Source: Setoptus koraiensis
Lineage: Eukaryota > Animalia > Arthropoda
Reading direction: 5' to 3'
Length of the DNA: 64,000 bases
NCBI GenBank assembly: GCA_048013815.1
Contig: CM106586.1
Coordinates: 23,498,001 to 23,562,000, forward strand
Shown here: one piece after another, positions 1-64,000 of the stretch
Layout of the letters: every line of letters starts with the position of its first letter
Numbering within the stretch: position 1 is the first letter of the stretch
Notes under the pieces: model-generated
The model's input: only the letters and a program-made list of their open reading frames with translations
Databases searched by the model: none
Told to the model about the DNA's origin: nothing
Position numbers and translations under genes: made by a program

Positions 1-1590
1 TATAGGGCACCAACAATTGAAACTGTGCCAACTCTGTGCCACTCCATCGATCATGTTCAACAATGAAGGATCATCCATCATTTCGCTCATTCATTCGGAC
101 GGCCGATCGAAATTCAATTGGCGGGCCCCTTTTGTGCGTCTGTGCCACTCACATTTAAACATCTATATAAATGCATATATCTCTATATATGTGTGTGTGT
201 GTTATTGACAGAAAGTGATTGTCACTTGATTATGATGTATGCAAATTAGCGCGCAGGTGAGTGAGGCGCACAGTGTCGCGAAACTGTGCCTATAGTGGCG
301 CGCACATGGCAGTGGAAGGGCGCTGCGGCTTGGCCGGGCCGGCTAGCGTAGACAAAATCGGGCGAACGGGCGGTGGCGGCAGCGGCGCTAATTGGAACGA
401 CGACGAAGGCAAACCTGAGCCTGTGACGCAATGTCCGCGAAGGCAATGGCGAGCAACGGAGAGAAATCGCTCATCGTTTTATAATGAAACCACTCCGACA
501 ACAATTATACAACAGCAACAGCAACAACCGAGCTGTCGTTGTTGCTGTTGGCTCGTTTTGCGATGCGTTGTGCCTGCCCCCGAAACATGGCAGCGGGGCG
601 AGAGGCAAACGGCAAAGTTGCCAGAGCAACTGGCAGCGATTGGCCGACTTCTTTTGGCCATCGCCAGCCCCGAGTGAGATCAGGCGGCTGGAAAATGCAA
701 GTTCGCGCCGCCTTCCACAGCGCAACAACAGTTGCTGTTGGAGCCCAATTCTCTCTATATGAGAGCGAGCGCCGGCATTACAAGTTGCCAGCGCTATGAG
801 CCAGCGCATAGCCTGGCAAAACTTGTTGTTGAAGCTGTTGTTGTTGAAGTTGTTGTAGTTGCTGTTGTTGCCGTTGCCGCTGTTGTTGCTGTTGTGTCGC
901 TCGGCTGGCATCATTACAAGATGGCGGCATCATCAGCGGCGGCGGCGGCAGCGCCATCGCCAGCAGCAGCCAGCTTTGTATTCGCAAATTCGTATTTGTA
1001 TGCACAATATTCAGCTCAACTATGGCAACAACAACAACAACAACACCACCAACACCAACAACGGCAGCGCCAACAACCGAGCCAACAACAGCGCCAACCA
1101 CCGCAACTATATGCACGCCGAACGCACCGATGGAGGCACGAACGGGCCCGCTGTCGAGCGCTCGAAAAGTGACGCACGCACACGGAGCGGACACACAAAT
1201 GGATGATTTATGCGCTACGTCACGCGCTTTGCAGTTGCAATTCGCTCTCTTTCGCTGCTCTCCGACGGCTATCCGACAATCCGACTATGCGACTATCCGA
1301 CTATCCGACTGTTCGCTGCAACATGCATCCGCGCTCCGTGTTGTTTGCCAACTGTGCCAGGGGCACAGTTCGCGAAACGTTGGAACAGAACGCTGGCGCT
1401 ATTATTATCCAATCGAGCCAAATGCGAGCGCCAAATGACCAAATCATACCGCCACCTATATCCCTGTGCCACAGATGTGCCACTGGGCGAGCGGCACAGT
1501 CGGAGCAAGAGTGCAAAAGTGCAAAAGTGGCGGCGCGCACGGCGCTCGAAATAAGCTTTGCTTGGTGAACCAAATCGGAAGTTTCACTCG

Positions 1591-1634
<44 letters not shown>
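1591..1634. repeat. (GT)n microsatellite
   Basis: Direct inspection. Confidence 0.95.
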
Positions 1635-1636
<2 letters not shown>

Positions 1637-4600
1637 AAAAATGTATGTGACTATTCGGCGATGATTCATCATAGTTGAAACATCATCATATAGTCTACTG
1701 CCTGCTGCGCTCAACTAGACACTAGCGGAGCAATATGTGCCCATCGAGCGATTCGGCGGGCACACTCCGCCAGCCAGAGACAGTCGCAGCGAAATAAAAA
1801 ACTGCCTAGACTCGAATCAGACGCGGGTCCGCGGATATTGCGAGCGCTGGCTGGCTGCAGTTGCTTTCGACGAAGTCGAATCCGAATACGCGCAGCCCCG
1901 AGCCAAGGGCACGCCGACGGGCAGGTTGGCGGCCCGACAAGCCGGCGAGTTCCTTTGTGTTGCCGGTGGCTCGCCAGTTCTGTTCGCCAGTCTGCTCAAG
2001 GCCTCCCGATTCGGGCTCGCCAAGCCGATGAATGCCAAGCCGGCGAATCGTCACGGCGCGGCTTCGTTCGTTTGCGGCGGCCTCGCTCGTTTGCGGCGCC
2101 CGACACCGCGTCAGCCAACCTATATGGGTGCGCATATATGAGTGAGTGTTCCGGTGCTCATGTGCCCTCGAATCTCCTCGAGGCGGCCGTTGGGCAAAAT
2201 TGAATCGGGAGCCGCCAGCAGCGAACGCAAAACCAACAAGATCGAACGGAAAAAAGATGAGCGCCTGTCGTCACGCTACTTGTTGTGTGAGGCTCGCTCC
2301 GGGCAACAGCTCCGAGCTGCTCGCATACGAAAATATGCATCAAAATGCATATTCTTTGTATGAAAATGCATATTTTCATATGAAGAAAATACCAAGACGA
2401 AGAAAAAAAAACACTGTGCTCGCCAAGGAACACACTTGTCCAGCTGGCACACACACACACACACACTGGCCATTCCCACACACGGCACACTGACTATTAC
2501 TCACTGGGCACCTGTCGCGCACCCTCACTAATGAATGAAACTATTCGCTCGGCAACATTGGCCGCTCTGGCGAGACACTCACACAGTTCGAGTCGCCACT
2601 GCAATCCATTCAAGTAGGATCTGGCTGAGTCGGCGAGCTTGCGCAAGCCTCGCCATACATAGATCGGCCAGAATAAATGAAGATTCTGGCTGCTCTCTTT
2701 ATTTCGCCGACACATGTTGCTTGCTCTTCGCCGCTCTCTTATCTGCAAATTTTTCTGTCTGCATTCTGTTCGCAAGCGGCCGAAGCCAAATCCGACCGGC
2801 TACATCGAGCCGCGCAGTCATGGTGCGTTGGCCTAAATCGAATGCGCAAATACAATTATTATTCGCCTAGGCGATCGTCGGCCAAACGATTAGACGCGCC
2901 AAGTGAGATGGGCAATGGCTGCAGATTAAGATTAAGAGATCATTAAGAGATTTGTATGCTTATAAGCGTGTGCGTTTGTGTGTGTAAATATAATAATTCA
3001 TGTCATCGATGGAAATTGTTTTTCCGAAAGAATCATCTTCGTCTTCATCGAGTCGAAATTTCGACTCGAAAATAGAATCCGATTTTTTTTTTCATGCGAA
3101 TATTTCTCCTTTGCCACTAATTTATCGCGCCATGGTTGCTGGTCGTTCAGGTCGTGTCATGATGTGCCACATGATGCGAGCTGTTAATAAAATATTAATT
3201 GTTGGCAAGTATTCAAAATTTCGAACGAAATTTTTCAATGCTTGAATTTTTTTCAAAAAAATTTTCCTTCATGAAAATTGTTCGGATATCGATAATCTCA
3301 TAATCAATTTATTCATCATTATCTCAATAAAAATGACAACAGCTATCGGAATGCCACCCACGAATACAATCTTTGCAAGAAAGAGCAACATCAATCAATT
3401 TTCCTCGACACCTTTCCTATATCCGAAAATATAGAATGCGCGCACACACATGATTGTTTTGAGCGAACTGATTGGGTAAGTTTGAAATGAGAATTTTTCA
3501 GCCTTGAGAATTCTAGAAGTTCAGAATGTAGTTATGTGCAGTTTCTATTGGATAATAAAAAAAAGGTAGCTCGGAAATGCGAGAGTTGAAAATTCATCAC
3601 GGTTAAATACTTACAATAATCTGCCACTGCTCCTGACGGGCGCATGCAAGAGAGAAATCACCATTGTCGATTAGCAACGATCGATCCGTCCGCGATCTCC
3701 TCCAGAAATTATCTGGTTGCTGTGTCATCTGTTGTTGTAACCAAAAACTAGACTAGACCCAAAAACTTGACACAACGATCTTATGGGCTCTGATGGGCAC
3801 TCAAGTCAGGACAGTAATTTCGTAGTAATCACCCGGAATCGGCGCACCTGCAATAGATCATTTGGAAATTTGCAGAGTTTAGTCAAATATTATTCGAAAT
3901 ATTGTTTAGGGAATTGTTTCATGAGAATATTAAGTGGAAACAATTTTCTTCTGGTCTTGCTCGATGGCAGCATTTTTTAATCATCGTTTCATGGGAACAA
4001 AAAATGTTCGATTGAGTTCATCATCTTATTGATCTACATAAATTTTTAAATTTAGAACACCTTTCTCACACTGCAACATCTCTGGTGCATCAACATTGCA
4101 ATTGGATGTTAGGTGGTCGTGTTAAAGAAATGCAAGAATTCATTCATCTCGGTCGAGCGGACGATGACAGGCAACAACAATGTATACATTTTATAATGCA
4201 ATTTCTAGAACTTGTTAAAATTATAATTACTTTACAGCCACCAAAAGGCGACCCTTCAGCCTTTATCGGCATGGTGTCATCATGGCGAATGTTCCAATTT
4301 GCTAATTAACTGTTCTGTTGTTTTTCTTGTCATGACCAAACTGTTTCTATAGCTGGCGGCGAGACAACAGTGGAGCGATTGAGAAAATGCGTTTTTTCTT
4401 CAACGATCAATAAACATTCTTTCAACAAGGCGAGACCGAACTGTTGCCATTTTTCAGTTGATCAACAGTGGCTTTAACTATTAGTCTGGTTAGTCGGTCT
4501 GTCTACTGCATTATCTATGCGTTTAGCCATGCTTTGGGTGTCTCGAACCGATGAAGCGCGCTACTTGTCGAACAGCTAACGAACACACCACGATTTTTCA

Positions 4601-6489
4601 GTGTTATCATCATTAGTTAGTTAGGGAGTAACAGGTGAGCGAGTTTTCGTGAACACATTAGAACTGATAGGCATCGTTAGGCTCGACTAGAGACAATCCT
4701 TTCGCCTGGCCTGTCTTGGCGATAATGGATAATGAAGAAGAAAAAGAACGCACAGACCAGCCGGCATACATAAGTGCCTATAATTAATGTTGCCGCCGCA
4801 ACAGACAGATTGTTGAGGAATGTTGCTGCCGAATTGGCATGCCATAAATAATAATATAGAGTGAGAGGTCAGTAGCTGGCGACATTCGCTCGTCAGTACT
4901 CACTAAAAATCAATGATTATATCGATGAAGATGATAAGCCCGCTTGGCTTGGCTTTCGTTGGCATCTCGTAACTGGTGGCGAGCGTCATCATTTGAATTA
5001 TTATCATTATGATTAACTTAAATGAATTTTACAAAGAATGTGTCGGGCTCATATTGCAGCCAACGTGCGTTGATAACATGACGGTGACGATTTGCATCAC
5101 ATAGCTGTCCGACCATTGTATGGCAGATCCGAAATACCTCTGATGTTGTTTGTGGAAAAAGAAAAATCTTCAAAAGTCTTATTTTTATAATGTGATGGCA
5201 AGGGCATGATGTGAGCAGAGTGATGTTGCACACACTCCGACACATTCTCTCGAGAAATAACTGTTCTATATCAGATTTGTGTGTGTGTTGTCTCACAGAG
5301 ATAGGTCTAGACTGGGATTGCTAGATTTTGTTTGATCGGCGTCGTGATAACGCCAATGGACCGGCCGCTTTTAACGCCGGCCACCTATAGACATGCCAGA
5401 TTTTGAGTGTTGACTTTGAATTTACAAAAAAGTCTGTGTGATGTCTCAGTCCGATACTACTGGCAACTGGCAATAGCAACATCATTAGTTATCATTATGC
5501 GCCAGGTGATGATAACTAATGCTACCTGCCCGATAAGTAGTCTAGCCGGCATGAGGTGAGCCGAGCTGAGGTGATCGGGCCGAGCTGCGTCGGGCAACAT
5601 CAGGTTTGCGCGAATTTGCATCACACCATTTATCTGGCATCGAGCTGCTGCCCTCACGTATATCGTGTGTGTTCATTTGCTCAGAGATGCGTGAGGTAGT
5701 GATGTTGTTTGACTAGACCAAATCGTGGGCCAAATCGCAAAGCAAACAGCAGCAGCAGCAGCAGCCTGTCTTGTTGTTTGCTGCCGTGTTCGCGAACTGT
5801 TCGAGGGCCAAATCAACTGGAACTCGATCTTGTTGTGTTGTGCCGAGAAACAACTGGAAGCTCTCTTTTTGGAAGCCAGCACAATTTGCGCACAGCCAAC
5901 GAAAAGTTTGCCAACGAATCACTCGGTTCCGACAAAATCGACAGCAGATCGCTCGCAAACAGCGAACACTGAATTGCTCAGGGCACAGAGTGGAACAGAC
6001 AGCAAGCGTTTATTTTAAAACTAATCAAACTGTTCCCGTTTCGAGGAGCACTGACGCAGCGGCGGTGGCAGCAGCGACCCAACAATATAATGGAGAATTC
6101 CAGCGAATAGGAATCACATAAATCATAGGCCGTATCATTGACGGCCGATGCTGGCCATTGGCTGCTGGTGGCGCCGCTCGCCGACCATTGGTCAGTTGGC
6201 CGGCGACCAGCAGCTCGCGCTATAAGTTGCGAATTTGAAGAGAATTTGAATTCGCGAGTCCTGTAAAACCGACAACCAGCAGCATTCTGTGGAACGGTCG
6301 CGCCGAATCGCACCAGAATCGGGCCAGTTATTAACCTATCGAGTGAAGGTGGACACACACACACGCACACACAATGCAGTCGCAGATGACAACTACCTTT
6401 CGAACGCATAGCTGACCACTTCATACTCGACACGAACACTGCGACACACGGTAGTATTTAGCGAAGCAGAACTCGTCGTCGTCGTCGTC

Positions 6490-6550
6490 GCAAAAGTCAC
6501 CGGTCAGAATTGTGGGCAAAAGTCACCGGTCAGAATTGTAGGCAAAAGTC
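6490..6550. repeat. 26-bp tandem repeat, about 2.3 copies (CAAAAGTCACCGGTCAGAATTGTRGG)
   Basis: Units start at 6491, 6517 and 6543. Confidence 0.9.
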
Positions 6551-7772
6551 CTGCATCCTCCCCCGCAAACGCGATAATTCATTCGCTCTTGACTTGTAGC
6601 TGGCGCTGCTTTCGCGAACTGCCCGCTCAGCGGCGGTTAAAAAACTAAACAGCGCATTAATATTTGTTGCCTCTATAAGCGGCCTATAAATTGGCAAAGT
6701 CGCTAAAATTTTACTTTCGGGCCATTGTCATTGTTGACACAACTGTGCGTGTGTGTGTGTTGTCGACCCCTGACAATGTCGAAACTGTTAAATATGGAAA
6801 ATGTATTAATATCGAATATAGATGCAGATGGCGGCAACAAAGCTGCCACTTCCTCACTGCGCTCAGAGGTACCGCTTGCCGGATCAATGAACTCGGCCGG
6901 CAACACTGGCGCATGTGGCAACGTGTTACCTGTGAATGCGCATTGTGTGTTGTATGTTTTTCTAAATACGAATCGTTGCTAAATAGGAAATATTAGCTCA
7001 GACTTGCCGCTATTTGTTGGCCACATTTCGCCGGCCGAAAAATTTTTCGGCCTTTTCTCGCTCTCTTTTCGGGCTTTTTCGGCCTTTTTCGCTCTCTTTT
7101 CGGCCTTGTTCGGCCAGGTCGGCCGTTCGCCGAAAAGCGCTCGCAACGCGCTTCTGTTCGACTTGTGCGTCTCGGACGCTCGTAGCCCGATTCGAGCATC
7201 GAGACACCCCTGCGAATGCGGCGATACATTATGCAAATAATCGCATCTTTGGCCGTTTCGTGCCTATTCAAACAGCCATACGACTCGCATGGCGGCCCAT
7301 ATGCGCGGCGCAGTGCGGCACTTGCACAGAAACGAGCACAGAGCCAGAAAAATGCCAATCCGATTTCCATTTCGGATTGCTTATTATGCATTTTCGAGAG
7401 CTCAAACTTGTTTTCGCAGCGCGAGAAACAACTTATTTATGCGCGTATATGATTAATTATTGGATGTGTGCACATCTGTGCCATCTACCACTGTGAGTCT
7501 ACGATTTCGGCGGGGTTCGAATAGCGATTTCGGCAGGCTTCGAACTGCGATTTCGGGGTACGCCGGGCCGCTTCGCGAGTGCAAGAGTGGACGCGAGCGC
7601 GAAAACTAAGCCGACCGACTGTTTTCAGGCGCCTATAATTATGATAGGCAAATAATAAGTAGTATTATGAGCATATGAGAGGGCAGATAGAGAGAAAGAG
7701 AGAAAATTTACATACATGCTGTCGAGATGGCGGCAACCTGGCGGATAGGTGAGATGGCGCTGCATCGTGAGA

Positions 7773-8296
7773 TCATTCATACAGTTGCTGCTGCATCTGA
7801 TGCAGATGATAGTGCTGCTGTTGTTGCATTTGGTGCAGATGATGATGCTGCTGTTGCTGTTGTTGTTGCTGCTGATGCTGCTGCTGACCACTATGATGAT
7901 GATGATGATGAGCCGCCGGGTGCAAGTGCTGACCACTGTGATGATGATGATGGGCAAGATGATGGAGACCATGTTGTGCGGCAACAACAGCGGCATTATG
8001 GTGCATTGCGGCAGCAAAATGATGATGATGATGCTGCTGGTGAGACAGTTGAGCCGCGGCCGCTGCAGCGGCGGCGGCCGCAGTTTGTTGAGGATTCAAT
8101 TTGCTCTCTTTCTTGAATTTCATTCGTCTGTTTTGGAACCAAATCTTGATTTGTCGCTCGCTCAAGGCGAGATTGTGAGCTATCTCGATGCGACGCCGGC
8201 GCGTCAAATATCTGTTGTAATGAAACTCTTTCTCCAATTCGAGCGTCTGGTGACGCGTATAGGTCTGGCGGGTGCGCTTCGATCCCGAGCAGGACT
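7773..8296 (-). CDS. ftz: fushi tarazu-like Hox gene, coding exon 2 (homeodomain and poly-A/H/Q tail)
   Basis: Homeodomain [60 protein letters not shown]. The KRTRQTY N-terminal arm is ftz-type. A CAG acceptor at 8297 preceded by a pyrimidine tract gives a phase-matched 169-nt intron. The spliced CDS is 1671 nt (556 aa). Its position immediately 3' of Antp fits ftz. Confidence 0.85.
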
Positions 8297-8465
8297 CTGG
8301 CGGGCGATCGGAAAACAAACACAGCGAACAAATACAAACATGTAACGTGTTAATTACTAGCTATGCAAATTAGGAGCCGATTTATGCGCAATATGATAAG
8401 ATTTTATTGCGCATTGTTGCGCGTTGTCGCTCAATGACAGTTTGTTTCTGACGGGTTCTACTTAC

Positions 8466-9612
8466 TTTCGCCCACGTGTGACTTTTTCATCCAAGCATAG
8501 GTAATAATCTCGTGAGGCGTCGACGAGGCCGACGAGGAGGCCGTGGAGCTGTCGTCGTCGTCGTTGTTCTTGTTATTTGATGTTGACTGTGAGTTATTAT
8601 TATTATTGTGATTATTTTGCGTTTGCACAACATTTTGCGTTGCAGCATTGGCAAGCCGCGAATTATTGTTACTGTTATTCAAATTAGCACTGCCAAACTG
8701 TTGTACTGGCGTGTTGTTGTTGCTGCTATTTGTGGTGGACGCTGTTGCCGTTGTTGGCGTTGTGCTGGACTGATATCCTGATTGGTTGTTTGCAGTTACA
8801 CCTGTTTGTTGTTGTTGTTCTAGCTTTAATTGTGTTGCAGTGGCCGGCGTGACCGCTTGCGCGGGCTGCTTGTCGTCATTGTTTTGGTTGTTCTTTGGTG
8901 GCGATGTGGTCGCCAAATGTAGACCGCCGGCCATTGAGATTGCAGGCCCATTGTTGGTGTTGGTGTTCAGTTGTTGTTGTTGTAGTTGTTGTTGTCGCTG
9001 TTGTTGCGTCAATTGTCCGGGCAGTTGTTGTTGCTGAGCGTGCAAGTGATGCTGGTAATGCTGCTGATGTTGCTGTTGTTGCGGGTGCTGAGGGTGAAGC
9101 GGTTGCTGTTGTTGTTGTAGGCGACGTTGTTGTAGTTGCTGTTGTGACTGCTGATGGGTCTGATGGGGCGGATTGTGAGGGAGAGGATGCGCTTGCTGCT
9201 GAGATAATTGATGCGGCTGCGGCACCAGTGAGGCCGACGCCGGCGCTAGACTATGTTGCGGGTGCAGGTGGTTCGGGTGGTGGTGTTGTTGTTGATGGTG
9301 GTGAAGGTGTTGTTGTTGTTGCTGTTGTTGTTGTTGTGGTGGTTGGTGATGATGCGGTTGTTGCAGCGAGCCCTGGCCTGCGCCGTCTTGATATTGTACA
9401 ATCTGTTCTAATAGCTCAGGTGTCATTGCGTACTGTTGTTGATCTTGTTGCATAAGATGCTGTTGTTGTTGTTGTTGCTGTTGAGCGATGGGCTCCGCGT
9501 TTTGTTGCATCTGGTGAACCTGTTGAAGATGGTGATTCAGATGATGATGAGCTGGCGCTGTCACAATTGTATTGATAGGCGCAAACTGGCTGTAGTCGTT
9601 GGCCACCTCCAT
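8466..9612 (-). CDS. ftz: fushi tarazu-like Hox gene, coding exon 1 (Q/H/N-rich N-terminus ending in the hexapeptide YAWM)
   Basis: The first in-frame ATG of ORF 8458..9987 is at 9612 (MEVANDYSQF...). The exon ends ...ITYAWMKKSHVGE followed by a GTAAGT donor at 8465 (phase 1). The ORF track start at 9987 is a TTG. Confidence 0.8.
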
Positions 9613-10494
9613 TGTTACGTAAGTCGATTTTCGAGCTTTTCCTTCTTTTAGCTGCCGTATGCTAACTATCCTCTGGTGCTTTTGCTCGTATAACTTTGGC
9701 TGTAATAGTTTTTGGCTCGTGACTATTACGTCGTCGTCTGTATCGCACTGGTCTGAATCGCCAGCCAATTTATTTGAGGTTGTTGGTAGGTTTGTTGTTG
9801 TCACTGAAACTGTTATATTGCGCCGAATGAAGCTTGCACAATGACGGCCTAGATGCGACTGAATGAGCGAGTATGTGTATGTGTGGTGTTCAGTGTTGGT
9901 GAGTCCAGAAGAATTCAACCAACCAACTAACAACCACAACACAACAGGCAACAGGCAGTATGATAATGGTCGCGCATGTGGCGCCAACTACCGACCGTTT
10001 CCCCAACCACATCAATTTTTTAACTACTCACTTTTTAGCTACTCGCCTTTTTTTTTTCGTTCTCTCTCTCTCTCCCTCTCGCATTTTTTCTTTTCCAGTT
10101 TTCCCAGTTTTCGCAGCGCAACGAATTTACATATTGAAAATCGCATTGATTGAAGAACCGCAGTAGGCACGAAAATTTGATGTAGCTGTCAAAGGAAAAC
10201 CATCAAAAGCTCGCAGCTCGGCTTGTCATAATTGTCACTCAGTTGTTTGGTCAGCAGCAACATCATTATCTGGTAACCATGAATAATGCATAATAATTTA
10301 ATCATTTTAATGAACGCTTGTTATAGGTCGGCGCTGTTTGTAATGTAAATGCTGTTTAAATGGTAATAACAGAGATAATAACATGCTACGTATAGGCGCT
10401 GTTACACAATCATCATTACAGGAGCTCCTTTCATTATGCAACAACCACCTCTGAATGTGATGTGACTTTGACAGACAGTCAAGTGTAAATGACA

Positions 10495-10496
<2 letters not shown>

Positions 10497-10556
<60 letters not shown>
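10497..10556. repeat. (GT)n microsatellite
   Basis: Direct inspection; lies upstream of ftz. Confidence 0.95.
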
Positions 10557-10559
<3 letters not shown>

Positions 10560-13049
10560 TGTCCGTGTAGCAATGTAGCAATTAGTGATGGACAATTGTT
10601 GATTGAGTAATTAAGTGATTAGCAAGAATTATGACTCTATTTAGACAGCTGTTGCTATTTTAATCATTTCCAACAGCGCCAATTGCGACACAACTTGGTC
10701 CTTTTCTTTCACCAATCGTCACACAACGAAGAGCTGCAACTTGGCATCGCAGGCACACTTGCCAACAATTAATTTTTGGTGTCTGTATTTTTCTCTCTGC
10801 TCATGTCAATCAAAATCTATGACTTATTGTTGTTGTTGTTGTTGTTTATATAGTACGACCGACTTGGCCACTTGTTGTCGGTCCGACAACCTGTGCGGAC
10901 AGAGAGCAAGACGAATGCAAATTGTCCGTGTCACCACTGATTCGTCCGTCCGGCACACAGTCGCAGGGACGACATTAGCCATGGTCGGGGCTGTTGTGCA
11001 AAATTGTTGATATTTCGAGTTCCTCGGGTTGGTTACAACGTTTCTATTGTGATGCAAACACAGTTTAAGCGCCACAATTTGAGTTTATTCAAGTGGGCTT
11101 CTTATAGGCCTACGAGCGAGCCGCATCAATTGCGCAAACTGGCGATTGTTTCTTGCTTTCTGTGCGCTTCGTTTGCGGACAGGGCGCCCGACGTTGGCCG
11201 AAATTTTAATTATTGTTATCATTCCAGTGAGTGAGCAGCAGCAATTCTGTCCAATTAAGAGACAACAGAGATAAGAGTGTCCACGTGTATAAATCATTGT
11301 CGTAATTTAAACATCAGGCGAAAGGTGAGACAGCCTGTTCGTAGCACAGTTGACAATGTTTCGACAATGCTACAATGGATAGCGGTGGCCACTTTTGGCC
11401 AACTGCCCAGGTTGGTCAGGGTAACTATTTGCAAGTTGCAATCAACTGACCACTACATATGACGTGATAACGAGCTTGCAAAAAGATTCGCCGGCGAGAT
11501 TGTGAAGAAACTAAACTGAGGAATTCTAAACTGAGAAAAGTGAGGAATTTTCGGCTGTCATCAACAAGAGAAGATCGCCGATCTGAAATGCTCGATGTGT
11601 TAGGCGAAATTTCATTGTGTTACAACGAAACAATTGGCTAACTAAAGCGAATCAAGTGATGACTCTATTATTTAAATTAGTCTTGAACTTGACTCTTGCA
11701 GTCGCTCCATTCAAAGAGCTACATTTAGAGAGCTTTGCTTGAAGAGAGGTCAATTGGCGCAACAACTACAACTACAAGGGCTCTTTGTATAGTTAAGTGG
11801 CAGCTGTCAGACGGAGCCGGTCAGCTAATGGGCTACCGACAACTGACCAAGCGAATGGCCGGGCCGGCACGCATTAGATTGTAAGGCGATAATCATTATT
11901 GTTATTGTTATTATGGTTATTTTTATTTTATTGTTATTGCTCTACTTTGGCCTGACTGTCTGCTACTGTTGTATGTATATAACAGTGGTGGACAGCAAAA
12001 CATGTATGACAACAACACCGGACACAGTGGTTGTGTGTGTAATGATAATAATCATTTGTCAGTTAGTGTCTACAAGAGTGACATTAAATCACCGACTGAC
12101 CAATTTTCGATGTGTTTATGGCCTCGTTACAAAAGTAAGAATTTGATTGATCCCGTTCGAACTGTCTATATAATAACTATATTATTGACCGCGCCATAGA
12201 CATTAATGGGCATGTGCTTATATATTAATAGACTTAACGGCAGCTTGTGTATGTTGATCGCTGTTGACAACAGCGACAACAACAATGTTAGTTGTTTCAG
12301 TTCAGTTATTAGACACGGTGAAGTGAGGTTAAATGAGCTATTGAGCTCAATTGGGCGACTGCCATAAGTGGACCCCATTAACAGTATAAACACATGCACA
12401 ATTGATGAAAAACCGTCTAATAACAAGTCATTATAAACAGATAAAGACAAGAAAATAAACAAAAACAGAAAGTAATAACAAGCCAGCAAAACGAGCGGCA
12501 GTCTATGTGTGTCTAATGTCATGTTTATGTCCAATGTCAATGTCGGCAGATTGCTAACAAGAAGCCACAGCATAGTTTGTGCCCATTACCATATGACACA
12601 AATGATTTATTTATAGAGCCAATAAATTAATGATGAACAAAACGCACGATTTCAGCTACATTCTCATTCATTTAACGGCCACATTAACACCAATTAACTT
12701 TGCTTTAACATTTTATTAAACAGCCAATAATGTTTGTTGTGGCAAGTGATAGCTGTTGATGTCACTCTCACCGTTACATAACATTATCATCTTTTACTCC
12801 AGTAGCGCAATTTAGTGAGTCAATCAGCGTCATTAGTGACAAGTTGGTTTGTCTGTTAGTCAGTTGATACTGAGTGCGCTATCTAATCATCATCAGCATC
12901 TTGTCAGCGGTTATTTAACATGCATACAGTGAAAAGATGAATTAAGATAAATAACCTATTAATGGTATAAACACTTTGTGACAGTTTTAATTAAGTGATT
13001 TCTTCTCTCTAATGAATTAACTTGTTTGTCGTTGCTCTCGCGCGCACAC

Positions 13050-13641
13050 TCACACAGCAAAAGTGTATGTAGTTGAAGAAATATACAAATTAAATCAAAT
13101 TACTGTAATTAGATCACTGAATCAAGGTGTCTCACATAAGTGATACTATCACCTACAACCAATTAAATTATTGGTTTGCTACTGACTGACATTCGCAGTA
13201 GTGTCCACTGACAAGATTGTGTGTGAATCAATATATTCGACACGATATGATATATCAGCATAATATATTGATACTAGGGAATAAACAAGAGAGAGAGGGA
13301 ATATCTTGAAACTTGATTGGCGGATGTGAACATGGTCGCGCCATCTATAGGCGATCTGGTTAAACCGATCCGCAAACAATTGTATGGCGCAGTCTGGGCA
13401 ACGGACGGCAGCTAGTGGCACTTTCAAACAATTCTCACCGAACACACTGGTAGCTGCGTGGCCCTCGGCATTACGTAACAGAGCGCACATTTTCGGTGCA
13501 ACTTGCAATGAGCTATCACATGATCTCACCAGACACTTGATACATGTGTTTTTTCTACTCAAATTCACTACTTTAATTACACTATATCTCTTATTCACAT
13601 AACACAGGCTCATTTATTGGTGGCGATTGGTCCTCTCAAGT
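13050..13641. mobile_element. Dispersed repeat family 1, right-half copy
   Basis: Aligns to 29520..30121. Both copies end at TGGCGATTGRTCCTCTCAAGT. Confidence 0.65.
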
Positions 13642-13996
13642 GAGAGTGTGCGAAAGAATCATGAGTTTTTCTCAATGTCGTCACGATCAATAGACATTCT
13701 CTTGTTTTTTCGCTCTTTCTGCTGTTTGTAACTTGTTCTCGCAATGCAACTACTGGCACCGAGACAGAGAGCACCGATCAAATAACTGACCAACCATTAA
13801 CTAGCCACATCCTCTGATGAGAGAATCGCTCAGACGAATAGGCAAGAGTCACATACTAACCAACAATCAAGGAAGTATCACAATTGCCACCATTGCGATC
13901 CGGACAAATAATGATGACTAAAAATGTGTATGTATAAATGCGTATGAAATAAATTGGTTTGGCAATAACCAATGGAGAGTTTTTCTGGCGGTTGAG

Positions 13997-14012
13997 TGGC
14001 GCCATCTGGCGG
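13997..14012 (-). promoter_or_regulatory. CTCF-like motif (CCGCCAGATGGCGCC)
   Basis: By-eye match to the CCASYAGRKGGCRS consensus; lies between ftz and Antp. Confidence 0.4.
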
Positions 14013-16696
14013 CCAGTGTCAATATTGTTTGGGTTATGCAAGTTGTAGATTGAATTCTTCTACAACTTCTTTTGCGAATGTGTGCCAATCATTTAATTAT
14101 AAACGCGCTCACAAACTTGCCAGCAAACAAACAATGAACAATGGATATCAATGGTGCAGTTGATTTACAATAGCGCACCGTTCAGGTGACAAGGCGAGTC
14201 TCGCAAACAAGTTGCGGCCGATAAACAATCAGGTTGTTTGCGTGCGTTTGCTGTTATCAAAAACAACTCACCTGGCGCGCACAGTTTGGCGTCACTGTTC
14301 AGACCAATGCCAGCCAAGAGTCGTCGAGTTAGTGAACACAACGAGCTTATCCGCGTTCCACTCACCCGGAAGCCGGCCTTCGATTTGGCCCAAAGGCACA
14401 ATAAAAGCGAGCGTGACGCTTGCTCTCCGCGTAAATACTTTTGTTACTTTGTTCGTTCTCGTCGCGTCTCGTTCAATTCGTTTCACCCACGTTGTTTCTG
14501 CCGTGTGTCTCTTTTGCATTTCGGTGCGTTCGCATTCACTCGTCGCGAACGCATTTTGTTGATTTGCATCTCGTTGATTTGCACCACCACTCGCCACCAT
14601 TTTGCTGGCTGGCTGGCTCTCCAACTTTTGGCTGCCGTTCGGCTTTGTGCCAACTCAAATCTCACGCGTCACTTGATTGCAGTTTGGAGAGGCCCGCTCA
14701 AGTTGAGTTGCTACAGAGATGCTCTGAACACTTTTACCGTCACAACAATTAGACAGCGACAACTCGAGCAATACCTGGTGCAATTAGCTGAAAGTGCGTG
14801 GCGGCGCCCTCTCTCGTCAGTTTTGCGAACTAGATCGGGAACAGCAACTAAGCAGTATTGCGATGATGATTATGTGATTATATCAGTATATGATGAAAAT
14901 AAAACAGTTTGCAAAACAGAGACAAGGCAGAGAGAGAGACATCTCTTGTGATATCTCTCGAAATCGCTGGCAACTTCGTATTCCAACAGTGTGTGTGTGC
15001 GTTCGCTCAGAACCTGGCGATTTTGCCATGCTCGACTTGCCGCTCTCTTTCTGGGCTGTCAGTGGAGTCTGCGAGTTTGCCGAAACTCTTTGGCTGGCTC
15101 CCACCAGCAGCCAAGGACGAGTTTTCTCTCTTTTTCTTTCGGTTTGTCATGTCACATTAATCAATGTCCAGCAAATCAGCGACGGCGAGCATCAGCAGAG
15201 AGTGAGCAGCAACCAATCTTCTCATTTCTCGGGCATTAGATTAGCCTAATATCGCCGTTGCTGGCGTTGGATTCGTTAGCAGCAGCACAGTCGACGGGCA
15301 CAAACACAACTACGGCCGGCGGAGGCTTCGAAATAAGCCGAGAGCAGCGAGAGAAGCCGAAATAGCAGCGGAGGTTGACTGAGCAAACGTTGAGTTGATG
15401 CTGTTGCCGCTGTTGTTGCGAATTGCAGCTACGAATAGGAAACCGAAGCCGGCCCGAATAAGCCAGAATAATGAGTAGACTTCAAACAGAGCGAGAACAG
15501 GGAGACAGGGAGACAAACAAATTGGCCAGCGCCGCATGGGCTCTATATCCTGTCGGCGGTGGACGAGCTCGCTCCGGAGGGCCGGCTCGCAGCTGTAGCG
15601 CTGACGGTGGAGGCACGGGAGGCGCAAAAAGTGAACGAATATGCGGAATTTTCGAAAATATATATTTCGAAAATTGAAAATTCCGCAAATTTGAAACTTG
15701 GAAAAAATATCCAAATTGATTCCCAGTGTCGCCTATAATATAAATAATAAATAAATATGCGCCGGCTGATGTGGCGGCAACAGCGGTCTGAGCGTTATGA
15801 TCGCTTGCACGGATCAATACTCTATAGTGTCCATCTGCTATCTATTGTTGAACTGCTGCTCTCGAACGGCCCCGTTGTTGTCGAAACTGACGATATACTG
15901 ACGATATTACAGGCTGGCCGGCTTAACCGGGCCGCTCGCTGGCGCCAGCGCACTTTACATAACTTATCTACTTATCTTTAATAGGAGTGTGCATATTATT
16001 TATTGAAAAGGCGCACTGTTCGCAGCTGACAAAAGTGACACCCAACACAGATAATCTATATTGGGATATTCACACTATTATAGGTGGCTTATGGGCACCG
16101 GGGCGCCTGGCAGCGATTCCGGCGCGCGTTATCATATCGCGCGCCGAGAGCGTGCACAAACAATATCAAATTGATGGTAGATGCTGCTCGTTCCGGCCCC
16201 AAATCTCTGACCAAAACAAACACATATACATAATTATAATAATAACAATAATAATATACAGTATTATCCAGCGCACACACACACACACACACACTGGCCA
16301 GCATTGCAAGATTAATGTTGTGTAACATCATTGGCCGTGAGCATTGTGCGCGTGTGAGCCCGTATATAGATAAAGATAAAAGACATAAATTATAATTATG
16401 AATAGCTTTATCCCCTTCGGCTGAGGCCCCTGTCGAGCTGAGGCCTGGTCGAGCGCAGCCACTTTCGCTGGATATGCTGCCGCCATGGGCGCGCTGGCGA
16501 TTCGACAAGAACTCATCTCTGTGGCTCTCATTCAATATTCAAGACGGTCGGAAATAGCACGTCATCTATCGAGGCGTGGCCGACGGCATCCTTGACGGGC
16601 CGAGCCGGCGTAATCTCATCACAAACTGACCACTGGCCGGCGTTCGGTGCGCAACCAGACCAGCGAGTTGTGTATTGTTTCGGAACGCTTCGGGGC

Positions 16697-16740
16697 GCCC
16701 ATTTTCGCCCATTCTCGCCCATTTTCGCCCATTTTCGGCC
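16697..16740. repeat. 10-bp tandem repeat GCCCATTTTC x4
   Basis: Direct inspection. Confidence 0.85.
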
Positions 16741-19700
16741 GAAATGCGCCAAGTTGCGGACAAACGCTGTGACGGCCAAATAGAGGGCCTCTCTCATATC
16801 TATTATTATTTCGGCGAGATAACGCCGCCATGGGCCGCCACATGACAGAGGAAGCGGCGAAATCAGTGGAGCAGCAATGCAGATGGCAGATTCATCATGA
16901 GCAACAACTAGCGCTCTATTTCTCTGTTTGTGTGGCTCACATTTTTCGGCCCAATTCTCAAATCTATTTTCGCCCACTCCCTTGCGCAAGAAAAGAAAAA
17001 TAACAGGCAGCCAGAAAAGCCGCCGATAGCATCAAGTAATGGCAAGATCAATCAATGAGTTAGTCATATATAAATCTGGCTGCAAGATTCTGTCCTCTAT
17101 ACACTCTATATGCTTGAGGCGGCCGTTGTGCTGCGGGGCCACTGGGGACCCTATATGAGCCTATATGTAGGCCAGCGGCTCGACAATAGTGAATATAAAT
17201 AAAAATATTCAACGCTAATACCATAGATGTTGATGTCTTGGCGCCCGGCGCTTATAATCCCGACTGCACTGCCATACACGATAGATTCACTTGAGATATC
17301 ACTCGCTCTCTCTCTTACTCTCCGGCGCGCTCTTTACAAACTTCACTAGAGGGTGAATGATGGTGGCATTAAGTTTTTGGCATTCTATCGACACACAAAC
17401 ACTGGAAAATGACCAATGTGACCATTCTCTATCGTGTGTCCAGATCCAGATAAAGAGCAATGAGCAGAGAAGTGGTTTAAAGATGGATTCGCCCCTCTAT
17501 ATTGATTCTTTTTCGATACACACGCACACTCACGACGAGATGAGATCTTTTCGCATCGGTGCAAAGATTTATAAGTGTCTTCGTGAGGCGTTATATATTA
17601 CCACTAGCTTTTATCTATCTCGAAAATCTTTCCCTTTGCCTGGCCTGCTCGTGTGTCGTGCGCGTGTATCAATCATCGCCACTCGTGAGCACCACTACAA
17701 AGGAGGAAACGAGAGAAAAGAGATATTATCCGGTGCTGCTGCCGCTGTGAAATGTGTTACGCTGCACTACGAGTTACAGCCCGAGAATAATCTGAATGTT
17801 TCAACACGATAACTCTTTTCTGGCCTGAGTAGTGCGGCCCCCAAATCGCCGCCGGGGATCCGCCGAGATGCTCCAGTTTTCGTTGTCACACGACTGCCAA
17901 CTCCGGCCCGAGCAGCTCTATATATATTATCTTCATGCGCCCACATGCGGCCGTTTCCAGAACTGGACCAGATTATTTCGCCCCCCGAGCACGTGCTGGC
18001 ACACCTAATACATGTGCTGTATATAGGCTGCATGAATACAAAATATTTGTGCGATATGGACATAATATGGGCGCGCAAATGATCGAGATGCCGCTTGCGT
18101 GTGTGGGCGTGAACGCGGCGAGCGCGATTAGCCGCGCCGACCGAAAATTCCGCGCCGTCGCCAATTGGTCGAGCGGGCCGGCCAGGGGCGCTGTCGGTTG
18201 CGCAATGCAGCAGATAAGTCGCCCATTAATCATTACGGCTTGTTACGGGCAAGCAAACACGACGACGGCGGCGACGACGACGACGAACAACTCAACCGAA
18301 CTGAGCAAAACCAAACAAAGGCGAGCCGAGACAAACGACGATTAGCATACGACGAGCGGGCAGCAATCGCAGCTTGCCGCTGCGACAAGTTGCACAAGTC
18401 AACTTATTCTCCCATTCAGCTCATTACCTGTGCTGGCCTGTCGCTGGCCAGGTAATAAGAATCGCTGGCGAACGTTGTCGTGCATTGCGTCACAGCCAAT
18501 ATGTTTGTGATTGGTGTTTGTCTGGCGTCAATTTTTGCGCAATTCGCTTACACATCGCGCAGTATAGGCCATTGGTCATGTCGTGATGGCACACAAATAG
18601 GCAAATTCGCCAACTGGCCAAATGGCAAATATTCGGCCCAGACAGCGGGCAAATCTGACGAGACGAGACGCACAACAACAAGCGACAGAGTGAAGGAATT
18701 AATGCAAGATTAATTAATTCTGTGCCCGCCAGTGTCGGCCGGCTGGCCAATTGAGCCAATCGGGCCAATTGGTGGGGCAAGTTTGGCGCTGTGCGCCAGT
18801 GGTCACGCACAAGCGAGCGCAACTCGATTTCTGTTCCAATTGTTGGAGCAGTGGCCAACTGGCTCGGATCGGGGCGGAATATCCGAGTTGGTTTGCGTGC
18901 CAACGTTTATCATTCCATTGAAGGGCCGTAAATCATTAGTTGCCACTATTGGCTAGAGATGTTGCTGCTTATCATCGTGGTGGCGGCGGCGGCGGCGGCG
19001 GTGGTGCAAATAGCACGACACACGATCGCAGCGACCGAGTATCACCGACCGGCCGCAACGGCCGCACCGGCACCGAGAGAGATAAACCGCACCGCTGCCT
19101 TACCTGTAGATATAGTGCCCGAGGCGGTGCCCGGTGTGACCATTGTGCGCACTGTTTGGATGCTGAGATTTGTTCCGCCGTTTATTGGTCAAGTTTGTAT
19201 CAAAAACAAACCACTGGCCAGCAGCGCTCCATGAGCGACTGGTGTCAGATTTATACACACTTTGGCGCATTTATATATACATTTATATATATGTGTTTGT
19301 GTTTGCCTGACACTGTTTGATATGGCCACAGTTCGAAATCGCCCTACGTAGAGAATGCGCCGGACGAAATTTGTTTTTCTGCCCTCTCTCTCGCTTTCGC
19401 GCCTGCGAACCTTGGCGTGAAACTTTCTGCGAAATGTCGATACTTTCGTCGATGGAGTTCACATGGACAAGGATTGCACAAAGCGGCGGCAGATCCATAA
19501 TTGTTTCTACATCAGATCTAGATCTATGTGAATCAGTTATTTGCTCTCTGCACTGTTTGTAGCCAGCCAAATGGCCGGCAGTGCGCCAGCAATGGAGTGT
19601 TCGCCGTGATAGGCGCCCACGAAAGAGCGAGGTGCCATCAATTATTACGTAATCATGACTGTTCGGCTAAGTGCAAGAGGTGTTCAACGAGAAACAGAGC

Positions 19701-22700
19701 CATATATCTCTCATTTGTTGTGCTATATATCAGCTAATATCGGACAACATATAGCACTGCCTCCAGAGGGCCAACGGAGAGAGCGGGCGAGCCAGGGACA
19801 GGAATAGGCAAAAAAGTCCAACTAGACTATATATGGCCACTGGATATATATATATTTTTTAGAGAAAAACAACGACAGCCACTCTCGGGTATTGTGCTCG
19901 CCCAATTTCAAGCCGGCGGCGCCGATAGCGATCTATCTAGTGCGCCAACTGGGCTGCTCGACGGTGATTGTGGGGTTTGCCGGGTTTTATATAAAGTGTA
20001 AATGATGTTGTACTTTTCATGATTCACTATCCATTTATTATAGAGCCACTGCTGGCGCTGCTGCTGCTGCTCATTATGTAATTTCTGGAATACGCCAAAC
20101 AAGCGCCAACAACAGCAGCAACAACAACAGCGCCAACAGCACCAGCAACAACAACAGCGCCAACAGCACTAGCAGTGGCAACAAAAACAGTCGGTGACAC
20201 CGATAGAAACAACTGGCACATTTGAGCATCATTGCAAACTTGCGAGCCTCCTGTTATTATATCCGACTACCTGACTATAATATATCTGTCTATATCTAAC
20301 TGTTTCGCAACGCACACGCGTTTCTTGCGTCTGCTGCCCGCGGTAATGATATACTGTTCTATATCACGAGATAACTAAGACATTTATATTCATTTATACA
20401 CTGTATGCAACCAATATATGCAACTGTCGCTTGCGACTGCCACGTATAAACGCGTGCCCCACGCCACATCGGACAGCCTAACAAGGACAACCGAAAAGCA
20501 TATGCTTTGTGATGTGTGTCTGACAATTGTGAGTGCCAATATAGAGCGGCCCCAGTGCCCCACAGGCCAGGTACCTCATTGCGCCAGGCTAGTCGGGTGG
20601 CTCGATTTGAGGCGGCTCGGCTCCGTTCGGCTCCGTTCGGCTCGGATCTCGCACCGACAAAAACGAGCCCCGTACATGCCAGTCCGGACAGCCACTGACA
20701 GACTGCAAACTGGCGCGCTCCTGAAAGGCTAATGATGTGGCTAATTAGCCACTTTGAACATGTGCCCCAGCCGACACGGATGCCCAGTTGTGCCGAGAGA
20801 AGAGTGCGAAAATATATATATCTATATACACGGAATTGCCCAAAATTGCTACAATGACCTATGTGCACAATTAGAGCAGGCGATGACGACACACAATGGA
20901 TTTAATCCGACTGGCGATGGTAATAATTGGAGAGGCGCCAGCAGCTCTGACGCCAGCGACAACACCAGCAAGATACCAATTGTGTGTCGAAATGAGCATC
21001 TCGATTATTTGCGCCATCGCGTGCGCGTTATGGAAACCAAAACAACGATAATAAAAAAAAATTATCGCACAAATATTCGGTATTCATGCAGCGGTATTCA
21101 GGGCCGAAAAATGTCCACTTCTGGAACGGTCGCCTTTGGGTGCGCGAAGACAATATATCTATATATGTATTTGGGGAGCAGATCGGCCTGGACCTGGCCT
21201 CGGTTCGGCAGTCGGGTGACAGCGAAAAATAAATGCCGTTGGAGCATCTCGGTTGGCCGGCGGCGATATCAGGCTCACAACTGGACTGGTCAGAAAATAA
21301 TAACTGTTTAGTAGTCATCCCGTTCGGGAGCATTCGCATTATTCTGGCTGAGCGCAACACCCGAAATTTCGACCCGAGGCGTGTGAGCGTCGAGTCAAAA
21401 TGTCGAGTTCGGAGCGGGTTCGCACAGCGAGTTCGCAGACATTTCGACGCCGCTGCGAAGCCCGTTCGAGGGCGCTCACAAATTCGAGAGACACGCCGAA
21501 ATCCTGTTCGTGACGTGTGTGTTTGCGCGCCACTAAAATGTTGTTGCGTATCCGCTGCCACTGGCACTGCCTGCATGTGTTACGCAACCTAACGATTCTG
21601 ACGGTGCTTGCTGTGTTTTGCTGATTAGCCAATTTGAATATGCGAATATCTGAATTGATCTCTCGCCGGCGCATCCAACTCGTTAGTGGCACACACACAC
21701 ACACAATATCCGCATGCGAGTAGATCAAAATAGATTATAGGACTGTTGCTGCTTATGCAAAATAATTTGCAAATGCCTATAATTTGGGCCAATTTCGCGA
21801 TGCCGTCCGCCGTGAGTGCAGTGTCGCCACCGTCGGCGCAGTTGGGTTCGAGTTTGTCGGGCCGGTTCGAGTTTGCCAGCAGCGACGATTCGTGCAAGCT
21901 CTCAAGCAGCAATGGGCAACAATTCCCGCGTGAACGCAAGCAAGAATGGACGGCCAGTGTGTAGGTGACACCCGCAATTAATCACTGTCCCGAGCTGGCC
22001 TACTCTAATCTACGCGGGCCTATATATCATTTGCATTCTTATTCTGGCTTTTGTGCTCTCTCTGCTCGCTCTGTCCGCTGTCTAGCTGTTTTGCGTTGGT
22101 TTGGCGGCCGGCCGACAGTCGAGTATTTGTGTCACTTTTTCTCAGACGGTCACAGCTCGCGGGAGTTTGTCAGACAGCGCGAAAAGCGCGCCAGAGAAAT
22201 GGCCCCAGATCCGAGTGTGTGTGTGTGTTGCACACGCCAGAGGCGGCACCAACAGCGACAACAGCGCCAGCGACACCAGCGACAACAACAACTGCCACAA
22301 CGACAACGGCGACAACAACAACTGCGACAACAAGCGCCACTAGAGTAACGGAGCCCGCTACGAGCCGGGTCAGCTGTTGGCCTCGGCCGAAACTCGGGCG
22401 ATTTATGTAGGCGCGCCACATTTAAACGAGATGACGTAACTCAAGGCCGGGGCTTATTATTGGGCCGGCCATTGGGATCCGGATTGCGCGGCCCAACAGT
22501 GAGGCCGGCAGCCGAAATGATGCACGGCCGACAAGATTGACGGAGAGAAATATCGCCAACATAGTAACAACACAAGATTGATACGGGATTGAATGAACTA
22601 TTGTCCAATAGTTTATTATTCTTGTGGCGCAACCGTTGACCATCGCCAGCCACTCTACTTGCCCGCTGCTCCGCACCCCCTCCCCCCCATTGGTTTCGCC

Positions 22701-24491
22701 TATAGCGACGGCCTATTTCTGTCGCAATAGGGACCCCGCGCGCCCGCGCGTCTAGCTGGCGCGCGCAATGGGCAGCTTGCATTCAAAAAGCAATTTATCA
22801 ATATCTGGCTCTCTCGCTCACTCACTTGCTTCGATGTGTCTCTCAATATATATAGTTCATCTCTGGCGAACGCAATTCGAATCTAAATATATTGCGCGGC
22901 CGGCAGCATGGCCGGATCGAGAGTTAACATGCCCGCTGACGGCACCAGCGGTGGCCTTGCAAGCCCGACCGGCGTGCAAGCGCCGGATAAACACTGGCAA
23001 CCACCAGCGGCGATTCCGTTGCGAGCGGCTTCCGCAAGCGTCCGCCGCTTGCCGCTCGCCGCTTGCGTTTATCCGGCGCCGTTGGCAGCGCCACGCTCGA
23101 AACGCAGCGAAAAATTAATCTAAATCCCGGCCGGCGGCGGCCACGATTCGACACCGGCACGCCGAGTGAGCTTATTGTGAGCTTAGCCGCGCCCGAGTCT
23201 GCCCAGTCGCCCGGTCGCCCGGGTCGGCCAATCGGTCGGGTCGGCCAGTCGGTCGCGGTGGCCGCACTTGCCCGCAGTTGGACGCGTTCGGCCTGATATG
23301 GCCACTATAGGCTGGCCAATAAATCTACTTGTTGTTGTAGTGGCAGTTTCATAATCAATCATTGATGCAACATGAGATGCCGCCGCCGCTCATACTAGAT
23401 TAGCATCTCTCCCTCTTGCTCTTTTTCTTTTTGCTCCACTTTGTTTGCCACCAACTTATTACGGGCCAGCCAGCCAGTTTTTGCCAGTTGGTTGGTGGCT
23501 GTTTGGCTCGGGCTGCGGCCCGCGAGCGCATCAATTTATTTCTGTTTAGTCGCAACGTATCTAAATTGCGTAATCAATCGATACTCGATCACTCTATAGG
23601 CCCGCGCACCCGGTTGACCGAGCGGCACGGGCCAACTTGGGTCCGTGCCGGCCCACACCCGCCAACCGGGGGCGCCCTATAACGCGTCCGGCTCGATAGA
23701 CCCGTACGCAAATTACCGCTTGCTCGATCACTGCAACTCAATGGTTTGCCAGTATTTTGTGGCCTGTCTATCGGACGCTCGTTATAACGTGCGCTCGCTG
23801 TTGATCTATTTTTAAGTGGCTATTTCAGCACAATCAAGCCAACCACTGCGGCCGCAAATTTGAGGTCGACCGGCCCAGCCCAATAATGACAATTATCGGA
23901 CATTATCATTGGCTCATGTGCGCAAACAACTGTGCAAAAGGCCCTCGCTCTGCACAGTCGTACAAAATACATTTGTATGCGTTCTGCGATTGGTTGTTGC
24001 TGGTGGTTGAAAATGACGACGGACATTACTATTCTATTATTAACATCGCTCATGTTGTTGCTGCGGCCGGCCAATCATGGAGGTTAACTCATTTAAAATA
24101 ATCTAATATGTGGTCGTGCCAGCCTCACCGTTGTAGGTGGCTTTTCGGTGGAATTCGAAATTCGAAATTCGAAATGAATGAAGAACGAACCGAATCGAGT
24201 TCGAACTCGAATTCGAATTCGGATCCTCGCTTTGCGCCCGTCGCTCTGGTGTCCAAGTGTGCGTTTGCACTTACATTCTCGGCCGCCGAAGCAAGGGCAC
24301 GAATACGAATATGAATATTATATTTTGACTGTGCGCACATTAACAAGATTTATTAGTTTGCGTTCATGCTTAGTCACGACGGCGCCTATATTTGCTGCTG
24401 TAGCGCCCACCGCTCGGGCAGCCGTTGGGTGGCACAGTGTCGGACAACGATGCGAGGGGCACTTGGATTAGAGAAATGTTCGCAGTATCAC

Positions 24492-24979
24492 GGGATACGG
24501 TCATTTCATCGGCGAACGGATTTCATTTTCGTGCGCTTCTTCGACGCACAATCCAACGAACGGACACTTCGTAAAACGAGTATTTCGTGGTCGTACATTT
24601 CATACATATACGATCCGATGCTAGAGGTTCATCACTGTGAGAGAGGATGCGAATTTTTAGGTCTTATCATCAGTGTCGCCAATAATGACATCATGAAAGG
24701 TGTTTCGAAACAATGGCGACATAAAGCATCGCAATACACAATTTTCGAAGAAGTCGAGGCTAACTCTGGAAAAAAATATCGTTTCAATCGTGCAAACTAA
24801 GACAACATTGACCAATCTACTTTTGTTGACCTAGCCACATTGCAGAATGTCTCATGCGGGACAGATTGAGCGAGTTATCGAAGATATCACTCGATACCAG
24901 GGCGAATGGTCACGATATGCAGTCTGGTTCAGCTATGTAGCAACTATCATTTGAACGGCTTGATCAGCATAGACCATTT
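24492..24979. mobile_element. Dispersed repeat family 1, left-half copy
   Basis: Aligns to 29030..29501, with a small insertion near 24905. Confidence 0.65.
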
Positions 24980-25665
24980 GGCAACATCGGTGGTAAACAC
25001 TGCTTCCTACTCGAGATACTCCACTCCAATCAGCTCAAGTTCATTTTCTGAAAACTCTAGCTATTGTAGCTTGTCTTGCATCAAACAATCTCGCTCTAAT
25101 AGCCATCACACCAGTGGAGTCTGCTTAGGCCACCAGAGTCATTAATAGGTCCAACAGAATCGGTTATCACCCTTGAGAAATCATGTGAAAATTTGGCTTT
25201 CTGCGGTAAATAGGTGAAAAATCTCTGAATGAAATCCTATGAAATATAGCGTTCAGAATTTGATGTTACGAATTTTCAGAGTTTTCATCCGGCCAGGAAT
25301 GAATCGGTGAATAAACGACTTCGCTGGCCCTATTTATTAATATTATCATGTATAGTTTAATAGAAATATGTACGGTTAACCTTTGCTATCACTGCAGTGT
25401 CGAGATTTTTCGAACGAATCGTATCACGTTCGCAGCCCATTCAAAATAAATTTATCTCTGTATACACCCTTGCTTCAATTAGTGTATTCTATTAGATTGC
25501 GTCATCATAATTATCATAACTTGTTATTAGTGAATTTTGATTATCAGCATTATTCGACTCAATAATCATTATTATTGTTGATTATTGATTGCTCATCTAT
25601 CACACATTTAGTTTGTAGTAAACAGCTGCAGTTATAAGTTCCAGGGATGGACTTGTTCAACGCAA

Positions 25666-26051
25666 GATTGCCAATCCGGCAAACTGATCACTGCAAGCCA
25701 ATAACTGGGGCCAACAGAATCGATTGTTCACCGATGTATTTCCAACTAAGTGAAAACCCCGAAAATTCGTATGCGGGTCATAAGTGAGTCATTTGATACA
25801 CACTTGTTCTCACCGGAATACCAAATCCAGGGGCTTTTTCTCGTTTCTACCGAAATTTATTTCTCTCGATACCAATAGGAATATGATGGAATTGAAAGAT
25901 TTTCCGCAATGGACAAGTGATTTTTAGAGACAGACAGTGTTGATAGATCTAAAAACACTTGCAATATGAATTATAGTATCGGACAGTTTAATTTTGGTGT
26001 CTGAGTGTACGGATTGGTTGCCAACTGTAGGTTTCGGTTGAACACTGTAAG
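25666..26051. mobile_element. Dispersed repeat family 2 copy (MITE or transposon relic)
   Basis: Reverse complement of 50881..51269 over about 390 bp. Shorter related units occur at about 25147..25200, 25268..25332 and 40920..40985. Confidence 0.62.
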
Positions 26052-26169
26052 CTTTATTAGGTCGACTGAACACTATATTTCATAGTCGCATGTGCAGATT
26101 TTTCACCTGTCTGCCGAAAAAAGTCAGATTTTCGCATGATTTCTACCGATTTAACAGCAAGAGTGACCA

Positions 26170-26630
26170 TCGATCGTGTTGGCACTGACAAAAAAGCATC
26201 GTAATATCAAAAATATCCTTTTCTGCCACACGATCATCATTCAAGCGCCAGGGGAACATGGTTGACTGTCATGGTAGAAGTACTATCATTGTCGTCAAAA
26301 TTAGGGGGCTACATATTATTCTGGAATGACAGTCATTCATGAGACTCCTAGAGCAAGGTTGTTGTTGCAAGCACCGAGAACACAGGTGAAACACTCCTCG
26401 ACGCAGCCTTGAAACACATCGCTGACCAGACTAAATGGGAAAATATCAAAGATATTTCCTATAAATTGAATGCAAATGGTTGCGATGCTTCTGTCGTCAT
26501 TGTATCGCTTTGTTGATGGTTTAGATTGCATTCTGTTGGATATGGGTGACTTAGTTGTGGGCAAAAATGACAGAAGCTCTGTGCTTTGTTTCTTGCAAGC
26601 GGCTGCTCCGGTTCGATGAAATATACTTGT
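26170..26630 (+). pseudogene. Decayed coding-like relic next to repeat family 2
   Basis: Manual translation gives protein-like stretches (SKVVVASTENTGETLLDAALKHIADQTKWENIKDISYKLN...; VDGLDCILLDMGDLVVGKNDRSSVLCFLQ) broken by stops and a frameshift. Confidence 0.25.
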
Positions 26631-29029
26631 ATCATGCATACAATCGTATAAAGTGAAGTGTGTGTCGATAAAACGACCCAGAGCCCAGTATCACAACCGT
26701 TGTACATAGATAGATGAGGCGCCGTGCTCAGTGCAACGCTCGACCATGATACCATATATCCATCTGGCGGCGATGATAGCGACGATATTTGTGGCAGTTG
26801 GCGTTTCGCTGGCATTCAATTTGCGCCACCGCCGGCCATCTCTGCTCGCCAAGTGTCGCTCGTGTGCCCGCTCATCTGTGCGTTGGCTCGATTGGTTGTT
26901 CGGTGCGCGGGCTGGTGCCCGAAGCCGCATCGGAGGCATTCGAAGTTCGCAGCTCGAACGGCTCGAAGTTCGGGGTTCGCAGTTTGAGGTTCGCAGTTCG
27001 AGGCTCGAAGTTCGAACGGCTCGAAGTGGAGCGGTTGCGGCGCTCTGTGCTGGCTTCTCCACTCAGTGGCCGCCGTCGGCGGGCGAGTTCGAATTCGATC
27101 AGATGGCCGCCGCAGAGAGTGCCAAAGGCAACAAAAGAACAACAACAACAACAGACGAATAAAATGTCAGTGGCAAGCAGTGAAAAGTCACACAAACTGA
27201 CAGAGAGACAAACATTCACGTCATAGGCAACAGCACGTATACATTAATCACTAATAACAACAACACAGCGGCGGCAGCGACACGAATTATCAAGCAATCG
27301 CCCAATATAGGGCCTATATTTGCACTAGTTTCGCGACTGGCAGTCGCACGTAGCAGCAGATACGACAACACGCACACGCACAGCGGCTGCTGGCTTCGCG
27401 GATGCTCCAGTTCTATCATATGAATACGTAATATGTGTGCGTATGAATGCAGAGACATCGCGGAGATAAAATAAAATATCGGGATAAATTCGGCAACGAG
27501 TGTGAGAACAGTGCGCGCAGCACAATGTCGGCACAGTGCAACAAAGTCAAACTGAGATATGGGCGCGTTAAAATCAATCAGTGGCACCCTAATCTAATCT
27601 ATATTCTCGCCGGCTCGCGGCGCTGCGTGCGTCACGTCAAGCCGACACATCGCCGACATTGGGAGGCTGGCACGAGCTGTAGATGATACACTTTTGTTTG
27701 TGTGTCTCGTGGCCAGTGGCATACATCAAACATAAGCAGACAAATAAACAGAGGCGAACCCGTTGTGGCGCTGCTGACGAGCGATAAACAACAAGCCAAC
27801 GGCCAACGGAATCAAGAGATAAGAGATATGAGAGGCTGCTTGTGCGTTCGTGCTCGCTAACAGTGCGCTCTCACTGGGCCCCCACTAACAACATGATGAC
27901 GCTAATGATGGCGATAACTCAAGCATGCAGCGAGAGAAACATTGTTCATTTAGACAGCGCGCGCCACTATTCGCGCCTATATCTGCAAGCCCGGCGGCGC
28001 GCCCCAATTGAAAGCGCCGCCACTCTCTGTTACACAGTGTGTGTGTGTCAGACAAACACATTCAAACCACTATTGCATCATCAGATTAGCGGGCCCCAGC
28101 TCGGCACGCGCAGATACAGCCTGCATAGATGCTGAGGCTTGCAGAGGATCGGCCCACGCGAGCGCCATCCATTTACATCACGATTAGTCTCACAAAGTCA
28201 CAATCGCTTCCTTTCACACAAACTCTCACTGAATCACACTGACAGCTGAGCGCGCTCCAATGCTTTCGAGCTCTCGTCGTCTTGTTGTCGTTGTTGTCGC
28301 TGTTGCTGCTGTTGTTGCTGTTGTTGCTGTTGTTGCTGCTGTTGTTGCTGCTGTTGTTGCCACTGCTGTTGTCGGCGTCTTTCTCGCTGTTGTCGAGGCT
28401 AGGAGTCGATAAAGTCGCCAGAATCCCACAAAACGAGACGAGACGAAACGAAACAAGTGTGTGTGTGCATGTAGCACTCATTTTCTAACAGAGATTATCT
28501 AATCTTCTTGCGGTTGCCACCATTCTCATCACTGCTACCGAGCATGGACACGATGCATATTATTATATCGATGTAAACAAAAATGTCAATCTGTTCAAGT
28601 GGGCTGCAAATAGAAAGCAAACCAGAAATCTAACTAACGCGTTGGCGGCGACATCTACCAGCAAAATATAAAACTTCTATGCTCAATACGAAATTCCAAC
28701 CGACCAATAGCATACAAGTTGTAATATCCGCTGCTGTTACGGGTGCCGTATTCGTCATTATTACATCCGTTAGAAGTTAATTCATAGCTATTCGCGGGAG
28801 TTGTGAAGAAGCTTCGGATTCAGTTGGGATTGGGGGGGGGGACTTCTCAATGACAAAAGCGCCCGCTTGCCCACCCCTTTTTCACAGTCCGATCTCCAGA
28901 AAAACCCAGTTGAGACGTGATATCAGATGATTCATGTTAACACACCCTGTTTTTAGGTTTTTATGGCAGAAGAAATCTACGTTCAGTAAAGTAGGTATGA
29001 AACAAACGGGTCCAAACTATGTATCTGGG

Positions 29030-30121
29030 GGGATACTGCCGTTTCATAGGCGAACGGATTTCATTTTCGTGCGCTTCTTCGACGCACAATCCAACGAACG
29101 GACACTTCGTAAAACGAGTATTTCGTGGTCGTACATTTCATACACATACGATCCGATGCTAGAGGATCATCACTGTGAGAGAAGATGCGAATTTTTAGGT
29201 CTTATCATCAGTGTCGCCAATAATCACATCATAAAAGGTGTCTTGAAACAATGGCGACATAAAGCATCGCAATACACAATTTTCGAAGAATTCGGGGCTA
29301 ACTCTGGAAAAAAAATATCGTTTCAATCGTGCAAACTAAGACAACAATGACCAATCTACTTTTGTTGACCTAGCCACATTGCAGAATGTCTTATGCGAGA
29401 CAGATTGAGCGAGTTATCGAAGATATCACTCGATACCTGGACGAATCTGGTTCAGCTATGTACCAACTCTCACTTGAACGGCTGAATCAGCATAGACATT
29501 TACTCACATACTCGCATAGCCACACAGTAATAGTGTATGAAGTTCGAGAAACACACGAATTGAATCAAATTACTGTAATTAGATCACACACACATAAGTG
29601 TTTCTATTACCTACAACCAATTAAATTATTGGTTTGCTACCAACTAACATCCGCAGTAGTGTCCACTAAGACTAAGACTATGTGTGAATCAATATATTCG
29701 ATGCGATATGATATATCAGCATAATATGTGGCACATATTATATTGATACTAGGGAATAAACAAGAGAGAGAGAGAGGGAATATCTTGAAACTTGATTGGC
29801 GGATGCGAACATGGTCGCGCCATCTATGGGCGATCCCATCAAACCGATCCGCAAACAATTGTACAGCGCAGTCTAGGCAACGGACGGCAGCTAGTGGCAC
29901 TTTCAAACAATTCTCACCGAACACACTGGTAGCTGAGTGGTTTCTCCGCATTACGTAACAGAGCGCACATTTTCGATGTAACTTGCAATGAGCTATCACA
30001 TGATCTCATCGAACAATTGATACATGTGTTTTTTTTACTTAAATCCACTACTCTAATTACACTACATCTCTTATTCACATAACACAAGCTTATTTATTGG
30101 TGGCGATTGATCCTCTCAAGT
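29030..30121. mobile_element. Dispersed repeat family 1, longest copy (probable non-autonomous or decayed transposon; family unidentified)
   Basis: The left part matches 24492..24979 and the right part matches 13050..13641, both in direct orientation with high similarity. No TIR, LTR or TSD was recognised. Confidence 0.65.
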
Positions 30122-30606
30122 AGTGTTGTGGAACGATCGCTCGCTCCGAGCGAAAAATTTGCTCCAAGATCGCTCGCAAGTTGTGAGTTATGGAACCCGC
30201 AAAGTTTGATGAAATTGTCACATTAGACAACAAGTATACGTTCCATCGTGAATACTCTAAATTAAGTGTACCGTCGATGGGATGTACTTTCATCATGTAT
30301 ACTTTCTGTGAAGTTTAGATTGATGAGACGACCCAGGCCCCTTCCAGAGTCATTACTCAACCTAAGAAAAATTTCATATTGGGACAGATTCTGGTTTGCC
30401 TACCTACTCTCTATGGGCTGTAGACATTCTGGCACTTCATTGAGTTGCCTCAGATGCATTCGATTGTAGGCCACCATCAATCGGGTCATGTGCCCCAATA
30501 AAACTTGCCACCAACATTAGAATAGCGAATGAAAAAAGCCCCGGAGCGCCCTCTAGAGTTTGTTTTCGGTCACAATATCAACTTGAGATTCTCGAGCCCT
30601 CATCCC

Positions 30607-30631
30607 CTGGCGCTAGTAGCGCCATCTGGCG
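30607..30631 (-). promoter_or_regulatory. CTCF-like motif (CGCCAGATGGCGCTA)
   Basis: By-eye consensus match downstream of the Antp stop codon. Confidence 0.4.
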
Positions 30632-31564
30632 TCGACTCTAGAGGCTCGTCCCAAGTTTTTCAATCTCAAAACTACTAGCTCATGGTTTTTTTTCTTCGAA
30701 ATGAAAGGTGTTCACAACATGTGAACAAGGATATTTCAGCGAAAAAACAATCAGAATGTGTAATTTTATTCGTTTGATTTCACTTGTGTTTTATTGTGCT
30801 TGTTTGTGCAATATCAACCTGATTGTTGTCAACATCTGTATATTTTCTGCTTGATATTCAATATAATTTAATCAATATAGGCTCTTAGACCTTTGATTTT
30901 TTGCTTGTGTGTGTGTGTGTGCTTGTGTGTTGATACAGATGATCATATTGTGATGATATTAAATACTGAAACATTGATTTTTCTATTCATTTGATTTCTA
31001 CTTCCGGTTTCATTTTCCTACTTTTTTCCTGTGTCGTTTGTCATGTGTATGAATGAGGATGTGTTCGTGTGACTCGCACATTATATCGGCGCGAATTATC
31101 TCATTTTTATATTTTTTAATGAGCAAACATGATATAACAGATGATATGTAAAAATCATCAACATCTGAAGATCTATTCACTCCAATTATAATTTGCGCAA
31201 ATGGATGAGTGAGTGCGATATGGAGTGAGAGATTGTGGGGAATAACCAGCGCTATTTAGAACTAGATTAATACTAATGACTTTTTTCATATATACTGTTT
31301 TACACTGACACATTTACATAGTTGGTTTACAGATAGATAGCGATACAAGTTGGTATAATTGTGTGTATACAAGGGTATGATATATCTTTGTATAATATGT
31401 TATGATGTGGGGGTGGGTGATGATTTAGAGATTTGCGCCGAATGAGAAGTAAAGTTGCCAATGTTTTGTTTTTAAAATGAGAATAGAGGAATTAAATATG
31501 GATCGAAATCGATTATTGACCATCGACCACTAATCATCATGATCTAAATGATCCAATCGATCCA

Positions 31565-31565
<1 letters not shown>

Positions 31566-31622
<57 letters not shown>
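31566..31622. repeat. (GT)n microsatellite
   Basis: Direct inspection. Confidence 0.95.
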
Positions 31623-31625
<3 letters not shown>

Positions 31626-32947
31626 TTTGTTGGCGAGCTTATTTCAGCGAACAGTAGTAGCGGATGTGATGCAATCAAGTAATAATGTCAACAAATCTGT
31701 GTACAATCTGTATCCATGTATGAATTCATTGAGTAATATTGTTGCGCAATATATTTGGTGTCTCTTGCTGTTCCTCTATAGAACTTTGTTTTGTTTTGTC
31801 ACTTGTCACTGTTCTTGTCGTCGTACGATAATACGATTAATGTTAATAGTAATAATAACCTAATAAGATCCTTCAATTTCTATCTCATTCAAATCAATGG
31901 TGAAATATATAATAGCAATATATATCTGTATGAGATGAGCTTAACTAGACTGATTCTGTTCGACTCGCACTAATCATATTTTATTGATGATAAGCTGCCA
32001 ATTGTTTCGAACATCGGCCCAGCGTGGATATCGACGAATATGATTTGAATTGATCTGATTGATGGGCCGTGATGAATGTGTGAGTTTATTTGACTTGAGA
32101 TTATTTGATGTATGGGCCAACCTCTTGGTGAGCACGAGTCGCCTATATCACCGATGGGCAACCTATGGCGGGCCTATAACCATAGCAATATTGTCGATGC
32201 AAGCACAACTCAGTTGCTTTAAGGCTGCATATTTCTCTCGTTCGAACTGTCTCGAACAATATCTTGACGGTGTCTCGGTTGGTAATGGTCATTAGTTGTT
32301 GTTGTTGTTGTGAAATATGCAAACGGATCTGGGCCAGACGAGTGATTTTTGTGTTGTGTGCCAGGTTTCGACGCGATATAGACGCGCGATCAACAGCGCG
32401 CTCTGTGCGATAATATCTGTGCCCCAAACTGACCACTTTCAGATCAGACCAGAATCAATCAACAATTGAATCCTACGAGTGTGTTTTTGGCGATTCCAAG
32501 CAAGCACCCGCTCGACATCAATTAGCCTAATCGACGAATTGAATCTAGCAAAAATCACGCTGTTATGTCCGGCATAAAATGGTCAGTTTCGGCAAGTAAA
32601 ACGTCAGTTCGGGCTCCACATGCTGATCGACACGAGACGGTCGTCATGGCTTTCGGCCCTGTCCGTGGTCAGCCATCGACAGCTACAACTGGACCGACCT
32701 GAATGCTCCAGTTAGGCTAATCAAAACCAGATCTGATAACACCAATTTGCCGGTGCAATTAACTCTGCCCTCGGGCTACCAAATCGTCAATAGGTTGCGA
32801 GTATAGCTATTGCTTGCGCGCCCAAAAGGTTGCCTGAAAGAACAAGGTGCGATTGTGTGTGTGGGTGTGTGTGGGTGTGTATGTGTGTGTGTTTGTGTTT
32901 GTCTGTTTGTTTGCGAGTCCATGTCAATATTATTAAATTTAATTGGA

Positions 32948-33700
<753 letters not shown>

Positions 33701-36700
33701 TCAGACATTACAGTTATTATATTGCAGTGATTGAAGATTATAGTTATTATGTTGTAGTGATTGCAGAATATAGTTGCAGTGGATAAAATAATTTATTTTA
33801 AAAATCTAATTAGTCAGCCCGCATCAAAGCCATCAGTGATTATTCAAAATTAGTGTGTCGCCGACACAAAGATTGCATCATAATTACATTATCATCCATC
33901 GATACATTATCATACATCATTCACAGCATCAGCCTACCGTGATTCATCGAGTTATAATTGTCGATCGGCGAGAGTTATTATTAGTTGTTATTATCGCTAT
34001 TATAGAAAGTGCTCAAATTATAGTGTCGGCTACCGAAAAATTTGCCCGCTACTATGTGTGCCGAAACGCCAACGCGACATAGAAACGGAAGCGTCCTGAG
34101 AAAGCATCTCTTGTCGCCTGCCGATTGTCAATCGAGGCCCCAGAAGCAGAAGAAAAAGAATCTTTCTCATCACGACTGTGTTGGTCCTATATTGGCGCAA
34201 CTGTTTCCAAGTTTGCGTTGCCTCTCTCTCTCTCCCTCTGTGCTGCCCGTGAACTCTCACCCTCTATTACGTTATTACTTCATTACGTAATACGCAACGT
34301 GAGCATTGCTGCAAAGTTACGTTGTATATATCGGGCTGCTATCATTTTAGCCGATTGTATTATCGATGTGATCACATTGATGTGTTAGTGCATCGCTTTA
34401 GAACACGTGCTGCCGACGCAATCGGTGTGTTATCCCATTATAAATGAAATATTAGTTGCTACACGAGCTGGCTGTGGTGGCGCCTACTCAAGTGTTTGTG
34501 TCAGCCAGCCCAGCCAGCCAGCCGGACAGCCAGCCAGAACGCATATTAAGAGGCCCGACCGCCGGCAACACCGTGGCCGGCGCTTAGAGGCCACTATACC
34601 GCCAACTATAGGCTCAGTAGCGGACTCTCTAAGCCCCCTGGCAATCTCTACTTGAGTTTGCTCTCTGAGCATGGATTTAGATTTGGTATTTGGATGGATG
34701 GGGCCCGGCTCGAGTTTCCCTGTGGCCATTGGTGTGTCGAGCTGCAGCTGGCCCCATTCTGTGGCAACATCTCCGGCTGAGACTTTGTGGAGACTGTGGC
34801 GCAAAGCGGTCGGTGTTAGTGGAGACATCAATTTTGTTAATGCAATTCTCCTCGTTTGCCGCTCAGCTTGCGCAACGAAACAAGCAGCCGAGACAGCGAG
34901 CAAAGTCGAGCAACGCAGCGCCGGCGAGCATCACCGCCGCCAAGCGATATTTATTGTGCCAAGATTGTGTGTTCAATGTAGCAGAAACTGGCTGGCCAGC
35001 GCATGGGGCCGCCACATATTTCAGGCTGGCAGCAAACGAAACCGCTGGCACTTGTATAACTTACGGACTACGAGCATTGCTCGGCCGAGGAGAGCGCCGC
35101 CGGCACATAGCCAGTGATCCAGATAATGTTGGCTGCAAAGACGCGCCGGCATAATAAGGCCGGGCTCTGGCTGGCCGCGCTCTTGCTGGCCGCGCTCGGA
35201 TGAAGGTCCGCTCTCGGCTGGCCCCAATACGGGCGCCGCTTGCTGGCGATTAAATGAGACAAGATGAGATCTACGAGCCGTCTCGAGAACAACAACAACT
35301 TGCGTTTGCTTGCATTGTGGCCTATAACAAGAAAAGTGTTTCTTTCTTTCTTTGCTCGCCGGGCTGGTCGCGCCAAATAACTAAGGTGAGGTGACGACCG
35401 CTCGCCATTCTTCCATTCTTTCGCTCGCTCGTTCGCTTGCTGTCCAATCTAATCTCGATGCGTTTCTTTTGGTGGCCTTTCGGTTGGCAGGCCGCTCATC
35501 TACTGGGATCTGGGACTCGATGCCCACTGATCTGGCTGTCTCATCTTGTGTTCATCTTTGTGTGTGTCGCGTGAACGATACGACTCGAATTTTGGCCGTA
35601 TCGCGGCAACCGGGCAGCGGCATGCCGGCGCTCAGCTGCTGGCCGCTGCAATTATCGAGATTGGCCGAAACGAGCCGAAAAATTCCTTCTTCGCTATCTT
35701 GTTGCGAGCTCATGGCAGCGGCGCGATATCCATCAGATTGCACCCTGCAAACACACGAACAACACACTGTTGGACACAACACTGTCAGTGCACGACCGAC
35801 GGTGTTGTCGACGAGCAGCAACGGTGCAGCCGAGAAGCAAAGAAAACAACGGACACAGCCAAAAGAACGCTCAGTGGCCACTTCATGCTTCTTGATAGTT
35901 TGCCAAAGGAAAAAGATCCATCGCTAATGAGCAGCAGCGGCGGCGGCGGCAACGGCGACCTCCGTATACCGACCGACCGACAGAAATAATGATGTCGACC
36001 CACCAATTGCGGCGCTGCTCTTATTTCTATTCTCAACGCGTCAGCTCGCTTCTATATAGAGCGGCAGCAGCAGCAGCAGCAGTGTATCAAATATAGCGAG
36101 AGAGCGACAACTAACGATTCTGTTGGCTGTTGCAGCGGGCAAAGAATGCTGTTTGCTCTAATTCGAATTAGCGAGTTCCGAGCCCAGTTACCGAACGACC
36201 GGCCAACGCCACGCCACCGGCCCTGGCAAACAAACTTGCAGCCATGGACAAAACAGGCCATCTTATACGTGACTACATCACACACTGGGCGACACACCGA
36301 GGGTATCACGCAAACGGGCCAGCGTGCCAACAGTACTGGCCGGATAATAAGCCGCTATGTCCGACTATGCCGTGTATGGCTGCGGTGCCAGCATTTGGAT
36401 CAGCGCCGCTGAGAACGCTCCCGAGCCTTAGAAGCTCCGAAGCGTCAACGGACGAGCGAGCGAATCAAATGGCCAACGAACCAACCAACGAACCAAAGAA
36501 CGCACCGAACAACGCAACGGGAGCACACACCGAAGCGAAGAATCGAATTTGATATCTGTTGGTGGTTGCGTCCCTTCGAATTAGAGCACACACAGTCGCT
36601 GCAGTCGTTGTACGTGTTTGCTGGACAACAAAACTCCAGCATCGTTTATCAGCTGCCGTCGCTTCTTTCGCTAGAACAGAAATTGGAACGAACACGAAAT

Positions 36701-39700
36701 AAAGAATTGACCCTATAAAAGGCGAATTTTCGCTCGCTCTATTTCTTTTTTCATCATTTTCAACTCGCTCGAAATCTTGTGCAGGCCGTCGGCAGCGAGG
36801 CCGCACCATTCGATGACCGGTCAAATGTCGTCGTGAGACAGCTCACAATCAAAGAATTGCGATTGTCCAGCTATCAATAGTATCAATCTAATTAATTATT
36901 GCACTTAACACACGGGCACGCAGACGACAGTGCAGACTAATTATCCTGTCGCACACACTTATCTTGCGCAACACTTTTCTCCACTTTTGTCTCACTTTGA
37001 CGTTTGTCTTTATTCGCATGACACAATCAAATGATGATTATAATGGCCATGACGCAACCGACGCTTCTGTCCGTTCTGTCGTGTGTTCCGAAATCGAATG
37101 AATTTTCCATTCAAACGCACACAAGTTTGAAAGGCCAACAACCAAGGATGGCGAAAAAATCGGACTTCGGACGGTCAGTGTGACCAGTGAGACCAAATGA
37201 GATGACTGGCAACGGAGAGCAGGCAGTATCGATTAGCGACAGGAGCTCCATCGGAGACATGCAAGACAAGACTGATTAGATTAACCTTAATGAACTTCAA
37301 CAGAATCAAGAAAAAGAATGCAAGCTGCCAGAGGGGCATCAATTAGATTTATTGCGGAGCTTTTGTAACGAAAGCAGCGCAACTGAAAAAGTTGTGCGCA
37401 ATAAATCTAAGCGCTGCACCGGCAGCAATTAAATTATTGCTCTGCTAATTAAAATCGCATGTCACTTGCCAAACAAAAATAATTGGCTCGAGGGCGAATG
37501 TTTGATTTGTTGCCATTGTCAATGTGTGTCATGATTAAGTGAGCGATTTGAAATATTAGCCACCGCTCGCAGTCCATTCCGAGGACATTTATTAACCATA
37601 CTGAAGATGGCAACGGCTCTTGAGGTGTGTGTGATGATTATTTGTATTTGTGGGCAATTAATTAATTTGTTCGTAACACCAAGAATTGTAATTGTTATCA
37701 GCATCATATGTATTTGTAGATTGTATAGGCGCATTATGAAACTTGAACCTTTTTACGCAATGCGTATGATTATTGAAATGAGGCTGGCTGCGAATATAAA
37801 TAACTCTGGTAAATTGTGTCGAAATTGTGCCGATATAGGTCAGCTTGTGTGAGTTTTCACACGATGCTGCTGTTGAATATAATTTGTCCTGCAAACAAAA
37901 TTTTTGTTTTGTTTTTCGAGCCGGCACTCGTCTCGACCCTAAGAATTCGATAGTTTCAGACAATGGATGTGTCGCTATAAACAAAAGCAATGCATTTCTA
38001 ATGAGCTTTCGAAAGAATTTCTATCAGCAACGATCACAGTGCACAGGCCACAATGTGACACCTTGTCGCCAGTTGCGTTTATTCTGGCCGGCAGATCCAA
38101 CTAAATGAAATATACAGTGTATAGTAATTGAACAGCAACGAAAAAAAAATATCAATTTACTCAAACTATTTGAATTTGTTTTTGCTCGTTCACTTCACTA
38201 AATATACCACTGAGAATCCTTTGAAAATTCTATAGTGCAATGAGAATTTATTCCTCGACTGGCAGCACGTATAGCGTGTATCATTACTATATGTTATATC
38301 GTTATTAGGTTGGCCTGTTGTATGTAAACAACAACTTGAGAGTTGATATGGCAACGAGTTTACTGCGGACCTCAAATTCAAATTGAATCTATCAATCTAT
38401 CTATCTATTTGCATCCTTCAGCTGAGCTCTTTTTCTTTTTACATCTCACTCTTTGCCTTAGCACCATTAAACGATGGCAGCGCCAAACGACAGTAGTAAC
38501 CAAATCATTTCATTCTGTTTGTGTGTGTGACATGTCCCTCGAGTGGCATACATATGAGTTTGTTATATAGGTTGGTTGTTGCGTAACTTGTGCGAGAGTT
38601 GAACAGCTTATAAGTTGGAGAATACATATATATATATATATATACATATTGAGAAGGTCACTGAGATGAGACGCTTGTTTGCTGAGACGTTTGAGACGGC
38701 GTTATTGTTGCGCGCGTCCACAGAGAGCGTTGCGTTCGAGCGAACAGCGGCTCGGTTGTGCTCCGATTCGAATTGGCGTATGCCAACTTGGCTGGAACGG
38801 AGCGAATGCGTTCGAGATAATGAGGAAACGCAAACTATTTATCATAGGCTGATGACGTCAGAATCAAACTCGCAGCTAGCAGTATCAGCGTGCCAGAAAG
38901 CGCGCCAGAAAGAGCGAGCCAACAACAAAACAACGGCACCAACTGCTTTTAATAGAAATTGATAGTTGCTCTATATATAACACAAACACTATACTATGTT
39001 CTAATACTTGTTTGTGTGTGTGTCGAATAACCGAACAGAGAAGAGGAGCCCCAAAACGATAATCACATTATCCATCTGGCGCGCTGGTGTTTGCGAGTTA
39101 GACAAGAGCGAGCTGCCACTCATTAATAATGGGAACCGCTGGCGCTGTTTGCAGAGTTACGTCGGCCGTCGGGCACAGTTACGTCGGCCGGCGTGCACAG
39201 TTACGTCAGCGGCGGTCACGACGACGACGACGACGAATTAATGGATGACGCATATATAGTGTACGCAGCGGCGGATACCTAGTGGCCAGTGTGGCCTATA
39301 GCACTCAATCTTGCTTGCCAAGTTGGGGCCACAAACTATTTGATGCTGTTGTTGTTTGGCTGGCTGGCCGACTGGCTGGCCGGCCGTGGCTGTTGTTGTC
39401 GCTTCACTTGATTAAGAGCAACAACGAAATTGGGCATTGTTTGTGCACACATTGCCCAACGACGGCCATCGTTGGACGCCAACAACAAAAACGGGACAAC
39501 ACTATAAAAGTGTGCACTATGTTCTTTCGAGATGATGATCCAATTATTCAAGTGGCGCCTATTGTTGTTATTGGGGGCCCGCTACTGTCGTCGACGCACC
39601 AGCTAGCGCCACTCATATGTATGCATACATACGTCTCGTCCAACTCGCTCTCACGCGCTCATTTTCTCCCTCTCTCTCGCTTCCTTTCTCGGCTCCCCAA

Positions 39701-39854
39701 GTCCCGCTAATAGAATAGTATCACACTATTACTACTGGCCAGCTGGACCACGCCGGAGTAAACAATGACGGCAAATACCCCAAAATAGACTGATATCACA
39801 CGGTGAGAGAACGCGCCATATGGCGCTCGCCAGAGAGCTTGTCGGCTTGGCGCC

Positions 39855-39921
39855 GACACTGCCATCTATGCGACACTACCCGAATCAGTCCGAAACACAA
39901 TAGCCACCAACAGGTGGCGCC
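39855..39921. promoter_or_regulatory. Pair of CTCF-like motifs (CATAGATGGCAGT on minus; CCAACAGGTGGCGCC on plus)
   Basis: By-eye consensus matches in the Antp intron. Confidence 0.35.
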
Positions 39922-41030
39922 TCTGTACCCGTGTAGATTTATTCCGACAGAATGGACCGGAACCGAAAAATGCATTGAAACTGCCTAATTACAAGTTTCG
40001 CTGCTCACTGAAACACTCGAGGCTGTGTCACTTATGACGGGTCTGATGGGGTTTGACCCAAAGTCTCGAATGTCACAAATCGATATGTCGGAATCTCAAG
40101 TGTTACAGTAGGAGCACCTCAGTGCTAATGCGGAAATGTGGAGTGCGAAATTTTTTCTTTTGACCATTCGCATGCAGTTAAGAACTGAGATTTCAATATA
40201 TTTTAACACAACTTTGGTGAATAAAACTAATTCCAATGATACACATTCTAAGATATGCGTCGCTTTCGTCGAAAGAAATTTTCGTCATTCAGCACTTGCC
40301 GACGAGAGAGGCCATCCGCCCCAACTTCGAACTTTGAAGAGACAAGATTCTGATAAAGATAAACAGAGTTCGGGATTTAAATATATTTCAATCAATAATA
40401 TCGGCTATCTGCCGAATCGGCGTTGCCATCTTTCGGCTTTATGGTATTATTAGTCGGCATTATCCTATATCAATCACCTTTCAAGCATCTTCCGTGCTGA
40501 ATGTTGCAAGCCTCTCTTGCAATACATAACGTCAAGATTGTTCTATATATAATTATTATATATGAAATAACCTATACAATTAGTTATTGTTACCCATATT
40601 TTTATATTATTACCGAATTCTGTAATCACCGATGGTGGAGTGATTCATCTGATTTTCACACAGTTCACTTTTCTGCTTGATTGGGGCGTTGTAAGGACAT
40701 TATTTTTCACCGTTTCTGCCGAATTATCGAGTTTTGAGGGTCTTCACCGAAAAAAAATGACGAATAGTGTTAGCTAGCTTTGACTATGCATTTTTCTGTG
40801 ACCCCAGCGCCCCTGGCGTTTTTTTCGATAGAAATCAAGTTTTTGACGAAAAACTTTGAGCGAACCCAGTTTTCACCGAAATACTGCCATGATCTTGCGA
40901 GAAACACCGACAACACAGAAATACGTTCAAGTTTTCACCGGAATTTTTCGTTAATAATCGCCGATTTGGTTGGCCCTGGTTAGTAGTCAACATCGGCCAC
41001 AATAACCCAGGATAGAAATTTAGCTGGCTG

Positions 41031-41122
41031 TAGTGGCGCCACCTGTTGGTAGTCTGTTGAACTGCGTAAACTTTGTATGCCTTTTTGGCGCTCATAGATG
41101 GCAGTAGCGGCGCCATCTCGAT
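41031..41122. promoter_or_regulatory. Cluster of three CTCF-like motifs
   Basis: CAACAGGTGGCGCC (minus), TAGATGGCAGTA (plus) and CGAGATGGCGCC (minus) within about 90 bp. Confidence 0.35.
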
Positions 41123-42674
41123 GGACTCTTTTGCGAACACTAGAAATGACGATAGGCACTTCTACCGTGTGGAAATTTGCCAATACCTTTGGCCGTAGTT
41201 CAAGAAAAAGACGTCAGAGGCGCTTGCGTCAGCTTGAAAATGCACTGAAAAGGTTGAAGTGTCTCGAAAAATGTTTCGTTTTTACTTCTTTTTTTTTCTT
41301 GTTGATTTGATTTTCGAATGCTCATTCGATCCGACGCACGAAAAATGCGTGTACAAAAAGCGACCTCAAACGGTTTTTCGCTGAACTGCGGCCGAAGGTA
41401 TCGGCAGATTTCCGCCCAGTAGTATGCGTGAAAAAATAACATCTATCGCTAGCACTTTTGACGACGACCAATCACACTAGACCAAAGAACTAGTGCCAAG
41501 ACCAGCCAACCTATTAGAGTTGGTCACAATTTCGGCGAAGATTTTTTTTTTCGTCTTTGTTATAGTGGTCGCGTTGAGACCCTATGATCTGAACGATTAT
41601 AATTTCCGATTTCGACGTCATAATTATAGCCTTTCGGATTGGATGCGATCGGGTTGCGCTTTGCGAAGTTGGCAAATTCTGAATTTAGCCGATTGTTACA
41701 ACATTGTCTAGTGTTTTGAAACAAGTGGATGAGGCGACCGTAGTTCGAGAGCGAAATTGGCCGAACGGCTTAGAGGCCGAACAGCCTTTTATAGGGTCAC
41801 TTGTTTATTTGGTTTCCAGCGGCGGCGGCGGCAGCAGCAGCCCCAAACAAAAGAGTGCGATGGACGAGGCTGGAGTGCAGTCGCAACACACCTCTCAGCG
41901 CACGCGAAGAATAGAGGCAAGAGCAGATATCAAAATTCTCTGATCCGCTCTCTGGACTGCCCGATTCGGTCGTTCTTTCGTTCTCTCGTTGTGGCGTTCT
42001 CTCGGCCGTTCTCTCGTTCGCCGGCTCGTTCTTTCGTTCGCTCGGCCGTTCTCCCGTTCGCCGGCTCGCTCGTTGGCCTTCGTCGGAACGTTCGCATGGC
42101 TCCGACGTTTGTCCCCTGTCGGCTTAGCGTGAGCCTATTGGCGCACGCCAGCCACTCTGTCATGCAGTCACGTATGGCCTGTGTTGTTGCATGGCACTGC
42201 GACTAACAAAGTTTGGGCCGAGCACTAGTGGTCTGCCCATGGTCTGGCACGGCATCGGCGTCAACAACGACAATTCGCAGCCAACTCACAACTGGCTTCG
42301 AATTGGAGCAAACAGCATTCTTGGGTCGGCGGCTTGCGTTGGCCGCTTGGATATTGCACAGTGCCGCTGTTTGATACACTGTTGGTGGCTCAGTGTGTTT
42401 GTGTGTGTCTATATAGAAGCGACGCGGTAAGAATAGAAATAAGAGCAGAGCCACAATAGTAATTATTTCTGTCGGCGTATATACGCTCACTTTCAGAATG
42501 GAAGAGGCCATTTGTCAAGTAAAGATTTTTGAATTTTCTATGCGCAGAGACACATTTGCGCACATCGGGCTGCTTGCGACGCGCATCCAAAGTGACACAT
42601 CTTCCTTTACAAATGGCTTTTTCATTCTGGGAGCGACCGTCTACGCCACCGCCACCACTTCTACTGCAAACACT

Positions 42675-42965
42675 GCTTCGAAAATGCGCTTCGAAAATGC
42701 GGCTGCGAAAATGCTGCTGCGAAAATGCGGCTTCGAAAATGCGGCTTCGAATGTGCGGCTGCCAATGTGCGGCTGCGAACACACTGGCGAAAAGAAGCGA
42801 GTTCATTTCGCTTGTGTGTGCTCCCTTTTCTGTTGGCCGTTTTTTCGCTGGTCGCTCGTCGGCAGCATCGTCGGATCATGTTGGCGATGAGCACAACGAG
42901 ATAAAGCCGGCCGAGAGCTTCTCAGCAGCCGAGGGCTTCTCAGCAGCGGAGAACTTCTCAGCGGC
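42675..42965. repeat. Two short tandem arrays (about 14-bp GCTKCGAAAATGCG; 18-bp CTTCTCAGCAGC... x3)
   Basis: Direct inspection: 42675..42780 and 42911..42965. Confidence 0.8.
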
Positions 42966-43499
42966 GACGAGGTTCGTCGCGGAACGACGACAGGCCGAGC
43001 GGCAGCGAGTTGCCGCAGAGATGAAGCGAAACGAGACGCGATATGAGATGAGACGAGCCGAGCCAAGTCGAGACACCGAGTCGCTGGCGAGCGTCGCCAG
43101 CCAGCTCGCCGGCAGAGAGCGAGTGAGCCGAGTCAGTGAGCGAGCTAGTCGGGCTGTCGGCGAGCAGATCCGAAGCTCGAGACGGAGCGAAGAAGCGACG
43201 GCTCACCTTAGTTGTTCGTAAGCGCACACAGGCACGAACGAGGACGGGGGAGCCTGACGAAGAAAGAAACACTTGGTGGTGCCAAAATGGTATGATAACT
43301 GGGCTCGTTATAGGCCACAATGTGAGCGCTGGCAAACATTAGCCGGAGATCTCTCGATTGCAGTTTGCACTGTGAGATGAAACGAGACGAGATTGGTAAA
43401 TGCGATCGGATGGACACAAGGATGGTCGGTCGATCACGATGAGTCGCTCGAGCGAGTGGCTGCGAATGCAAAGCAACGACCAGAATTGTCAGAATTGTT

Positions 43500-45080
43500 G
43501 TTTGCTGCTGCAACTTGTTTGCTGCTGCTGCTGCTGCACTGTATTTGTACTCTGGTCGGTGTGGCGCTGTTAACTCGCTGCGAGAAGGACACACCAGATA
43601 GCTGTGAGAGAGTTAGAAGAACAGTCGGATTCTTTTGCTTTTGGCTCGTTCGCAACTGCTTACATAACAACGCAGCAGCAGCGGCATCAGCAGCAACAAC
43701 AACAACAGCAACATCAGCAACCAACAACAACATCAACAGCAACGACGCAGCAACGACAATGACAACGCAGAACACATAAATTAAATTGAGTTTGCCAAAC
43801 TCACTGACAGCGCAACATACAAACTAGTCAGATAAATAAAATTGACAAAGCCGACAGCACACTGCAGAATTGGATGCCAAAAACTAACTGATGCTAGATG
43901 CTGCTCATGCAAGTCGCCATACAAACAGCACGGTGCTGGCGCGAAAAACTTTGCTGACCTATAAAAGTCACGAAAGAATTATTCCGATACAAAGTGACCC
44001 TATATGCGGCTATATGCGGCCAATCCGGCAGCGGCCTCAAGCGAGCCGGAATTTTCATTTCGCCTTGTCAAACAATATCTCTGCTCAATATCGTTATGAA
44101 ATATTGTCTGCTGACACAATGTCCCCTTTACAGGGGCAGCTTTTGCCCTTTTTTCCACTGTCCCACTGCAATCCAATTCCGATCGCCAGCCGATTTGCTG
44201 TTGCGCTGCTCGATAGGCTGTTAATGAGATGATAATTAATCGAAATGAATATTTAGTCGCAGTCGGTCGCTAAATAGATCAACTTGACACAAACAATGAT
44301 GCTGCTGCTGCTGCTGTGATGATTAACAATGAGCAATAAAATGTTGCACTGTTGCACCTCATACGCAACAAGGTTTGCCGGGCTAATCTCGTCGTTGATT
44401 GTTATTATTATTATTATTGTCTTTTTTATTATCTCCTTCTTCAAGATATAAGCCATAGACACATTAACAATAATGGCCGACACATAGTAACAAAATTATC
44501 TAGTTCCAAAAGCTAGCAGATACCATCATCACTGGTGTGCAGTTGACACGAGTCAAAATAAACAGAGTGAGCGATAAAAAAAGTCGTTATGATGATGTAT
44601 TGATGATTATCACTGGACATAAGTGACACCATAACAACAATAATGACGAAACATAAACAGGTAGTTATAACGGAACCACCAATTGAACTGAAAAAGGCTG
44701 AGGTGACAAGGCCGCAATATTGAACTTGACTTTGCCACTTTCGTTAGCTCTCAATAAATAATTTAATTGATTGTCTAATTGATAATAAACTAGTCAACTT
44801 GCATAACTGCATCTATTTACACACACACACACTCTAATTTTCATATAAAACCAATGCAAACCACTGTGCCAGCCAGAGCCTATCCTGTAGCCTCTGGCCA
44901 GAACAAACACTAAACACCTCATACTATTACTGTGGCCATAATGACGGCAATAATAATAGTAACGATTGTAATAATGAAAATAACGATCATCATTATTGCT
45001 TTTATAGTGACATTCATGTTGTTGTCATAAACACTCAACTCGCACTTATGAGATCATTGATCTTGATTCTTTTCAATTCG
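43500..45080 (-). repeat. Triplicated non-coding module, copy A (inverted; in Antp intron)
   Basis: Collinear reverse-complement matches to 53900..55340: 44920..45078 vs 53901..54059 (4 mismatches in 159), 43772..43900 vs about 55000..55137, AGTGACCCTATA at 43993, TGACCTATAA at 43955. Outer boundaries are approximate. Confidence 0.88.
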
Positions 45081-46608
45081 AACAAGCCAAGGTGGCCCTC
45101 TCGATAATGGCCCGTATATCACAAATCGACTGCCACTGTCACTACTGCTCACCGCTACCGGTGGCTACATTCTTGCAGACTCTATTTTAGGCAAATGACG
45201 TGGGCTCAAGTTCATCTTTTTCGCATCTTTTTCGGTTCTATTTCGGGTGTTTTTCGCATGTTTTTTGGATCTTTTCGCGCAACCAACGAGTGAATCGTCA
45301 CTCTGGCAGTCAGAGTCTGACTGGCATCATCCGCGAGAATTGCAGAAGCTCAAAAAAGCGCCACTCCAACCCTTCTAGACCCTACAACTTTTCGCCCAAC
45401 TCTTGTGAGCCTTTCATTCGAGCTCTCATCTCGATTGCACGCTTGATTTCCGTCCCAATAAAAGCTGAATGCAAGCATGAAAATATTTTCTTTCTGGCAG
45501 TTTGAAAATGATGCCAACATGGTGCCTTTTTCTACTCTATTGACTTTGAGCTGGCCATGGGCTGATGGGCTGCGTGCAAACAGGTAGTTTGTGTGAGGGT
45601 GCAGACTAGCCAGACGAATGATTAATCTGTCTGGCATGAGACTCATCTCATCTCAGCTCGGCTGTGTGAGTAACAAACAAACAAAGTTAAAGAGAGATCT
45701 TTGGCTCGTTTCGTGCACGCTCTTTCTCAGCCAAACTTTGGTTGTTGCAACATCTAGTCATATTGTTTTCTCTCTGAATATCTCTCTGAATATCTGAACT
45801 TTTTGTTAGAAATCGCAACAGCTGATCCGGCAAGACAAGACAAAACAACAGCATACATTGACACTTGAACTATAAACTCAGGAAATTGTCTGATGAAGTG
45901 GAGCCAATTTTCAATTGGCTCGTAATTGTTGCTTTGTCAACTTAGTCAATGGGAGCCAACAACATGCGACGACAACAACAGTAGACAGGCAGTCGGTTGA
46001 TTGATTATGCTCTCTCTCTCTCTCTGTGAGCCGACCAAGTTTGTTTGTTTGTTGGTTGTTGTTGTCGCTGTTGTTGCTGCTCTGATGACGAACCAACGCA
46101 TAGATTGCACGCAGCCAGACTGGCTCGCAAGCTAGAGCAACTTTCAATAAATAGCAACTACAACTGCATACGACAAGTCGCTGCACAACGACTGGATGTG
46201 CGGATAGGGATAAAAATAAAAATGTTTGTAAAAAATTTGCTCGCCGTCGTCGTCATGGTAGACAACTCTTTCCATTATAGGACAGATTGATACTCGTCTA
46301 CTCGTTGGTGGCGCTGTTGCGAAAACACAGCCAGTCAGCTGATGGCGCTGGCTTTCACCACTGGCAGCAGTCTGGCAACTAGGCAACTGGAAAGAACCGA
46401 CCGAAAGAATCGCTCGCCGCGCGACAGAAATGGAGCCATCTACACGCTTGGTTGCCTATAGCAACAACATGCCCGACGTTCTTACGCAACACAATGCTTG
46501 GCCTGATTGCAATGCTCTGGCGTGTTGACTGTGTGTGCTAGTTGCGTCTCTACGCAGGACGCGAGCGACACAACAAACTGAGAATGTTCCTCAAATTCGC
46601 AAAATCCG

Positions 46609-46720
46609 ACAAGTTCGGCAAATCCTACAAATTGGGCGGATTCTCAAGTTCGATAAGTTCGGCGAATTCTCGAGTTCGACAGATTCGGCGGATTCTCAAA
46701 TTCGACCGGTTCGACGGATT
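46609..46720. repeat. Degenerate 26-bp tandem repeat at the 5' end of the Antp intron
   Basis: Units GGCGRATTCTCRARTTCGA... start at 46635, 46661, 46687 and 46713. Confidence 0.8.
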
Positions 46721-46761
46721 GTGCAAGTGCGAGAACAGAAACAAGAGTGAGGAAAACTCAC

Positions 46762-48664
46762 CGAATTGGTTGCGCATCCACGGATAGCAGACTGGCGACA
46801 AATCGGACGCAACCGTCTGGCCGCTGCCAGTCGCAACAGCCGATCCTGCGGCGTTGATGGTCAAAATGTGCTGCTGTTGTTGCTGTTGTTGCTGTTGCGC
46901 CGGTTGCTGTTGGGCCGGCGCCGGTTGCATCTGCTGGTACTGGCCGTCGGCTGGTTGCTGTTGGTGTAGGTGACTCGGTTGTTGCTGTTGGTGGTGGTGA
47001 TGCGGCTGCTGCTGCTGTTGTTGTTGTTGTTGTTGCTGTTGGAGGTGATGCGAGTGCTGGCCATGATGATGTGGCTGATGCGCATGATGCAATTGATGAT
47101 GAGAGTAAATAGTTTGCTGCTGCTGCTGCTGATGATGATGCAGCTGAGCAGATTGAGCTTGCAATTCCGGCCTCGCCACTGACTGAGTGTGCAGTTGTTG
47201 CTGCTGTTGTTGTTGAGATTGTTGCTGCAACTGCATCTGCTGCAATTGTTGCTGCATCTGATGCTGCTGCTGTTGTTGTTGTTGTTGTTGATCGGCCTCT
47301 AGTGACACCGACGACGACGAGGGCGAATGTTGCGTAAGAGGATGCTGCTGCGGCTGCTGGTGACCTTGTAGGGGTGCCAGAGTTGGCGGCGTCGATATAG
47401 GTAGGATCCTCAAATTGGTGCCGGCGGCATGCAGATTGTCCGCTGCTGTGGCGCCAAAATTGCTGCTGACGCTGCTGTTATTAGACTTGTTGCCATTTGT
47501 GACAGGCTGCAAAGTTTGGGGCGACTGGTGATTTGGTGGCGTTCCGTTTGCTGGCGACGCGGCTATTGCGCCCATTGACGTGGGCACAACCGGCACGCCG
47601 GCAGCAGCAGTAGCAGCTATCGGCAACAATATAGGACTATCGGCACAGGTAGCCGGTTGTGCAATACCGTTCATGATGGGATGCTGATGATGATGCTGAA
47701 AGTGTTGCTCATAATGTTGGTGTTGCTGATGGTGATGTTGTTGCTGTTGTTGCAGGTGGTGGTGGTGGTGGTGAAGTTGTTGTTGTGGTTGATGCTGCTG
47801 ATTATGCAAATGCTGTTGTTGTTGTTGTTGTTGTTGTGAATGCTGTTGGTGGTGGTGCTGCTGAAAAGCGGCCGCATTCTGATGATGGTGATGGTGTTGT
47901 GCATGTTGCGCGTGGTGCTGGTGGTGAAGGTGATGATGGTGGTGAGCGTGTGGCATCAAAATCATGGCATGATGCTGCTGCTGTTGCTGTTGTTCAATAT
48001 TGGTTAGATCGGCTGAATTAAGCAAATGATGATGATGATTGTTGTCCGCTAGCGGTGATTGATTGCTGGCCAGCACTTGTTGTTGTTGCTGCTGCCGCTG
48101 CTGCTGAGTGAATTGCTCCTGATGTAAATCAAGCTGTTGGTGTTGGAGGTGATGAAGCTGCTGCTGCTGTTGTTGTTGGTGGTGATGGTGGTTGTGATGC
48201 TGCTGGTGCTGATGGTGTTGTTGATGGTGGTGCAATTGATGGGGTGCCTGGTGATGCTGCTGTTGTTGCAATTGTTGTTGCTGTTGTTGTTGTTGCTGAT
48301 GCTGAAAGTGTTGCTGATAAGTTTGCTGCTGCTGTTGTTGATGACTCTGAATTGTGTCCGGCGTGATGTTTGCCGTGAGTGTTGGCGTCGATTGAGGACT
48401 CACCGCGCTCGCCAGCATGGTGGCATCGCCCGCGCCCAAACTGACCGGCGACTGATGGTGATAATTGTGAGGTAGGCTCCCATTTGTGACTGGACTAGCC
48501 GAGTGATTGAAATGATGATGATGATTATTGTTGTAGTTGACCCTAGATTGAGTGGCCACAGTGGCCGCTGCGCTCGCTGCTGCCGCCGTCATTGCCGATT
48601 GTTCATTATGCGACACAACAGGATTGTATGGCAGATAATCGGTGGCGGCCTCAGTTATGTTCAT
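46762..48664 (-). CDS. Antp: Antennapedia, coding exon 1 (very Q/H-rich, ends in YPWM hexapeptide)
   Basis: The first in-frame ATG is at 48664 ([13 protein letters not shown]...). The exon ends ...VCYPWMRNQF-g with a GTGAGT donor at 46761. The intron is 13,131 nt and the spliced CDS is 2586 nt (861 aa). Confidence 0.88.
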
Positions 48665-48826
48665 CTTCTCGTCATTTTCGTCGTCCGAGATTTCGATCAA
48701 TTTAAATTACAATCGTCGATTACAATTATTGCGTGTTGTGTGTGTTTTGATTATTTCACTGCAATGTTTCAATTAGCTTCAATTTCGTCTCGTTCTTCAC
48801 GATTTTCATCCTCTTACCTAGCGTTG
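48073..48826 (-). repeat. Shared 5' block, Antp copy (leader plus first ~197 codons)
   Basis: Direct repeat of 57945..58696 at an offset of about 9.87 kb. Bases 48324..48556 are identical to 58196..58428. Confidence 0.95.
48759..48817 (-). other. Putative 59-nt 5'-leader intron of Antp
   Basis: AG|GTAAG donor at 48817, CAG acceptor at 48759 and a CTAAT branch-like motif. Donor and acceptor are conserved in the Ubx-like copy. Confidence 0.35.
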
Positions 48827-48997
48827 CGAGTGTGTGTGTGTGTGTTGTTGTTGTTGTGTGAAATTAATTATAAAATTAATTATAAGTTTTAGTTGATTTT
48901 AGCAAAGTTGCCCAAAGTGGCCCGATAAAAGACCTCTGTCTCTCTTTCTGTGCGACACAGAAAGAGCTTGAATTTGAGCTTCACACCCACAAATGAG

Positions 48998-49045
48998 CGT
49001 GTGTGTGTGTGTGTGTGCGTGTGTATGTGTGTGTGTGTGTGTGTC
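48998..49045. repeat. Interrupted (GT)n microsatellite upstream of Antp exon 1
   Basis: Direct inspection. Confidence 0.9.
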
Positions 49046-50580
49046 TGCGCTTGCGCAAACAAGCCACATGATGAGCTCGAATCGGTTCGGGCGCTTCGAA
49101 CTGGCACAATTGACAGAATTCGACGGCGACAACAATCATTGTTGGGCCAACGAGTCGTTGTCCCATTGCCGCATTGGCGAATTATCGCAATCGATCACCG
49201 TTTAATTGGGCCGGGCGAGCGAATCGGTTGAAATTTCTGCTTCTTTGCCGCTTTTGCAGCAAAAAAGTTCATAGAGGCATGCCCTTCATCGTGTTGTCGC
49301 GAATTTGTGTGCGGCTCCGGTGGAGAATTCGCGTTCGCTCACCCTCGTGCACGGGGCACGACCTTTTACGACTTAGCGAGAAACGGTTCGCCGGACAATC
49401 TAGCGGCGCTGGTTGTGTTAAAAAGTTGTCGCTGCGCGCTAAAAAGTGCTGGCGCTCCGTTTGTTTGGACAGTTATATTGGGCCAACATCAAACAGTTAG
49501 ATTGGCCAAACTGGTTGCACTGTCCAGTTGGCCGGACTGGTTAAACCGATTGAACCGATTCGCCGGCTTTTTTACACCGTCCGTCTATTGATTGTAAATG
49601 TGCCATGATTTTATGACCGCAATAAAGGGTGTCTAAAGCAGACCGCACATCTATAAAACACACTGTGCTGCTCGCTAGCACATATTCTTTCCGAAACGAT
49701 GATCAAATGAAATTCAGCACAACTAATCAGATGGACTGTGTTGAGGTCAAGAAAAGTTCCATTCGCTTGGCACAATTATTAATTTCGCGCTGCACATAGT
49801 CTTTCTCTCTGCACGCTATTTGTTCCAACTTGACCCGGCATCGCACTCACTGGTCACCAACACCAACTTGGTGTCACCAAGAGACATCTATGACCCGCCA
49901 ATGACACTAATGGCCGATATACTCTTGGCCGTTTACTATATAACCAATTGGGATCCTATTAGATGGAGAATAATTCACGAACAATTGTAAACAAGATACC
50001 GATTGAGAAGCAACAAGATGTTTAAGGCACCGGACAATACGCTCGATTTTCATAACAAGCAAATCGGTGAGTTTCATATAATCGTGAGATTAATTTATCC
50101 GGATCCCGTATTGGGGGTGGCTCTATTATATTCACCCACAATGTTAGAGATAAACCACACGGAACAATAGAGACTATCAATATTTATCTTATCAACACCA
50201 CATACTCACACCATGCCTACCCTCCTATTTGTCTCAAACAACAACATAATCATTGCCAGGTCCATCATCTAAATTTTCTTTTTCTGCCAAATTTTGTCCC
50301 TCGCAAAACTATCCATTTAAATTCAAAAATATAGCTGACATAGCGATGGGTCAGAGATGCAAAAACAAATCAAGATCGTCGGCCTACATCCTGACGTCCC
50401 CACTGGGGCATGTCTATACTAACGCCTGTCCCGATGGTTTGCATTGTGTTAGGTACGACTCAACACTCTGACCACTTAACTCAATGCACATCAAAATATG
50501 AATTAAAATGCTCATAACTGATTGCTCCTGGTCAAACATATAAACTTTCCACTACATATACATTCGAATATCATCAAACT

Positions 50581-50961
50581 ATGACTAACAATAACCCAAC
50601 ACAAACTCTGCTCTTCCTTCCCTCGTTTCTCTCCATCTTCTATGACATTGTAATTAATATTATTAGACTCTACGGCGATGCGGACTACGACAAGATTGAC
50701 TGGGATACAAAGGTTGACTTTATCAGAGCGTCAAGTCTAATGGAGAGCAATCCGCATGCAAAGCGTCTTAAAAAATGGTTACAAGCATATTTTGACAACG
50801 CGCCTCGTTGCGAAGAGATTGAACTAGATCTTTGTTGTTTAGATCTTTATGGAGACTTTAACTCAAATATTTGGAAAAATCTTATAGTGTTCAACCGAAG
50901 CCTGCAGTTGACAACCAATCCGCACACTCAGACACCAAAGTTAAACTGGCCGATATTATAA
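50581..50961 (+). pseudogene. Coding-like ORF fragment of unknown identity (126 aa) running into repeat family 2
   Basis: ATG start and balanced, non-repetitive composition (YGDADYDKIDWDTKVDFIRASSLMESNPHAKRLKKWLQAYF...), unlike the surrounding slippage ORFs. No family was recognised. Confidence 0.3.
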
Positions 50962-51269
50962 TTCATATTGCAAGTGTTTTTAGATCTACCAACACTATTT
51001 GTCTCTAAAAATCATTGTCCATGGCGGAAAATCTTTCAATTCCATTATATTGCTATTGGTATCGAGGGAAATAAATTTCGGTAGGAACGAGAAAAAGCTC
51101 CTGGATTTGGTATTTCGGTGGGAACAAGTGTGTCTCAAATGACTCACCTATGACTTGCTCGCATACGGATTTTCAGAGTTTTCACCTAGTTAGAAATACA
51201 TCGGCGAATAATCGATTCTGTTGGCCCTAGTTACTGGCTTGCTGTGATCAGTTTGCCGGATTGGCAATC
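50881..51269. mobile_element. Dispersed repeat family 2 copy, inverted relative to the 25.7-kb copy
   Basis: Reverse complement of 25666..26051. Confidence 0.62.
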
Positions 51270-51834
51270 CAGCCTAGCGGAGGACAGCGAAGAGTCGGAC
51301 AAATGAAACATCGTGCATCGAAGAAATTTATTCTCATGTTTTGTTGTATAGACTCTGGATAAGCGACACCATTGTAGAACAATGACTCTCACTAACCATC
51401 TACCTCATGTGTTTGTTACTGTATTATTGTTCGAGTATCTCGACAATCTGATAGCCGCATATCACTGCCAATAAACAAAAAGTATATTCCAGACAACGAC
51501 GAAACAGTCACTTCGATTATTCATTTCACTTCTTTATTTAGTGCTGTATCAATGGTGTAGATGTGATATTGGTTAGTTGTGTTTAGTTTAACCCTTGCCT
51601 CACCAAAATAATTTGACATTGAGAAATTGAGTGACTTTTTCTCGCTTCAAGAGTGGCCCTCCTAAGCGTTACGCATGTCAGAGTTGTCCTGTGACATAGA
51701 AGCCTCAATTGAACGATGTTTCTTTGCACGAATGGAATATCAACGACCGATCAATAACGGTTAGTTGGGTGCTCGCTTGCAGCGCCGTCTAACGTTGAGA
51801 AAACTCAACTTTTTTCGGAACAATCGCACGCTAC

Positions 51835-51852
51835 CACCTCTAGATGGCACCA
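51835..51852 (+). promoter_or_regulatory. CTCF-like motif (CCTCTAGATGGCACC)
   Basis: By-eye consensus match between the Antp 5' end and the Ubx-like 3' end. Confidence 0.35.
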
Positions 51853-53899
51853 TCATCAGCAATCACAATAATCTTTTATAATATGAATATTATTACATTG
51901 AGAGCTATCGAGTTATTCGATTGGCAAAATTAAAATCGACACGGCAAGTGCAAATAAGCTTGCACTTGTCATAGCTTGATTTGCAAACAATATGGCACAC
52001 ACACACACGTAACACACGAACAACTGGTAACAAACAAACAAATAAGCAAGCAAACAAGTGTAATCCATGCCAGCAAGACTGTGGCTTAAAACAGACAATT
52101 GTGAGAGTAAAAAGTGCAATTGCGCAACAGCAAATCACAATGATGATAAAATGAAATTTTGAGTATGAATAACCTATAATTATTGTTATTACTATAGTGT
52201 GTGTGTGCCATTTGCAAGTGGCAGAGCGACCGATGGCATTATGATTATGGTTAGCATTGGCGTGGCCACGTCTAGCCAATCGAAGGCCCGTCGTAAAGAA
52301 TGCCAGCCAACGACGAGCGCCAGATGAGATTGAGTTAGCGAGATACGAACAACGATTCACAACAACCGACAAACAACTCGGCTCACAAACTCGGCTGGCT
52401 CTATGCGAACGCACAATCAATCAACAGAATGGCGATTTGTGGTGCCAGATTACCTGTCGGTTCGTTGTTGTTGTTGTTGTTGTTGTCGCTGCCGTTTTGT
52501 TGTTGTTGCTGCTCACCTGTTGGGCTGTTCAGTTATTGGCAATTGTTCTGGCTGCGATGAGTCACCCAAGCAAGCAAAACGAAGCGAACAAGCAAAGAGA
52601 GAAATATCTTTCCTCGCAAGTGGTATAATGTTCGATGGGATAGCTGGCCAGTTGCCTTGAGCGCCACACTTCGATTCGAGCGAGCTCGACAACGCAGCCG
52701 AGCGACGACGAGCCAACAATTTGACTGAATTGATAATAAAATTATTAACAATTATTGTTGTTGCCTGCAAACTAACTCGTCGTCGTCATACAAGTCGATA
52801 GTTCAAGTTCACACACTCATATAGTGTGTTTACGTTTAAAAAGAAAATTTGAAATAGTTGAAAAAGTTGTGAGTAGCTCAGAGAAAAGTTTAATAAATGA
52901 TATATAGAGATACGACGAGTAACATGAATAATATACGAAGTACATTATTTAAGGATAAGCCGCTTGTTGCCGCTTGTTAAATACACGAACAGCTATCTAA
53001 ACTAAACTATCTAGCCCGCCAGCTCGAGCCGAGAATCTTTGCGAGAGAGAAGGCGAATATTAGTCGTTTGTAACAGCTAGGTGAGGTAGCCCGGGCAGAG
53101 TTACAAGTTGAAATTAATTATGTATGTCTGGCTAGTTTTTGTACGCATACAAACTACTTGTTCGCACGCAGCTTACAATTTCATGAGGAGCGAACAATCA
53201 AAAGAGTAAGAGTGGCACTAATATCTGTGATAGCCAGCCACTAACAACATGATCTGCCAAGTGGCTCCTGACAGCTCAATAAATGTTAGCTGCAAACTAT
53301 TTCAAACGCGAAAAAAGAAAATCTCTCCAATTGGATTGAATTAGAATTAGGATGGCCAACAAAGAATTGAGCCGGGTTGATCTGATCTGAGTGTCAAAGA
53401 ACTCTTCACAGGGCTCGAAATATTTTGGATGATGCAAGTGGCGAGTGAAAATGGACTGTGTGCGAAAAAACGACGACTCAAATGTATTTCACAGACCACA
53501 GAGATGAATAGATGTCATGTCGGACGAAACTGAATAGAGTTGGTCGCAAATCAAGTTTGGATAGGCAGATTTTTTGAATAGATATAGATATAGATATCTA
53601 CTATATAATTCCTCGGAGCACAAGATGCTGCTCCGTTGTGCAGGTTGATTGCGCGACAATTACCGATTGACGAACCAACGTTTCGATCCACATTAATCCA
53701 ATCTATAATGTACAGAACTATCCATAGTTGCGAGGGCTGATTTGTTATTGTTCCGATGCGAATATGAGCTTGTTGGCGATTCCGTTATAACGGAATGGCC
53801 ACTTGATTACGATTGTATCAACTGGTGGCATCAACAGTGACAATGACAGATTACGGATGCGAAGAAAGTGAGTGAACCTTGTGTCACCTTGTCTCATTT

Positions 53900-55340
53900 C
53901 AATTGAAAATAATCAAGATCAATGATCTCATAAGTGCGAGTTGAGTGTTTATGACATCAACATGAATGTCACTATAAAAGCAATAATGATGATCGTTATT
54001 TTCATTATTACAATCGTTACTATTATTATTGCCATCATTATGGCCACAGTAATAGGATGTGCATGGCGTTAATTTGGCCAGCGGCTATATGCGCCAGTGC
54101 TCTGCTCTCTGTTATTATTCTCTATTATTGGTGAGTATGGAAATGAGTGGGCAGACGACAGCTAGACAGCTTTGTTGACTTTCATTTCGACACGGCGACA
54201 GACAATCAATTAACTAATCAGCGATTAATTTATTGTTACTACTTGTTAATACTTGTTAGCTCAATACTGTGGCGCAACCGAGTCAATTCAATTGATTCAA
54301 CTACCTGCTCACGCTCATCATTATCATTGTTTTTGTTGTCTCACCTCTGTCGGCAGTACATCATCGTAATGCCTTTTTTATCACCCACTCTCTTCGTTTC
54401 AAACGAATAACTATTAACTGCAAAACTGCATTGATGAGACTCTCACTCGAACTGGATAATTTTGTTACAAAGTGTCGGCCATTATTGTTAATGTCAATCG
54501 ATTGTGTTCTGCACCAGATAATAAATGATAATAACAAACAACGTGACTGAGTTATCATGATGTCGTTGTTATGGCGCCATCATTGCAACATTTGTCGCTC
54601 GAACGTATATCGTATGGGTCGATCCAATATTTTGTCCAATAAACATTGGACCGAATGTCCGACTCGATCGGATTTTATTTCGTTATTTAAACAGCCAATC
54701 ATCGATGAGGCAAATCTCAGAACATAGCCGTCTGACTGCAGTCAGCCAATCAAATGGCGAGACGCGAGACGAGGTGACGCTTTCGAACGCGCAGTGAGCG
54801 AACAAAGTTGGCATGCATTCAGTCTCGCTCCCGTTCCATCGAGGCCTGTGGCATACGTTGACCAGACCTCATATAGGGTCACTTTGTTGTGTCGGACGAC
54901 TCGTGACTGTTATAGGTCACTAATGTTGTTCAATTGTTATTATACTCCCTGTGTATGTGCGTGTGACTTGCATCAGCATCTCGCGTTTACCATCGGCTAG
55001 CATCAGCTAGTTTTTGGCATCCAATTTGAGTTAGTCTGTTGGTCTGTCTGAGTTGAGTTGAGTTGAAATTTATTTATCTCACTAGTTTGTATGCTGCGCT
55101 GTCAGTGAGTTTGCTAAACTCAATTTAATTTATGTGCCCAGAGTAGCCGCTGTTGTTGTCGTTGTTGCTGCTGTTGCTGCTGTCGTTGCTGTTGTTGTTG
55201 CTGCTGTTGTTGGCGTCGTCGTTGTTATGTAAGCAGCGAACGAAGCAAGAGAGCAAATAATCGCACTTCTTCGCTCGGATCTTCGCTCGGCTCTCACACA
55301 GTCAGCGCCAGCCATACATTGGGCAAACAAGTTGCCTTGT
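53900..55340 (+). repeat. Triplicated non-coding module, copy B (between Antp and Ubx-like gene)
   Basis: Inverted match to copy A and direct match to copy C. Blocks: AT-rich core 53901..54059, TATAGGGTCACT at 54872, TTATAGGTCA at 54910, TGTCAGTGAGT at 55100, TAATTTATGTGC ending about 55137, then a GTT/GCT tract. Confidence 0.88.
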
Positions 55341-55506
55341 AATTCTTTTTCGCTCGCATTGGTCCGCTTCGAAGCATCACGATCGAACACACACGCCACT
55401 CGAGCCACCTTCTTGTGGTATTCGCGAAGCTCTTTTGGAGCCAGCACCAATTCCAACCGATCGCTCCATCATCACCGAATCGATCCATCCACGATGACAG
55501 CGGCGT

Positions 55507-55521
55507 CCTGTAGGGGGCGCT
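55507..55521 (+). promoter_or_regulatory. CTCF-like motif (CCTGTAGGGGGCGCT)
   Basis: By-eye consensus match just beyond module copy B. Confidence 0.35.
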
Positions 55522-57006
55522 CACTGACGACCAAATCGACCGCCAGGTGCGTGAAAGTGAGTGTGCACATTGACAACTGGGCGCAATGAGACCTCACCTC
55601 AGCACAAAATCAAATGATGTCCTCCGGCTGTAAAGACCAATAAAAAACAATTTACGATCACACTCACACACAATGAGCGATCAGTCAGTGTGTAAAACGG
55701 CCTTCGAGTGTCATTGGCGGTTTTACAAACAGCTGACTGGACTGACCGACTGACTGACCGTTATATCGGTATATATCAAATCGATTATAACTGATAACTG
55801 GCGGACAACAGCTCACCTATGGATAATGAGACATATGTGAAGTGCTGGGCAGCGAGCGCTGATTCGCAAAGATATGAGCCAACATTTCTCGAGTGACATT
55901 CTCGTGTAGAGCCCGTTTGAAAATGCACTGATGGCAAGCCAGCCATCGGTCTGCTCTTTTCCGGTTTCTCTAACAAAGTTACAATGTAGCTTGTTTCAGG
56001 GATATTTGCCACTGGCATTGGATGCTAGATATTAGATTGCCAGATCTATATCAAATGATCGATATTGTGGCCCGATTCCGCTTGCCCGCCCACCGTCGAC
56101 ATGGTCAATATAGGCGCAACCATCGGCGCGCACGTTCGACTGGCCGTTGCAATTGATGCATCAAAACTAAATTGATATATTGATATGTGCAATGTGTGTG
56201 CTCATCCGTGATGGTCTTTTGTGATTGGCGACTTTGAGAGGCACAAGATGCAAGTTGATCAATCGAAGTGAGCGCAAGTCGAAAGCGCCCAGCGAATCGG
56301 CGCCTATAACGACTAACTCCGCCAAGTTGAATGAACTCGATCCAATCGAAAGATTGCCCAGTCCAATGCCCGACGACTCGACTCGATCGAGCAGTAGGGC
56401 ATCCAAGAAGCGCATCAGTCTATCCGAAGAAAAAAACGTTCTTTTTTTCTCGCAATGAATGCTCAAGAAAAAAAATTCTCAAAAGAGGATTCCTCAAAAA
56501 AGACTTCCCGAAAGAAGAAAAATGATAACTGAAAACTGGATGAGTGAGTGATTTTATGAATCCATCTGTGACGCATAACTGAATTGTTTACAACTGAATT
56601 CACGAAATACGTTTTTCTTCACCGCAAATCGCGGCAGTTTTGCCAGAGAAAGCAGAAAATAATTCCATTCACGATGCCTCGAATGCCGCGGCTAACGAGG
56701 CGTTCATTTGTTTATTTGTTGTTGTGACGACTCAATGACTCATTCATATGGACGATAAGTTGAACAGTTGTATACATTGTAGACATGTGATCGAACATGA
56801 AAATCACTCGAACAAGTTTTTCACGAGAACGTGTCAACGAAAAACTGTTTAGTCGAAAAAAAATTTTCTGAAAAATTGCTCACACGCAGAAAGACAGGTA
56901 AAAACAGAAAGAGAATTCTGAAATATTGATGCAGAGATAGTGCCGAATAAAATGACAGAATCACGAGCCCAAATGTGGAATAGGATGCCGTGCAGTTGAC
57001 TCACCA

Positions 57007-58536
57007 TTATCGCTGCTTGTGGTTGCTGTGATGATGCTGAGACGATCTAACCAAGGTGCCGTGTTGTTGCTGTTGCGAAGACGCCGACGACGACGATGTT
57101 GTCCTGTTGGCATTTGCCGACGACGACGTTGTTGTGGTTGGCGCTGTTGTGGTCGTTGACGACGATGATTGATTTGTTGTTCTCTCTTGTTCGTTTAGAT
57201 CTTTCACAGTTTGATCTTCTTTCTTTTTTTTCATGCGCCGATTCTGGAACCAAATCTTAATTTGGCGTTCGCTCAATGTGAGCGTATGCGCCAATTCAAT
57301 CCTTCTTCTTCTTGTCAAATATGCGTTCATTCTGAACTCTTTCTCTAACTCGAGCGTCTGAAAACGGGTATACGTTTGCCTGCCGCGCCTCCTAACGGTG
57401 GCACCAGTCAAATAGGGAGGTAATGTTCCATTGATCATCCACGGATAAGCCGATTGATAGCAAGCTGCGTGATGCAATGCAGCGGCTTGTTGCGCAACAC
57501 TAGAATGATGCTGTTGGGCCTCTTGATATTGTCTGGCGACGGCCACGTTGACAGCGTTGGCGACATTAATGGAGCTGGGCGAATTGACGGCAACGGCGGC
57601 CGCCGCGGCCGCACTGACCGCCGCCGCCGACTGTTGCTGTTGGTGGTGCGACTGATGATTATAGGCGCCAACATTGTGCTGATGATGCGACTGCTGCATG
57701 GAGGTTGTATGGTGTTGCTGATTGCTTCTCTGGTGGTGCGGCTGGTGGTGGTGGTTTTGTTGCTGCTGGTGCTGTTGTTGATGTTGGTGGTGTTGCTGTG
57801 ACAATGCCACTGATTGACCGGCCACCGTTGAGCCGACCTCTGACGATAGATTGTTGTTGTGGCTGTGGTTGTTGTTGTTGTTGTTGTGGAGATGTTGCTG
57901 CTGCTGCAGTGTCGTGGGTGACAAATTCGCAGACGATTTGATATGCACTTGTTGTTGCTGCTGCTGAGTGAATTGCTCTTGATGTAAATCAAGCTGTTGG
58001 TGTTGGAGGTGATGAAGCTGCTGATGCTGCTGTTGCTGTTGTTGGTGGTGCTGGTGGTTGTGATGCTGCTGGTGCTGGTGCTGATGGTGTTGTTGGTGGT
58101 GGTGCAATTGATGGGGTGCTTGGTGATGCTGCTGTTGTTGCAATTGTTGTTGCTGTTGTTGTTGTTGCTGATGTTGAAAGTGTTGCTGATAAGTGTGCTG
58201 CTGCTGTTGTTGATGACTCTGAATTGTGTCCGGCGTGATGTTTGCCGTGAGTGTTGGCGTCGATTGAGGACTCACCGCGCTCGCCAGCATGGTGGCATCG
58301 CCCGCGCCCAAACTGACCGGCGACTGATGGTGATAATTGTGAGGTAGGCTCCCATTTGTGACTGGACTAGCCGAGTGATTGAAATGATGATGATGATTAT
58401 TGTTGTAGTTGACCCTAGATTGAGTGGCTACGGTAGCCGCTGCGCTTGCTGCTGCCACAGTCATTGCCGATTGTTCATTATGCGACACAACAGGATTGTA
58501 TGGTAGATAATCGGTGGCGGCCTCAGTTATGTTCAT
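57007..58536 (-). CDS. Ubx: Divergent Ultrabithorax-like (UbdA-class) Hox gene; intronless CDS whose N-terminal ~195 aa are shared with Antp
   Basis: ATG at 58536. The protein has YPWM, a 14-aa linker, [59 protein letters not shown] and a UbdA-like peptide [12 protein letters not shown] (Ubx IQAIKELNEQEK; abd-A LRAVKEINEQAR). It lies immediately 5' of Antp and lacks the abd-A TDWM/PFER linker motifs. F at homeodomain position 11 is abd-A-like, so the Ubx label is less certain than the UbdA class. Confidence 0.72.
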
Positions 58537-58696
58537 CTTCTCGTCATCTTCGTCGTCTGAGTTTTCAATCAATTTTAATTACAATCGACGATTACAATTA
58601 TTGTGTGTTCTGTGTGTTTTGATTATTTCACTGCGATTTCGAATGGCTTTAATTTCGTCTCGGTCTTTACGATTTTCATCCTCTTACCTTGCGTTG
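57945..58696 (-). repeat. Shared 5' block, Ubx-like copy (leader plus first ~195 codons)
   Basis: Direct repeat of 48073..48826. There is one amino-acid difference (A/V) in the first 108 residues. Other differences are synonymous changes and poly-Q/H length changes. Confidence 0.95.
58631..58687 (-). other. Putative 57-nt 5'-leader intron of the Ubx-like gene
   Basis: AG|GTAAG donor at 58687 and CAG acceptor at 58631, paralogous to the Antp leader. The branch-like motif is not conserved. Confidence 0.3.
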
Positions 58697-59804
58697 TGTG
58701 TGCGTTTGCATAAAAGTAAACATAAGATATTAACAATCCGACGATTTCTGGCAAGCTGTTAGCTAACATAACAACAGTGGATGTGAATTTGAGCTCTCAC
58801 TTTGACTGTAACATTTTCAAACTGACTTGTTTGCGTGACTCATCACTTGGACTTGACTTTACTTCGTTGCGAGTTGAGTCAAGTCGGGCAACAAAACTTG
58901 CCATCCATTGCGTCTGCACATGCGCAAAAGGCCGTGCCCGCTGTGGCTCTGGTTGCTGGTTTACACAGTGACATCATTCCTGGCACTCTGGTGGTCAGAT
59001 CCCGCAGATAAACCAGCACAACCGATACTAGAATCGAGCACCCATTTCAGAGATGTTTTTCGACATATTTTCCGAAAAAAAAACGATAATAATTTCGATA
59101 TTTATTTTCCGAAATAATGGAGCTTATTTTTTCAGTGTCCTCTCTCGTTCTCTAGTTATTGAGTGGTTTTTCGAGATTTTCTTTACTTTCTTTCCATTTC
59201 GAACAGAATTTCGTCAGGACGTAAATAATGAAATCATTCTGCTCGAATGTCGCCAGTCGGTGGAATGCTCACTCCGCTGTCTTGAGATGCACTCAATCAG
59301 CCAATAATGATCCGCGAAGTGGACGAAATATTATAGAAAATTGAGAGAATCTTGTATATTTCGCTGTTTCCATGACGAAATTTTCTAAATCCTGACTCCA
59401 CAGAATGGTGGTGTGAACGCGTACACGACCACACATGCTACCTGCAAATTGCGATGATGAATAAATTGCGAGAAATCGAACGGCAATATAATTTGAATTA
59501 TCATGTTGTCTGGTGGCTACTGGTGGCTAATCGAGGCCAATTGATGACCGAGTTAGTGCAAATTTTACATTGAGCAGCATCTGAAACGCTACACTGTAAA
59601 TGAGCAGCTTCAGTATATATCTATTAGTTGATAATGGTGCTGGGATCGACATTAAATCATTTTATTAGTATCACACGGTGCGTTATTTTTTCAATTTTAA
59701 CGCAATGCAGTAGCTGCATCGTCCACTGCTACAGGTGAGATGTGGAGGTTGCATATGCAGGTTATGGCAAGGATGACAGGTAAGAAGACTGCTGAAAATC
59801 AGTA

Positions 59805-61480
59805 GCATCAAGATCAATGATCTCATAAGAAGTTGATTGCATGACAACATCAATGTCACCATAAAAGTAATAATGATCATCGTTGTTTCCATTATTACAA
59901 TCGTTATCATTATTATTGCCACTCTCATAGTGAGACTCTCGCAAGGAGTGTGCGAGTTTGTTTTGCCCACAGGCTACACAGCTATTTTGTACTGTAACAG
60001 TTGGTTGGCATTGCAAATTGCTCGAAAATGAAAAGGCAAACATTATACAAACATTAGGTTACGTAACTCTCTCTCTGCCTACCTTTATGTCTCTGTGTTT
60101 GTGTGTCTAATTTATCAATTTATCAATTAGACACACAAACACAGAGACAATCTGAATTAACTGATCGAGAGTCATATCTGAGTCGTTTATATTTAAATGA
60201 ACTACCTGTTTTTCAGAGCTACTCACACTGTTTATTGCCATTACGATTATTATTGATGGCACATGCTTAGTGGTTATGACTGTTTGCACTTTTATTCCTT
60301 TCATTTGAGCCTGGCTTCATTATTATTACCTCTATTTAATTATCAATTGATGATACACTTAGCTTGTTAGCAGAACTTATAAGCGCGCACCGATAGTAAC
60401 AATAACCTATTTTTATTATTACCTGAATGGCCCGATATTTACAATGTTCATTCGCAGACAGTTTATGTTCATCTTAAACGAGACCATAAAAAAGATAATA
60501 GTACAATAATGAGCACCATTGCAGTAACCTCTGCGTCCAAATTGTTGACTGTTAGTTAATCTGTAAGGTGTCATGGAGATGACACAAACTAACCACTGCC
60601 AATTGAAATCAATTGACTAAACTCTTATTGAGTGTTTGTTGCAAAATAACAATATACATATATATATATAAAAATAACCAACTAAAGCGACCGAAACGAG
60701 ACTGGACCAAGATATCGGCTCATTCGATCCATTGAACTTGATGCCGCAACCGGAAATGGCAAACTCTACATATCTCTGCATGATGGCTATCACCATATCA
60801 ACATCATATCTAGCGAAACCACTTTAATGGCCAGTTAACAATTGAACGATTTATATTCTATATTTTTCTAGTTTTCTAGTTCTAGTTAATGCTTTTTCTT
60901 CTCATAATTATTATTCTTTGTTCTGTTTCGAGACGCTGTCCATGTAAAACTGACACTCCGAAGATTAGAATATTACATTTCGGCCCGAACTAAACAGATT
61001 TGGAGCAGGCTGTGGCCGATTGTGTTGATCGTATGAGCCGAAGGCAACAATTCATACATTTGATAGATGGCGAAAGACAATGAACAAATATAGGGTCACT
61101 TGCGTGTGAGCCATTCCAGCAACTGTTATAGGTCAGCTAGTTTGATGTTGCTGTTGCTGCTGCTGTTGTTGCTGTTGCTGTTGCTGTCGTTGTTGCTGTT
61201 GCCAGTGGTGCGATTACCACCACTAGCAGCCAGTTTTCGGCAGTCATTTTGAGCGAGACATTGAGTGGATCGGCGCTTCGATTTTCTTTCCATTTTGCTG
61301 GCTTGTTTGCTGGTGTCAGTGAGTCCGAGCCGAGCCTAATTTATGTGCTGGTGTTGGCGTTGGCGTTGCCCTGGCCGTTGTTGTTGTTGTTGCCGGTGTC
61401 GTTGCTGTTTCTGCCGCTGCCGCTGCCGTTGCTGTTGTTGGCGTGATTGTTGCGAGCAACGAATCGGAAAATAATGGAAA
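59805..61480 (+). repeat. Triplicated non-coding module, copy C (upstream of Ubx-like gene; most diverged)
   Basis: The same blocks occur in the same order: core-like 59808..59930, TATAGGGTCACT at 61089, TTATAGGTCA at 61126, TGTCAGTGAGT at 61314, TAATTTATGTGC at 61337. Boundaries are approximate. Confidence 0.78.
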
Positions 61481-64000
61481 AAGAATCAATCCTGTTGTTA
61501 GAGCGGCTTAAGCGAGTGCAGCGTCTCGGATGCAGCCAAGCAAAGTCTCGAACGCTCGCATCGGCTAATGGCCACTGCCGGCACCGGCCAGCCAGCGAGC
61601 AAGTTACATGAAAACTGTCGGAAGAGTGCACTTTTCCAACAGTTTTCCAACAGTTTGCATTGGGCAAGAGCCCGCCACTCAGATTAGTTGTCGCTGGCAA
61701 GTTTGTTTGGTTGCGCTGGCAAGACAATGAGCAACTAAAGTAGCGCCAAAGCAGAGCCAAAGTGAAGCCAGCCAGACGAGATTATCTTGGCATCTTCGTT
61801 TATCGAATGCAGGATATTTGCATGTTTTGGGCGCCAGACCATCGCTGTTTCATTTGTCAGAAGAGATGAAACGGGAAACATTCGTTGCGCTTTGCTGTTG
61901 TTTCACTTATCACCATTTTATGCTCTCCGCCGGCTCATCTGCATCTCGCTCCAGTTAAATCAATCAGACGGCCATCGCGATAGGCATTTTCAGATTTTCA
62001 GGTCGCCAGCGTTGCATTCTGAAAATCTTATTCTGATTCGCAAAATTCTCAATGTTGAGCGCCGAACAGGCACTGATTTCGGATTTCGAATTTCGAATTT
62101 TAGATTTCGGAACTCGGACTTGTGACGAGCAACAGCCGGTGGCCTCCGTTTGTTTTGTCAGAATTGTATTGTCAATCCGCCATCACGACATACCGTGGCC
62201 GTATCAGCTGATCAGCTGATTGTCATCTATTGGTCGGGTCAGTGTGTGGGTCAGTGAGTGACCAGGTAACGGGGAAAAATAGATGGAACGGGCGCACCCA
62301 AATCTGTGCGCGGCTCAATCTGTTTGCCCTTGAGGTGTTTGCAATTAGTTGCTGGTCAGGTTTTTGTTTGATCCAGTTCAAAGCACCAAAGTCAACACAC
62401 AGCCAAAGGGTCATCGAACCAGAACCGAAACGATAAAAGTGGCCACGAGACGAGTGTACGGTGGCGATAAAAAGATTTGCACACAGGTATACAAAAAGAG
62501 GGCAACATGACAATAATAAATTAATTTGCCGTGCCGTGTCAAGTTCAAAATCAAATCACCAGATCATTGGCGCGATTGGGAGGCCGGGATCGGCGCCGCC
62601 GGCACCACCGGCCGCGCCAGCAGCGACACTGTGTCCACATTGACACCAGATTTGCCGGGTTTACTGTTGCCCGCTTTTCTGGCCGCTCTCTGGCGCTTCT
62701 CCGGCCAGCTCCGTGGGCCAGTTCCGTGGGCCGGTTTCGCGGGCCAGTTTCGCGGGCCAGCTCCGTGCGCGCCAGAGAAGCCCGGCCCGCACAGAACTGA
62801 CATTGATGACGGTATTGTGGCAGCGTTACCGTTACATAACGGTTATATGGGGCCTATAAAGTGGCCACCAATAATAGCGCCCGCATTCGTTGGCATCACA
62901 ATCAATTGTTGATGATTCCAGTTCAGCTCCATTCAATCTAATTCTAGCGCAACGGCATCGCGTTGCAATTATTATATTATAGGACACATATGTGATGTAA
63001 CAATTGTGATTCAATCAATTGTGATAATATGATGCAATTATATCAATTATACTCATGGCTGAGAGCTGTGTGTGAGCGCGTGTTGCGTTGTGAGTCAGAT
63101 GAGTCATGACAGCGATGACGCAAGCAGCTAAACTAGCAGCGCGTGTTTGCAGCCAAACTTTTTGGCATAAAACTTGGAATTATCGCATTGTCGAACGATT
63201 ACGATTAAATCCAATTACCAGCCTTACGTCACAGAACAATGCAAAGGGCATTATCATGTTATCATTAAGTTGATTGGCATTGACAGAGTTCGTATATTGA
63301 AAGCACTGAGTTTAATTAAACTGAACGATCAATTGCGTTCAATTGTGTGCGCCCGAACGAATCTGTCCGTTCAATTGTATTAATATCTGCCTGTTCAATT
63401 GTGTTCATTTGTATTGTGGGGCGACCTGTGGATAACTTCACTTTCTTCACTTGCTTGTCAGCGACGACAACCAATGACTGATTGCAATAAACACAACCTG
63501 TATTATGCAAGGCCGAGCGGGCAGAATGATATTTCACAAAAATTTGTTGTTCGTATCGTTTCGTCGACGACGCCGATGCAACAAGCTACATGAGCGATTG
63601 TTTTTGATGGCGAGCCGTTTGTGCAAGATCGAGTTTGTCATACATAAATAATTACATTGCTAACAATAATACGCAAACTATTAATTTCAAGTGGGATCAT
63701 GCCATTGACAGTGGCGTACACGCGCAACATGAGGCGAATACGCGTAAAAGAATGACGAAGAAAAGTCTGGCTGGTTCGCGAAATGCACCGCACGCTGATT
63801 GAAATAAATTCAAAAATTCAGCTTTTGCGAACGAGTCTTTTCGCTGGCTGGCTGGCAAAGGCGCAATCGCGCCCGAGATGCAAGCATACGCAGTGGCAGT
63901 GTGCGGTGCAATATGCGATAGTGTAAAGTTATTTATCAAGAGAGTTATTTAGGTTATTTAAGAAGGTCGTAAACGAGACAGACACGATATTAATTATCGC

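Follow-up and report, generated by a model that had tools for sequence, protein, structure and literature searches.

The Antp-Ubx interval of the four-legged mite Setoptus koraiensis contains a non-coding repeat family with four local copies (A, B, C and D), and the question arises whether the short blocks conserved among them mark regulatory DNA. Hox clusters serve in textbooks as the example of conservation in both gene order and regulation. The window, i.e., the whole stretch of DNA analysed, comprises 64,000 nucleotides (GCA_048013815.1, CM106586.1:23498001-23562000); the genome searched amounts to 48.7 Mb and is assembled in two contigs. Antp consists of two exons, which were read one by one, and its intron of ~13 kb holds copy A. 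The Antp ATG is located at 48664 and the Ubx-like-1 ATG at 58536. In the initial annotation, three collinear copies of a ~1.5-kb module were described, and their block-wise conservation was taken as the sign of a duplicated cis-regulatory module. It was further stated that A and B are placed at similar distances past start codons, which is correct, as A is found 3.6-5.2 kb downstream of the Antp ATG and B 3.2-4.7 kb downstream of the Ubx-like-1 ATG. An alternative geometry is as valid: B, C and D are each located 5' of one gene and in the same orientation, B at 5.2 kb from Antp, C at 1.3 kb from Ubx-like-1 and D at 1.5 kb from Ubx-like-2.

The two full-length copies are composed as follows:

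43510-45094, minus strand: copy A, full-length module as delimited by alignment, inverted relative to B, within the Antp intron at 1.7-3.3 kb downstream of the splice donor of exon 1
44888-45094, minus strand: block 1 of A, 90% identity with B over 207 bp, one mismatch in the central 123 bp
44461-44506, minus strand: block 2 of A, 46 bp, 93% identity with B
43510-44005, minus strand: R part of A, containing block 3 and a CAA/CAG-type simple repeat (43694-43743)
43751-43843, minus strand: block 3 of A, 93 bp, 85% identity with B 55066-55158
53885-55335, plus strand: copy B, full-length module, upstream of the Antp ATG (5.2-6.7 kb) and downstream of the Ubx-like-1 stop codon (1.7-3.1 kb)
53885-54087, plus strand: block 1 of B, its right half being a degenerate 21-bp tandem repeat (53992-54041)
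54449-54494, plus strand: block 2 of B, pairing with A 44461-44506

The inverted gapped alignment of both copies joins 53885-55272 in B to 45094-43616 in A and covers 1558 columns at 63% identity (E=5e-111). Homology includes the spacers between the blocks (z=15.8 and 24.8 against dinucleotide shuffles), and the block-to-block distances are similar in A and B (588/564 bp and 564/503 bp). The homology ends at 53885/45094 and has faded by ~55335/43510. Low in copy number, linked and homologous beyond the blocks, A and B have the properties of a local segmental duplication, which are absent from the middle of C (z~0). A and B are homologous over the whole ~1.5 kb, but C, unlike in the initial description, is alike at its two ends only:

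59804-60013, plus strand: block 1 of C, 85-88% identity with A and B over ~120 bp, a further 92 bp matching A alone
60014-61087, plus strand: middle of C, ~1.1 kb, unrelated to A and B, with a 62-bp palindrome at 60088-60149
61088-61452, plus strand: R part of C, about 55-60% identity with A and B

Block 1 of C matches B with 84.6% identity at 59807-59921 (E=6e-29) and A with 74% at 59804-60013. Its R part aligns with B 54871-55224 at 60.6% identity (E=7e-17), a relationship that is also detected with the trinucleotide repeat left out (z=13.6 with B and 6.7 with A). Besides the R-initial 12-mer, it has in common with A and B a further, similar motif, an 11-mer and a simple repeat of the GTT/GCT type. 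The middle of C gave no homology to A or B (z=-0.3 and 0.4), and no relative of it was detectable elsewhere in the 124 kb examined. C counts as a partial copy rather than a complete third one.

A fourth, partial copy was found ~4 kb past the end of the window, at the window-equivalent positions 67965-68900:

54867-55802, plus strand: segment X, consisting of the R part of B and 470 bp past the A/B homology, 99.5% identity to D
G000:C2:23565965-23566900: copy D, 1.5-2.5 kb 5' of the Ubx-like-2 ATG

X and D align without gaps over 936 bp and show 5 differences (K=0.005). The left edge of X is the same point at which the R homology of C begins. D was rejected as a full module as its flanks are without homology.

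The divergence among the copies was compared with that of two further tracts:

48097-48838, minus strand: shared tract S2, Antp side (5' flank and N-terminal coding sequence), used as neutral clock
57957-58708, minus strand: shared tract S2, Ubx-like-1 side, the partner of the neutral clock
49919-51746, plus strand: segment S3, a sharp-edged recent copy of the MGMT-like gene region 22.6 kb rightward, K=0.010 (S3a) and 0.053 (S3b)

Between A and B, K2P is 0.008 in the central part of block 1, 0.05 in the 166-bp core, 0.07 in block 2 and 0.17 in block 3, while the spacers at 0.81-0.94 are nearly saturated. The divergence is thus far from uniform, with K2P ranging from 0.008 to 0.9 among the parts. 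For block 1, K is 0.135±0.038 between B and C and 0.132 between A and C. S2 shows dS=0.151, dN=0.009 and K=0.127±0.029 in the non-coding 5' flank, and in the two Ubx-like genes dS of the 3' halves is 0.19. The block ages coincide with those of other local tracts in three classes. The first contains X (K=0.005) and S3a (K=0.010) together with the A-B central block 1, the second contains S3b (K=0.053) together with the A-B core and block 2, and the third contains S2 and the Ubx-like 3' halves together with block 1 of B-C and A-C. Since block 1 would accordingly have changed at the synonymous and UTR pace since the S2 event, the block-wise similarity is not evidence of constraint, and the initial annotation is not supported on this point. 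The near-identity of A and B (K=0.008-0.05) does not rescue it, being of the same age class as other sharp-edged local patches, one of which carries a broken MGMT-like gene. In S3, a dispersed repeat replaces the middle of the MGMT-like gene, and the open reading frame is cut to 126 aa compared with 259 aa. As S3 is a truncated gene copy, the patch-copying process is not specific to regulatory DNA, and there is no reason to count the broken gene copy as a regulatory module. If the blocks are as old as S2, their divergence is neutral; constraint is implied only if they are as old as the spacers. It had also been proposed that the copies derive from the same rearrangement as the exon shared by Antp and the Ubx-like gene. 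A link in timing is plausible (K=0.135 compared with 0.151 and 0.127), but a single tandem duplication for B-C and the shared exon was rejected, as the offsets differ (9.87 kb vs 5.89 kb) and the interval from the exon tract to block 1 is unalignable.

The genome-wide search bears on whether the segments could be relics of a transposable element. Two repeats located close by served as controls:

49622-49818: dispersed repeat, 195 bp, found at least 20 times in the genome and used as positive control for the search
50877-51269: dispersed repeat, ~390 bp, more than 10 genome copies, including an inverted one at 25666-26055, second positive control

In the BLAST search of B, C and the right flank of B against the whole genome, A, B, C and D were the only matches, so that the copy number is four, all local, with no dispersed copies. 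A whole-genome profile search with block 1 returned the three copies at 113-135 bits, and the next match (30.6 bits) was AT-rich simple sequence. Of eight genome occurrences of the R-initial 12-mer, four are the four copies, among which it is invariant. Terminal inverted repeats (TIRs) and target duplications (TSDs) were not found at the copy edges (best local end-to-end alignment scores 7-12). Open reading frames of 90-130 aa are present by chance and none is common to the copies, in agreement with the initial description of the module as free of open reading frames and terminal repeats and as not a transposon. A low-copy element or a MITE relic could be suspected because genuine dispersed repeats lie nearby and because block 1 of A and B can adopt an imperfect hairpin of 113 nt; its size (about 120-200 bp), AT-richness and weak hairpin resemble those of MITEs. 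Unlike MITEs, block 1 is present in three copies, all within 15 kb. The same kind of search that yielded local copies alone gave 10-20 or more matches for the neighbouring repeats, and no relic of a transposase or reverse transcriptase accompanies the copies, which rules out a MITE, a DNA transposon or a retroelement. The transposon reading is already effectively refuted and its residual probability is negligible.

Block 1 was also considered as a coding exon or micropeptide and rejected, as the B-C differences are spread over the codon positions as 6/6/4 without bias and indels of 3 bp and 5 bp shift the frame; its several open frames are owed to ATT/ATC-rich periodic sequence. A miRNA or structured RNA was rejected likewise: the A/B hairpin, with z between -0.6 and -1.95, has no counterpart in C, and no Rfam match was obtained, either at gathering scores in the window or at E<=1 on 53700-55900. 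Overall, folding yielded z-scores of -0.6 to -3.0, and C is predicted to fold differently from A and B. With the Ubx-like N-terminus as query, relatives were not detected, and the invariant 23-mer had 0 matches in JGI metagenomes.

With a probability of roughly 0.55, the segments constitute a strictly local family of paralogous non-coding DNA, in which the blocks are patches that were re-copied between paralogs at different times. An old local duplication would have given rise to A and B, of which A would have been inverted into the Antp intron, and the A/B spacers would then have diverged almost to saturation. C may be an older or more eroded copy, and D would be a very recent 936-bp copy of the right part of B. 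Mechanistically, we infer either non-allelic (ectopic) gene conversion in short tracts or patch copying by template switching, the tracts measuring 0.05-1.9 kb. This process could likewise have generated the near-identical 5' flank and N-terminal coding tract in Antp and Ubx-like-1 and could have pasted the broken MGMT-like gene copy upstream of Antp. The block pattern would then be a record of patch ages rather than of selective constraint; the segments may still hold regulatory DNA, which the block pattern does not require.

Interlocus (non-allelic) gene conversion between local segmental duplicates is known from globin gene pairs and from the palindrome arms of sex chromosomes. In analogy, few linked copies in direct or inverted orientation are found here, with short sharp-edged tracts of high identity within much older, diverged homology; in a single A/B alignment the blocks have K of 0.008-0.07 and the spacers 0.81-0.94. 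Both coding and non-coding tracts are affected, and the tract divergence equals the local neutral rate. However, the partners flank anciently separated Hox paralogs (Antp and Ubx/abd-A-type) and not recent duplicates. Furthermore, the edges of the X and S3 tracts are sharp and free of TIRs and TSDs, and their flanks are unrelated (flanking z between -1.5 and 3.1), for which reason conversion inside older homologous flanks was rejected for both. In contrast to classical conversion, these patches lie in non-homologous flanks and are hence insertional copies.

Several observations speak against patch copying. Block 1 is the best conserved part in A-B as well as in B-C and A-C, and all four copies retain the R start. 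Such recurrent conservation of the same pieces is predicted by selection and equally by self-reinforcing conversion, in which only stretches that are still similar keep converting. If the B-C split were as old as the unalignable middle of C, K=0.135 would represent constraint. In addition, the block spacing of A and B is well kept, and a streamlined genome might be expected to delete old neutral duplicates. In a rival reading, a cis-regulatory or promoter-proximal module would have been duplicated and kept by purifying selection, with block 1 and the R start as transcription-factor platforms that could provide shared inputs for Antp, Ubx-like-1 and Ubx-like-2. This reading is possible but tentative, with odds clearly short of even. 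It would explain why the same blocks are conserved across independent pairwise comparisons, why B, C and D are all found 1.3-5.2 kb 5' of one of three paralogous open reading frames in the same orientation, and why a 12-mer that is not a common genome word is invariant in 4/4 copies. Among the invariant short motifs are cores of the TGTCA type and half sites resembling AGGTCA, which serve as leads only, and at the distal end of X a TATA-like box precedes a TCAGTC initiator-like run by ~30 nt on the gene strand; this cluster is missing from A and C. As duplicated or shadow enhancers in Hox complexes, the segments are non-coding, placed in a Hox intron and in intergenic DNA, and located near each of three neighbouring genes. 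Unlike shadow enhancers, they show a similarity that is not above the neutral expectation if the blocks are as old as S2, block 1 of B-C being as diverged as the synonymous and UTR sites of the adjacent shared tract. The 99% identity of A and B over 123 bp, next to spacers that are saturated, goes beyond what enhancer constraint typically produces and has the same age as the patches that copied a broken gene, and by estimate the runs of invariant bases in block 1 are no longer than expected at 88% identity. A Polycomb/Pho reading was rejected, as the Pho-like GCCAT pair in block 1 of B is not conserved in A or C.

The TATA-like box is located upstream of four TCAGTC motifs (minus strand, 55775-55740), with GTGAG-type donor-like sites downstream of them, both likewise present in D, and a GTGAGT within block 3 is conserved on the plus strand of A, B and C. 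It is conceivable, though improbable, that R and X were the promoter and a non-coding leader exon of Antp, copied before Ubx-like-2, or that the blocks were exons of a local lncRNA. The TCAGTC run doubles as a tetranucleotide microsatellite, the candidate signals occur on both strands, a convincing acceptor upstream of the ATGs was not found, and neither an Rfam match nor a stable fold is common to the copies. Very high identity, clean edges and non-homologous flanks would also be expected if the 99-100% patches (X/D, S3a and the central A-B block) were assembly artefacts, e.g., mis-joined haplotypes. This is very improbable given the few real differences within the patches (5 in 936 bp; K=0.010), their position within unique flanks of a two-contig assembly and the series of similar but older patches into which they grade; an artefact cannot account for the older homology of A, B and C.

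If local patch copying is the explanation, the Antp-Ubx interval of a compact mite genome is a patchwork that extends over intronic and intergenic DNA, a coding exon and an unrelated gene. An outgroup is required before the resemblance of paralogous non-coding blocks is interpreted as regulatory constraint; here, the similarity of the blocks does not exceed that of synonymous sites of equal age. A more far-reaching and doubtful proposal is that Antp and the two Ubx-like genes repeatedly exchanged their 5' ends, including block 1, R and X as regulatory or promoter DNA along with the 5' UTR and the N-terminal coding tract. Ancient and distinct Hox genes would then have acquired common upstream inputs and protein N-termini, i.e., concerted evolution of regulation across Hox paralogy groups, which might bear on the reduced eriophyoid body plan. 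If the blocks prove to be active elements, they would constitute a natural experiment with regulatory DNA common to different Hox genes.

The non-coding module that recurs around Antp and the Ubx-like genes is a genuine repeat family, strictly local, non-coding and distinct from transposons, with two full members (copies A and B) and two partial ones (copies C and D). Its setting was described in a genome of 48.7 Mb in two contigs, the window being G000:C2:23498001-23562000, in which the minus strand carries every Hox gene. The two Antp exons were read one by one, by reference.

Hox genes in and next to the window
8109-8279, minus strand: ftz-type homeobox
about 33455-33625, minus strand: Antp homeobox exon, encoding an Antp-type homeodomain
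46625-48700, minus strand: Antp exon 1 ORF, first ATG at 48664
57007-58572, minus strand: Ubx-like-1, intronless Ubx/abd-A-type gene, ATG at 58536 (Pfam Homeodomain, E=8.5e-20, followed by a UbdA-like tail)
64896-66443 (window-equivalent), just beyond the window: Ubx-like-2, second intronless paralog

The initial annotation had described three collinear copies, which holds for A and B throughout their length, whereas C matches at its two ends only. In a self-BLAST of the window, three collinear inverted matches link 43.6-45.1 kb to 53.9-55.3 kb and one 120-bp match at 59.8 kb hits both A and B. Under permissive scoring a single alignment unites A and B (53885-55272 to 45094-43616, 63% identity, 1558 columns, E=5e-111), and the stretches separating the conspicuously similar blocks are also homologous (z=15.8 and 24.8 against dinucleotide shuffles), with the block spacing preserved. 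The left edge of this homology is sharp at 53885/45094 and the right edge dwindles by about 55335/43510. C aligns with A and B in its initial 120-210 bp (59804-60013) and with their right part at 61088-61452 (z=13.6 and 6.7, the trinucleotide repeat left out), while no match was found for the 1.1 kb between the two ends; within this middle lies a 62-bp near-perfect palindrome (60088-60149, 93.5% self-complementary). The right part of the module behaves as a separate unit, its opening 12-mer being invariant across all copies, and the position where it starts is the left edge of X, a 936-bp segment (54867-55802) that recurs 13.1 kb rightward with 99.5% identity as copy D, upstream of Ubx-like-2. 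B, C and D share one orientation, each placed 5' of one of the three paralogous ORFs; A is the exception, being inverted and intronic.

The A and B cores (44888-45094 and 53885-54087) lie 8.8 kb apart in inverted orientation, on either side of Antp exon 1 and the region upstream of it, and recombination between them would invert Antp exon 1. The distance from the Antp exon-1 donor (46761) to the near edge of A (45094) is 1667 bp and that from the Ubx-like-1 stop codon (57007) to the near edge of B (55335) is 1672 bp. This likeness is probably a coincidence, as the two edges concerned correspond to opposite module ends and the DNA between is not homologous.

The divergence along the A-B alignment covers two orders of magnitude: K2P is 0.008 in the central 123 bp of block 1, 0.050 in the 166-bp core, 0.068 in block 2, 0.17 in block 3, 0.31 in the right part ahead of the repeat and 0.81-0.94 in the spacers. 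Such a mosaic inside one alignment excludes uniform neutral decay and leaves a choice between constraint and re-copying. Local clocks are provided by S2, a tract that Antp and Ubx-like-1 have in common (48097-48838 and 57957-58708; dN=0.009, dS=0.151), by its non-coding 5' flank (K=0.127+-0.029) and by the 3' halves of Ubx-like-1 and Ubx-like-2 (dS=0.19). Within error, block 1 equals the S2 values in the B-C (K=0.135+-0.038) and A-C (0.132) comparisons. A link to the shared-exon event, as proposed earlier, is plausible on timing for block 1 of B and C. A younger class (K=0.05-0.07) comprises the A-B core, block 2 and S3b, and the youngest class the central A-B block 1, X (0.005) and S3a (0.010).

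S3a and S3b belong to S3 (49919-51746), a sharp-edged copy, upstream of Antp, of a region coding for an MGMT-like protein and situated 22.6 kb rightward (K=0.010 and 0.053). In S3 the middle 445 bp of the MGMT-like gene are replaced by a dispersed repeat of roughly 390 bp, and its ORF ends at 126 aa, whereas the intact gene (L031 9213-9992, in the DNA adjoining the window on the right) runs to 259 aa. As S3 is a broken gene, the process that makes sharp, young patches of 0.2-1.9 kb also moves DNA without a plausible regulatory role. Homology was sought at the flanks of X and S3 and none was found. Further local duplicated segments (0.5-0.9 kb, 86-95% identity) occur between ftz and Antp, within the Antp intron and past Ubx-like-2.

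Other duplicated segments and dispersed elements
L031:8547-10000 plus L033:1-442, adjoining DNA to the right: counterpart of S3, with the intact MGMT-like gene
13043-13641 and 29513-30121: local duplicated pair
24492-24979 and 29030-29501: local duplicated pair
L033:3669-4538 and L033:9147-9995: local duplicated pair
49622-49818: 195-bp dispersed element, at least 20 genome copies, 80-91% identity
50877-51269: dispersed element of about 390 bp, more than 10 genome copies, 68-90% identity, one being an inverted match at 25666-26055

Repeated local copying or conversion offers the best explanation of the block-wise similarity, and we assign it a probability of roughly 0.55. On this simplest reading, the blocks would be dated patches, produced by non-allelic gene conversion or by patch copying, that overlie old duplicates. 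A selected cis-regulatory or promoter-proximal module, which might co-regulate Antp and the Ubx-like genes, is a live, if tentative, alternative. It would account for block 1 and the start of the right part being the best-kept pieces in independent comparisons, for the kept A/B spacing and for the placement of B, C and D relative to the paralogous ORFs; however, kept blocks, spacing and positions would equally be expected if further conversion were limited to stretches that have stayed similar. Furthermore, the distal end of X (55740-55794) shows, on the strand of the genes (minus), four TCAGTC initiator-like motifs in tandem (55775-55740) that are preceded at about 30 nt by a TATA-like box. 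An identical copy is present in D (L031:4838-4892). The TCAGTC run doubles as a tetranucleotide microsatellite, and the whole may be a promoter or simply such a repeat. As read from sequence, a promoter-proximal or enhancer role would fit these points, and the putative motifs (TGTCA cores, AGGTCA-like half sites and a non-conserved GCCAT pair) are leads and no evidence. A transcribed leader, counted separately from the cis-regulatory reading, appears improbable.

The earlier view that the module is not a transposon was borne out. Whole-genome BLAST with B, C and the right flank of B returned the local copies only, besides many GTT/GCT simple-repeat matches, and a block 1 sequence profile scored A, B and C at 113-135 bits and its next best hit, in AT-rich periodic sequence, at 30.6 bits. 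As a positive control, the same search found the 195-bp and 390-bp dispersed repeats of this interval in 10-20 or more copies. Terminal repeats and target-site duplications were sought at the segments and found in none, and the transposon reading was rejected on both grounds. A coding block 1 is unsupported, with B-C differences distributed 6/6/4 over the codon positions and two frame-breaking indels; its right half is a degenerate 21-bp tandem repeat, and the open frames across block 1 are due to its ATT/ATC periodicity. A structured RNA is likewise unsupported, as Rfam searches of the window (gathering scores) and of 53700-55900 (E<=1) gave no match and the predicted folds are weak and differ from copy to copy.

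Published work on eriophyoid genomes reports that they are streamlined and have lost proboscipedia (PMC7738191; bioRxiv 10.64898/2026.08.24.746826), and the searched passages of these two sources do not discuss the Antp-Ubx interval. For the Ubx-like homeodomain region, the named arthropod matches are Ubx proteins, including that of the eriophyoid Fragariocoptes setiger (66% identity); relatives of the Ubx-like N-terminus were sought and none was detectable. An exact-word scan of JGI metagenomes for an invariant 23-mer of the module gave no match. One N-terminal peptide opens Antp (48097-48664), Ubx-like-1 (57957-58536) and Ubx-like-2 (L031:1860-2443). Between Antp and Ubx-like-1 this coding tract shows dN/dS=0.06 at dS=0.15, and in either against Ubx-like-2 the synonymous sites are saturated (dS about 2, dN about 0.31). 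Antp exon 1 closes with a YPWM motif, after which comes a canonical GTGAGT donor (near 46761), and the ORF continues into the intron. About 30 bp past this donor starts a 26-bp tandem repeat (4 copies, 46627-46732), and a 14-bp tandem repeat (at least 7 copies, 42674-42799) lies in the Antp intron. A paralogous copy of the N-terminal exon of the ftz-type gene (8459-9616), 75% identical to it, sits about 13 kb leftward, at 3.4-4.6 kb ahead of the window start (L036). Another homeobox occurs 17.6 kb ahead of the window, and the ftz-type gene therefore appears to be duplicated.

Follow-up and report, generated by a model that had tools for sequence, protein, structure and literature searches.

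A near-identical 5′ module in the neighboring Antennapedia and Ultrabithorax-type genes of the mite Setoptus koraiensis: a natural Hox "domain swap"

We analyzed two Hox genes of the eriophyoid mite Setoptus koraiensis, both lying within one window (the whole 64-kb stretch of DNA under analysis). Gene A is Antennapedia (Antp), and gene B, 8.3 kb upstream on the same strand, is of the Ultrabithorax (Ubx) type:

32948..33630, minus strand: Antp homeobox exon, to the stop codon; homeodomain at 33455-33625 (Pfam PF00046, E 5e-23)
33631..46761, minus strand: Antp intron of 13,131 nt, GT..AG, phase 1, between hexapeptide and homeodomain
46762..48664, minus strand: Antp coding exon 1, 634 codons plus 1 base, ending ...CYPWMRNQF G/gtgagt (from the ORF and the donor)
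57007..58536, minus strand: intronless Ubx-type Hox gene, 509 codons plus stop; homeodomain at 57220-57390

Both splice sites of the Antp intron were read (donor g46761 t46760; acceptor a33632 g33631), and the junction, CYPWMRNQF G/gtgagt ... gtgcag/AG AGG AAA CGG, continues in frame to give F-E-R-K-R-G-R-Q; an earlier note on this DNA had described the Antp homeodomain as spliced over 13 kb, which is borne out. YPWM followed by R-x-QF, with the intron at its conserved position just before ERKRGRQ, is the Antp-type arrangement. By eye, 57 of the 60 homeodomain residues are identical to those of arthropod Antp, and the best match in a phmmer search of the PDB was Antp (120 bits vs 109 for Ubx). 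Gene A fell in the Antp clade with support 100/100 in a tree built without ftz or Scr references, and it lacks the SSYF-type N-terminal motif expected of the Antp group.

Gene B, likewise predicted to be an unspliced gene with a UbdA-type homeodomain, is one ORF (58536-57007) that runs through the 5′ module described below, a His/Gln-rich region, YPWM, the homeodomain, and a UbdA-like tail. Its YPWM hexapeptide lies in the same ORF as the homeodomain, as in Ubx, and comparison of the tail with KLKKEIQAIKELNEQE[KR] places it in the UbdA type, with one abd-A-like residue (TRFQ). The tree put gene B in the Ubx clade, separate from abd-A (support 100/99), and its best PDB match by phmmer was Ubx; the two genes belong to different Hox classes, as claimed. 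The gene B homeodomain agrees with other Ubx at 50-52 of 60 positions. In the eriophyoid Fragariocoptes setiger, the Ubx gene (P0040; GCA_019968535.1 contig JAIFTH010001634) resembles gene B in being intronless from hexapeptide to homeodomain, in its His/Gln-rich upstream region, and in derived residues (VRRRGRQ, EFR, LSERQ, upstream VARQY). Its N-terminus is lost at the contig end, the gene starting at base 39: the contig begins 38 nt before the partial CDS and carries no Antp exon downstream.

The two genes open with the same 5′ module, present as direct repeats on the minus strand that are 94% identical:

48073..48838, minus strand: module copy A; leader 48665-48838, ATG 48664, 197 codons 48074-48664 (repeat search, MAFFT, blastn)
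57945..58708, minus strand: module copy B; leader 58537-58708, ATG 58536, 197 codons 57946-58536 (repeat search, MAFFT, blastn; both ends bridged by contigs)

Each copy consists of about 173 nt of leader (172-174 nt), the ATG, and 197 codons, which encode a lineage-specific N-terminal arm and then a His/Gln-rich stretch. MAFFT recovered the repeat, the repeat search (families D5, D9) gave a copy spacing of 9870-9872, blastn aligned 48838-48097 with 58708-57957 at 93.8% over 754 columns, and self-blast of the 64-kb window returned 94.2% over 742 nt. These results confirm the repeats first reported at 48073 and 57945, where the 3′ ends proved exact; the 5′ limit, however, reaches 48838/58708, about 12 nt beyond the end given at first. 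The 3′ end, at ...CAACAACAAGTGC (positions 48073 and 57945), falls in a polyGln (CAG/CAA) repeat, and the 5′ end falls in (CA)n. Between the copies there are 36 substitutions, about 21 of them in the leader and 15 in aligned coding sequence, as well as several indels. One amino-acid change had been claimed for the first 108 residues; A27V is in fact the only one in the first 113. Past ...QQQV the A and B proteins show no similarity in BLASTP (E > 3), again as claimed, and self-blast of the window found no further collinear match joining the two loci, which outside the module have in common only dispersed, non-collinear repeats of 125-175 nt. A discrete tract of this kind, 94% identical over 742-765 nt and bordered at either end by unrelated sequence, has the form of a gene conversion tract.

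Both proteins begin with the same residues and, in agreement with the earlier note, neither has the SSYF/MNSYF start; an in-frame TAA stands 15 codons upstream of the ATG in both copies. The leaders also carry upstream ORFs:

48756..48809, minus strand: uORF 1 of the copy A leader (MKIVKNETKLKLIETLQ, then stop); counterpart in copy B at 58623-58679
48661..48675, minus strand: uORF 2 (MTRR, then stop), its stop overlapping the main ATG (ATGA); identical uORF in copy B at 58533-58547

A 59-nt leader intron considered for both copies (AG/GTAAGAGG...TTGCAG/) was unsupported, as the only relevant contig, X4 record 21, from a library whose type is not on record, retains it.

We searched for the module elsewhere. 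Within the window, tblastn found no third copy; an exhaustive phmmer search of its 113 non-repetitive residues against 1.8 billion representatives returned only a spurious repetitive Ig-like protein; and an exact 28-mer scan did not find it in metagenome contigs. Since an orthologue was found in no other species, the age, donor, and conservation of the module are read from the S. koraiensis genome alone. The idea that the module is an N-terminal motif of all central Hox genes was rejected on the ftz-like gene in the window (MEVANDYSQFAPINTIV; BLASTP E > 4).

Independent evidence came from Logan contigs of three studies (X1, a DNA run, X3, and X4); these contigs pop bubbles, so that variants across shared 31-mers cannot be phased. 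The 3′ junction at B is spanned by X3 record 11 (57599-58009, no mismatch), and the 5′ junction into B-specific DNA by X3 record 14, X4 record 20, and X1 record 3. In X1, X3, and X4 alike, a separate contig carries exact A-type letters at the sites within 58548-58663 where A and B differ; its depth in X1 is 105.8 of 211.8, approximately equal to the B-type. The concern about misassembly raised at the outset is thereby answered, with both B junctions bridged and both leader versions present. Depth over the unitig 57245-57628, which runs from YPWM to the homeodomain of B, is about 2x that of its flanks in X1, X3, and X4, so a near-identical second copy of the 3′ half of gene B probably exists. 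Furthermore, the contigs contain a module version that differs inside the 233-nt core described below (at 58228 and 58309, with a 3-nt deletion at 58205), a hint of a third, more diverged copy elsewhere in the genome. An apparent inversion joint in X1 (59001 to 57047) was rejected as a proximity-ligation junction rather than a rearrangement because GATC sites coincide with the two joined ends and with the far end of the piece (58998, 57044, 56789). In X4, depth is approximately 240 for the B-type letters 58429-58459, 89-335 for the unitigs unique to B coding sequence, and 27-34 for the flanks; the B-type letters and the B coding unitigs are 3-10 times above both flanks in X4, not in X1. This suggests that the B ORF is transcribed together with the module, contig depth being a poor measure of expression.

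The differences between the copies were unevenly distributed, both by kind and by position. In coding sequence we counted 13 synonymous and 3 replacement changes and two in-frame 6-nt indels (dS 0.131, dN 0.0066, dN/dS 0.05, Fisher p 7.8e-8), where dS may be inflated by slippage producing synonymous CAA/CAG and CAT/CAC changes inside repeats. Given the 13:3 ratio of synonymous to replacement changes and the in-frame indels, both copies are kept as protein by purifying selection. The untranslated leader has diverged by 12% (about 21 substitutions in 172-174 nt). Along the module, local divergence ranges from 0% to about 19%: six differences fall within 31 nt (48557-48587) and none in the next 233 nt, the perfectly identical run noted earlier:

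48324..48556, minus strand: 233-nt identical core of copy A, equal to 58196-58428, codons 37-113
58196..58428, minus strand: 233-nt identical core of copy B, equal to 48324-48556

A placement test gave p = 0.007 for an identical run of 233 nt; the probability of the core being free of all 13 synonymous changes is 0.0003. Divergence is thus more uneven than chance, as in gene conversion; the mosaic points to repeated ectopic conversion, with the core probably the most recent tract.

Ancient paralogy would not account for the module, because synonymous sites and the untranslated leader are far too similar. On the sequence, a copy or ectopic conversion of the 5′ end of one gene onto the other is supported as the only reasonable reading. 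We consider it likely, at roughly 75%, that the 765-nt module was copied between the adjacent Antp and Ubx-type genes by ectopic conversion or template switch and was later re-homogenized. The founding copy would have been made by non-allelic (ectopic) gene conversion or by short template-switch repair, using as anchors the (CA)n upstream of the leader and, within coding sequence, the CAG/CAA (polyGln) repeat, and at least one further homogenization would have left the 233-nt identical core. Gene conversion normally requires pre-existing homology, and nothing but simple repeats can be seen where the tract ends; we therefore infer the founding event. The proposal that one gene recently acquired the 5′ end of the other stands as regards copying or conversion, but not as regards a single very recent event, since divergence is mosaic. 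Codon usage (CAA/CAG, CAT/CAC, GC3), compared for donor direction, was equal in the module and in the remaining parts of both genes.

Among other explanations, an anti-Lepore unequal crossing-over, in which Antp and a parental Ubx recombined through their polyGln repeats to yield gene B, placed in tandem between the two and composed of the 5′ half of Antp and the 3′ half of Ubx, followed by conversion that kept only the module similar, is the least improbable, though still unlikely. The doubled depth over the 3′ half of B and the position of the module's 3′ end would suit it, but such an exchange would duplicate the whole upstream region of Antp, and no homology extends farther than 172-174 nt 5′ of the ATG. 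The leader being only 12% diverged, intergenic DNA of the same age would readily be detected by blastn, and none is collinear; the upstream flank of the supposed fusion gene does not correspond to that of its 5′ donor. Even less probable is one old copy event without later conversion, the core being held identical by constraint at the nucleotide level (RNA structure, an exonic regulatory element, or an antisense transcript). This would explain why non-repetitive coding sequence has no synonymous change where its flanks differ; however, Rfam had no match anywhere in the window, a change as abrupt as this one, with six differences in 31 nt giving way to zero in 233 nt, is typical of the edge of a conversion tract, and the read version with changes inside the core indicates that the core tolerates change.

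That one copy goes untranslated, either because B is decaying or because the Antp module is only 5′ UTR, with likeness kept passively by conversion, seems very improbable. The homeodomain of B does evolve fast, and in X4 the B leader contig is at background depth (27 vs 640 for the A-type), but the ORFs stay open for 509 and 634 codons, the module leads straight into YPWM, and the indels are multiples of three. In addition, a neutral lineage predicts a replacement:synonymous ratio of about 2:1, against the 3:13 seen, and the F. setiger Ubx, equally divergent and equally intronless, indicates that this is the lineage norm. As for a single module placed twice by the assembler, for which nothing speaks beyond the general risk with repeats, it is effectively refuted by the 36 substitution sites and several indels between copies, by the contigs of three studies across both B junctions, and by the separate A-type leader contig in all three, which in the DNA run is as deep as its B-type counterpart. 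The "domain swap" between these Hox genes is real, natural, and under selection, with copy A in frame with YPWMRNQF and, via the intron, with an Antp-clade homeodomain; it is not an assembly error.

Partial gene conversion is documented between the tandem paralogues TLR1 and TLR6 of mammals (PMC2077338) and among homeobox duplicates, namely ETCHbox and annelid Dlx (PMC8208926, PMC3199776). The S. koraiensis pair resembles them in having a discrete near-identical tract in diverged neighbors, mosaic divergence, and an arrangement in cis a few kb apart. Those genes, however, are recent duplicates homologous over their full length, whereas the mite pair represents two Hox paralogy groups sharing only the homeodomain outside the tract, so one of the two mite proteins must be chimeric. 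The Antp and Ubx groups separated before arthropods arose. In Drosophila, Antp/Ubx/Scr domain-swap proteins have been made in the laboratory, and a deletion in the bithorax complex produced a Ubx-abd-A hybrid gene; in these, likewise, the N-terminal half comes from one Hox protein and the half with the hexapeptide and homeodomain from a second. They were built in the laboratory or are mutations with a lethal or visible effect, whereas the mite case is natural and fixed: each parental-type gene is intact, and purifying selection acts on both copies. Lepore and anti-Lepore globin fusion genes, which arise by unequal crossing-over, are also chimeras of same-strand neighboring paralogues with a break in local similarity; that mechanism, however, duplicates or deletes flanking DNA along with part of the gene, while the mite homology is confined to 765 nt. 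We found no published natural precedent in the literature for such a Hox N-terminal swap.

The current view is that N-terminal effector regions have stayed distinct between Hox paralogy groups for more than 500 million years, and it is mainly through artificial chimeras that the contribution of the N-terminus to Hox specificity has been tested. In S. koraiensis, Antp and Ubx would share their first 197 residues as well as the sequence context in which translation starts. With this shared front end, functional differences must lie between the module and the hexapeptide, in the linker, homeodomain, and C-terminal tail, and in separate cis-regulation; the pair would serve as a direct experiment of nature on the share of Hox identity that resides in parts other than the N-terminus, with uORFs also common to both genes. 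It would also mean that ectopic conversion is able to cross paralogy-group boundaries within a Hox cluster. The copy seen only in reads, like the second copy of the B homeobox region, may belong to a second, adjacent Ubx-like gene, and more tentatively, the module is possibly a cassette homogenized by conversion among at least three Hox genes (Antp, the Ubx-type gene, and the read-only copy); if so, the N-terminal effector part of central Hox proteins would evolve as one unit, decoupled from homeodomain identity. Eriophyoid mites have two leg pairs (two pairs having been lost), a worm-like trunk, and most trunk patterning lost, and are among the most reduced arthropod body plans, which makes changes in Antp and Ubx of developmental interest. 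Anyone relying on N-terminal sequence to assign orthology or to design probes for these Antp and Ubx-type genes would be misled.

The direct repeat that the earlier note had placed at the 5′ ends of two minus-strand Hox genes, Antp (gene A) and an intronless Ubx-type gene (gene B), was recovered by repeat search, MAFFT, and blastn, which aligned 48838-48097 with 58708-57957 at 93.8–94.2% identity across 742–754 columns. Its 3′ limit was also as noted (48073/57945, at ...CAACAACAAGTGC), once a 12-nt Gln-repeat indel was allowed. Each copy of this module consists of a 172–174 nt leader, the ATG, and 197 codons. The identical run of 233 nt, hereafter the core, was found again (48324-48556 = 58196-58428), as was the near-identity of the N-termini, where residues 1–113 differ by one replacement. 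Past ...QQQV the proteins are indeed unrelated, and outside the module the two loci have in common only short dispersed, non-collinear repeats. Both leaders contain two uORFs: one has 17–18 codons, and the other, MTRR*, has 4 and a stop codon that overlaps the start of the main reading frame (ATGA) in both copies. Retention of the uORFs in both leaders may reflect shared translational control.

48661-48809, minus strand: uORF stretch of copy A
58533-58679, minus strand: uORF stretch of copy B

There are three Hox genes in the window, all on the minus strand, and their transcription order (Ubx-type gene B, Antp, ftz-like) is the canonical collinear one.

58536 (ATG) to 57007 (stop), minus strand: gene B, intronless, UbdA-type
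48664 to 46762, minus strand: gene A (Antp), exon 1
33630 to 32948, minus strand: gene A (Antp), homeobox exon
9987-8458 and 8318-7773, minus strand: ftz-like gene, two pieces

The gene A reading frame, which starts in the module, is open for 634 codons up to CYPWMRNQF, and an in-frame join of the donor GTGAGT (exon end 46762) to the acceptor gtgcag at 33631 removes an intron of 13,131 nt. The resulting junction is of the Antp type and occupies the conserved position of this intron. A 26-nt unit in three tandem copies (46627-46720; 79–81% identity) begins about 40 nt 3′ of this donor. Gene B is a single reading frame comprising the module, a His/Gln-rich region, SAYPWM, a 14-residue linker, the homeodomain, and a UbdA-like tail. 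In both genes an in-frame TAA lies 15 codons 5′ of the ATG, which rules out a canonical start contributed in that frame by a coding exon farther upstream. The third gene (7773-9987, minus strand) is probably ftz: its first exon ends ...ITYAWMKKSHV, with the hexapeptide YAWM in place of YPWM, and is followed by a short intron and a homeodomain (...MKFKKE), which scored equally against Antp and ftz (106 bits each, PDB phmmer) and carries the Dfd-like residues TRHQ and HYNRY.

Genes A and B each encode one homeodomain (Pfam). Against solved structures (PDB phmmer), A matched Antp best (120 bits; Ubx, 109) and B matched Ubx best (112 bits; Antp, 101). A maximum-likelihood tree built on the homeodomain and its flank placed A inside the Antp clade (100/100) and B inside the Ubx clade (100/99), apart from abd-A. 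The closest relative of B, as would fit an eriophyoid mite genome, was the Ubx of the eriophyoid Fragariocoptes setiger, which was also nearest to B by path in the tree, shares derived residues with it, and likewise has no intron between hexapeptide and homeodomain. We read B as Ubx-type; its one abd-A-like residue (TRFQ) is insufficient to outweigh the tree, the structures, and the derived residues.

We checked the assembly against contigs built at k = 31 from sequencing runs of three independent studies (X1, X3, and X4), and the B locus was present in all three. The 3′ junction at B (57957) was spanned without mismatch by X3 record 11 (57599-58009), and the 5′ junction (58708) by X3 record 14, X4 record 20, and X1 record 3. 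Besides the B-type leader, each run yielded a second contig with the exact A-type letters at the differing sites in 58548-58663, which stopped at the module boundary. The two leader types were equally deep (105.8 of 211.8) in X1, a DNA run. Because contigs cross both junctions and two leader types occur at equal depth, the misassembly that the earlier note wished to see checked is excluded for practical purposes. In one 984-nt X1 contig, 59001 is fused to 57047 in inverted orientation, with both ends at GATC (57044-57047 and 58998-59001); we rejected it as a rearrangement, since the joint is a ligation of one GATC site to another and identifies X1 as a proximity-ligation (Hi-C type) library. 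A further run labelled as a different organism (X7) contained only a 224-nt piece of the B homeobox (57155-57378, depth 3) with one change, 57373 C>A, identical to one in X3; the sample likely contained traces of DNA from a different strain of the mite.

Runs X1, X3, and X4 also hint at a third, more diverged version of the module. Within the core, where A and B are identical, all three showed 58228 G>C and a 3-nt deletion at 58205, X3 and X4 also showed 58309 C>T, and X3 record 12 had eight differences across 124 nt; in B coordinates, another 3-nt deletion of the diverged version falls near 58496-58500. In X1 this version had a depth of 120, additional to the A plus B depth of 244, which suggests a third locus and not an allele. 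One X4 contig follows B up to 58519, 5′ of which it carries another, AT-rich leader, and it reads ATG AAG ACA GAG AAC GCC ACC GAT (MKTENATDY), unlike the B start. The unitig from the B YPWM to the homeodomain (57245-57628) had approximately twice the flank depth in all three runs. These read contigs suggest a tandem duplicate of B with a more diverged module copy; the 64,000-nt window itself contained no third copy.

The leaders of A and B are 12% diverged, with approximately 21 substitutions and a single 2-nt indel. Their 189 aligned codons differ by 13 synonymous and 3 replacement changes, in addition to two 6-nt indels (dS 0.131, dN 0.0066, ratio 0.05, Nei–Gojobori; Fisher p = 7.8e-8). If either copy were unconstrained, a replacement-to-synonymous ratio of about 2:1 would be expected; the observed 3:13 therefore means that both lineages are constrained as protein. 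The differences are unevenly placed: one in codons 1–25, six within 31 nt in codons 26–36, none in the 233 nt 3′ of this cluster, and nine substitutions plus the indels in the His/Gln part. An identical run this long arose in 0.7% of random-placement trials, and the core, with 47% of synonymous sites, had 0 of the 13 synonymous changes (p = 0.0003). From this pattern we read the core boundary as the putative limit of a conversion tract superimposed later on an older copy. Both outer ends of the module fall within repeats, (CA)n and CAG/CAA, the only sequence that both loci would previously have had in common.

We consider it probable (about 0.75) that ectopic conversion or short-tract copying moved the 5′ module between the neighboring Hox genes and did so again at least once, with both products under selection. 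The order of the genes and the possible duplicate would also follow from an anti-Lepore unequal crossover; we consider this unlikely, as the upstream flanks should then align collinearly and they do not. Nucleotide-level constraint could keep the core identical without any later exchange, but it has no Rfam support and the third version differs within the core; we regard it as improbable. That one copy is untranslated is more doubtful still, and an assembly artefact is very improbable, as both conflict with the reads and the selection test. Under conversion or copying, codon usage did not discriminate the donor direction, that is, which gene's 5′ end was copied onto the other; no orthologue of the module occurred in protein libraries, and the F. 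setiger Ubx contig, the sole eriophyoid one for comparison, is cut off at the gene's 5′ end.

Partial conversion is known where one gene has been duplicated in tandem, as in TLR1/TLR6 (PMC2077338) and in ETCHbox and annelid Dlx homeobox duplicates (PMC8208926, PMC3199776), whereas here the process would cross Hox paralogy groups. Full-text literature searches found no natural N-terminus sharing between Antp and Ubx, and papers on eriophyoid genomes make no mention of it.

The library type of X4 is not on record, and its contig depths are suggestive only: 640 for the A-type leader, 27 for the B-type leader/upstream contig, approximately 240 for B-type letters at 58429-58459, 89–335 for unique B coding unitigs, and 27–34 for both B flanks. 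In X1 these pieces show a flat depth. This pattern would fit an RNA component over a DNA background, suggestive of a strongly transcribed Antp leader, a more weakly transcribed whole B reading frame with the module, and a short B leader.

The Hox region is far looser than the compact genome described for this mite. The window also contains three copies of a MITE-like dispersed element (125–175 nt, 84–95% identity), none of them collinear with the module, and three dispersed repeat pairs.

44920-45094: MITE-like copy 1, in the Antp intron, inverted relative to the other two
53885-54059: MITE-like copy 2, between Antp and B
59804-59921: MITE-like copy 3, upstream of B
13051-13654 / 29521-30133: dispersed repeat pair
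24492-24979 / 29030-29501: dispersed repeat pair
25666-26055 / 50877-51269: dispersed repeat pair

The pairs are 86–92% identical, some with an ORF containing ...FHRRTDFIFVRFFDAQSNERTLRKTSISWSYISY..., and look like transposon remnants.
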